Program-made: the position numbers and the translations under genes
Shown here: one piece after another, positions 1 to 64,000 of the stretch
Layout: each line of letters begins with the position of its first letter
Position numbering within the stretch: the first letter of the stretch is position 1
DNA from: Balanoglossus misakiensis
Taxonomy: Eukaryota; Animalia; Hemichordata
Length of the DNA stretch: 64,000 bases
Direction: 5' to 3'
Assembly: GCA_040954595.2 (NCBI GenBank)
Contig: CM082588.2
Span: forward strand, 2,177,027 to 2,241,026
The notes under the pieces: model-generated
Seen by the model: the letters and a program-made list of their open reading frames with translations, nothing else
Told to the model about the DNA's origin: nothing
The model's database searches: none

Positions 1-3000
1 CAGACACGATCATGCTTTGTGGCAGCTGAAGAAATTTGTTCACCAGGCCTCTTACATTGTCGGGAGAGCCGAACTCAGACAACAAAGTTAGCAGCTGCAC
101 ACTTTGACCAAGAATGACTTTCTTTCTGCCAAGTTTCGATGGTGTGACCTTCTGTTTCTTTGCGAGTTTTGAAAGCTTGTAGTTCGCAAATTCAAAAGTC
201 CTCTCCACGTAGGGTTGGATCAGTGTTCTGCTGAGACCCTGGCTGCTTAAGGCTTGCTCCAGAATCTGCCTGACAAACTCTGTGACAGTCTCAGAAAGCC
301 ATCTTGTTTCTACGGAACTGGTTTGAACTGGTTCGCTGGCTGGAAGAAACCATTCAACACACAAAGGATGCATGAGAATGATTTCAACCACGTCTTGAGG
401 AATCACAGCGTCTTCACTCTCTTCAGCATCACTGCTCTGTTGCTGAGCGCAATCGCTGTCCTTCCCTTCATGTTCAGTGTTCTTCTCAGCTTGTCGATAA
501 AGCTGATCTAAAACTGTGAAATAGGCTTGGAATACCTGCCTTGCATTAGCAACCTGCGTAAGAAAATGACAAGAATTCAAGTCATTTTTCCGACTATTGC
601 ATGATGACTGATTGTACAGCAGTAATAATATGTCAATGTGAATATTACCTCATTCATTATCGGTCCAATCACAGCCCTGGCATACAAGATGACCTGCTTG
701 ACAGCAAGTGGCACTTCATCTATTTCCATGCCAACAATACTTCCAGCCAGTGCGTCCTTGTTCATCTCCAAGATGCCCAGGGGGTCAAAGGTGAAGCTTT
801 CATACAACAGGTCAGCAAACTTCTGTGATTTGGGTGAATTACTTGGATGCAGGGTCTTGTGCAGAGTCTTGGATAACTTTTTCTTCTTTGGAGTGTCCTG
901 GCAGAAAGATGCATATGAATACATGTAAAATTCACTTCAGTAGACATAGGTTGTTGGCTAGAATTGATCGCATTTGGATGAATAGCTCCTGACTACAAAA
1001 GACTAGTGTACGACAACATTGTTACCTTGACTTTCTGTTCATTTGGAAGAAACATGTTACAATACTTCATCAACTCCTTCTGAAGCACGGAGAGCTCAGG
1101 TGATGCAATGTTCCTGCCTTGATCAGACTGAGTAAAGATTTGGCCAACCAAGAAACACAGAGGTGTTGGGTTGATCTGGCAGTGAAGTACCTCGCGGAGA
1201 ACTCCAAAGAGAAACTTCTCGGCAGTTTCTGTGATGGGAAGAGATGAGAATGTTTTATACCAAAAGTCAAAGAAGATATCTGTGGGGTTTCCTGTGATTG
1301 CATCCATTGTATTCAACAAGCACAGATTTTGAGCAGATGTGAGTGTTTTTACTGACCTGTCTTGAACAAGGGATTATCCGAGACCCAGTCTTGCAAGGCT
1401 CCTACCACCAGGGTACTGAACGGGAAAGACTCAGTTGACCAGGCTGTGGATTGATGAGTAGATTCTGACTTTGCTTCACCACTCTTCTGCTGTGTCTCCA
1501 TGGTGATCTCCATGCTCAAGATGGCTGACGGGCGAACAAGAATTCATTGACACATTATTTACTTCTTGTGCAGCTATAATTAGTGTAGCAAAGCTAAATT
1601 TCAACCTCTGCCCCGGCAGGTACCCATTTACTCCTAGATGTCAGAGAACCACCTTACCTTCTAATCCACGAGGACCACCACTTTGACTGTCAACTTCAAC
1701 CATCCCATCACTCTGCTGTGAGGTAGCTTCATGGACAACATCAATGACACGATCAGCCAGTGGATACGGATTACGGACAACTCTGGTCAGCAACTTTTCA
1801 AACAGTTCGATAACCCCACGAGTGTCCCCCTGACTTGTCTTCTCAAGGTTAGACAGCCATAGGGCAATTTCTTCCTGAGAATGCTCAAATAAGCCAGTTT
1901 CTACAAGAATCTGTAAAAAAGTTTGAACAGTCTGTAGATTAGCAAGGTTGAGAAGATGGTATACAGACAATGCATCTCATTGTACATCCAGTCAAAAACA
2001 TGTACGTCTGTCTGTACATAGTGCTAAACAACAAACATATCTAATACATCATGCAAATCCTTACCTTCTGTATCAGTTGTCTGGTCGTGTTTTGCAGTTT
2101 GTGGTTATCTTGTGTCGTCACGAGAAGCTGAAGGAGGTTGTACATCCCTGAACCTTGGCCTTTGACCTGCACCAAGGAGAGAGATCACAAAATGCAACTA
2201 ATCAGTCTTGACGTCAAACAGTTATAGAATATCACAATATGAAGGTGGAAAATTACACTTTCTCACCTCTTTGAACCACCTGAATTTTCCAGCAGATGAG
2301 TGTAAAAGCAATCGCAGCAAGAAGTACTGCAAAGATGAATGGTCACTGTCCTCTGATTGGTCGGTGTCTTGCCCACTACCCACAATGCCATGCAGTAGTC
2401 TGCTGAAATCATAGCCACACTGACTGAAGGCTTCGGGCAGTGTTTCCTGGTAACAGCTCAGTGTTTGTAAGAACTGCACTTTGAACGATGTGATGCTTGG
2501 AGCTGGGTGTTTGCCTATCAATTACAGGAGAAGAAAATAGACTTTATTGTTGTGTTCTTGAAAGTATAGTCAACTGTGCTACTTCAATAATACATGACTG
2601 AATATTGATGAATTGTTTCTTATTAACCTCCACTGCTGTCTTCTTGTCCAGAGCTGGATTCTGACCGTGTCGCTTGGACGTGATCATCTGTTTCCATGGC
2701 AACCTCCTCCCCATCTTCAGTTTCCATGTCCTCTGTACCTACTGAACTCTTTGCATCTCTGTCACTGCTCTTCTTTGGCCTGCTTAATTTGTGCCAAATG
2801 GAGAGGATGAAACTGACCTCTGGTAATATCTGAAGGGAAAACACAGATATTGCTCTTATAGAAGACACACAGATACCTCAATACCAAAGTAACCCTTTTC
2901 CACTTCAAAAGAATAAGTAAAGTAGACATGCATGTACCTTACACACAGCTTCTTTGTAAAGCACAACAAACTGCAAGATTTCCTCTGCTGAATAAACTCC

Positions 3001-6000
3001 ACTCATTTTCACAGTCTCGGTATTTTCAGTAGCTTTCACTGCACAGCTGACTTTCTTCAGTATCATCGTTATGAACTGAAGAGTTTTGAATTGGACCAGT
3101 CTGCTCTCACTCTTTTGGGACGAAGAGAAAAAAAGTCTGGAGAGTTATTTCAGGTGGTTGTGTTTGTAAATATCTCAACAATGTCTGATGAATATGGCAA
3201 ATTACATGTATGCCTGAGAAGTCGGATATTGACATCAACTACTTATACCTTGATGCCCTGAGACAGGGAAACCCTTGTTGCTACAACAGGAACAGTTGTC
3301 ACCATTGTCATGGAAACCAGCTTGGATATTGTCGTCTTGTCTGTTACTTGGAGCGATGGTGGAATGTCTGGTTGAATCTTGTAAATCTAAAATGAAAAGT
3401 GCAACGGTACATTTCATGTCAGGAAATCAGAGACAGCAACTCTTGGTCAAAAACCACATTTGGACTCAGATTTCCACCAATCAGAAATACTGTACCAAAA
3501 TTTATACCTTCATCAGCAACTCTATATTGGCTAGCCACTTGTCAGAGAGTCTTGGCGCGTACATGTAATCACAGCCAGTCAGATATTTGTTCAGCAGGTC
3601 AGGACAGGCAAATAAAATCTTGATGACCAGTTCCTCAACGAGGGAATCTTCTGTTGTTGACTTCAGGGACAGCAAGAATCGCAGCAGGATGTTGTTATGT
3701 ACTCTGGTGACAGAAAAAAACATGAATGAAGGCAGGGTACGTTGACTGACACTGTATATTTTGTAAAATAATTTGGTGTGATTAATCTAACGAAAGCAAT
3801 CGCTGAAATACTTACTTGCTGGATGTGCCGATACTTCTGTCATAGAAATTAATACCATATTTGAAAGAACAGGTAAGGGTGAGAAGAAAATCATGGACTA
3901 ATTGACGTACAAAATTCAGCCCTGCCATTTCATGCTGCTCTCGGTCCATTTCCTGAAAGATGCAGATGAAACCATGATTTATGATGTCATTGAATGATTC
4001 CACTACTCTTTCTAATTGCAGGACTCTAAATGCAAACACATACGTACATGTACCTTAAAGTGTAAAGTGCTGGGGAATGAACCTAAGGCCTACCTCTTCT
4101 TGTTCTGTGGGTAATTCAACGTCACAGTGACCCTTCCATTTGTACAGACCAGCTAGACTATGGAGGATGTTTTCACTGAAGAGTCTCATCTTTGCTGTCT
4201 TGCTGATTGCCGAGTTACAGACAACCTGAGGGAAGAAGTCAGAATAACATGAGTGAGTGTACTGTCATGTTAATGTATAGTTGTCAAGATATCAAACATT
4301 ACATTAAGAAAAGCATTCTTCATTCAGAACTTCATCATATTTGGCTCAGTAGTACCCCTCTCCCCACACACACATTTAGCCAGAGATGTACCCAAAAGTT
4401 TACCTTTTCTTTCAGTGTTGTTAGAAGTAAGTGGATACTGGAGGCTCGATCCTTTGTGATTTCTCTCAGAATTCCATTGAAAAACCCTGGATAAAATGAT
4501 ACAGTAAAGTGGTCATGTGGAGAGCCAATAGAAGGAACAGATATCACAGTTATCCAAATTAAGTCTGTCAGTTTGCCAATCAATTAAGTGTCTTCAGTTA
4601 TGCATCTGCATACAACTACTGACCTTTAACTTCTATGATTTTCTGGATGATCTGGTCATCACCGGATATCAAGAAGGACATAGCAAAGCGAATAAAGCAT
4701 ATCCTAACATCTTCTTTGGCCTGAAAGGAAAATATTTCGAAATTTAAGGCAATGGCAATGCAAGACATTGTCAGTTTATAATTAAACCTGCCCTGTAGCA
4801 AACTACGTAGAACTTATGAACACACATAGATAAGTTTTAAAATATGTTTGTTTTAAGCAGTGCATTATGGGTAGCCTACTCACCTTCCGATCTCTCTTGT
4901 TCATGATTGGTGCAAGGCTCTCCAGCTGGAAGTTGAAGGTCCCTTGGACTTCTCTCGTGGCCGACAGGTCCTGCGTTACCATGGCAGTAAGGAGGCAGAG
5001 GCATGACTTGATGTATTTGTTGGTGCATCCCACCTGAAGGGCACTGTACAGCTGCCATTGGTGGTTCTGCAGTATTCTCTGTACGATGTGGAGCGCTGAC
5101 GTCTTGTGGTGTCTCACATCATCGGCCACCCTCACTAATATGCATTCCAAGGATTCATATATGATGCGCATCTGCAATCACAAACCCCCAGATGAAGTAT
5201 ATTATTTTTCAGTTTGCAAACAAGAAGATATTCCATATCAAAAGTCAATTTTCAATTAATTAGCATAAGGCTAAAATAAAACACTAGGTATGCAAGAAGC
5301 TACAAGTACATCATTACTGGTGTGACATTACCTCTGAACTTGGAAGCTTGGGTCCCTCAATGAGACTGAATATCTCATTGCATTCTCCCGAAATCTTCAG
5401 AAAGGAATCCACAGCATCACTACCATTATCTTCCTCTCTTATAAATTTTATAAATTTCTCCAATGCTATATTGAAAACAAAACAAACAGACACCATCATG
5501 ATCTTGTTCTGATGAATACGTAACAGTTAAGTGGCAGGATTCCTGTTAAGGCACTGAAAAGTGAATTATCTACTGGTATACCTTGATCATGTTGATGTTG
5601 ATATTGATATGAGAAGTGTCGATAGTCGCGATCGCTTGATAAATCTGACTGTGCTACAGACATCACTACAATTGACAAACCTGGTATCATTCAGGGGTGT
5701 GTCCGTTTGTTGTGGATCCGTAGGGAGCCCCCACCCCCACCCCACCCATCCCTAAACACAAACATCTGAGAGGGCGTGACACAGCTATACGGATCCACAG
5801 CAAGAGGGAATATTCAGGTTGGTAGTGATCATAGTAGCGATCGCTTAGTGCAAGTGTGCTACAGACTTAGCAACAATTATTTATTAGCAAACCTGGTAGA
5901 GCTGAACTCTTCTCCTTCAGATCTCTTTTGAAACTGATCACATCAAAATCGGTCTTCGTTTTCTTAGATACCAGACCTCCGCCTGCCCCCGATTTCTGTT

Positions 6001-6010
6001 TCCTCTTCAT
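1..6010 (-). CDS. URB1: Nucleolar pre-ribosomal-associated protein 1 (URB1/Npa1), multi-exon; 5' part only, the 3' end runs off the left edge of the window
   Basis: ATG at 6010-6008. Exon 1 (5893-6010) encodes MKRKQKSGAGGGLVSKKTKTDFDVISFKRDLKE. Later exons read VDSFLKISGECNEIFSLIEG, IIYESLECILVRVADD, SCLCLLTAMVTQDLSATREV, DVRICFIRFAMSFL, VRQLVHDFLLTLTCSFKYGINFYDRSIGT and ELVIKILFACPDLLNKY, colinear with the URB1 N-terminal Npa1 domain as recalled. GT-AG junctions are visible. Confidence 0.92.
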
Positions 6011-6271
6011 TGTTGATCTCTTCTAAAACGGCACAGCAAATATATATGCTACTACCTTACCATAACCAGATCAATTCGACAGATCCGATCAACCAGATGT
6101 ACACACGTGTTCGACCCAGTAAGTTTACATTGGTTACGTTGCTCAACCTTTGACCTTCCTTTGACCCAGGGAGATATGTTTAGTGCGCATGTGTGGAATT
6201 AACGCGGCCATTTTCAAAATACTGCGTCTTTTTGTTTCGTTGACATTTGAGAAGAAAAACGATCTCTGAGG
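6011..6271. promoter_or_regulatory. Bidirectional promoter between URB1 and NDC80
   Basis: Divergent ATGs at 6010 (-) and 6272 (+) are only 261 bp apart. The gap holds ATTGG (CCAAT box, ~6130), TGCGCATGTG (NRF1-like, ~6184), CGGCCATTTT (YY1-like, ~6205) and TTCAAA (CHR element, reverse, ~6213). Confidence 0.7.
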
Positions 6272-9200
6272 ATGCAGAAACCGTCATTTGGTTGGGGAGG
6301 ATCAAGTGGATTTGGGGGAAGTCTTCGCAGTTCTACAGGAGGGCGAAGTTCTTCGATTGGTCCCTTACGAGTTAGAAATGAAACGGGTGTGTATCTATCC
6401 ACTGTTTACAGTTCAGATACAGTACATGTAGATCGATTTAGAAGACTGGGGTGGGTGTGAGTTCGACTTCGAGTGTAGCCGCAGATCAGTTGCTCTAGGT
6501 CTTGTGGCTGTGTGTTGGACGGGAAAACCAGACTCTGGTTTTGCCATGGCAACACACACATACAAAACCACTAGCTGTTGAACAGCAGCTAGCGTGAGTG
6601 ATGATTTTTGAAACAAATGAAATGTACATCATCTTGTATAAATGTCAATGTGTAATTGTTGTTTGTTGTAATTTAGGTGTCCTCACACGTTCAGGTAGTC
6701 GTGACCATGGCCATGCCAGTGGACATTCATCAGCAAAGAGACGTTCTCGGTCATCTTCTCGGTCAAGGGTTTCTCAGTCTATTGGAAAGCCATCTTCTGC
6801 TAGAAAATCACACATCCCAAGATTTGGCCTTGGAACATCATCATCATCAAGGTAGAATTTCTGGTTATTAAACACATTTATAAATTACATTTTACCTATT
6901 TGCAGTTAATCTTATTATATCCGGCTAATGGATGCTATGAAGAAAGGTTTTTACTGCACAGACCCTGAAGTCAACAACTTGAACTCTCACTGATAACAGC
7001 TGATTCAAGTTGTTGACTTAAGGGCCTGTGATTCATTCATACATCAATGTGTGTATGTTTCTGTGTTCTCAGGCGATCAAGTGCCTATGGTGCGACAGGG
7101 ACAAGTTACAGCAGTGGTGTTGTCAAAGACACACGTCCACTGAGTAATAAAGAATATATTAAACAAAGTATACGAACACTAATAGAGGTAAGAAAAATAC
7201 CATTACTAAAGTGCATACACTTTAGGAATATACAACATATATGGTAGCCCTACTAGTATGGCGAGAGAGTCCGGCTTTGGCTGCGCCACCTCCTCTTCCC
7301 ATTCCAGTAAGGCTACGTATATAGCAGATCCTGGCATCAGGTTCTACTAATAGGCATACCTTGACCATGGAGAATTTGAACCAGTATCAAGCCATGTAAT
7401 GTCATATTTTGAAAGCTGAGTCAACACTCAGTCCACCTCTGCAAGAGAATACATGATTCTCTTTCAAGATCAACTCTTTTTTTTCTCTCTCTCAAGTTCC
7501 TGTCAGAAAACGGCTATGGACATGCCCTGTCACCCAAACAGCTGATAACTCCGACAACCAAGGAGGTTGTGGCCATCTTTGACTTTCTCTTCAGTTTCAC
7601 AAACTGCCACACAAACCTGCAAGGAAGCTCTATCAAGTACGAGGATGAGATACCAAAGAGACTAAAACAGCTTGGGTAAGAATCCTGTCTTCTGTCCTGG
7701 TCACTCTGTCTCACATTCCTAAGTATACCAGAAAGGTTCTTGGCTGAAAGACAGAAATGGCAATAACCGGAATTCTTTATTTTTTGCTAGGTATCCCATA
7801 AACATCAATAAGAGTGCTATGTTCACTATGGGAACTCCCCATACATGGCCTCATATCCTGGGAGCCATAATGTGGCTATTGGACTTTGTCAAGGTAAGTT
7901 ACTGACCAGGACACAACCATAATGCAAAGTCTAGGCAGTTTCCTCCCCAGATCAAAACAAAATAATGATTTTTATTGTTATCATATTAAACCACCTGGCA
8001 AGGACACATTCTGCTCACATACATTTTAAACTAATATTGCGTCTTGTTCTACTAAAATGTTTTTCTTTATTTTTCTATCAGACTGCATTGAGCCTTGACT
8101 TGGAAAGTCTGATGTTTCAGAATGAAGGATTTGATGATGCCGATGACTCCAAGGTAAATCACCAGTGATAATTTTGCACATTTTTAATCAGTTTCTGCAA
8201 GATTTAACAGTCTGAGCCACCAAATGAAAATGTTCATTTGCACTGTCCCTATCATTGTATCCTACAGATCCTGTTTACATATCTGGAAAGAAGTTATGAC
8301 CATTTCATGAATGGATATGATGACTATGGAGCTCATGAACAATTGCTTGCAGACAACCTGAGTGAGTACTCTGGGATAATTTGGGCCTTAAAACTAATTT
8401 GTTATACTTATTAGAGAAGACAGCAAACATTTTACAACATGGCATAGCTTCATAGTTTCTTCTCTGGTTTCTTTTCTCAGAGGTCGGCAATCGCATCGCT
8501 GCCGAGGATCTTGAACAGTTGGAGAATGATATCAAGGGACTGAGTGCAGAGCTGGAGATGCTCGAACGAGAACCTGTAAGTTTTTTTTTAGCCAGGTTGT
8601 GGCTTAAACTTGGGACATGATTTGGGTTAATGGTAACCTTTACAAATGTGGTGCTTACATTTTTGTTTCCTTTGCCTTCCTCTCTGTCTCCAGGATAAAC
8701 TGTCCAGTCTGAGTGGCGTGAAGCAGCTACTGAAATGTGATGTGGAGAATTTTGAGAAATACCTGCAGGAATTTGAAACCCACAAACGCGTTTTAGTGCA
8801 GCGACACCAAGAAAAAGATGAAGAATACCAGAGAGCCAGTACGATAAACTTGTAATCTTTATTCTTCGTAAAGTTGGGTTCTGCCCAGGTTGACTTGAGT
8901 ACTTGGCTACTCATTAATATTCACACTCATTAATATTCATGTCTGTTACAAGTCATACCCATTCATGAATGTATCCCGAACACGTGATGAGGGAAACCAA
9001 CCTGTTTCTTTTTCATTAAACATCACAGCGCTGGAGGAAAAGCAACAACTTGAAGAGATCCAACGTCTGCAGCACATCTACGACACCCAGGAATTCTCAG
9101 CAGCTGATGTGGAGAGGATCAACCGCGAGAAGAGAGACTTGACAAGACATGTGGAAATGTTGGAGAAAGAGAAAGAAGAGATTGACAAGCAGATATGGAG

Positions 9201-10652
9201 TGAAGAAATGGAAATTTCAGCAAGACATGAAGAAGTAAGATTTTGTTTAGAAATTCTCTCTTTCGCAGTCTCTGAAATAAAACGCTGCATCTGATCAGAT
9301 GGGGAGATGTTCGTACTTGTGCTGCAGTTTGTGTATAATCATATATAGTACAATGTATCTTGATTAGGGGGCAGATTCCCCACATACGCTATATATAACT
9401 TCTTGAACTATACTTCACTACTACACAGTCTGAAAATCGTGTACAAGAATACAACAACCTGGCCCGACAGTTGAAGCTGATCCCTGCCACAGCCGAGAAT
9501 GCCCACGGCATTGACTATGAAATGAGAACACAGGTGCACAACAAACACCCGGACTTTGCCAGCATTGTGGATTTTGCCGGAACAATCAAGGTAACGTGCC
9601 CAGACTGACTCATTCTTTCATTTCTCAAGACAAGGACACTTCCCGAACCTAAGTAGAGGGCACCTCTCGTGACAGTTCGCTCGATAGGAATATCACACTG
9701 TCTAGTGATCAAGAACTTCTTTGTACTATCTTTGCAGCCTGCTTTGATCCAAGTCAAGAAACAAGTGAGTGATGCTGTACATGAAACACAGAACAGGATG
9801 ATATCTGAAGAAGATGCTTGTGACCAGTTGACTGACATGGTCAGTGAACGCAAAGAAGAAGTGGAAATGTTTACAACCAAGCTAAGGAGAGTGGAAGGTG
9901 ATATTGAGTCACGTAGGGAGGTAAGATTGATGATGCATTTTTTATGTATAATTACTTGGTGATACTGATAAAGGGAAGATACATGGACCAATAAGTGATG
10001 TCAGGTGTTTCGAAAATAGTTAGTGATCCCTGCCCCACATGTGGTGGATCGTCTGTAATGTGCATGTCGATGATTTTTTGATCTTCTCAGAGATCGAACC
10101 AGGATTGCAGGAAGAAGCAGGATGATCTGCAGTCAGTGCTGCAAGAAGTACAGAACCTGAGAGTACAAGATCAGATGACAGTAGAGGATGCAGAAAGAGA
10201 CCTCCAAGAGTTCAAGAAAAAGTGAGTCTGCCCCCCCCCCCCCCCCCCTCAAAAACAATCAAACACTAAGTGATCTATACATTCAAACAAACTCATTTTA
10301 TTGTAATGTTTTTGCAGGTGTGAAAAAGATGTAGTTGAGATGGAAGCAGATTTGCAAAGTTATGGATGCTTCATGGTGGAAGCTACACGCCTGGTGTTTC
10401 AGCATCACAGTGATATAGTGGTAAGTCTTTGCATTGTGCACTTTTCAAGGAATTTACAAGACGATCGTCGCCCTAAGGAGCCACCATACTCTCCTTTCAT
10501 AAACCTTTTCCACTGACAAGATGTCTGATGAGCAACTGTTTTATCTCTTGCAGGAACACTTCACTAAACTCAAGAAAAAAGCGGAAACCATGCTGAAACA
10601 GACCCAAGCAGCGGAGATACCCAAATTTGATCCACAAGACTTTGACTCCTAA
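6272..10652 (+). CDS. NDC80: Kinetochore protein NDC80/HEC1, multi-exon
   Basis: A Ser/Arg-rich basic N-terminal tail is followed by the CH-domain signature KDTRPLSNKEYIKQSIRTLIE-FLSENGY...KYEDEIPKRLKQLG-YPININKSAMFTMGTPHTWPHILGAIMWLLD. Coiled-coil exons follow (QEFSAADVERINREKRDL, YNNLARQLKLIPATAENAHGIDYE). Stop TAA at 10650-10652; AATAAA at ~10703. Confidence 0.96.
6541..6553. promoter_or_regulatory. RFX X-box-like palindrome in NDC80 intron 1
   Basis: TTGCCATGGCAAC is near the consensus GTTGCCATGGCAAC; motif match only. Confidence 0.35.
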
Positions 10653-13273
10653 CTTGTCTGACGTGGCTGCAGTTGTAGATGAGTGTCCTCTTTATACAAT
10701 ATTAATAAATGCACTGCCAACACCACCTTGTAGGTTTACAGTTTAACACTGCCAGTAAATATCCCTCAAGACTATTTTGCCAATTTCAATTTGAGTTTTA
10801 TAAGAAATGTTTACATTGAAATATCAACACTGCCAATTTTTAATACATTTCTGCATGTGTCATTTTTTTTTCTTCCCTGGTAATGAGTCGTGAATTTGTC
10901 AGTAATATACACATCGATAAACATAATAGCTTTCTTGTTTGTTTGTTTTTGATAAGTTTTGGTAGCGTAAAACAACTTTCTTTCCTGCCAAATGTCCAGT
11001 ATCAATGTAATGTTGCTATTTTATCACTAGATACATGTATTTATCTTTTTTGTTTCTTTACTGTGAAATTTAGTGAGTTTTGTTACAGACTATAAGAAAT
11101 ATACTTGACATATACACAATTCCTGATGTTCGCATTGCGTGTGTGTTACTAGACTAGTATTTGAGACATGATTCAAAACAATGTACGAAGCCGTGCTGTT
11201 GGGGTTCATAACAGGCTGATATCCCTAGCCATTTATTTGAATTCACAACAAACACAGATGAATTTAAATGTTAAAAATACTTTTATTCCATGATTTATTT
11301 GACGGACATATGAATGCATACAAACTACAGAAGATATAACACATCTTACAGAATGACAGTCAACATGCTTTGTAAGAGGAGCAGAGACTAGTTCAGACAT
11401 CGGACAGCAATCAAGTAGTACTGGTTAATTAAACAGTGTTTCAATGATGTGATACAAGTGCACACTGCTGATGTGATAAAATATCTTTTCAAAATGTGAT
11501 GACCAGCAGATGTTCTAGGTGGGTGATTTTGATTGGCTTAATGCATATTAACAAGTGGTTTTCAACCAATCAGTTGCTGGCTTGTGGAAGAAAAGTTCAG
11601 TGGATGACATTCTTTATCAATCACATGCTGTTATATAGTAGTGCTGTTAATTGATGTAACTCTAGAGATGGAAATATCATAAGTCTGTAAGATATCACAT
11701 GGTCAAGTGATGATGGTTGAATGTGGCTAAACTTCAAGATCAACACATAGCCACTATAATTACCAGTACATTGTCATTTATTTCAGGTACAAATTATCGT
11801 GTCTTCTGCAAACTGTACTTTACAAGCAGTTAATCCTAAAAACCCCAAAGCTAACATAGAATATCGTTGTAACCTTCATACTTGCATTTAAATAATATGA
11901 GATAGTCCATTACATTTTCTTGTAGTCATGCTGGCTGATATTGAGTAAAAGTAAAACTCTATACAGAAGATCTTTAACAAGAAAGAAGAAATAGAGGTCA
12001 TAGCGAACAGTTGTCTTCATTTAATACTCTCTATTGGAAGCACTTTAATTTCTGAATTATGACAGATCTCGCTGCCAATGCAGTTGTCTTAATCTCCTTC
12101 AGTGCAAGGCAGGTTTATAGGTGTGGCAAGTACATGGACAGCATTGATGACAGAAAAATATTTGCATTCAGTTTTTAATACAGTGATATCTAATAGTGTG
12201 ACCATTTTAGATGGGTCTGCTCAAAGACTTGAAAAAATGCACAAACTCTGTGAATACAAATTGGTCTGTTTCACAACAATATGAATGTATGAACAGTTTG
12301 TTTTGGCAATGCTCAAGTAAATGCAGTGATATAAACTATTACGTATGCTACTAATAAATAAATTTGTGTGATAGTGACCGAGAAGTAAGCTGCATTCAAA
12401 ATACCAGCACTTGAAATAATCATCGATTCGGATAGTAGCTTTTTTGTTGATGTTACAGAGCTGTGGTTTGGCCCATCTAATGCAGCTTACATGACACGCT
12501 ATCTGTGGTGTAAATTCCCTGATACCAATCATCTCCAAATTACGCAAAACTTCTATATCAAACTCTTGACCTATCAGAAAACTTTGGCACTGGCTACTCA
12601 AGTGACGCCAAAATGTTGTGAAAAATGCTGGAAAAAAAACCTTTAAAATTATGTACATGCTGTTGTCCTACAGATACAAGAAATAACAAATATGTTTTGC
12701 ACATTGTTTTCTAATGCACTATTGACTTTACCATCACCATGTACAAATGTAGTCTGTGGTATAACCATTACAGGCATATCTGAAACTAGGTCTACTGTGA
12801 AAAATTACATTTTGTCATTATTTTCAAGATTTAATTTTTACTGATACAATACAAAATTGTGATCTGCCTAACATGGGCAAAGAAGATTGGCTTTATATTT
12901 ACATTTGAATTTGCCAATAACAAAAAAGGTGAATTTATACATTGTATACCCAGCAACCAAATTCCAGTAACACCACAAATTTATACAGTCTGTATATTTA
13001 CAATATGAGTTTGAGAAAGTGATTGTTTCTTTCTGTTTCAAAGGAAAGACAAGTGATCGAAACAAGCTAAATTTTGTATACTCCTTAAAAAAATAACTGA
13101 ATCACTAATATTTTTTACTTTAAAAACATTATGTAAATTCAAGATTCTCAAATAGCAGTCTATGAATATTTGACTGCACATACATTAACACCGTACCACG
13201 TACCAAAGTATAAAAAAGTCATAATAATAAGCATTATAATAACTAAAGGTGACTTTAAAAAAAAAGATACTTT

Positions 13274-16200
13274 CTAATATCGGTAACCATAGTAATCTGT
13301 GTATTTATAAGTCTGTGCCTGCCGGATAGCTTTAGCTAAATTCTGTGATTTCCTCGACCGCCGAGCCTCCAGTCTTCTCCTCAAGTTGTGGGCACGACTG
13401 AGATTCTTTTGCGTTCGAAGTTGGCCATTTTTCTTTTTCATCCACCTGCAAGAAATAAAACAGGAAGAATGAAGTTAGCTGGCCACCATGAAAAACTGAG
13501 ATCTAGCCAACGAAAGATTTTCATGAGATGGCCACACACAAAAAGGTTCCTAATCACATGATCATTTGAAGACTGCTACATGCACTGTTTACCATATATG
13601 GGCATATGTAAATAAGAGTGACTGTATAACCATAAGACGCTGGACCTGAAACAGTAACAGACATTTCTCTATCAAAGTTAGAACATGCTTGCTGGCCATA
13701 TGGCATGCTGTTATTTTCACCATAAAACACTCATGCTTTTGAAAGAAACTAAGAGGAAACCAACTACTACCAAGACTTCCAGGTATACTGCATACCAAAC
13801 TGCATGCGTGCCATAGTTGTCTGTTTAGAATCATGTGTGTTGAATACACACAAACAGACCCACAGACAAACTGAAACATCTGATCTGGAAACCTATCTAT
13901 GTACTGACCATCTTTCAAGCCCCCAATACTAGTACATGTATAGGATACTTTACATGAGACACCTCTGTAAACCAAACTATTTCCAATACCTTATGTGTCT
14001 GGTTTTAGACAGGTTTTTGTGTACTGTAGAATGACAGAGTGGGAGTAGGGATAGAAGTAGGGGTGGGGTGTGGTGGGGTATTAACAACAACAGGGTTAAT
14101 ATTGTTGATTTGTTAGTAGAGCCTGGTTAACATTGGCATCAAACTGACCTGCAGCCAATTTTTGGTGCAACTTTGGCAAGTACGCTGCTATCTAGCCAGC
14201 AAAAAAGACTGCATGATGAGTTTTCTTTTGAGGTAAAAAGGTTACCTCTGCAGCCAAACTTGAAGTTTTAAATATTCATGACTTACTCTTTATGGTGAGT
14301 TGATGTCCATTGTGTTGTGGATCCGTTAGAATCCGAATCTTGGCTGCAGGTCAGAAGTAGGAAGACATTTTTTTTAAACATGCACAAAACAGGGGGTGCC
14401 ACTCCAACAACAACAAAATAAAGACTTACTGCAGTGCTTTTAACTTGCTGGGTGTTTGGAGACAGTCGGGAGAGTTTGTGTGATACTATGAGATTATGAT
14501 ATTCATTTTATTGGAAATGAAGTGCAAAAATGGCCAGTTGTTAACGGGAAAGGGAAATTCATGTGAGTCACATAGATGGGACGTCTAACATTTACCACAG
14601 TGTTGAAGAAAAAGACAAGGACAAGAAACTAGAACGCAAGGCCCTTTCATCCCTAACTGCCCTGAAAATGGTACAGTCTAGACATCCTCCAACTCGGCAA
14701 TTTCCTGATTCCAGGGGTAGATGGGTCAAATGGCTTACGAGACAGAATTACTAATTCTCAATTCAGACAAAAGCTAGAGATTTGTATTTCAGCGCAGCCA
14801 TGACAATAGATCACAAGACACAGACAACACCAGACTATTCTTTCACTGCCTAAACATGCACAAAAAACAAGGAACACATCGATTCTGATCATCCTTCAGT
14901 CGGAGAAAACTCCAGAATGTCACCTACAAGGTCAATAATAGACAAAATCATCTTCAGTATCACACACAAAATCGCATATACGTTATATGTCTCAACCAAA
15001 GGCTAAATGAATAAGCAACAGTCCAACTCCATCCCATGAACGTACAGCAATCTACATGTACGTCAACAATGACAAATCTGCAACAGACATAGCCTTTCTT
15101 TAGTATCACTTACTCTTTGAAAGCTTTGTCGCAGTCTTCTCGGCTTCTCAAGTAGTACCCCGCCAGTTCTTCGTCCGATCTTTGCTTTTCTGCTTGCTTT
15201 TCTTTCTTCTTCTCAGATTTCTTTGATTTCACCCAGCTTTTGTACGCTCCTTCCGAGTCTCGTTCTTCCTACAGTTAAAAAAAGAAACAATCCCGTCAGC
15301 TGCAGTGTTTAACCCTTTCACCACCATGGTTTGGTCCAACTCCAATCAGATCTCAATGGCAATACCGGACCTCTATACAGGGGAATAGGGGTGATAGAAA
15401 GGGTTTAAAAATTTAAAGTGAACTGTACCCTATTTTCTTCCTCTTGCTTTCTCCTTTCTCTTTCCTGTCTCCTTCTCTCTTTTTCATCTTCCCTTTTCTT
15501 TTCAAGCCAGGCCTGGAATGCGCTCTCCGCTTCCTCTCGTTTCCTTTCCTGTTCATCTTTCTCCTTCTGTTCCTGCTCTTTCCTCCTCTGTGCCATCAAC
15601 CTGCAGTGTTCTTTTTTATATTCCATTTGCTCAGGGGTAAGTCCATACCTACTGTAGCCTGAGTATTGTCTATCAAAACTGTCTTCTTCCACGTTGCTGC
15701 CGTCGGGCGTCGACCTCTGCGCCCCCGCTGAGCTGGCGCGCTGTGAGTTGCCGTTGCTCGTGACAACCTTCCTCCTGCTGCCGGTGCTTCCTGTCGCGGT
15801 CGCCGGTCTGGGGTGCGACGGAGGGGCGGGCTTCAAAGAAGAATCGTTGCTGCTCCCACTATCTCCGCTTCCGTTTTCGCTTTTGGTGCTGTTGTCAGTC
15901 ACTGGCTCCAGTCCGTGCTCAGCTCTCTCCTCCGGACTGAGGTCGCTCACTCTGACTGTTTCAAAACTCCCGTTTCTTTCAATGACGACTACCCCATCAT
16001 CATCTCTTTCAGTCTCGGTCTTGTTTTCGTTCTGTGATTCTACATTGTTTTCCTGAGTAGTATTATCGACCTCATCACCATTAATTTTCAAGTCTCTCAT
16101 TTTTTCTTCATTTTCTTTATCTTCCTTCCCTTCCTCCTCCTCCTCATCATCCGGAGGAACTTCTTCAACCAATTCCTTGAAGCCCACTTTTCTATCTTTC

Positions 16201-16830
16201 TTCTCTTCCACCTCACCGTCTTTAAAAAGTTCTTCATTCAACTGTTTAACTCTCTCACCAACGTCATATTCAGGGGGGTCCTCCGAGGGTAGTGACCCCT
16301 CCTCGCGCATTTTTTGCAACAACAGTTCAGCTTCACGCTGCTCTTCTGTGAGTTCATAATCATCCTCGTCCCCCGAATCTGATCCTTGCCTGGGTGATGA
16401 TGTCCGAGGGTATGGATCATCACCGTGTTTGCCCTCCATGGGTGAAGTCGGCCTGAGATCATCATCGTCCCGGATGCCTGGTTCCGGCGTGGCATTCCGT
16501 GGAATATAGTCCCCATCAGCTATCACATTGTTGTCCAGTCTTTCTTCATTTTGACTTTCCTATAATTTGAACAAAAAAGAATTCCATGTATAACGAGTAA
16601 ATCTATCATGAGAGTTGGCGACTGGTGTGCTGAATATGTATTTTGTCTTTCCTACATGAGGACTGTCCATCACAGTGTAATGTTTCTGAATAAACCATTA
16701 CCTTTGTTGGTGTGGGTTCGTCTTTATCAATCAGCCAGTCCAGCTCCCTGTCCACGCTGTCAGTGTCGCCATGGCTACTTGGACCGATGTCGCCATTCAT
16801 GGTGGGTTGTTGCTCCATGGTAGCTGTCAT
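13274..16830 (-). CDS. CCDC181: Coiled-coil domain-containing protein 181 (ciliary/flagellar microtubule-binding protein)
   Basis: Coding exons lie at ~16702-16830, ~15430-16559, 15114-~15269 and 13274-13445. Motifs VVIERNGSFE, RKREEAESAFQAWLEKKRE, DCDKAFKEWMKKK and the C-terminus RRRLEARRSRK...AQTYKYTDYYGYRY* match the CCDC181 pattern as recalled. Non-coding 5' exons probably lie further right (candidate donor at ~19371). Confidence 0.85.
14287..14343 (-). CDS. CCDC181: Putative 57-nt frame-preserving cassette exon of CCDC181 (DQDSDSNGSTTQWTSTHHKE)
   Basis: On the minus strand it reads ctgacctgcag|CCAAGAT...CATAAAGA|gtaagt. It is phase 2 on both sides and has no stop codon. Confidence 0.55.
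15309..15408. mobile_element. Short non-autonomous TTAA-flanked (piggyBac-like) MITE in a CCDC181 intron
   Basis: TTAA-CCCTTTC at 15309-15319 and GAAAGGG-T-TTAA at 15397-15408 form terminal inverted repeats. A degenerate related fragment may lie at ~16895-16960. Confidence 0.5.
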
Positions 16831-19716
16831 GTCTTTGGAAGGAGTTCACAAAATGAATCCTGAAAAAATTCAAAATACACAGGTTTTCAACATGATTTGA
16901 TTTGGTTCAGTCTAAACCCATTGTTTTCTATGGTAAAGTTGAACTTCTATAGAGAGAACTGCAGATGTCATGACAAGCGGGTCACAAATTGAGCTGACAC
17001 AGGTGCAAACCATGTATTAAACTAAGTCAGTTTACTAACAGCTTGTTTGCATTAGTCCTGGCTTTAACCATATGTGGTACTGATCTATCAGGCTATGGAT
17101 CAACAGGATATCTTTGTAACCAGAATACTGTATTTGATTACTGGAAAGGTTATAAACTGATCCTGTAACAAGAGATAACCCAACGAAGGTGTCGTTAACG
17201 TGACCTGACTCTTACAAAGACACAATTCTACACACAACAGAAGAATTTGATCATAATTTATGTGAGAAATTCTTGGAAACTAGGATTCGAAATATATGAA
17301 CTGGTATTTCTGGTGAGGAATTTGTGAAACTTCTCAATAGTTCTGCAAGACAAATATACTTAAAAAGTTGGTCGCTGAAGCATAAATTCTGCTTACACAG
17401 GTTTGTGCCAGTTACAATTATGTACAAGCAAATTACCCACAACCTGAACTAGTTTAAATTACTTCAGTAAATTTGATCGGAACACTAATTCAATGAGAAG
17501 TATAAAATTGTGGAAGTCTTACCAGACCACATTTGAAAAATTAATGCAACCAAGCAAATGGCATTGATACGACCAGTAAATATTAACATTACGAAAATGC
17601 CATAATCGTTTCTATTCAAAATCTCCAATCAACTGTGACAATCTTATCAGTATGTATGTACTAACCAGAGTGTGTGGAGTGACTGTGGGCTAACAAGATC
17701 ACTTTTGATCATGAATTATTAAATTCAAGTATATATTCGGTGTAGTGAGCTGGAAATTCTGAAATGTCAAGAGACAGTGAACTCTCAGCTTTTCAAAAAA
17801 ATCACTTATTCCCAGGAGTTGATCATATTACTGCAGAACTACGCACAGGCAAATGTCAAAGTTGGCTGTTCAAGGCCTCTGAAGTACGATAATACAGTTC
17901 AATTCATTTTAATGTTATTTTCCTCTCTATCAAAGTCAATGTCCAATTACGGGCATTGTAAACCTTGGTTCTTATAATCTGTGTAAAATACTGGACCTCA
18001 TACTTAATGAATGACACTGCCTTTGATAATCCCCAGGGTATTTTGGTAATTTTGATCTGGCGATACTGGCACATCTATTTCCCCAATTAACGAGGCACTC
18101 ACTCACTGGGTAATTCGGATTTCGTTGAGAGTCAACATTCAAAGATCACTTCTCATGCTCAAGGTTGTGCTGTAGGGTTCTTAATCTGGCACTACCAGGC
18201 CTAACTGTATTTCCATGCAACAAAGGGGCGACTATACATTCCATTATCCAAGACACTCATTACTATGCACTGTACCTCAGAAGCTTCAACCTTGCCACAT
18301 AGTTGCCGCCCGTTTTAAGAATCCATGGCACTCTCAGTGTTCTCACACATAGTGGAGCTTTCTTTTGTCAGTAATAAACTTACTTCAGTAATAATACATC
18401 TAAATGTTTCCTAGCAAACTCGTTAAACAAACTTTGACAGTCATGGAAATGTGTAGAATTTTAAAAAATCAAAGAATTTCTATAATGTACCAATATTTTA
18501 AATTTTGTTTTCGGGTGAAATTGTTTCCTTTTATAGTTTTCAACAGTAAAGAATGAATAAAACAAAGTTGATAAATATAAAAGCACACACAAACTATTTC
18601 TTCATATTATAGGACAAGTGAAGTGAGATCTTGTTACTCAGGTAATAATACCTCTATTTGTATTAAGTCTTAACTCCTTCACCTGACCTGACAAAAGGCA
18701 CAGTGGTCACAGCCTGACCAGAGCACTCAGCACAAAGCGAATATTGTCTGGTGACAGTGATTACTGGGCTTGTGGATTACCACCTAATGTATACCTGGAT
18801 AGAAATTAAAATAATGGATGGGAAATGAGATTTCTTTCATCATTTTTTTTTTACTTGACAACATTGTTCGTACAGGGAGAAAACATAGACTTTTTTCTAT
18901 AACTCCATCTTTATGGTCTGATTTGACATATTCAATTGAATGTGATCACATACACACACCTATATCCCACTCCAGGATCTAACGTGTGATGTTATAATTG
19001 AATCGGACCATGATTGAAACATTACATGATATATTGACCCAAATCCGGATTACACACACCTGTCAATCGAGGTAGATATAATTGCTGTACCTCTCCATTC
19101 TATCAACGTTGACATGTAATCCCGATCATCAACATTTGATTCTATGCCTTTCCACCATAAATACTGATATGTTAATGTCACCAAAGCTTTCATAGTTTTC
19201 TGAAATCGCGCACCCGATCGACCGGACGGACATCAAACAAAAATCACCCACAATGTCGTCGTCAAACATGGCTTCCATGCTACGCGACACCAACTTATCC
19301 TGACCCGGAGATTGGAGTGGTTCAGGAATTCAATTATTTGAATAAAACTACAATCAAGGGTAATTTTGTACCTCAAAAATGTAAGATCGATGTATGGACC
19401 GACGTATGATCATCGGATTAATGTGTGACAGAAAAAACGACTGTGATCTCCGGGCCTTGAACGCTCGAGAATATTAGGCATGAAATTGGCGATTGCCCAT
19501 TATCTGGGGCCGTTGACTAACAAACGATCCTTCATAAATTTGACATCAAACTGCAACCTGGAGCAAATAATACTTACCCCAGTCACATCCAGGATAGTCC
19601 TGGGTATACTTTGTATCCGTGTGACAGTAATCGAGGCGGTGGATTTCACAGGAAGTGGTAAAATTCTCGTTGAGAAATCGGCTGGTGCTAGCGCCTCGTA
19701 TCCAAGCGTTAGTGTT

Positions 19717-19753
19717 GTTTTCTGTGGCAACCTGGTACATAGGGGGCGGGGCC
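19717..19753. promoter_or_regulatory. X-box-like (RFX) motif plus GC box, candidate CCDC181 promoter, divergent from PRDX4
   Basis: GTTTTCTGTGGCAAC at 19717-19731 and GGGGGCGGGGCC at ~19742-19753. RFX control is typical of ciliary genes (established); assigning these sites to CCDC181 is inference. Confidence 0.4.
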
Positions 19754-20225
19754 TTTTTGATTGACATGTAGCCGATGAATCCTGGTTGATGCCATTCTTG
19801 TAAAGGAATGCAGCTCTCTCTAACTTGCAACGTTTACTTGATATTCGATCGTGTAAACGCGTAGTCAAGTAATCCCAGCCGATAGAATCATACTTATCTG
19901 TACTTTTTATAACCAAAGTTAATAAATTACCAAGATAGTCTATAGATTCCACTTCTCCGTACATGTTTATTTCTCGGCCTCCCATGATTTGAGAAAATGG
20001 TTGAGCTCAGTACAATATAGGTCGAAAAATAGGGAAATGAAGACATATACGAACTAAAAACTATTTCAGAGCTTAAAAAGTGCCTTGAAGTTTTACATTG
20101 TCCGTGTTTATGAGATTTTAAGACACTCTTATGATGCTATCGAAAATATGACGAAAACAGTTTGGTGACCCCAGTTTGACCCCCAGGTGTATACGAACTT
20201 TCTTTGCATACGTGTACATATCAAT

Positions 20226-22005
20226 ATGGCGGCCTACAGTGCAGTGTTTGCTATCATCCTTGGCGTTGCGGTGAGCGGCCTGTCACAAGAAACATGTCCA
20301 ACTTTCGCAACGCTATATTCTTATCCGAGTGGAATGGAGGGACAGTCTGACCATGCTTTGCATTACAGCAAAGCGACAGGTAAGGTTGGGAATGGGATTA
20401 CAATGAACAGATGGGCCGTGGTACCGGGTGGGCGTTGCCACATGTTGTATGTTGCAGCCGCGCGCGTTGGCCGCTGCGCGCTAGAGGCTTGAGCTCCATC
20501 TCGATCTCCACACACGCGTGTCGTGCATAACAAACTTCCTGTCCCAATGTTTGAGTCAACTGACTGCATTTCGATCCGTGGTTATATTTCCTTTCTGTGC
20601 GTTGTATAGTTTCTTGCGTTATGGCCTTCATCCGAAGGCTAGCTGCATCCCCACCCATCCCAGGGACGCGCGCGACGCGCTGTGCAACTATACTGTTTAC
20701 CGTTATGTTGTATTACCAACATAAACAATCTTGTTTATTTTCTAACAGTGGCCAAACCTGCACCACCATGGAAAGCACCTGCTATTGTTGATGGTGAAAT
20801 TAAGGAATTGGAACTATCAGACTATAAAGGAAAATATGTTGTGATGCTGTTTTATCCTCTTGATTTGTAAGTTGACAATTCATTTAACACCAGACCCGTG
20901 TTACTATTTTATTATGACACTGTGAAATACTAGTAAATACATCGACATCCAGATATGACAAGTAAAATTCAATTTTCACTGTTTTCATCTTTCAGTAATA
21001 TTGTTTTGTCTCTTCAGTACATTTGTGTGTCCAACAGAAATCATTGCTTTTAGCAACCACGTCGAGGAGTTCAGAAAGATGAACGCAGAAGTGATTGGAA
21101 TCTCAGTGGATTCACAGTTCACTCATCTGGCCTGGTAAGTAGCTGCCCCTCAACTGCCCCTCACCTTTGGACCTATACATCCCTCCCATTATAGTAGACT
21201 TATTTCATGTCAAAAACCTTGCAGTGTTATGAAGCTGAATAACGGCTGACATTGAGCTATTTTGGAGTCAGCTTGTGCTCCAATAAACATCTGTTAATTG
21301 AGGAACATTTTCTCCCATTCTTAGGATTAACACCCCTCGTAATCAAGGTGGTCTGGGTGACATCAAGATCCCTCTGTTGTCAGATCTTACCCATCAGATT
21401 TCTAAAGATTATGGTGTCCTGTTGGAGGACCTGGGACATACATTGAGGTATGGGTGATTCTATTGCCGTAAAGGGAGTTCTACCCCTCCTATAGTTAAAT
21501 TCCATGCATGCATCAACCCATTTACACACAGTCAGACCTACCAAACTAGAGTCAAAACTTGTTGTGTGTTCTAGATGATCTCATTCAGTTAGTTTTTTTT
21601 TAAAAAGTCACCTTTAATGTTGACAGAGGTCTGTTCATCATCGATGACAAGGGTGTCCTGCGTCAGATCACAATGAATGACTTGCCTGTTGGACGATCGG
21701 TTGAGGAAACTCTGCGTCTGGTACAAGCCTTCCAATACACTGACCAACACGGAGAAGTGTGTCCGTGTGAGTGGAAGCCTGGCAGTGACACAGTAAGTTC
21801 TTTTCTGATGAATGGTCGAACGAACGTAGCGTAGTCTGTGATTTTCGCCCATCTGTTTACATTTTAGGAAGTTCAGAGACTTTGATTGTTGTCCCTTGAC
21901 AACTTTCACCTTTCTCTCAGAATAATTTCTGCCTACTTTCTATTTCAGATCATTCCAGATCCAGAGAAGAAAAAGGCCTACTTTGCAAAGCATGGCGATT
22001 TGTAA
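20226..22005 (+). CDS. PRDX4: Peroxiredoxin-4 (secretory/ER typical 2-Cys peroxiredoxin)
   Basis: Signal peptide [20 protein letters not shown], then [80 protein letters not shown]. Six coding exons; stop TAA at 22003-22005; AATAAA at 22353-22358. Confidence 0.96.
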
Positions 22006-22446
22006 CAGAAAAACTAATCAGTGGAATTCTGTTAGTTTTTTATTTTTCAAGAAAAAGGAAAAAAATCTGCTTGCGTACATGTTCTTTCGTCTTTCAAAGC
22101 TTATTAATACATTTGCAAGGAATCTTTATAATATACAGTTATGAAAGCAAGATAGCAATGTTATCTGGCCTGTAAGAGGTCATTCTGTCAAAAAGTGCCT
22201 TGTACACCAGCTTGAAGTTCTATTGTAATGCTACTTTGCGTGTATGTGTTTGCAAAAGTAAGTTGCCACACAGACGTTTATCACTAGTAACAAAATACAT
22301 GTATGGCCATTTCTGCTTCAAAAGTGTTGTTGCTGATGCAGTCTTGTGGCTAAATAAAATATCTTTGCAAAAAACAGTGATACTCTGTTGATTGATTCTA
22401 TTTTGTCAAGTTGAGCCATAGGTGCAAGTGCTGATTTGAACTCTTA

Positions 22447-24550
22447 CTAATCAACACATGTGACAGTTCCCGGCATGTGACCTGATGAAAATAAAAAAAA
22501 GAAAGGCGTATAAAGCGTTATTTCCAAAAGTATATTTTTGATGATCAACTACCAGACAGTTTTTATCTCAGCACAGAACACCAAACTTGGTACTCATATC
22601 CTTTGCCGGAGGCCTGAGGGCGTGACATGTGTCATACCCGGTACATTCCGGGCGCTGGTGTTGGTCAATCGAAATAATGAATAAATTTGCATGAGATCAC
22701 TAAAATACTCATTTACATACCATGGTCATTGGCCACGGTATCGCAGATCTGTCTGTACTGGTTGGTCTCCTTCAGCCTGGCAAAGGCTGGGTTCCACCAG
22801 CTGGCCAGAGTGCTGTCTTTACGCATCATCATCGAGCCGCCACCTTTCACACAGGTTAGTTCATCAGAAACCTTCTGAACTTCGTTTTGGGTGAACATAT
22901 TGACATTGACAAAAGCGGCGTCCACCTAAAACAAGCCAAAAACCCATCAGCTCTTGAAACTAAAACTCTTTCAATGGGTAGAATAACTGTTTGGTTGTCG
23001 CCAAAATTGGTCTTACCTCTCCACTGTTGACTGCCCCCAAAATAGCATCTCTGCTAACGTAATGGGTTATCTGCTGTCCACCTAGTCCAACATTCTGTAA
23101 AGAGAAAATAGTTAAATTAATATTCGTTCACCGCGTTAAGAAAACTTGCCCATTCCCTTTTAGATACATAAAAACGGGAAGGTTGTATGTAGTTATACCT
23201 GGATTTTGTCAGAATTCCTCTTGATGCAATATTCATCCGCCGCCCAACCATCCAGTACGGCTACTGTCTTATTGAGGATGTTGGTCCATTCGAAGTTACT
23301 GGGGTTTCCGTTTTTCACGTAGAAAGCTGCTCCCAACCCCTCACGGAATTCGTCGGTAAAATCCACAGAACGGAGGCGTTCGTACGTCGCAAACCAACCT
23401 GGATAGATGCAGAAAGAAAACGACTTGAAACAAAATGCAGGGAAACACGCACAAGAACACAAACTAGAATGGGTCAGATTTTATACAGATGTAAAACGGC
23501 AATTATACTCACCTGTACATGCATCGTACCACCTGCTCATTAAACCTGTACCAGCACGGGGCCAATGGCCGGCCTCGGAGTCCCAGCAATTCTGGTAAAT
23601 GTCAAACACAAGTCGACAGTTTTTGTTCGCCACTTCGCACACTGTAATAAATTGCAATTTCCAGTTAAAGTATATTTAGTCATCATTCGCAATTTCATTC
23701 ATCCAATCAATCCATCCATCCATCCATCCATCCCATTCTCTCTCTGTCTCTCTCCACCCACCGACCGACACGTGCACCACTATTTTAATCTTAACTTATC
23801 ACCTGCATTGACTATGTCAACGTGGAAGCCTCGCAGTCCGCCTTCTTCGTTTCTGACAAAAAAAGACAATTTCGTATTGAGAATGAGCAGAATTTTTATG
23901 ATTTGTAGTCTACATATTATTGAGAGGTTACGAAAGTTTGACTGTCACAAGAATTTTATTACATTCTCCAGAAGAGACACCCTGTTCCAACTTACATGTA
24001 TTCCAGACTTGTTCCGTCGTGTCCGATAGCAAAAGTCCACACGCGTTCACCAAATTCCGTGTCTGGTTGGCCTCCATCCTGTAATGTCGCTAGGAAGGAC
24101 AAAACAGGGTGTTAGCGAAATAAGAAATGTCATATCAGCGACCTTACACTTGGGATTGTCACTTTTTCGTCTGAAAGATTGAAATGGGGGTATTTTAAAA
24201 TCACCCAAGGGCGGTTATCGGGTTCAAGTTGCAAGATATCATACATAGAATATATCTTATTTTATTTATTGGAGCTTGCATCGTTCTCGTATGAAAAACC
24301 AACATGCATAAACATAAAGAAGATCATGACGTGACCATAGCCAACCTCCGTCATTTCCACCACCACCAACGTTGATTGTCGTCATTGGTTGCCGGGTGAA
24401 ACTGAACGCGGCGACGATGAGCGCCACCAACGCAACAATTGCGACAACGACTATAGCAACCAGAAGGACTTTATTTGGAGTGTTGCTCGAGGAATCGCTT
24501 TCCACCATGGTTTCTTTGTCGAGTGAATAACTTTCGCTTCGTCCAGTCAT
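22447..24550 (-). CDS. Type II membrane-anchored protein with an extracellular bacterial family-3 solute-binding (HisJ/ArtJ-like, PBP2) domain, ~331 aa
   Basis: Eight coding exons: 24346-24550, 23996-24089, 23803-23852, 23513-23641, 23199-23398, 23017-23094, 22721-22925, 22447-22481 (996 nt, open frame). A short cytoplasmic N-terminus and hydrophobic VLLVAIVVVAIVALVALIVAAFSF are followed by RVWTFAIGHDGTSLEY, GFHVDIVNAVCEVANKNC, ERLRSVDFT, KTVAVLDGWAAD, GEVDAAFVN and MRKDSTLASWWNPAFARLKETNQYRQIC. Confidence 0.88.
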
Positions 24551-26323
24551 TTCCTAAGTATTAATATAAAAAATGTACAATGCAATTAAAATGATGAAAA
24601 TTATAAAGTTAAAGTATTCTCAGCAACTGTACGTCGCCAAAGCAAATGGTTTTCTGACTGATACGAGTTGGTGTTCATTTTTTAGGCCTACATCCCAAAA
24701 TATCATTCATGGTCATGGCATTGTATTCGTGCATGGTATCGTACATGGGTGTGTCAACCCTCTATTGTAGGCACTATATAGCCTTAGTCTGGTCCTCTAA
24801 ATTGTGCTAATGATAATTAACAAAAAAGTTTGACGAGGGATTGCAATATGCCTATAGTCTTGCAAAGCCACAATTACAGCCGATGATGGTTAAATTTACA
24901 TTAGGCCTAGTAGCTAGACACAAAAAGCAAAATTGTTTGGAGTGAAAGGGGTAAACAACAATGAACCATTTTGACCTGATTCGAGTCTAAAAGTAAAATG
25001 ACCTAAATAACATTTTTTTACTGATTTGATAAAACTTCAGGAAAGTGAGTTGAGATATAATTTGTTGTGAATCCTTTCAAGTTACCTGGTGGTCTCCAGC
25101 TTAGTTGTTCCTAACGTAACGTAAGTCTTGATCAGGTATTTGTACGTTTGTTGTCTGTCACCCAAGATGGACCGTGCAGTAGTTGTTTCCGACCTGACCC
25201 AAGTAACCGTACCCTTTTTCAATATATTTACGGCTGCGACAACACGCTTTCATATTTAAATTCTCGCCAAGGTTCAGAGTGAAGTCAGTGGCTTGTAACT
25301 TAGCTAAATGATGGTGGTGGTGTACTGATTTAGTAAGCATGCAGAATATCGATTGACAATGTAAGCTTAATTAAAAACAAAATAGCATCAACATGTGTAG
25401 TTTTTTAAAAACTTTTTAGTACCACTTTAGCAGTAAGTAGCACTTGATTTTCAACCCATAAGAAGACCTACAAGTACAGGATGCCATTCATACCACAGTC
25501 CCCCCCCCCCTTATGACTGCCCTGTGTTATAAAAGAGGTGGCGGCTTTGAAATGTGTCTGTATACTGATCTCATGAATTGCGATGTATAAGTACATGTAC
25601 TCGTGTGTTTTTTTGCGATAAAAGCACGAAAAATGATCCACCGGTCGATCCAAAGATTTCCAAAATGTCGGCACGAGGGCATTCATTGTGTTTGGAGACA
25701 CCAACTTTTGTGACCCTTTTTTCGTGCTTTCTTTGTGTTCATTCGGGGTTGTCAATTTTATTATTCGGATATTAAGATGTCATGCCAATCGGCAATAAAC
25801 TCTAATTCATAAATTAGTCTTCAGTTTCAATCGAGTGAGCAACTTGAAGTAAGGTTCAACCAGGTCCTTATTCGAATCCCGGCATGCACTGCAGCGAAAT
25901 AAAAGCCAGTCGCCGTGAGTAAAGAAAAACCAAACATTTCTGACCTTAAAGTTTTGCTTCCGGTTTATGTGTTACGTGTGCATGGTCAGCTGCTTGCATT
26001 CAATGCTGTCGTGTTGCTGAGCTAAGCGTTTGTATTGTGTGTAACGTTCACGATTCACTGTTGAGACAACAGACAGTATTTCACCAGCCTAGAGAGAGGT
26101 GAGTGTTGTTTTGTTCGTTGCATAGACGCACCGGCCTAGGCACCGGTGATCATTGCAAGCTACACGTGCCACGCCCACAATGTTTATGTTATTCACGATT
26201 GACTGATTTGTGTTTATTTCAAGATGAGTTCTGCCCATAGTGTTTTCTCACCAAAATACTAGTAAACGTACATGTATAAACTGTTACCATCATAGCACAG
26301 GTAACTTAGAAATCTTGTTGTTA

Positions 26324-26341
26324 TTGATGATGATGATGATG

Positions 26342-26374
<33 letters not shown>

Positions 26375-26405
26375 ATCATGATGATGATGATGAGGATGAT
26401 GATGG

Positions 26406-26460
<55 letters not shown>

Positions 26461-26533
26461 GATGATGGTGATGATGATGATGGTGATGATGATGATGATG
26501 ATGGTGATGGTGATGATGAGGAGGAGGAGGAGG
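26324..26533 (+). repeat. Imperfect (GAT)n microsatellite of ~200 bp ending in (GAG)n, in SHPRH intron 1
   Basis: Direct reading; it lies between the donor at ~26099 and the acceptor at ~26605. Confidence 0.95.
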
Positions 26534-26650
26534 AAATGCAATCTTTTTAATGGAAAAATAGTACCGTGATTGTAACTTGACTGTATGTGTGTCTTGTCTT
26601 TTCAGGTATATTATTATTTCCGCCAGTTACTGATTTAGGTATCAAGCAAT

Positions 26651-29600
26651 ATGCCGAGAAAGAGAAAAGGGGTTCCACAGAAAGTGGATGAAGAAAAGAG
26701 AGAGTGCCTCTCTTGGAATATGTTTGATGACTTTGATTCGCAAGAAAACATGCATAGTGACCATGATGCCACATCACAGCAGAGTACAAGTCAAGAAGGG
26801 ACCAACCCAGTAACTCCAGTGGTAGCTGATACTTCATTGGTTGAGACAGTGGAGAATGCCAATCACCCTGCAGTCAGCAGCCAGTCAAAATGCTCATTCC
26901 TAAATCTGGAGAACGGCATTAGCCAGTCAGAATACAACAAAATATGGGAGGCAGCGGATTACAGTATTACTGTGCATGATGCTTTGAAGGTCAAACAGGG
27001 AGAGTGGACAGGCAAACTTGGAGAATTCCGAGTCAAGCTCGGCCCTTTTATTTACGAAGGACCAGAAAGGAAGTGGACGGCACCAAAAGTTTTACCAGAC
27101 TATGAGAAATTCTCGTTGTTTATAAACAATGACAGCAATCTCCATTACCTAATCTATGATTGCTATGGCAACAACAACAATGAGAATATCAACAACGTGA
27201 GGCCGGATAACATTTACAGCTGTTTCAAAATTCAAATTGAAATTCCAAAATCTAGATACCTTGATGATCTGGAGTACTTGCATCGTTATGCATCAGGGAG
27301 ATTTCTCAGGGTTGTGAAGAGTCACTACGATCAGGTTGAAGCGGAGGTCGTCTTTGACGTCTATCTTCTCAAGTCATTTCTCAGCAAATTGAAGTACCAG
27401 TGTCAGCCAGGAAACTCAGGGAAACTGCAGTATCCACACTTACAGGGTTTAATGGAGTGGTTCTATGAAGTGCCTGTTTATAGTGAGTACACATAATGTA
27501 TGGCCAATGGGTCACACATGGAGTCCTCATATTTACGTGTCTGTATTTTTGTGGATAAGTGATGTTATTCAGATTGAGTGTGGGAACAAATTTACTGGTA
27601 ATTCCTCATCTTTGATTATTCTCTGTGAATTCAGATGTTGAAGAGACCAGGAAGGGACCACTTCAAGATATTAATGTGTTGTTCGATAATGTTCGAGATT
27701 ATCACGCAAATGAAAAAAGAATATCCGATGTTGATCCGCAACATCCAAGCTTGCTTCCAATGCTCAGACCATACCAGAGTCATGGGGTGCTTTGGATGCT
27801 TGAAAGAGAGCATTATGGGAAAGACAGCAGAGCAGGTAACCAAGGTATGTCAAGTAGACATTGTGAGTTCTGTTGTCAACAAGGATATTCAAAAAAGTTA
27901 AGCTGTGTGGTAGTTCCCCCATTAGTTCATTAATTCTAAGATTGCCACGAGTTCAAATTTTCAAAATTACCAGTTAATATCTCATGTGCCTTTATTACAG
28001 GAGAAGAAATTTACCCTCTATGGAGAGAAATCAAAATCAAAGATGACAAGATTCTATTCTACAATATTTACAATGGAGAGTAAGTGCGACTGCCAGTTGG
28101 TTAAAATTAGTACATTGCTTAGGGACTGTCTGTCGATTGACATTGCTGCTGATTCTTTGATCTGGAGACATACTTTTCTTGAGAAATGAAAATAATATGG
28201 AAGTGGTACCACTTCTTTAATTTTCAGAATTGTATTAGATAAGCCAAGCAGGGTACCACAGCATCCAGGAGGTATACTTGCAGATGAGATGGGACTTGGT
28301 AAAACTGTGGAAGTGTTAGCATGCATGTTGCTTCATCCAAGAACTGATCTCTCCTCTCAGAATCTACTTAGAGACATGGCCACAAATAAGCAGGTACTTT
28401 TTCTCTATGCTTCTGCTTTTATCATGTGTTTTGCGGTAGCTTCAGCCATCACATTAGGTGAAGTGAAGTTTACTACTCAATTACTCACACACCCAGCCAC
28501 ACACCCACTTACCGACTGTATGTCTTAATTCTTCACAGAAGAAAGACAACAAAAAACTTGGTGACGATTGTCAAGGTGCCACTGACAAAACAATGATGAG
28601 CATCTCAGATTCTAAGGAAGTCTCCAGCAATGAAACAGAGGCAACAAAAACAAATGATCAAAAACAAAATACATGCCAGAACGGTCATGGCTGTGTGGGT
28701 GTGACTCCTGCAATCAAGGACATGAACACATCCACCGAGACCAACCCAGTCATTGAGATACCTGTGTGTAGCGAGAAAGCAGAAATGATGTCTGGCAGTA
28801 CTTGTGAAGATAGAATCTCAGTGGATAAGAATGACAATGGTAAAGGTTGTGAGGAAGTTGTCACAGTGGAGCAAGGATGTGTTGCAGGAAATGCTATTGG
28901 TGGTCCAAGTTCAACCAACCAAGACCAAGGTATGGATGTAGACAACCACAACTCTGATTCCATGGGTGTGGATGACCAGAAAGGTGGGAACAATGGTAAA
29001 GCTGTTTCCGGGACAACTGTTGAGCGGCTGGTGGTTAAGCCCACCAAGAAGACGGCATCTTACTGGTCGAGACTTGGAGCCAGGAGCAAAGTTCAATTCC
29101 AGTGCATCTGCGGTGTGAAAGAGACAGAGAAGGAAAAAGATGAGAAGCTGAGGGTCAAATGTGGCAAGTGTGATCTGTGGCAGCATGCGGAGTGTGTCAA
29201 CTATGACTGGGAACATGACGTCAAGTATTACTGCCCTCACTGTCTGGTGGCAATGGTAAGGAAAAGAGTCCGAGTCTATGTACCAGTTTGAACTCTATCT
29301 CGACATGTTATAAAAGACTCTGTTGGATGTGGCATGTAGAAATATGTGGTACATGTTTTCAATTAGGTTATACTGTAAATGATTCCTCCGATTCCATTTG
29401 AATTTCAGCCTCCTCTACCATCATGTGCGACATTGATCATCTCACCGACGTCCATATGTCACCAGTGGGTGGATGAAATCAACAGACACATTAAAACAGC
29501 CACTCTCAAAGTGCTGGTAAGTACAACATAATTATACTGTGGATGCATCCATTCAACACAAATCCAAGTTTTTTTTTATCCAATCATATTGAAAACAACA

Positions 29601-32600
29601 CAGCTCAGCCAAATGTTCTTTGCAAGACTTAGACATCAATGGTGACATTATCTGTTTTTTTTTCAGGTTTATCAGGGTGTCAAGAAGCACAGCTTTATTC
29701 AGCCTCATGTTCTCGGTGGCTACGATATCGTCATAACAACCTATGAGACACTACGGAATGAAATCAACTACGTAGATCTACCACACAGTAACAGTAAGTC
29801 AGACTAATTTGCATATAAGTAAATATATCACTGATGCAATTTGAATATGTACGCTATGTGTTCTATCTAACAGGCAGTACATTGTGGTATTGGAAATAGA
29901 ACTGTAGTTTCCTGTTCTCTTGTTTTCTGCAGGTGACGAGGGTCGTCGTTTTCGCCATGCCAAGCGCTACATGGCAGTGCCTAGTCCAATCACAGCAGTC
30001 CAGTGGTGGAGGGTGTGTCTGGACGAAGCACAGATGGTTGAATGTGCCACCACCAAGGCAGCAGAGATGGCACTGAGATTGAGTGCTGTCAATAGATGGT
30101 GTGTCACTGGGACTCCTATACAGAAAGGAATGGAAGGTAATATGTGTATCATTATTAGGTGAAATTGTAACATAAATTTGGTCCTATGTCATGAGTGATT
30201 GCCTCATTATCATGTGGGTACATTATTTTTACACTGATTCATGCGATGAACATGCTATTATTTATTTTTTCAAAAACTTTAACCTGCATCTTTTCAGATC
30301 TGTATGGGCTGTTCCTGTTTCTGGGTGTAGATCCATACTGGGTCAAGTACTGGTGGAATAAACTGCTGTATCAACCGTATCTGAATGGGAATCCAAGGCC
30401 GGTCAATGAAGCAGTGGCCAAAGTGCTATGGAGAACGGCCAAAAAAGATGTCCTCGATCAGGTAAATATGTGGTTTTAAACAAAAAAATTGAGTCGGGTA
30501 CTATAAACCAGTCGAAAATTGTATTAAGTAGAAAAGCAGATGCCGTGATTTCTCTGACTTTATTTTCAGATCAACATACCGAGCCAAGCAGAAAAAATCC
30601 ACTGGCTCCGTTTCTCACCAGTGGAAGAACATTTCTATCGCAGGAAGCACGAAGACTGTGCTCAGGATGTTATCAGGGTGTTGAACAAATATCCCCAAGA
30701 ACCGGAGACCAAACTCAGTCGGCTGGATCGTCAAGTAGTGCATGCTGTAAGTTCTGAAATCTTGTAAGATATTCTTAGATGGAGCTGTCATTGATACAAC
30801 AAACAAAATGGCTGAATGTCAGCCATATTGGATCACATTACAAACCTCTGCCATCTGTTTTGTCACTTCACCTTTCCAGATGATGTGGCCACTCCTTAGA
30901 CTCAGACAAGCCTGCTGTCATCCACAAGCTGTCCGTGGTGAATTCATTCCTCTGAACAAGAGCACAATGACGATGGAAGAGCTGTTGAAGTCCTTGACAC
31001 AGAAGACGAAACTGGAATGTGAAGAGGCCCACAGACAACTGATCTGTGCCCTCAATGGTTTAGCCGCTTTGCATCTCATCAAAGAGGAGGTGATTCTACT
31101 GAAAATTATGCACATCGTTTTTTGCAAATTGTTCATTTGCTTAATGTTCCTGTATAGTCAATTACATGTATTTCCATCAACAATAAAACACTGGTGTTTC
31201 CTTTTAACAGCATGAAGAAGCAGCTGATAAATATCGCGAGGTCTTTCGTTCAGTTGAAGAGCACAGAGGCCAATTGAAGACAGACTCTCTGCAGAGACTG
31301 CACGCTCTTCACAACTTACATGAGCTGCTTTCACAGAATCATCCTGGAATTGCTCCAACATTGAGAGACAGTGAACTCAAAAAAGAGGTAGGAATTGCAT
31401 GTCATTCGTGTTTACACAATGTATCAATACCATTTTCATGGTCTGTAAGTATGTGCATAGATGATTTGCCAATCAGAAGATCTGATATGTTCGGTTGGAA
31501 TAATATGATCTCTCGTGCTTTCTCATAGGCTGATGACATCAAGTCAACATACATGGCAAAGGCCAATGCTTTGGTGTCGCAAACAGAAAAGAATCTTCGA
31601 GTCATTCAAGAAAAGATTACAGAGCTGAAAAGCAAGGTACAGTTGGTTGTCTTCATTCATAAACTTGTTTGTTGATCCAGACATGTATGAGAATTTAACG
31701 TTGATAAAAATAATGATTTGGGTATGATCTCATGGGTACAATCATGTGACTGGGTACATCTCATGGACATAATGTTCTTCTTGTGGTGCACAGTTCCAAA
31801 AAGGATCTGATTGGTGGCTTGATTGCATAGCCAGGAGCATCTACACGTATGAAGATGAAGACTTGGTGCAGAGAATCAAAGAAGAATTGGAATCCAAGGC
31901 ATCCACTGACAGAATGTCTATTGTCAATAAGTAAGTGATCTCTGTTTACACTACTGTCATAGGTTCAGGGAAAGTCAATTTCATCCATGTTTCAAAAGCT
32001 GAATCAAACCATCATGTTGAGAGACAGTTTCAAATCAGTGATGTCCCATTCTCTGCTCCTTAGATTCCGTGATGTCAGGGGTTTGCAGTACGTGTTGACA
32101 AGCCACCTGGAGAAACTACAGGAATCACATGCCAGGCTGCTGCAGACGTTGCATGATTTGAGTGTTGATGCCACGCCAGAGGTGTTGAACTCGGTTATCG
32201 AGTGCCACCTCAGACCGTTCAAGGGTATTGTCAAGAAAGAGTGAGTACAACTATTTGTGGTTTGTCAAGACTTGCTGTAAGATGTTGTTGAGAAATTTGC
32301 TTGTGTCTGATTGTTCAGCTTGTATTTTACAAAACAATACTTTTTGCCATTTTTTGCAGTTGTGTATTCTGTGAAGCAGATGATGTCTTCTCAGAATATG
32401 AAACAAAGTTGTTCTCAATGCAGACAAGGTGAGATGTGCAATATTTTAGGTTTTCCAGTTGTGTTCAGAGGAAGTTTGTAATTAGCAATGCAATGTAGTA
32501 TTGAGTGAATTGTTTATCTCTCATGTAACTATACTTCACCAAATATGGCTGACAATAAGCATAATTTATGCAGAAATCTGCAGGAGTTGGTCATAGAGGA

Positions 32601-35055
32601 AGGAGATGGAGACACTCTGGTGATGGGACAGGGAAGTCGGACTAAGGGTACATGGGCCGTGGGTGAAATTGAAAGAACACTGAAACAGATTCTTGGCTTC
32701 ATGAAGCTGCGTTATTATGGAGATGAACAAATACAGTATGGCAGTATACACATGGAAATGTTTGAAAATTTGAGAAAAGAATTCAAGGTGAGTTTATAAT
32801 GTGGAGGATTGATTTGGTTATTTCTATGAATATGAAAGTTGAATAATAATTCACTGAAGATTTCAGACTTTTTAAACCGAGAATACTAGACTCAGATGGA
32901 GTTCCGTTTTGTGTTCACAGTGTTTGCGATCTGTGTGGATGGCCCTGCGTGACCGTGTTGCTGCCATGGATGAAATTGAAATGACCACAATGAGGTTACG
33001 ATTGCTCCTACCAGATGAACCCCATGACCCCGACTCACAGCCGTACATTGTTGAACCGGCCAAGGTAGGTCAGAGTTTACAGGGCAAGCTCAGGTTTTAC
33101 ATCATGATTTTATGTTACCAGTCCACTAAGAAAACTTTGTTTTATTTTCTCATGTAGTTTGATCTCACCAGACTGAAGCACTTGTCAGACAAGGTCGTGG
33201 CGACATCAGAATTACGTAAGAAACTGGGCCAGTTGTTGTATTTGACCAACCTCGCCAAGGCCCAAGATGGCAGCCAAGATGGTTGCAACCCAGAGCCATG
33301 TCCCATATGTGATAGACAGCTTGGGACCCAGGTCAGTTTATGGACTAACAGAGATGCAAACACACACAGTCAGACAGACACACACACACATAGACACACA
33401 GCTGCCTATTATCTGTACTGACTTGCCAAAATGTCAAATGATTGAATCTTTGTCCCTTAAATAATATGTACATTATGCATTGCAGTGGAGTGTATTACAC
33501 TGCGGTCACTGTTTCTGCAATGATTGTATGGACATACTGATCCGCCAGTACAGCATGGGCGGTCGGAGAGGGGCCATCAAATGTGCAATATGTCGACAGA
33601 GGACGCCAGTCAGGGAGGTATCCTATGTCAGTACAGATCCCAGCAGTCATCTTGATGAAGATGATAGACATATCAATGTCAAGGTAAGATTTTAAGTGAA
33701 TATGAAACATATCTCTTTGCCCTTCACTCTTTCTCTCCTCTCTCTCTCCTCCTATCCCCTTCTTCCTCATACATGTACATGTCCATTCACGTATAACAGT
33801 ATCTGAACTCTGCTCAATGTCATCAATTTTCCCTTCAGGGAAGTCACTCTACGAAAGTTGAGGCAGTGGTCAGGACTCTGCGAAAAATCCAACACAAAGA
33901 ACCAGGAGCTAAATCATTAGTCTTCTCAACAGTAAGTCCGTTTTTGTCTACTGTGGTATCATGAAAAGATGCTTGGACTTATTGTTTGCTCAGTGTAGCC
34001 TTTGATCATGCAATATATACATACCATAAGTCAACATGTCAAAATTCTTGACTTCAGATCTCAAATACTTCAAATTCTTCTGTTTCAGTGGCAAGATGTG
34101 TTGGACGTTGTCGCTCAGGCATTGAAGGAGAACAACTCTGAGTTCAGATACGTCACAAATGCCGGGCATCGACACTTTCAGGCAAGTCATTTGTTTCTTA
34201 CTCTGAACAGTGTCTTCATCAATAATTGGAGTGCACATGCATTTCTAAAATAAGTCAAGCATTATGATGTGGGTTTGCTGCTTTTATCCAGTGAGCTCTA
34301 ACAAAACTTCATCGGGCCTTCATGTAGATCTGCAAAAATAATTACGTGTTGTCATGTTTTTTAGGCTCATTTACATGATTTCAAGTACGATAACAGGGTG
34401 ACTACACTGTTGCTCCCAGTGCATTGTGGGAGCCATGGCTTGAACATCGTGGAAGCGACCCATGTGCTATTGGTTGAGCCAATCATCAACCCAGCCAGTG
34501 AACTACAGGCTGTGGGCAGAGTACATCGGATTGGACAAACCAGGTATGGCAGAGGTTTGGTTTTAATGATGAGAAAAAAATGAGAAAGGTACTTCTGTTA
34601 TCAAATTACATATACTTTATGGAAGAACTGTTATTTCTCTTCTGAAGATGTATTTGTTCATTTTCATCAGGGCGACAGTTGTACACCGCTTCTTGGTCAG
34701 AAACACAGTTGAAGATCGAATTCACGCCATGCTGAAACCATTGCATTCAAGGTGGGTGTAGTTAACATGTACAACTTCTTTTTGTAATGAAAGACAAAGG
34801 TTGTGAAGATGTCAGAGTTATTTTCAATATATCCATATAGTTAACACACAAAGGCATCTAACTCCACTAACATGCCAGTAAAATACTGCTACTGATTGGT
34901 TGATTCTTCTATTTTCTTGAAGGGCCACCCTGGACACCACCCAATCAGACGCAGCGATCCTGACAGTCCGGGATCTCAGATTGTTATTCAGTCAGCATCA
35001 GCAACATGATGAAGATGCGGAAACGAGTCAGCTTCCGACTTCACAAAACGACTGA
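26651..35055 (+). CDS. SHPRH: E3 ubiquitin-protein ligase SHPRH (SNF2 helicase, PHD, RING), multi-exon
   Basis: LRPYQ, GGILADEMGLGKTVEVLAC, PHD finger (QCICG...KCGKCDLWQHAECV...YYCPHC), WWRVCLDEAQMVE, RWCVTGTPIQ, LLRLRQACCHPQ, RING (CPIC...CGHCFCNDC...CAICR), GSHSTKVEAVV, HVLLVEPIINPASELQAVGRVHRIGQT. Stop TGA at 35053-35055. A non-coding first exon ends at ~26098. Confidence 0.97.
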
Positions 35056-36100
35056 ACTGTTAGGATAATTAAGATCAGAAAAAACACCACAAGTTCAGTG
35101 TCCCTGATGTAGATTTACAGAAAAACGTAAAGCCCCAGTTACTGCTCCCTTGTTTGCATTATTTATTTTCAAACAATTTTACTTTTACTACGTCAGTATT
35201 TAGTAGTATAAGCAATAAATGTTCATTTAAACATACCAATATTATATATGGATTTTTTTTAATTAAAAACTATAGATCTGGACAAAACTACTGTCAGATG
35301 CCTATGTGTGTTAACTCTATGTATATATGGACAATAACTCTGACGTCTTCACAACCTTTGTCTTTCATTACATAAAGTTATTTCATCAAAGTTATTTTCG
35401 TTCTCCCTCCCCATCCACCGGCTCCTCGCTCTGTGGCACGCCACCAACGGTTAGGTACATAGAAGTATTTTGTTTCTACTGGACAAGAAGTTCTGAAAAT
35501 CCCTCGGCACATGTGGCGATAGAAGCGGACGTCCTATTGGCCGATTCAAACCCCACCCGAAATGGCCGTGTTTTCACACTGTTAGCCTTGACACGACGTT
35601 GATCTTGACCAAAACCGTCATAAAACAGAGATAACGGAAAGCTTATCTCTTTTAGTGGCATTCAATCTCGGAGAAACTTGACCTTAATTTATCAAACGCA
35701 AATATAATTCGAAATCTCAACGTGAAAAAAACACACAGTAGTTTGTTGACCTTGGTTTGAAGTTCGCCGTTTGCGGAACAATACATACAGGTGTTTTAAT
35801 ATCTTGGTATATTTAGGCAGAATTGTAGCATTTCAGTGGTCAGTTTAAATTATTGATTTTTAAAAATTTTGTAAGTGAATGGTCACTTACTGATCCACAA
35901 GTATTTGGCCGTTTATATTTGACTAAATGTGGCTTCTTCGCAAATCAGGTCACTTAGATACCGAATGCTAGGTCAGCAAATTTTTGGGGTAAAGGACATG
36001 ATTATCCCCTCCCCCAAAACAATTAGGCCCCTGGCCAAAAACACGCTACTTAAATATCACGTGGTTTTGACGGCGATTTATTGAACTATTGTCTTGTGTT

Positions 36101-36228
36101 TCTTATCTTTGACCGTGTATTGGGGTCTTGGGGTCATCATAACGGTGACATCCGGTCTATGAGATAAAACTGACTAAAATCTTTCTACCTATACAGGATC
36201 ATACCATTGTGGTCGCCAACCAGGTACA
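36101..36228 (+). promoter_or_regulatory. Promoter/5'UTR of SBP-like gene A, homologous to 41709-41839 upstream of gene B
   Basis: Both copies share TCTTATC (GATA site), TGACC, GGGGTCATC, GATAAAAC in the TATA-box position and CTAAAATCTTTCTACCTA...GGATC.TACCATTGTGGTCGC. Confidence 0.7.
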
Positions 36229-39200
36229 ATGACTCGTCTCGCACTCTTCCTCGTTATCGGCCTCTGCGCCTTGGGTAAGTATAGCCTATTTGGTGTTCTG
36301 CCCCCGATTTCTCTACAAGCTAGTCGAGATTCTCAAGTCATAAGCGGGAACTCTTTAGCTAGATTTCACCTGCTGCATCCGCTGGTATAATTTGACAAGC
36401 ACATAATACTCGGAGTTCAGAGTAATGTGTAGGGTCATTTAATATGCAGCCTTTCACAGGTGTTCAGGCACCAACGAGAAATTTCCTAAGCGCAGGAACG
36501 CACGAAATTGATGATGATATTACAGTACGTGGCATCAAAACTTGACCCGAAATATTCGCCCTTTGCCAAAGCACCACGTCCATAATTTCTTTCATATATA
36601 CAAATCTATCCGTATTTGAATGCAGGTGTCATATTGTAATAAAAACTATGTTACCACAAAAATGTTTTTGAGGTGTTAATTTACACTTGCTTCTGCGACT
36701 TCAAGTTCACATTTTAAAAATCGACAAGGTTTCTGCACTCGGTGTATTCATATGTTCATTGGTTGTTTGACAGTTTTCCCTCGTTAAGTTCCGTATACTA
36801 GCTGTATTTTTTTCTCTCGCCCTATTCCTAAGAAAATCTTGCAACGCGAAGGCAATGTGTCGACATTGATAATTAGTTTGGAAGTTGTTTTTGGAAAATA
36901 CAATTGGGGGAATGCGGGGAGGCCATGCAGATAATATAACCGGCTAATCCTAAAATGCTGTGTGTTGAATGGAAATGTGAATCCCATCAAACCATACGGG
37001 TCTCTTTGTCTGTTGGTATGATGCAGATTTTCCCAGGTGGTCTGCACGAATCCCGCCCATTTCAGTGACTGACACGTGTTATGCGTTCGTACTTATCTTC
37101 GGTGTGAGGATGTCAAGTGGGTAACGTTGTTCTGTGAAGTGGCAACCCCCGAGTTTTTCTTGTCTTTGCGGGGGCGGTGTGATGCGACCACGGCAGTTAT
37201 TTTAAGAACCCCGACCTCATAGTTTGTCCTGTCAAAGTTCGGCTGTGCGGCTGCCAAGAAAGCTTGTCGGTTGTTGTAAACGCTTTGGTCTAGGCGATGC
37301 AATTGCACGCCTCAGTGTATACCGTTATATACCAGCTCGGCCAGTCGAGATGAGGCGAGAAAAAGGGCTGGTTTGTCACGCAATCGTGGTATGTTTGACC
37401 AGGAAAGTTCACTCTATAATAGTGAGTGTTTTGTATCAGCGCCAGCTATATTTGATGTGTATGGGACAATCGGCCAATCAAGAAATCTCGACCAAGTAAC
37501 ATAGACATGGTGGGCGCGTAGGGTCTTTTTTTAATTCATGTTTACCTCTCAAAATTCTTCGTGATAAAGTTACGAGTATTAACCCCTCTCACTCCCTCTC
37601 GTTTTCATCTAGGCGCCAATGCCCAACTGGGCGAAGGACCCTTGGCAGACAAACCACCAGTTGCCAAGCTCATGTTCTTGCGCAACCTTCTTGGCGGGGG
37701 TGGTGGCGATGGAAACCCACTCATGAAGATGATGATGATGAAGCGCATGTTTGGCGGGGATGGAGATGGTCCCTTCGGTGGAGATGGTCCCCTGGGCGGT
37801 GACGGCCCACTTGCCCGCGCAATGGGATCAGACAACACCCCTAACCCACTCCTTCGTGCCATGTTCATGCGTCGTCTTGTAAGTACATGCCGACACCTCT
37901 CTATTTCGTACCATGTTTCAAATGTCAGTTCGTTGGCAAGGGTTACACTCTCACTGATATTTTACAGGCACAAGGCGGCGGCGGTGGTGGTGGTCCATTC
38001 AGCGGCGGCGAAGACAACCAAAGTGTCATGCGCCACCTGATGATGTTCCGCGTCCTGGGACAACAGATGGGAGAGAAGATCATCGAGAAGGCCGTTGACC
38101 TGAACAAAGAAAACAGAGTCTGGTCCTTCCAGTCCACTCTGTCATGCGACTGCGCACTGGAATACATGTAAGTAAAACAATACGTGTACCAAACAACTGG
38201 GGACATTACATCCAACCACGGGCCCTCCACACAGAATATATGGAAGGACTGTTGGAATCAGAAGCTTCCATTTGACGAGTCTTATACATCTTCTTGCCAA
38301 CAGGACGGTATCTTGTCCAGGCAGGCGTGACACTTCCCGCAGTTAGTTAAGGCAGTGCAGGAAACAATTGCATTACATGTATAGGGAAATCAAAATAAAA
38401 TCTTACAGACTTAGGAATCTTATTTTTGCCTTTACTATTGTCTTTTAGCGACGACGAAGGCAAAATGGCCGGTTTCACCTTTGACCTTGTGGAAGAAGGT
38501 AAGTGGTTATCTTTTGAGGGCATGTGACAGAACGCGGGAATAGATCCGAGAATAGGGGTCGTTTCTTTGAAGACGGTAAATGAAGACCTTTGGTTGGTTC
38601 TTCTGAAATGAACACTGACTGCTATTTCTATTGATTTCAATTTTCTAGTCTGCAAGACAGCCGGAAAGAAATGCGTCACCATCTTCGACGATTCCAGTAA
38701 CTGTTTCACTCACCATGCCGGCGAACATCCAAGAACTGGCAGCGGTAGGTGAAACTCATTTCAAGGTGCCTCTCTCTCACTCACTCACACATACACTTAT
38801 TCTTGCTCCAAGACTGTGTGATACTGACTCCGTCTCACATTTCTTGGTGGAAATTGCAGGTCTGTTGGGAAGGAACTACGATATGTGCATGAACTGGATC
38901 GACACCAACATTCGTCAACACTCTGTTAGTTTCACCAAGCCATACTGGCTGGAAGGCAGCGAATCTCATTTCTACGTCAAGGCTGGCAATCCCAATGGCT
39001 TCGAAGCAGACAAGTTGGCTGGCAAACGCCTCGGTAAGATTCCGAATATTGGCTGTCTCAATGTGCACAAGACATTTCTATAATCCATTCTGCAACCGAC
39101 CGGGATATTTTGTTGATTGGGGAATGCCTTCAAGTTGACTTCAAACACTTTCAAACACTTTCCATTTCTTGCAAACTTTTAATAATTCTTGACTGTTCCT

Positions 39201-40023
39201 TGAAATTTAATAATTATGAATGCACTGCTTTGTAGGTTTTGTTGACGGTTGGGCCAGTGACCCAGCTTGCCTGAGACAAGCCTCCGACGACGACCAACTG
39301 GCCGAGGTCGAAGCAGACAGACCAGAGGTCGTCTACGGCAGCAAAGACAGTCTGATCGAAGATCTGAAAGCAGATAAGGTAGATATATTAAGACTTCAAT
39401 GGATGAAATGCTTTTTGGTCACCGGTTTAATGAAGTTTCTGCTGACTTGTTCGTAATGATGGTCCATAACCAAATCATTCGTGTCAGCGCTTGCTTAACA
39501 CTCTCTCCTCTCCTCTCCTCTCTCTCGCAGATCGATGCCATCTTTGTGCTTGATTCCTACGTCTCCCAAGCCGCTCAGCTTGGCTTTGTACCAGTTGGCC
39601 CAGCCGTCAACTGTGGCTCCGGTCACTCGCACGGCATGGCCCGCAAGGACAGTCACGCCATCTCATGGTTTAACGATGCTCTGACCCAGATGATGGAGAG
39701 CGGCACATACTACAAGCTGTGTCGACAGGCCAGGCAAAATCACGGTAAGTTCACGTAATGTAACTCACAAAGTCGCCACGCCGTACTTTATCTCTGAACA
39801 ACGGCCAAAAGTTCATGATAGTGCATCATAGCGAGTTATGAATAGGATTTCTAAGGACATAAAGGACAAAATTACTGTTCTTATCTGATCTCACGTAACA
39901 AAAATGCTTTCACTACCGAGTCACGAGCCAAACAGACAGGCTTCAACAATCCTATTCTAACTTTTTTTTCTCTTTTCCCTTTCAGCCCACAAAGGTTCAA
40001 TCAACTGCATCGCACCACAGTAA
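36229..40023 (+). CDS. Secreted SBP family-3 (HisJ-like) domain protein A with Gly/Met-rich N-terminal repeats, ~408 aa
   Basis: Exons 36229-36274, 37613-37878, 37968-38167, 38449-38498, 38649-38744, 38860-39033, 39236-39378, 39531-39744, 39986-40023 (1227 nt, open). Signal peptide MTRLALFLVIGLCALGANA; SCDCALEY; GKMAGFTFDLVEEVCKTAGKKC; RQHSVSFTKPY; LAGKRLGFVDGWASD; DLKADKIDAIF; GMARKDSHAISWFNDALTQMMESGTYYKLC. Confidence 0.9.
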
Positions 40024-41839
40024 ATTCAACAGAAGAATGCTGCCGTTGATGATAACATCGAGTTGAATGGATGGCCGGTTTTTTACATTTTTGATACCGC
40101 TTTACTTCTTCCTCTCCCAAAGTTCATTAAAAAAACTAAAAGATTGACGATGATTTCTTCGGATCTTCCCTGTCGCTTATTTCAAATAAGCTAATAAATA
40201 AAACTGTACAATATATTCGTAATTATTGTGTCGTTGTGTTGAATTTTGCGTATGTGAAAAAAATAAGAACACAATTGGAACTATTTTGGGATAATTGCAC
40301 ATCGACTTTTTCCACGTGTTCGAACACATGAGCAAATGAATATCATATCGATGTTTGTCAGTCTTCTGCGAATGTATGCGTGACTGTTGAAGCGATTAAT
40401 GTCTCAAGAACAGCTGAACGGATTCAAATCGAACTTGGCACAAGGTACCGTTTGAAAATGGCAAGAACTTGGATCTGGGTGGGCGTGGTTTGCATATTAC
40501 TAGTACAATGTACATGTACTGACAAGCTGAACGATGCAAAAAGGAATCATATACTGTACAATAAAATAGAACTTAATTTCTACAAAGAAAATAATACACA
40601 CTCGAATAAAATATGCAAACCATTAAACTAGCAACACATTCTCTGTAACTTGAAACTGGTCACCATGATTCATCACTTTACACCAATACAGATATTTTGT
40701 TTTCATTGTGTCAGGTTCACTTCAAACACCTTGCCTTGCAAGTCTTTTCGGTCACCTGACAAGTCTAACAAAAGACAACCTTATCAGTGTACATCCCGCA
40801 GTTTGATTATTGGCCATGGGAAGAGGTTTTCGAGAGAGGAAAACTCTTCAGGATAGAGGCCATGTTAAGTATGACGTAACTGGCTTGGTGACAAAGGCTT
40901 GGTTTGATTGTGTGAGTAAAAATTCGACGAACCAACATCTCGAGAATGACCGGAACTGCTCAGAAAGGGGGAATTGTGGGAAGAATAATTACTCGAGCAT
41001 CATGTCGCTCTGATCCATACATGTTATTTCGCTCTCTTCCCGTGTGTCCCTCGGCCAATCACACTACTGCAAAGGTTTCATGGTAAGTGCACGTGACCAC
41101 CTGTAACTGAAATTTCCCCCAATAACTTGTCCTTTGCTGTAGACGTAGTATATTCCCGCCCATAAATAAGGTGGAAAACACCCATAGAAGTGTCCAGGGC
41201 ACTACACTCGCCCGTTCTAAGTCACATTTGCCCCAACTTCAAACCTTCACACCAGACCCACAGCAAATTTCAGACGCCAACAGCTCATATTGGCGACCCG
41301 GTCTATAAGAGTGTCTTGCACGGAACTGAAAAAAAAAACAACTTCAGTATTGTGTGTGTATCAATAAAAAAGTTTTAATTGTGTCCCAAACAACCAAAAT
41401 TTGTACGCAAATATCCAAAGATGTACACACCCGTCTATTATTTTGAAAAAGACAATAAGACCAACTCTCGTAAAATAAAAACAACCTTGTGCGAAAAATT
41501 ACAATCTATACGTTGAGTTTATTCGTTGAATCAGCCCATTATTGTGACGTATGTCGTTTATCAGTGTGTTCCGTTCCATTCGCAAACCAAATAATGAAGG
41601 AAAACAATATTTAGTAAGTCTGGAATTACCGTTTCCCGTCCAGAATCTGTTCGCGTTTACGTTAAGGGCATATTTACTCCGGTTATTTTGTTGATAAGTC
41701 TTTTGGGTTCTTATCAGTGACCTTATATTGGGTCATTGGGGTCATCGCGATGGCGATATCCGGCGGCGAGGACGATAAAACCGGCTAAAATCTTTCTACC
41801 TACAACGGATCGTACCATTGTGGTCGCAACCTACGTACA

Positions 41840-44800
41840 ATGGCTCGTCTCGCACTCTTCGTCTTTCTCGGCCTCTGCGCCTTGGGTGAGTATATCCTAC
41901 ATTGTTTTTCATGTATTTACATATTAACACCTGTGTTCCGAAAAATGTAAATGGTTAGCCGTGTATATAAAGGGAAATAATTTTCCCGGTTGAAATACGC
42001 GGTTTACGAAACTTGTTTTGTAGGCCTTATTGCGCGTCGTTTTGATTGCGTCAAGTGATCGACTATTGCGGCATTTCTTCGTCATATTTTGTTGAAAGAC
42101 ACATTTTCGTATAGAACAAATTTTTCTGTCAAGTCTCAACGCATCCCACATGCTACGAGGACATGTTTGTTCAAGTCGCATCGCTAGATCACTGCACATA
42201 TTAATATCAGCGATGAAACTGCTCATCTCAGTCTGCAGCCGTTCTGAGTAAGTCTGTTGAGTATTGTGAGACCGACGTGTAATTATGTAACTTTTTTCTC
42301 CATCCATCGAATTGACCCGGGATGGATTTTCGCACCTGCTATCGGAATTCGCTCCCCCAGACATTTTCTTTCATTGTCAGAGAGAAGAGCAGGGTTTCTC
42401 GCACATGTAAATTCCGTTATGCAGCATGTTAACCGATCAAGGTGCTAAAAGCAGTGCGCGAAAAACATCTGAGTGTTATTCTGACGTCGAACACTACCCT
42501 CTCCGTCAATTTAGGGACTTTGCCAAAAGCCGCACAACGTTTAAATCTCAAACACGTGCGTTCAGATAGGGTAACCGCAGTGCAGGTGCCTAGCTCTGAA
42601 AGGTGTTCGTGTGTGAAGAAAAAAATCTCACTTGTATTCAAATTTAGCTTTTGCGGTCACCAGGATGTCAAACGACTGGCACTGTTTGGCGTACTAGTTG
42701 ATTAGCACTTGTCTTTCGCATGGCGTGATGCGACCGCGCCAGGTATTTTTAGAATCATATCATATATCTTGTCCTGCCACAGTATGTGTACGAGTACCTT
42801 GTGGTCAAGAGGTACTATCCGATAAACGCGGTCAATTGTTAGTCGCCTGATAGTTGAGGGCTGTAAAAATTAGAGTTTTGGTCGGTCAAACATGATGACT
42901 AAGATAACGTAGCCATCACGAAATACAATAGTGTGCAGCATTCAAGATACGCTCTGTTTGACTCTTTTGCCGCCCAGACAACTAAAATCCGCCTGCCCTT
43001 TGGTCATTTTCAACCCATCTACAAAGTGTATACAGCTGCTTGGTGGTGGCGCCACCAACGGCGCTCTCGAGTCAAGACGTTTCGGCAGTTCTTGACGTCT
43101 ACCAAATAAGCGTTACAATAAAGCTATCAAAACAGTCGATATCGCACCATAATATCATCAAGAACAGAGATGCGCTTGCCCTTTCCGTATCAGCGCCCTC
43201 TCGAAGTCATAATGATTGCCGTCCTATTTGGGCAACTAACGCTAAATCATACTCCAAATGCATACACAACACTCAATCAAATAAACAAGGCAACCAGTAC
43301 AAGTAATCTCTCTTTTTCTCTCTCTCCTCCCTCTCGTTTCCATGTAGGCGCCAATGCCCAACTGGGTGAGGGACCCCTGGCAGACAAACCCCCAATGGCC
43401 AAGCTCATGTTCTTGCGCAACCTTCTTGGCGGGGGTGGTGGCGATGGAAACCCACTCATGAAGATGATGCTCATGAAGAATCTCTTTGGCGAAGATGGAG
43501 GCGACTTTGACGGCATCGGTGGCGGAGAAGGACCCTTGGCTGACAAACCACCAATTGCCAAGCTCATGCTCATGCGTAACCTTCTTGGTGGAGGTGGTGC
43601 AGGTGGTGACGGACCTCTCTCAGAGAGACCCCTTCTTAGGATGATGATGATGAAGCGCATGTTTGGCGGGGAAGGAGATGGTCCCCTGGGTGGTGACGGC
43701 CCACTTGCCCGCGCAATGGGATCAGACAACACCCCTAACCCACTCCTTCGTGCCATGTTCATGCGTCGTCTTGTAAGTACATGCCGAAATCTCTCTATTT
43801 CGTACCAAGTTTCAAATGTCAGTTCGTTGGCAAGGGTTACACTCTCACTGATATTTTACAGGCACAAGGCGGCGGCGGCGGCGGTGGTGGTCCATTCGGC
43901 GGCGGCGAAGACAACCAAAGTGTCATGCGCCACCTGATGATGTTCCGCGTCATGGGACAACAGATGGGAGAGAAGATCATCGAGAGGGCCGTTGACCTGA
44001 ACAAAGAAAACAGAGTCTGGTCCTTCGCTTCGACTTTGTCATGCGACTGCGCATTGGAATACATGTAAGTTAGGCCAAGTTATCTCTGTGGCATGACAGA
44101 ACAAACAAACAAACAAACAAACAAACAAACAAACAAACAAAGAAGCATTCAAACGAATAAACTGACTGACCGACAGACTAGCAGACTTGTCAATATCAGA
44201 CGGACAGACACCCAGACAAAAATTTGCATTGATTTCGTCCAAAACATTTTGTTTATACAATTACTGTTCACAAAAAATGGGGAAGAAAATGTAAATTGTC
44301 GAGTTAGCTACTACATGTATCTTTTTGTTGGTTTCCAGTGACGATGAGGGTAAAATGGCTGGATTCACATTTGATCTTGTCGAAAAAGTTTGCGAGACAG
44401 CCGGAAAGAAGTGCGTGACCTTATTTGATGATTCCAGTAACTGCTACACTCACCATGCCGGCGAACATCCAAGAACTGGCAAGGGTATGTACGACTCGTT
44501 AATTTTTCTGGTGGTTGGTTGGTTGGTTGGTTGGTTGGTTGGTGGGGATTTAGCATTGAAGGTGGATACTTTAACGCTATTGACCAATGTTATCCCATGC
44601 CTTCTTATGGATAGAGAATTGCATATAAACATATGAGGTTTCTCTGTAAAAAAAATTGTTTACAGGTCTCCTGGCAAGGAACTATGATATTTGCATGAAC
44701 TGGATTGACACCAAGATTCGCCAGCACTCGGTCAGTTTCACCAAGCCTTACTGGATGGAAGGCAGCGAGTCTCACTTCTACGTTAAGCTTGACAACCCCC

Positions 44801-45855
44801 ACGGTTTCGATCCACATAACCTCGCTGGGTCCAGCATCGGTAAGTTTCTGTTTTGGGGGATACATGTACATTAGACTGTACTGTCGTGATGGGCATACTT
44901 CTTTTGGCCAAAGTGATTGCAAAGACGAAGTACTAGTATAGTATTTGTAAGACCCACAGCATAATCTAGATTTAACACACTCCATTACAGGCTTTGTTGA
45001 TGGCTGGGCTAGTGACCCGGCTTGCCTGAGACAGCAAGCTACTGATGTCCAACTCGAAGCAGTTGAAGGTGACAGACCACAAATTGTCTATGGAAACAAA
45101 GATTCTCTCATCGAAGACCTGAAATCAGATAAGGTACTCTATTACAAAAACACCAGACATGCACACCGTGAGTGTCTTTGAATGGCATTGTCCGCAGTCC
45201 CCTACAATCCCTGCAAGTATTCTCACGAGTATTAAACCCTGTCTCTGTATCTTTCTCTCCCCCCCCCCAGATCGAAGCTGTCTTTGTGCTCGATTCATTA
45301 GTTGGCCAGGCCAGCGAGCTCGGTTTTGAGCAAATCGGCGCTGCCGTCAACTGTGGTTCCGGTCACTCTCACGGTATGGCCCGCAAGGACAGTCACGCCG
45401 TCGCATGGTTCGACGAAGCTCTGGAGAAGATGGTCAACACTGGGACTTACTACAAACTGTGCCGTGATGCAAGAACCAAACATGGTAGGTTCACAGGGAC
45501 GCTTACAATAGACCATTTCCCAAACACCACGAGACTCTGCGAGATGTCGCGTGGCTGAACATGTTGTACGAGAGGACACTCTCACGTGACACAGGACAAA
45601 AACATTGTCCATCGGTAAAACCTCCCTCACAAACTCTATTCCGCGTGGATAGAGTCCACCCCCAGATTATCATAAGTGCTATAAAGCGAAATTCTTCGAG
45701 ATGCAAGATTTTCTTGCGTCCTGATAATGTGTGAATGTATGCAGTGATCGTTTTTTATTTGATTCGCGAACTTATTTATTAATCATTTGTTTATTTATTT
45801 ATTTACTTCAGGTCACAAGGGAGAAATCAAGTGTGTCGCACCCCAAGACGTATAA
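41840..45855 (+). CDS. Secreted SBP family-3 domain protein B (close paralogue of A, longer repeat region), ~464 aa
   Basis: Exons 41840-41885, 43348-43772, 43862-44064, 44339-44484, 44666-44839, 44991-45133, 45271-45484, 45812-45855 (1395 nt, open). Signal peptide MARLALFVFLGLCALGANA; ends GHKGEIKCVAPQDV*. Confidence 0.9.
44098..44141 (+). repeat. (AAAC)n microsatellite, intron of gene B
   Basis: Direct reading. Confidence 0.9.
44512..44542 (+). repeat. (GGTT)n microsatellite, intron of gene B
   Basis: Direct reading. Confidence 0.9.
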
Positions 45856-46666
45856 AAGAACAGACACCACCAAATCGAATTTATGGCCGTTTTTTACACT
45901 TTTTGATAATATTGAACGTCTTCCATGTTCAAACCTTTTAGAATCTGGCGTATCGATGGGAATTATCTCGCTATTAAGATGTCAAATAAAAACGTAAAAC
46001 AATAAAAACATCTTCTCATAAATATGTTGTTCGTGTGAGTGTATGTATGAGAGAGGGGGCGATGGGAATGATAGAGGAGAGGGACAGAAAGATTATTTTG
46101 CTGTATAGATTTCTATGAGAGTATCCCCCTCCGCGGATTAAACACTGAAATAGTGAACTTTACGCAGTTAAATGTCAATATCAATCTCACTGTATGCGGC
46201 ACGTCATCCGATTGATGCATTTTGGTCGAATAAACTTGGTGAATGAATTTGCATATTGCTTGATCGCAGGCGACCGCTGCAGAAAATGCAAAAACATTCT
46301 GAAGCTGTTCAATTCGTCAGATGAATTGTACATATTTATACAGGATTCGGTAGTACTTGGCATATGCCAGTGGCCTCGTTCTGTCCACTCTGAGGTCGAC
46401 TAGAAGAGCAGGCTGTAACATGTCTCACTTCCGACAGGTGGAGATAGCAGACGGTCACATGTGACAGACAAACAGGTGATCCAAAACAATGCATAATTTA
46501 CAGCGGGGATCATACTATTATCAACGAGAAAGACACGACAGGCAATCTGATAAGGGCCTCAAATCAGGCCATAGACTCAAACTTTATCAATTTGCTGATA
46601 ATTGTTTGGATCGAGGACGAGATAACCGTGGAGGCAGACAGTACACGATCCGATCATTCCTCGAAT

Positions 46667-48816
46667 ATGGATCGCTTTCTTCGGGTATTGTTGGTAGGTC
46701 TTGCCTATTTTACGCACGGTAAGTCGAGATTCGTTTCCTCTATCGCACACTCTGTCAGTTGAGACTGTGTCCTAGAATGGAACAGATTTGATTCAAAATG
46801 AGACACTTTTTGCTACAGCCCATCATCAAAAATTCTGTGCTATTCTCGAAAATTCGTCGGCATCCACATCAGCGCTCTCTTCCAAAGTTTATGAGGTGTA
46901 CGTGGCATTCGGCTGAGCTAACTTGGTCAAGTGTTGACCCCATAAGCAAATCCGCTGACAGCCGGTTCACAACATCGATAAAAAAACAGACCATGGGATT
47001 TACGTATTGTGTTTGGCTTTATCACCCAATTGAACATTATTTGTGTCACGTCAGATAGCGAGACTGTCCAGACATCCAAAGTGCAGTCCGACTGATTTAT
47101 CCGAGTTGTCCTTATAACCCGGCCAGGACAATGAAACGGAAACAATCACACGAGCTTTGCTGATAAAAATGCTGTGATTTCGTGCGGGTATTTTTTTACA
47201 ATACATGTTATCTGTAGAGTGCATGAGGAGGACATGGTGACCTGACTAGAACCTCGACGTGTTGATGGTCCTCCTCATGCCCTCGGACCCCCCCCCCCAC
47301 AAATTCTGTATAACAAATTCTTATAGGTGCTTGGACTTGGTCGACATCAGGCAATGACCCCTGGGATGGAGATGCGGGATTACTTGGTGGTGTCCTTGAC
47401 AACGGACCGCTTCAAGGACGCCATCTTATACAAAGAATGGCGATGAGTCAAATTGTAAGTTTCGCCAAAATATAAAGAAAACAGACGTACATCGGAAAGA
47501 GGGGGAGAGTGAGAGGGAGGGAGAGGGAGAGAGAGAGAGAGAGAGAAAAGGCAAGCGTGAGAGCGGAGAGTTTTAATGATTTATATTTGTGTCTAATTTA
47601 CAGCAAGACGGCATCGGATTTGCTGGTAGCAGAAATGATCGCCATAGCCTGCTTCAGCATCTGGTACTGTTTCGGTCAGTGGCATCCCAAATAGGCGAAC
47701 ATATCTTGAGGGAGTTTGACAAAAAGAGAGAAGACGAAAGAGTCTACACGTTCACGTCATTCGACGGATGTGACTGTGCCATAGAATACGTGTGAGTAAT
47801 ATTTGGACGTAAATGGGTTTGCAGCATGCGCAGAACGTTTCGTGCTCGGCGAAATCCAATATAAAGTTCAAGTTTTCGGGCATGCTTAGGATTCTAAACT
47901 GAAAACCGATCGATTACGAATCGCAAATCGACATCTACATGTTACTTTTCGGGTTATGCCTTTCTCAGACAAGAACATGGTTATGGGAAATCTGAGTTAG
48001 AAATGATACAACGTTTTATTTCCATTACAGTGATAAAGGAATCAAGAAAGGTTTTATCCCTGACTTCATCAATGCAGGTACGTTGGCAATTGTTGTTGCG
48101 ATATACTCTCTCCTAGGCCGTGCATATTGTTCTTACAATTCTGATAGAGTGCACCCTCATCCCGTCACATACAATGAGAGCAACCTTTCCCTGTGTTTTC
48201 TTCTTCTTCTTCTCTAGTGTGCAAAGAAGCTGGCAAACGATGCGTGTTGACCTATAACCCAACATACCTATGCTTCACCCATGAGGGCGAAATACCACAC
48301 GCCGGAGACGGTGAGTATTAGTATAACAGCGTTGGCTTTGAGGTGGGCTGACCACAATTTACTATATTATATAAGCAAAATCTAAACGCGAAATTCCCTT
48401 GGGTCCATGTGTTCACCTGTATATTAGATTGCACTGTATTTCCATACCTAAATACAAACATCTTGGAGTGACTGTTTTTCTCTCGGCTGTATCTGCTACT
48501 TCGAGCTCTACAGAATTTGTGTCGATTTTATTCGAAGAACTCTAATTCAATAACGATTTGTGTGACCTTGTGTTATTTATAAGGGTTGCTGGGAAGAGAC
48601 GTCGATGTGTGTATGTTGTGGATGAACACGACCAAGCGTCAGTTATCTGTGTCGTTCACCGAACCAATCCTAGCTTTTGACAATCCTGCGACGTTCCACG
48701 TGAAGGCTGGCAATCCTCGAAAATTTGACCCGACCAATTTAGACGGGAAGCGAATCGGTAGGCACAGGTCGTTCACCGTACTAGTTTTGGGGGAGTTCAG
48801 AGAGAGGGGGGAGAGT

Positions 48817-48856
<40 letters not shown>

Positions 48857-49649
48857 TCATTCCACCCAAGGATGAAGTGAATAAATAAACCTGTTCTCAT
48901 ATGCTTATAATCTTTTCAGGATTTATTAATGGTCTCACAAGTGATCAAAGTTGTTTGGCAGCGTCGAAAAGCAAATACTCTGGAGGTGACAGTTTAGAAC
49001 CTGAAAATGTTCTATACCTGAAAAACGTACAGCAATTGCTTGAAGCGCTCACAAATGAACAGGTACACAAATGTATTATCATTCTAACTAATTCACACAC
49101 ATAGTCACCTACCTACCTACCTGCATATCTACATAATTACTAATTGCTATTTTCAGATCGACGCCGCTTTCATTTACGAGATCGCATTAGCACATCTCTT
49201 GGATGGTAAGTTCGAGAAGATCGGTGTGAGTACCGAGTGCCACACCCTTAACACCCTCCACGGCATGAAGCGGAAAGACAACGAACTGGCGTGGTTCGAC
49301 GAGACTCTGCGAGAGATGAAGGCGAATGGTAAATACTATGCCATGTGCCACAAAGCGAAACGAGACCATGGTGAGTACATAGCGAATTGCAAGTTGTCAT
49401 TTGCCTTTCGTATGGAGAAAGATGTCGAGTGTGAGAAATCATTTTCTCATACACATTATTTTTTATCATGGTTGACGGACTATGTCTGTAAACTGCACAT
49501 ATTCACATCGTCTCCTTTGAAATGAAACCAATGAATTAAGTGTTGCGTGATCGAAATGAGATTAATTTAATCATTAATCCCTTTTACTTCTTATACTATA
49601 CGTCTCTCTTTCAGGTCACATGGGAGATCTCCAATGTTTGGACGATTAG
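46667..49649 (+). CDS. Secreted SBP family-3 domain protein C, ~357 aa
   Basis: Exons 46667-46718, 47327-47454, 47604-47791, 48031-48077, 48218-48310, 48584-48757, 48920-49062, 49157-49370, 49615-49649 (1074 nt, open). MDRFLRVLLVGLAYFTHGA; RVYTFTSFDGCDCAIEY; GFIPDFINAVCKEAGKRC; KRQLSVSFTEP; LDGKRIG; IDAAFIYE; GMKRKDNELAWFDETLREMKANGKYYAMC. Confidence 0.88.
47501..47546 (+). repeat. (GA)n-rich microsatellite, intron of gene C; a further (GA)n tract at ~48800-48850
   Basis: Direct reading. Confidence 0.85.
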
Positions 49650-50408
49650 CGGAGGGAAAATATACTACTTCTTCTTGATTCATGGCAAAGTTTTATCACT
49701 TGCATGGCTTACTAAATCGAAACACTGGTGATAGAAAATTGATGCTTATTTTGAAAATCGCAATAGCATTAAAATCTGATGGGCACAAACATTGTTTTCT
49801 TGTGGTGGTTTTTTTTTGCTGTAATAACAGACAGACAGACAGAATACGGACATGCTATAGATATTCGTTCCATCGTGGCGGGCTGCTCGACTATAAGACC
49901 TCCATAGAAACTGGATTCAGTGCATTTGAGACAACTACGCTTTTGCTATAAAGCCAAATTCTTACAACTTACTGATACCTGTTTTCCATGTTTGCTGCAA
50001 ATGTCTTTTTACAGGCGACTTTTAGATTTTCAATTGTGGTGTCTTGGTTATGTTATGATGTCTAGGTTTTCAATGGTTCAGTGACCAGGTGAACCGCATT
50101 TCTTTTGTTTTAACCTACCAAGTGACCAGGTGTTAATGAATATGTATTTTTGTCGGTATAAAAGGCACGTTGCCTTGCTGCTACTTGCATACTGGGTTAG
50201 TGCGTTGTGTCGTCTCTACGTCGATAAATTTACACCCGACCTCGTGTTTGCAACCTATGTGTGGTACCGTCAACATGTTGACTAGTCTCGCGAGAACCAC
50301 ACCGAGGAAACAAAGTTTACGGTTGACTTTTGGACACAGAAATCATCATCTAGTCGGTGTCGCCATCATCGTAAAGTGACTGCGTGTGTCGTGGCAGACC
50401 ATTTCAGT

Positions 50409-53120
50409 ATGATTCGGCTGTGTTTCCTCCTTGTAGCATGTGGTATCGCCTTAATACACGGTCAGTACCCACACAACACGTTCATTCAAAAGAAAGTAAC
50501 AACTCGATCAAAGCAACCAAGGGTGAATTGTGCGAGATAAGTAAACATTACAAGTTCCATCAAAATTAGGCCTCTGCGGCGGCGATCTCGACACAACCCG
50601 CAAATGTGTTGCAGTCAATTTGATACTTGGGGCAAATGTTCCATGTTAATTGTGAATCTCTTTCGTTGTGATTGTGTTGGCTTACTCGATAATATGAACA
50701 GTATTTCTCTGTTCCTTAAGGTGGCCATGCTATCGACATTTTTAACAACCATGGTTTGTACAGAGATGGACCTTTGCCATCCGTCGGTGCGATGATGATC
50801 AATCAACTCACAAACAACTTAGGGGATTCATCAGGCATACCAGTCCCCCTAGCTAGGGCATTGGTCTCAGAGAGGATCCAAGCCCCCGTGATGCGTGCGA
50901 TGATCGCGCGATATCTCATGCAGGTTAGCCGAATATGCAAAGCCATGTCACGTCACATGATTTAAATCTTTCTTCGCTAATGACACAGCCAAACTATATT
51001 ATGATGAAAGTCGCACAAAGAAGACATCGAAACGAGATTATATTTTGAACTTTCTGTTTTGTCTATTGATTCGTAAAACTTAGATCATATTAATAATCAT
51101 AGTCATAATAATACCAGATGCCTTTTTTCTCATCATTAGAACTTTGACCTCTTCACAGGAAAGGCAACGAAATGAGAATGAAAATCTGCTGCGACATCTG
51201 AATATGTTTCGTTTAATTGGAAGTCAGGTCGGACAGAAAGTGTTGGAAAGAGCTGTTGCAATGGAAGAAGACGCCAGAATTTATAACTTTGCGACGTATT
51301 TTAACTGTGAATGTGCTTTGGAATACACGTACGTTGATCCGTCTCGTCTTGTAAATTGATTTCCAACTGTGTATTAATTAATTAAGGCTCTTGCAGTAAA
51401 ATTTGTTGGTGAATGAAGTAACAAAACATACATTCTTCATTTCAGCGGTCAACACGGAGAAATGAAAGGATTCACGGGAGATTTACTTCGTGCAGGTATG
51501 TGGTAATGGAAGTGCCACGGGGAGGGGGTAATGATACTAAGTTCATATAATGTTGATTATCAATTTAGGAAAACCTCTAAAACAGAATTACAACGTGGAA
51601 ACAGGTCTACTGTGGTGAATTCTTGTCATTAAGACGTCTGTATGTTTGTTGTTGTTGTGGCTAGTTGTGTCGCTCCATTCATTAACTACCGTTGATCACA
51701 TCAACTCTCGTTCATTGTAGTTTGTAAGGAAGCCGGGAAGAAGTGCACATACCAATACGCAGATTACAGTCGGTGTATGTCCCACGGACGTGGAGATCTA
51801 ACAAGTCTTGGAAGTGGTATGTATGGATGCTGCTGTGGCACATGTCATTGCAAAGACCATGGCGGTGGTGGTGGTGGTGGTGGTGGTGGTGGTGGACATC
51901 TAGTCCAGCTGTGCCATAACACCGTTAAACTGTGGGTTTTGCTCGAAAGTATATTTTTTAAATTGTTTAATCTTATTTTGCAGGTTTGCTGAGCCGACAG
52001 CTTGATGCCTGCCTGTCCTGGTTCAGAAATTCACAGCGTGAACTATCTGTTGCCTTCTCAGACCCGTACTGGGTTTACGATAATTCTGCAATGTTCGTCA
52101 TCAAAAAGGGCAATCCGGACAACTTTGACCCAGAAAATATCGCCGGAAAGAAAATCGGTAAATCCAACACACCATTGCACCACAGACAGCTTCGTCATTC
52201 TATGCACCTTGTCCCCCCCCCCCAATGTTCTGTCAAACGATGAAGCACAACAATGCACGCACCCATTAAACCATACTTCTGTACGTTTTATTTTACATCA
52301 GGGTTTTTGGCTGGTATAGCCAGTGACATGAAGTGCCTGCTGACTGCTGACAGAGACATCGGCGCGGAGAGCATAGCCACAGAAGTCTACTATGATTCCA
52401 GATCTAAGATGTACAAAGGTTTTAAGGATGGCGAGGTGTGTGCGCATTTAATCACGAATAAAGTTTTCCAAAATGTCAACTATGGTACTTTTCATGTCAG
52501 TTTTCACCCCAGAGGCAACAAAAATATCTATAGGTTTCGTCCATCTACAGGTTGATGCTGTGTTCCTGTTACGTATATCTGCAGGCGCGTCAAGAGACCT
52601 CGGTGATTTTGATCTGATTGGAAAACCGATCAAGTGTGGCAGAAGTGGCGAACTTCACGCAATGACGAGGAAGGACAACACGTTACCATGGTTTAATGAC
52701 GCGTTAAGGAAGATGAAAGAGAACGGTCAATATTATGCTCTGTGTCGTCAGGCAGAGCAGGAACACGGTATGTCCATATACATGTATTTAAAGGGATGAT
52801 GTATTAAAGGGCGACGATCGTATTATGCGCTAAACCAGAAATTCTTGTTACAAAAATTGTATACAGTCAATCCCATAAGGCAGTGTGTTGTCCTAACAAG
52901 AGACAAGATGGCGGCGCCCATCGTCTGTGTCGGGAGATCGGGAAAAGACAGAAAATTGGGTGAAAAGAAGGGACAAAGCAGGAACATGGTATGTGGGCAT
53001 ATTTTTAAGGGGTTCAACATAGTGGCATCAGCGGAAGCTGGGCAGTTTACGCTGTTGTTCGTTATTTTTGCTCTGTTTCTGATTTTTGCAGGTCATATGG
53101 GAGAAGTTGGCTGCGTGTAG
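50409..53120 (+). CDS. Secreted SBP family-3 domain protein D, ~374 aa
   Basis: Exons 50409-50460, 50721-50923, 51159-51328, 51446-51495, 51721-51816, 51984-52157, 52302-52435, 52551-52767, 53092-53120 (1125 nt, open). MIRLCFLLVACGIALIHGGHA; RIYNFATYFNCECALEY; GFTGDLLRAVCKEAGKKC; QRELSVAFSDPY; IAGKKIG; VDAVF; AMTRKDNTLPWFNDALRKMKENGQYYALC. Confidence 0.87.
51861..51895 (+). repeat. (GGT)n microsatellite, intron of gene D
   Basis: Direct reading; it lies between the donor at 51817 and the acceptor at 51983. Confidence 0.9.
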
Positions 53121-55472
53121 TCTACACTCCAGCCTGCTTCTTGGTTTGATTGAAATGCTGGAACTTTGTGTGACACCACACCCCCTGAGTTTGTCAATTT
53201 CAAAGAGTAGAGTTTTCAATCATGTACCATGGCGGATAGTCCTGAGTTTAACTTTTCTTAGCAGTTTTCAAGTATTGATTGGAAGAATGCGCAGTGTTGA
53301 AGAGTATGCGCTTGTTGATTTGAAGGCTGTTAAAAGAGTAACCGTTGTCTTGAATTGAGCTGACTCTTCATAAATAAACTGTAATTTCAATTATTTTATC
53401 ACTGTGTGAGTCATTCGTTGTTGTGATTGGACGACAGCGCAATCCAACCGTGGACACAAATTCTCATTTGTACATTTTAGAGATGAATGGTGTGAACGTC
53501 ATTTAACATATCAAACAAACACCAATGTCCAAAACATGTACTGGCAGAAACCACGTGTAGATATGCGATAAGCGCTGTAGAAATTTCAAGGGCAAGGAAA
53601 CAAAAGGACCAATGAAGCCCAATGACGTGAGAGGCAAATATCACGTGAACTGGAAGTGAATGGTTGACGTGCAGTTTTGTTGTTTCTCATTGGTTGACAG
53701 CCACCTGATTTTGTGGCGTCGATTCACTTTGCATATTTCGCCCTCAAGCGCTATCTTATACACCACCCGCCACATTCTATATTAGCCGTCCCTCAACCAT
53801 AGCGTAATCCTGGATCCCTGATTCCAAACTCTTTAATTGAATCTCCTGGGAGTTGACCTTGGTTTTAAAAGTTCAATGAGGTCAAAATATTTGTTTTAAA
53901 ATCTTATACAAGATTTATATATTTAGGTCGAGTTTAGTTAAGTTAACCTTGGCCGCGTACTAAGTTTTGCGCGCACTTGACTTTGACGAGGTACAATAAT
54001 AACATAAATCACACCAATTCTTATTTTTTCTTGCCATCGAGCCGCTGTTGTTTTATGCGCAAAAATCCACACTTACTCAAAAACAGCTATTAATTTCCAT
54101 CGGAGTTTGGATACACGGTATAAGCTTATACGGTTAGCATTTCGCGTACACAGATGCATGTTATCGACCTATTGTCCACCTGCACAAGATACCACGATGG
54201 GGGTCATTCATTGTCTGGCGCTCTGGTCGAATCAGCTAAATTTTCTCCTTAGAATCTTGGCCTTCTTCCAGAAGATAAGACTCGATACTGAAGGATCGGA
54301 AATGATCTAGGCCTAATATTATATCGATCAAAACAGGACATAAAAAGAACTAAGGCATTTTGCCAAGAATTTGAACTTCTCCGGAAAAAAACACTCATGC
54401 GTTTTTATCTGAAAACAGGAAACTAAGCACTCAACAATATCATACCAAGAGAGAATTTTATTGATTGCGGTTTGGCTAAATATCAAATATTTTGCTCGAA
54501 GATCTCTGGATCTCTACGGTTCTTGTGCACTGGGGGCGCCAGTTAAGATTCATTCATCAGAAAGCAGCAGGAAAAAACTTGATTTGCAGCTGGGAATACC
54601 ACAGCGCCCCCTTGAGCTCTTTTCGGCTTATGGGTCACCGTTTTTTCCCGTTCACGATTTATTCCATAAATGCCGCCAGACTAAACGTGAACAATGACAC
54701 AAATGATGAGAAACACAAGTTTACTGTTCTTAAATGCAAAATTTTCTCAATCTTCGGGTGAAACGTCTGCTTGCACCGATCTTCGTCTTAAGGTTGTAAC
54801 CGCTTTGATTGGCTGAAATGATTTAAGTAACGAGCATTGTGATTGGTTGAAAGTTTGATAGTGTTCGCTGCACCAAGTTCTGATATAACTTCTCGTATTT
54901 CATTGTAAAACGGAATATTATGATCATATGCGTCGAGTACAGTTTAATCATAAATATTAAAAATAAATAACGACCGACGTGGTGAGATTTATTCTTTTAG
55001 GTCTTTCATGTCGCGAAGACACAAATTTCATTCAACTGCCTGTATTTCGGCCACTCGTATCAAAATTATTTGCTGGAAGCATGCATGGTCTGGTACTCCG
55101 ACCTGAATTAGATTCTTGCCCCCGTTTATCTTCTAACCGGTCTTATCAAATAACGAGGGGAAATAAATTAATCATTTCGCCCGAAAACAATCTGGCGTCG
55201 AGCCCGTTTGTCCGGCCCCAATATGTGTTTTGCGATGACCTCGACCATCGTGCGAGCTCCTCGTAAAGATTGTAAATTAACAACCTGTCCATTGTTATCG
55301 CAGGGGTCAGTTGACCAGACGGTCCAGCAGCGGAACTGCCTTATCTTGCGCTAACATCGTGTGATATAAAAAAAATCAGACAAAGAATTATCAATCACTG
55401 CATTGGAGTCGTTGTCTACCCGGTGCTGCTATTGGCGTCTCACATTTGCATCAGACCAGCTCAGCAAGCATC

Positions 55473-57323
55473 ATGGCTCGTTTCTCTATCCTTGCTCTCC
55501 TGTGCCTGGCCCTTTGCGCCACGGGTAAGTATAGCCATACGCTGACTTAGAAACTCCAGGCACACGTCCACGTACATATTTCATATCCACACTAGGCAGA
55601 TCCTCACGCACCTTTTACATGTACAAATATTCTCCTACAGACGCTAAATTAATCTAACTATTACTTTTCTCACAACTATTATTTTCTTGACCAGTTTTTC
55701 AGACTGTTAACTGTTTCTGAGATCTTGGCTTGTTTTCAGCAGTCAATTTCTTGTTTATATATTCGAAATTGGAAATTTACGCAAAAGTTAAACTTTCATG
55801 CGCTGATAGTTAACTTTAATATCAACCCGGATAGGTAAAACGAAATAAAAATCTTCTTGTCATTTTCAAGTGTAAACACATCATCTGTTCAAGCCACGTA
55901 CCGGCTACGTTTGCTGATTTTTCCCTCAGAAATCGATCGCTGAACTCAATCAATATCACTCTTGCTGACTCAGCCAGAATTCCGTCCGCAGATCGGTACG
56001 GTCTGACGGGATTTTTTCCGTTCGTGGTGTTTATCAAGAAATTTATATACTAGACTATAGAGAATCACCCGATCTCGAACAAATTGTCGACTTTGTGATC
56101 TCTCATCGAATCTTTCTACAACTTTATTTGGGCCAGTGATGGGATGACCGACAAAGCGGTTCGCTGGCAGGAGACATTGGCTGTGCCGTCCATAGCTACC
56201 GTCTATTCCTCGCTTGGCGCTAAAAAAAAACACTGTCATTGCCTGTGTATGCGTTGCTTCAATCTCAAACTTGAAGCTTGCAAACTTTCGTTTCCGGGGG
56301 GCTCAAACTTTACTCACTGACCCTCTCCTCTTCGCCCTTCCTTGCAGCGTATGGATACATCGGCATTGAAGACCAGTTCCCCGGGGGAGTTCCAGATGGT
56401 CTCTTCACGGCGATGGGCGTAAGTTTCCTTATGATGCAAAATTGTGTTACCTAGATTCCTGAACGTATTTCACTCAAAACACCGCCCTTAACCCCAGTTT
56501 TTAAAATTAACAAGTTGACTTAGAAATATTCACATTAAAGTACCACACAAAGGCCACAATATGGGCATTTATCCCCCCCCCCCCTGCACAATCATGGTAC
56601 GGTCCAAGAGATAAAAAGTAATCTATGACCGCGCATCAATCATTCGCCGCCAATCTATCTGTGCACTCATCTCAGGGAGGGAACGCAGATAAAAATGACT
56701 ATTTTCATACCTGTAGCTAGCCTCATCGATACAACAATAAGGCTGAGGTTGATTAGGTGATACTTGGCGGTTGATAAGGTCACCTCGACAATAGCTGCAG
56801 GTCATACTCGATTTTGATAGAGCGCCATCGTGCGTTGATATAGATTCTAGACTTTGTCTTTTTTTTCTGAAAGGGTGTCTTTGGTGGAGAGGATGGAGGA
56901 GATGAAGCAACTGATGAAGAAAAGGCTGATCTGGAAGAAACCGAACGGGAACTTGGACCACTGGCCACAATGCTGACCGGAGGCGGCAGTGGCCCTCTGG
57001 CAGACAAGCCTCTTCTCAGAATGATGATTCTCAGACGTGCTCTCGGTGGTGGACAGCAACAAGGGTTCGGTCCATTCAGTGGTCTGCAACGCCCATCTGG
57101 TAGTATGGCTCGCAACATGATGCTCTTCAGAATGCTCGGAAAGAATATGGGTGAGAAGTTCTTGAAGAAGGCATACGACACCAAGCAGAGCCGCAGGATT
57201 TACACCTTCGCCTCTTCCCTGGGCTGTGACTGTTCATTGGAATACATGTAAGTGGTGAACTGTAGCTTTCTTAGAGTGAGAGAGGAGAGAGAGAAGAGAT
57301 TGAGGGGGAGAGAGAGGGAGGGA

Positions 57324-57365
<42 letters not shown>

Positions 57366-58888
57366 TAGAGATAGAGACTGACCAGAAACTTATAAGCACG
57401 CTGGACCCTGGTTGGCCAGGTGATGCCCCTTGTAAAGTTGTGATGAGCACGATTCACGTTGCATTTTCGCTCTCTTACAGTGATGACGAATACAATCTCA
57501 AGGGTTTCAGTTTTGACCTCATCAACGCAGGTAAGGTCACTTGAAGACTCTTCAATCTTGTACTTCTGTTTCTCGAACACGTTGATCGTATTTTGCGTTT
57601 GTGTTTGCATTCTTTTCGGTTAGAACAGCGCCGATTTACGCAGATATCTGTCAGCTGGCATTGCACTGTATTCACTGCAAATTCTCGTTTCTCCACAGTC
57701 TGCGAGGCCGCCGGAAAGAAGTGCGCTGTCATGTACGACGCTGGCACCAACTGCTACTCACACGTGCACGGCGAACACGGCAGAGCTGGCGATGGTGAGT
57801 AACACAGTCAGTTGTAAATGTTCAACCCCTCAGCGTGGTTAACATTTGTAATCGTATGCATCCTTGGGTAACTTTTGCACTTCTTCAGGAACTTTTTCAC
57901 AGTAGAAATAACATTCATGTCTGGACGGTGATTTACAGGTCTGATGAACAAATACTACGATGGTTGCCTTACATGGATGAGGACACACGAACGTGAGCGC
58001 TCCGTTTCTTTCACCGCTGGTTACTCCAAGATCAAAGACAACCAGGCTCACTTCTACGTGCTCCAGGATAACCCCAACGCTTTCAACCAAGAGGCCCTTG
58101 CAGATGCTAACATTGGTTAGTGAAATTCAAAACAAGAGTTAACGTCTTCTCAACTTTGTGCTGTCCGTTTATTCATTCCGAAGTGTTACGCCCCTTCATC
58201 CTTCGGCCATGAGATACCAGCGGTAATAGCAGAAAATGGGTGAAATGTTGGCGGCTAAATGACGTATTCAAAATCTCACCAGTTTCTTACTTATTCTTGT
58301 GCAGGTTTCCTCGATGGATGGGTCAGCGACGAATATTGCTTGGCTAACCCCGGCGCAGACAGCGGCGGATTCGAAGGAGTGCGCCTCCACCCCGACAATA
58401 CCCACTACTACGCCACCAGGAAGGAGCTGTTCACAGATGTCCAGAATGGAAAAGTGAGTCCAACCCGAAGATGTACCGTCCTCATCATTATTAACCAAGT
58501 GGCACACATTCTACTACCTCTTTCTTGTACACTATTACTCAGAAAACAAAGTGCAAATCCCTCGCTAAGATGCACATTGTCAAACTGTGATTCAGCCTCC
58601 CGATTTGCACCAGCGATGTATATATAAACCTCTCCTTGTTCTTTATTCCTTCAGTTGGCTGCTGCATTCCTGGTCGATCTTAGCGCCAAGGAAGCCGAGG
58701 AACGCGGTTTTGAGAAGATTGGACCAGGCATCAGTTGCGGTGTTGACGACGACCTTCACATCATGACTCGCAAGGACAGCGACGTGTCCGAATGGTTCGA
58801 CGCCACCCTGGCTGAAATGAAGAGTAGTGGGGCTTATTACGGACTCTGCGCCAGATCATACCATGCACATCGTAAGTACCATTCAAAG

Positions 58889-58960
<72 letters not shown>

Positions 58961-59125
58961 TGTGTGTAATGTACATGAGAGATTATGCAGCTATGTCGAA
59001 AAACATTATACATGTACATGTAGTAGATAGACTATACAATCATTCTGCTTTTATTAATTTTTCTCCCTCTCTTTCTACGCACAGTTGGCAAGGGAGGATT
59101 CAACTGCGTCGGAGATGATGAGTAG
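55473..59125 (+). CDS. Secreted SBP family-3 domain protein E with acidic and Gly/Met-rich N-terminus, ~408 aa
   Basis: Exons 55473-55524, 56348-56418, 56874-57247, 57481-57530, 57699-57794, 57939-58115, 58305-58453, 58655-58871, 59085-59125 (1227 nt, open). MARFSILALLCLALCATAYG; GPLADKPLLRMMILRRALGGG; LGCDCSLEY; GFSFDLINAVCEAAGKKC; ERERSVSFT; MTRKDSDVSEWFDATLAEMKSSGAYYGLC. TATAAAA at ~55365; AATAAA at ~59353. Confidence 0.9.
57274..57378 (+). repeat. (GA)n-rich purine tract, intron of gene E
   Basis: Direct reading. Confidence 0.9.
58892..58958 (+). repeat. Perfect (GA)n microsatellite, last intron of gene E
   Basis: Direct reading. Confidence 0.95.
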
Positions 59126-60955
59126 AAACTTCTAGTCGATTATTTGACATATTCAACGATGAAACCACGCCACATCAGCCTACTTTAAAAAAATATTCAA
59201 TGACCCAGTGACGTCATAGATAACATCTTCGTACACTTGACGTTTTATATACGTGATTTCTACTTTTGTACAAAATTAAACAATGTTGAAGTCTTTTCAA
59301 TGGAAATGATTGCAGTGTGACTTTTTTACAACAGGGAGCTCACGGAATTATAATAAAATACCTTTGAGAAGAAATACATAGTTGTCGTTTTGTGTTCTTG
59401 TCATATGCATCACGTGTGACGTCATAACTTTCATTTACGCCATGTGCCTTCACACACTCATTGAGGGCCACATACGTGCGAATTGGTAAAATACACATAG
59501 GCCTATACGTTTTAAGATTTTGTAATAATGGTAATTATAGGCGTCTCATCATGCATTATATGATATGATGTATTTGAGGAATAACATTGCTGACATGCTT
59601 CAAAAGTAATTTTTTATCACTAGGCTATTCCCTTTTCATTCATAAAACCCCCCACATGTTTTAGACAGAAAACCCCACGTATCACTGGGAATTTAGGCAT
59701 TTATCAGACTTTCCCTTTGCTACAAGGGACAATCGATCATTAGTTTTAATGATATTATTAATGTTAGACATATGGATATCGTTGATAATTATAAACAAAG
59801 TGCAGTTGCAGTCGAGCCAGTCACGTCGTACGTAATCTATGGAATGAACAAGCACTTGGGGAGTCATTGTTTTCTATCTGTAACTCACTTAGAGGTTCAA
59901 TCCACGTCTGTGAGTGCGACAAACAGACGAACCACTTCCGGTTTGATGCTAGCGTTTCGGCGAGCGACCTCGAAGACGAAGTTGTGCCGTCGTATTGAAC
60001 GAAACCCGTTTTTTCCAGTCCACTGTTCATATTTGGGTAGTGGAAGGCGGTTTAATACAATACAACAGGTACGTTGTTTAAAGAAATGTACTTTGCGGTA
60101 GGAACAGTACAGTGTTGTGCGGGCTTGCACATATCATGGACGTCCATGCACATATCGAGTGAGTCGCCTTCAGGGTTTGGCAGTTGTTATGACGTGTGTC
60201 GTATGAATCATTACTTACACATCAGTTTGAAACGTGGTACCGATTTGGGTGTTTCTTATGTGAGTATTACACTCCTTTTCGCACAATTCCCTGAAGGCAG
60301 TCGCTCGTTATCGACCCTGAGCGTGTGGGATTTTTGTGCGGGGCGTGGTATTCCAATGTGAAACATACAAATCACGGTGATTCAAACACGTTTGTTTTTG
60401 TGATGAGGCTTGTCCTTTGTTAATGCTAGCCCGAGACGTGGCTGCATACGTGAAGGGGCGAACTCTTTATGAGCAGAGAGACTCGCCAAAGCACTGCCCC
60501 TGGCAGGTCTGTCTGTGTGAAAAAAGTACACACTACTAACAAAGGTAATCTATCGATTATGCAATGCCACATATACAAGTGCAAATCATGCTGATGCGCA
60601 CGCTTCATCTGATAAGCAAGTTCAAAGGCCAATGATGTTTTTGTAAAATTGAACATTGGCAAATATTTACAAATAAATATTTGTAAATATTTACAACGAA
60701 GATAGATACACATCTAGAACTGCATGTCACCCAGGCCTGTAGTGTAGAGAGGTACCAAACTTCCTGTTGTTAACCTTCCAAGTGTGTGTCTGACAAACTA
60801 GTGAAAGCCAGTAAGATTTGATGCATTAGGAGCCAGCCAAGCTACGACCAAGTGCATCAAATTCTAGTATATATGACAGAGCCACACAATTGGTCTCTTC
60901 AGTGACCCCTGTATTCTCTGTTACAAAACAGAGACAGTGACGTCCCACTGTTAGT

Positions 60956-63164
<2,209 letters not shown>

Positions 63165-64000
63165 TTTTTTTATTTTTTAGAACCCACACCATATTTTGAC
63201 CGGGTTGCCCATCAAATTTGCATGTTTCACTGTCATGTGAGCAATCAGTATATGCCTTACTGTCAGTGTGTTGATGTGCAATTTTGTAAATGTAAGAAAA
63301 TCAGATAATGAGAGTGGGCAAAGCTTCTGTTAAGGCTATTTATTGTAACAAAATATCAAAAAAAGTAGTTGAAATCTTACAAACTTGGAAAAATCCTAAG
63401 ACCCCTCATAAAAAATCATGTGAAAGTGATTTCTGAGGCAATTGCAGACACACTCCCATACTAACTACACCACTCTCTGTATATTTCACTCTTCAATAGT
63501 AGTAGTGTATTTCATTAATTATTATTCAATATGGGGGTCATGACCTCTATCCCATAATATTATGTGCTAGGCTTCCTGCGATGTGATTGGTGCATGCATA
63601 GGTCACCAGCAACATGCAAGCCCCAGTGTCTCTTCACTTTTAGTGCTGTCTGTTTTCGTAAACTGTACACTGATAGTAAAATTGTACTATGTAATTTTTG
63701 TCAATAAAAGTATACATCTTCAGAACAAGTCAGAATGAATTGCAAATTTTCATTTGCACTCCAGTAGAATGTCACATCACAAGAAATGTGCTTGCTCTAA
63801 GTTTCTTGTAAAGTTCTAAAACTTCTGTTGCTAAGGAGACATCCTGGCCGGAGTGAAATTTATCTTCCAGGGTTTGCAACTCTTGCAGTAAATTCTGTAA
63901 GAGAATCAAAAACGCAACTTTTATTGTGGAACGTTAGTTATAACTATCTCTTCTGTGCATTCTTCCAAGTTATGCCTGAAGACAACTAATCCCGCATACT

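Follow-up and report, generated by a model that had tools for sequence, protein, structure and literature searches.

Six intact animal genes with a predicted family-3 solute-binding fold and likely ancient bacterial descent in the hemichordate Balanoglossus misakiensis

The closest described proteins are the cluster F binding proteins (LAO/ArgT, HisJ, ArtJ/ArtI, GlnBP; PF00497, TIGR01096). The ligand-binding domain of iGluR/IR channels and of GluR0 has the same class II fold and a carboxylate-binding Arg. In animals, transferrin has the class II binding-protein fold as well, which speaks against the view of the initial annotation that they normally carry it only in iGluR/IR channels. Molluscan acetylcholine-binding protein and insect odorant-binding proteins are secreted, channel-free buffers or carriers which often form expanded families. 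These are functional analogues with unrelated folds and experimentally shown roles, whereas the role of the family described here is a proposed one. In LAO, the amino group is bound by Ser72 and Asp161; in OccJ and NocT, which bind opines, Asn and Ser are found there (PMC5740067). OccJ, NocT, and the ectoine binder EhuB are family-3 members for ligands that lack a free alpha-amine.

The window analyzed here (64,000 nt; all positions refer to it) carries six paralogous genes, for which models were built from splice signals and homology. Five of them (g1 to g5) are arranged head-to-tail on the + strand, from the first ATG at 36229 to the last stop at 59125. Gene g1 (36229..40023, 408 aa, predicted to be secreted) has nine exons (36229-36274, 37613-37878, 37968-38167, 38449-38498, 38649-38744, 38860-39033, 39236-39378, 39531-39744, 39986-40023). 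Gene g2 (41840..45855, 464 aa) has eight (41840-41885, 43348-43772, 43862-44064, 44339-44484, 44666-44839, 44991-45133, 45271-45484, 45812-45855), with one domain intron fewer. The other three have nine exons each: g3 (46667..49649, 357 aa; 46667-46718, 47327-47454, 47604-47791, 48031-48077, 48218-48310, 48584-48757, 48920-49062, 49157-49370, 49615-49649), g4 (50409..53120, 374 aa; 50409-50460, 50721-50923, 51159-51328, 51446-51495, 51721-51816, 51984-52157, 52302-52435, 52551-52767, 53092-53120), and g5 (55473..59125, 408 aa; 55473-55524, 56348-56418, 56874-57247, 57481-57530, 57699-57794, 57939-58115, 58305-58453, 58655-58871, 59085-59125). All introns of these five genes are GT-AG and the frames are free of internal stops; the five tandem, intron-containing genes of 357-464 aa that had been proposed were thus recovered with exactly matching coordinates, and the motifs quoted for their domains are found in the sequence.

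The sixth paralog, g0 (22447..24550, - strand, ca. 331 aa), is located 12 kb upstream of the array, outside the coordinates of the initial annotation, which had counted the five array genes correctly and overlooked this one. Its exons are 24550-24346 (donor uncertain), 24089-23996, 23852-23803, 23641-23513, 23398-23199, 23094-23017, 22925-22721, and 22481-22447. It is 68% identical to a P. flava protein named 'arginine-binding periplasmic protein-like' and has four domain intron positions in common with the array. Its Kyte-Doolittle profile (19-residue window) peaks at 3.66 at residue 28, and a type II membrane anchor is predicted near residues 28-50. Each of g1 to g5 has a hydrophobic stretch within its first ca. 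20 residues, no later 19-residue window exceeds 1.2 on the same scale, and these proteins are predicted to be secreted.

The domains of g1 to g5 (ca. 250 aa) show 40-43% pairwise sequence identity, except for g1/g2 with 78%, and share six intron positions and phases, one of which is absent from g2. Gene g2 is the youngest duplicate in the array, a copy of g1, and has additional Gly/Met-rich repeats in its N-terminal region. Purifying selection acts on the g1/g2 domain (dN 0.144, dS 0.918, dN/dS ca. 0.16). The dS value is only 0.15 in the N-terminal part vs. 0.92 in the domain, and g1 37630..38173 (exon 2, intron 2, and exon 3) is 87% identical to g2 43524-44070; this is likely a partial gene-conversion tract. 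Open frames and the dN/dS of 0.16 rule out pseudogenes. Spliceosomal introns, common intron positions, and housekeeping neighbors place g0 to g5 in an animal chromosome. The genes sampled nearby (Npa1, NDC80, CCDC34-like, peroxiredoxin, SHPRH, and a PB1-domain gene) do not include an ABC permease; introns and animal gene neighbors also rule out bacterial contamination.

Relatives of the window proteins match PF00497 (SBP_bac_3) in 30 of 30 homologues scanned (E<=0.01). The Ptychodera orthologue of g3 scores 37.4 bits against a cut-off of 26.4, and single window exons stay below the cut-off, with 9 of 12 matching at E 5e-4 to 0.2 (weak matches of g1 exons at E 0.004 and 0.01). TIGR01096 is matched by 13 of 17 members (E<=0.001). 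A family profile retrieved 67 PDB sequences at E<=0.001 (best 5.6e-22), and the 60 of these 67 that were listed are all prokaryotic SBP-type proteins or reconstructed ancestors. ESM Atlas led from the full domain to SBP_bac_3 clusters, which by the tool's own account is no sign of transfer; recognition with a 71-aa exon was low and uninformative. Fold models were made for two orthologues, of g3 and g0, which stand in for the window proteins. The AF2 model of the Ptychodera g3 orthologue (pLDDT 87) had LAO as the best Foldseek match among those listed (E 2.5e-16), the closest solved structures in this list being LAO, HisJ, ArtJ, and GlnBP. According to VIA, residues 96-350 of the model superpose on Salmonella LAO 1-238 with Z 20.7 and rmsd 4.0 over 225 aligned residues. 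The model of the g0 orthologue has the same top structural matches. A two-lobed, class II family-3 solute-binding fold in a contiguous chain is therefore predicted for g0 to g5. The Pfam and AlphaFold/Foldseek comparisons, which the initial annotation had named as checks, agree with its assignment to SBP_bac_3 and place the domain nearest HisJ, LAO, and ArtJ. Its description of the domain as contiguous and channel-free is borne out as well: the animal domain aligns continuously to LAO 1-238 without a gap at the channel-insertion site, and hydrophobic 19-residue windows above 1.2 (Kyte-Doolittle), as expected for channel segments, were not found after residue 60.

The animal family thus shares with cluster F proteins the fold over the whole domain, the contiguous two-lobe chain, Cys38/Cys45, Arg77, and an extracellular location, the latter being predicted on the animal side. 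It differs by its introns, by the lack of an ABC permease among the neighbors sampled, by a sequence identity of only ca. 18%, by the replacement of Ser72/Asp161 and the gain of two aromatic residues, and by six additional conserved Cys, an 11-residue insert, and a C-terminal extension. The proteins also carry N-terminal helical repeats or the predicted type II anchor. Eight Cys columns are kept in 61-66 of 67 animal domains, and four disulfides are predicted. Unlike iGluR/IR domains, the animal domain is unsplit, has no channel segments, and lacks the amine-binding acidic residue.

Pocket columns (LAO numbering) were mapped by sequence alignment at this low identity, comparing 67 animal domain rows, many of them close paralogs and hence non-independent, with 12 bacterial ones. 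The carboxylate-binding Arg77 is kept in 57 of 67 animal domains and in all six window genes; all 40 rows of the g0 and array clades have it, and it is absent from 10 of the 27 other rows. The amine site has been replaced: Asp161 is found in 1/67 animal vs. 10/12 bacterial domains and S/T/D at position 72 in 9/67 vs. 10/12, with neither an Asp161 nor a polar residue at 72 in any of g0 to g5. An aromatic residue is found instead at position 71 in 58/67 and at position 120 in 51/67 animal domains, and at both positions in 0/12 bacterial ones; Trp71 occurs in 39/40 rows of the g0 and array clades. This register was reproduced by hhalign, although a one-residue deletion at 69/70 makes it soft at positions 70-72. 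Genes g1, g2, and g5 have an Asp one column past 161, and g0 has an Asn at the Asp161 site. The proposed motif-by-motif correspondence with HisJ therefore applies to the quoted motifs, to Arg77, and to the Cys38/Cys45 pair (kept in animal domains and common to 9 of 12 bacterial proteins), and breaks down at Ser72 and Asp161.

We consider it about an even bet that the six intact animal genes code for extracellular family-3 proteins of ancient bacterial descent which, with no transporter involved, carry or buffer a carboxylate ligand that has no free alpha-amine. The two lobes would close on this ligand, with the Arg77 equivalent gripping its carboxylate and Trp in place of Leu71 and Ser120 standing in for the Ser72/Asp161 amine site; a group that is N-substituted, betaine-like, sulfonium, or aromatic would fit such a site. 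Proteins of the anchored g0 type would keep the ligand at the cell surface, and in mucus or body fluid the secreted paralogs would retain related ones. Precedents within family 3 are partial: the Asp161 site carries Asn in both OccJ and the g0 clade, but the Ser91 (LAO Ser72) signature of OccJ is absent from the animal family. EhuB is the best NCBIfam match of the g0 orthologue (E 5.7e-8), a weak one with 32 bits vs. a cut-off of 191, and is matched by 3 of 17 members. A bolder version is rather doubtful: one bacterial gene, acquired by the protostome-deuterostome ancestor or earlier, would have founded a so far unrecognized extracellular small-molecule receptor system of marine invertebrates. 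A conserved membrane-tethered member and secreted arrays particular to single lineages would make it up, their specificity having shifted from amino acids to compounds of the betaine, DMSP, opine, or haloaromatic type. Such a system would be the marine equivalent of odorant-binding proteins, made from an ABC-transporter subunit without its transporter.

That the proteins are instead ordinary amino-acid scavengers or sensors, close to the idea of the initial annotation, whose ligands would be free Arg, His, Lys, or Gln, handed on to epithelial transporters or chemoreceptors, is suggested by the retained Arg77, by the amino-acid binders that head the list of structures, and by the prediction that SBP_bac_3 members are almost exclusively amino-acid binders (as stated in parts of PMC9602780); moreover, Arg is bound with micromolar affinity even by OccJ, whose Asp161 site carries Asn as in g0 (PMC5740067). 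We regard this as unlikely, since the replacement of both amine-binding residues in nearly all members makes plain amino-acid scavenging less probable, and P0002, the only member with scores shown, reaches just 30 bits against the cut-off of 256 of the NCBIfam LAO model. A secreted enzyme has an in-family precedent in cyclohexadienyl dehydratase, which evolved from an arginine-binding protein of the same SBP family (PMC7683729) and is found, together with its ancestors, among the PDB matches listed. The remodeled pocket would fit, as would an acidic residue that all six window genes have near position 18, but the animal alignment has no new invariant polar set besides Arg77 and structural Cys/Gly/Asp, and the other pocket residues vary between the secreted paralogs, so that we give an enzyme the slimmest chance of these readings. 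Hardly more probable are structural mucus or matrix proteins, or lectin-like protein binders, in which the cleft holds no small ligand and Gly/Met-rich helical repeats drive assembly. The array genes do carry expanding amphipathic N-terminal repeats and a 37-residue helix preceding the domain, tandem two- and three-domain forms occur in other taxa, and one hemichordate subclade has lost Arg77; the near-invariance of Arg77 and Trp71 in the g0 and array clades is, however, as expected of a binding cleft.

As to origin, a tree was computed from 66 animal and 12 bacterial rows without glutamate-receptor domains (P0045, which has an internal deletion, was dropped, an aberrant Lingula C-terminus was cut, and short fragments were excluded; clade labels were assigned after viewing a quick tree). 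The animal and bacterial rows fall on opposite sides of a long branch with 100/100 support. With this sampling, the tree does not place the animal clade inside bacteria or point to a donor, and the best plasmid matches have just 24-28% identity. We infer horizontal descent, likely from an ancient bacterial His/Arg/LAO-type gene. The alternative, inheritance from an early eukaryote or a glutamate-receptor ligand-binding domain whose two halves were fused once the channel was lost, is unlikely. In its favor, the core of cyanobacterial GluR0 reaches Z 19.1 with the g3-orthologue model, 1.6 under the best match, so that channel-type and transporter-type domains can hardly be told apart by structure, and Lig_chan-Glu_bd is matched by 2 of 30 members. 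Against it, many bacterial clusters match that model too, all 30 members match PF00497, the alignment to bacterial proteins is ungapped at the channel site, and Cys38/Cys45 is common to the animal domains and the His/Arg/LAO group. Eukaryotic iGluR chains were not encountered among the best 50 structural matches listed.

Named relatives come from hemichordates (Ptychodera, Saccoglossus, Glandiceps), echinoderms, a brachiopod (Lingula), annelids (Owenia, Lamellibrachia), and a gastropod (Elysia). Sister pairs in the tree are g3 with Ptychodera flava XP_070569209 (56% identity, support 100/96), g4 with P. flava XP_070569187 (100/100), and g5 with Saccoglossus XP_002732193 (99/97). Most of the array is older than the split from Saccoglossus. 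The spread across deuterostomes and lophotrochozoans makes any transfer likely ancient and rules out a recent lineage-specific one. An expanded family had been anticipated and is seen both in the six paralogs of the window and in the many relatives across taxa; the array is not a local oddity. If the preferred reading is true, this is a very old bacterium-to-animal transfer, retained across two bilaterian superphyla, and the family is a candidate for soluble carriers, chemosensory or for osmolytes, in marine invertebrates. The proteins are small and soluble, and sea urchins and sea stars used in laboratories have orthologues, which makes it straightforward to screen for ligands and to study expression in situ; new binding specificities on the SBP scaffold would be useful as biosensors.

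Homologues exist in the databases, as had been surmised, under automatic RefSeq/GenBank labels only ('L-arginine-binding protein-like', 'arginine-binding periplasmic protein-like', 'uncharacterized'); the 'arginine-binding' names are likely misleading, given the pocket. No paper on the family was found in a search whose coverage did not extend to subscription papers, bioRxiv supplements, and some tables, and six gene ids led to no paper. Family terms had no match in the supplements searched of PMC4729200, PMC11175523, and PMC10210618 or in the main text of PMC9552553. The terms do not occur in the main-text passages and supplements searched of two hemichordate genome papers. Profile matches (n=71) were cleared of P0053, P0060, and P0075, which had no BLAST match to window proteins. 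A word-index search with g1 exon 8 gave three candidates, none of them significant, and an animal-specific motif, sensitive to close relatives only, matched 29 stretches in prokaryotic genomes, none being a relative. Among 160 metagenome stretches scanned, two are relatives: an intronless ORF (L006) and an intron-bearing fragment (L007).

The window carries a tandem array of five plus-strand genes (g1 to g5, positions 36229 to 59125), each with a family-3 solute-binding domain (SBP_bac_3, PF00497). Five intron-bearing genes with intact frames of 357-464 aa had been described here in the initial annotation, and predicted gene structures built from sequence reading and scripted splice-site tests returned the same result: all frames are open (g1 408, g2 464, g3 357, g4 374, and g5 408 aa) and every intron is of the GT-AG type. 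A hydrophobicity scan found a short hydrophobic start in each of g1 to g5 and no membrane-like segment further on, in agreement with the predicted signal peptides and channel-free domain of that annotation.

Over their C-terminal ca. 250 residues the paralogs are 40-43% identical, the pair g1/g2 reaching 78%; for the domain of this pair dN is 0.144 and dS 0.918 (ratio near 0.16). Domain intron positions and phases are common to g1 to g5 with one intron missing in g2, where 44339-44484 is devoid of the phase-1 intron found there in g1, g3, g4, g5, and the additional paralog g0. Judged from the sequence, this is a precise intron loss. A stretch running from exon 2 through intron 2 into exon 3 (37630-38173 in g1, 43524-44070 in g2) shows 87% identity between these two genes, and dS is 0.15 in the N-terminal part versus 0.92 in the domain, which is likely due to partial gene conversion. 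N-terminal exons (37613-37878, 43348-43772, and 56874-57247) encode a helical-looking unit rich in Met, Leu, and Arg that recurs with Gly-rich linkers in between, in copy numbers that vary between paralogs; a Pfam scan of the g5 N-terminal exon gave no match. Several array introns contain (GA)n tracts.

A sixth paralog, g0 (24550-22447, minus strand), was detected by tblastn of the five array proteins against the window. It is located between the genes for a peroxiredoxin (20226-22005, plus strand, with a start resembling a signal peptide) and SHPRH (from 26643 onward, plus strand), the latter separating it from the array. Four of its domain intron positions recur in the array genes; the donor site of its exon 1 is uncertain. 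Its strongly hydrophobic segment lies at residue 28, with none at the extreme N-terminus, a pattern predicted to represent a type II anchor. Housekeeping genes lie within positions 1-34000 and 60957-63163, among them Npa1/URB1-like (minus), NDC80 (plus), and CCDC34-like (minus) genes. The array is also neighboured by a Gln/Pro-rich PB1-domain gene, which we take to resemble TFG. Because the neighbouring exons match such animal gene families (Npa1, NDC80, CCDC34, AhpC-TSA, SNF2/SHPRH, and PB1; seven of eight stretches had a family match), the array resides on an ordinary animal chromosome. A long (CAT/GAT)-type trinucleotide repeat (ca. 26290-26620) directly precedes SHPRH.

The assignment to solute-binding proteins was borne out by Pfam: PF00497 was matched by all 30 homologues of alignment A3, compared to two for Lig_chan-Glu_bd. 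When the family profile was compared to PDB, 67 sequences matched, and the 60 listed are prokaryotic binding proteins or reconstructed ancestors. An AF2 model of the Ptychodera flava orthologue of g3 (56% identical to g3, pLDDT 87) shows a 37-residue helix ahead of the domain, as modelled for the secreted type. Its best match is the bacterial amino acid-binding protein LAO, both by Foldseek (E 2.5e-16) and by VIA-align (Z 20.7, rmsd 4.0, 225 residues), and the model of the g0 orthologue has the same top matches, so that the predicted fold supports the initial assignment. The cyanobacterial channel GluR0 follows at Z 19.1, so that structure alone does not split transporter-type from channel-type domains.

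For the ligand pocket, 67 animal domains were aligned with E. coli ArgT, HisJ, ArtJ, ArtI, GlnH, TcyJ, and GltI and five plasmid-collection proteins. LAO contact residues, including Ser72 and Asp161 which hold the amino group, are listed in PMC5740067. Arg77 (LAO numbering) is retained in 57/67 animal domains, including all six window genes, and Asp161 in 1/67 versus 10/12 bacterial rows; position 72 is polar in 9/67 versus 10/12. An aromatic residue, mostly Trp, occupies 71 in 58/67 and 120 in 51/67 (bacteria 0/12 at each). Several points weigh against this mapping: it is a sequence alignment at about 18% identity that compares residue identities rather than side-chain orientation, it contains a one-residue deletion at 69/70, its 67 animal rows are non-independent, and g1, g2, and g5 have an Asp one column after 161. 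The register of the g0 clade was reproduced by hhalign. Cys38/Cys45 are common to the animal family and 9/12 bacterial rows. The motif-by-motif correspondence with HisJ claimed initially thus appears to hold for Arg77 and this cysteine pair, but not for Ser72 and Asp161, which are mostly replaced. Six further Cys columns are animal-specific; a single Lamellibrachia protein has lost two of these jointly, a hint that the two pair. Positions 11, 30, 52, and 161 vary among g1 to g5, which fits diverged specificities. In a hemichordate subclade (P0025, P0037, P0041, and relatives) both Arg77 and Trp71 are replaced, and ligand binding may be lost or changed.

The likeliest reading, to which we give about even chances, is that the window proteins are extracellular flytrap binders that do not depend on an ABC transporter. 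The ligand would be gripped through its carboxylate by the Arg, and the aromatic pair would accommodate an N-substituted, onium, or aromatic group. In opine binders of the SBP family, loss of Asp161 accompanies N-substituted ligands (PMC5740067), and the model of ectoine-binding EhuB is a weak top match for the g0 orthologue. Possible analogues are acetylcholine-binding protein, odorant-binding proteins, and transferrin. Binding of free amino acids, which would fit the retained Arg77, is unlikely. An enzymatic function has a precedent (PMC7683729) and is nevertheless very improbable; a structural role, set against the conserved Arg77, is only slightly less so.

An IQ-TREE phylogeny (LG+C20+F+G4; 78 rows) splits 66 animal from 12 bacterial rows at 100/100. 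The initial annotation had proposed horizontal acquisition; the animal rows stand apart, but this tree, free of glutamate-receptor domains, has no power to show bacterial nesting or a donor. Bacterial transfer at or before the protostome-deuterostome split would be the simplest reading, and we consider a non-bacterial origin of the animal family improbable. g0, joined to a pair of P. flava proteins (99/92), belongs to a clade (99/95) of echinoderm, hemichordate, and Lingula proteins plus the intronless metagenomic ORF L006, its sea-urchin orthologue being LOC755972; the named full-length members of the clade that were inspected mostly have an N-terminal anchor, and L006 looks secreted. In the g1 to g5 clade (97/89) every named member is from a hemichordate. 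An Owenia protein falls within the wider animal clade. Since the partner of g5 comes from Saccoglossus and those of g3 and g4 come from P. flava, the array is mostly old, only g1/g2 being young.

One g0 exon matched proteins of Ptychodera flava (79%), Saccoglossus (75%), and Glandiceps (62%), which makes an enteropneust host likely. The profile of one array exon yielded 71 representatives (three spurious); of the 30 looked up, 24 had a species name, from these hemichordates, two annelids (Owenia and Lamellibrachia), or the gastropod Elysia. A second profile search (23 proteins) added a crinoid, four sea urchins, three sea stars, a brittle star, and Lingula. Among the named hits of both searches none was chordate, ecdysozoan, cnidarian, or non-animal. 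The best plasmid matches have 24-28% identity. These proteins are already in databases under automatic names. A description of the animal family was found neither by literature searches nor in the accessible texts of PMC4729200 (with two supplements), PMC9552553, PMC9602780, and PMC8050422, nor in accessible supplements of PMC11175523 (eight) and PMC10210618 (one); other supplements or subscription papers may mention it. The animal SBP-type genes are real and testable. Arrays are also suggested for Saccoglossus and P. flava, since several relatives share contigs and have near-consecutive accessions. Tandem two- and three-domain versions occur in Owenia, Elysia, and other records (P0016, P0019, P0021, P0046, P0064, and P0068). 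The metagenome contig L007 carries exons of the family at 204-296 and 811-862, and its first two domain intron positions are those of the window genes.
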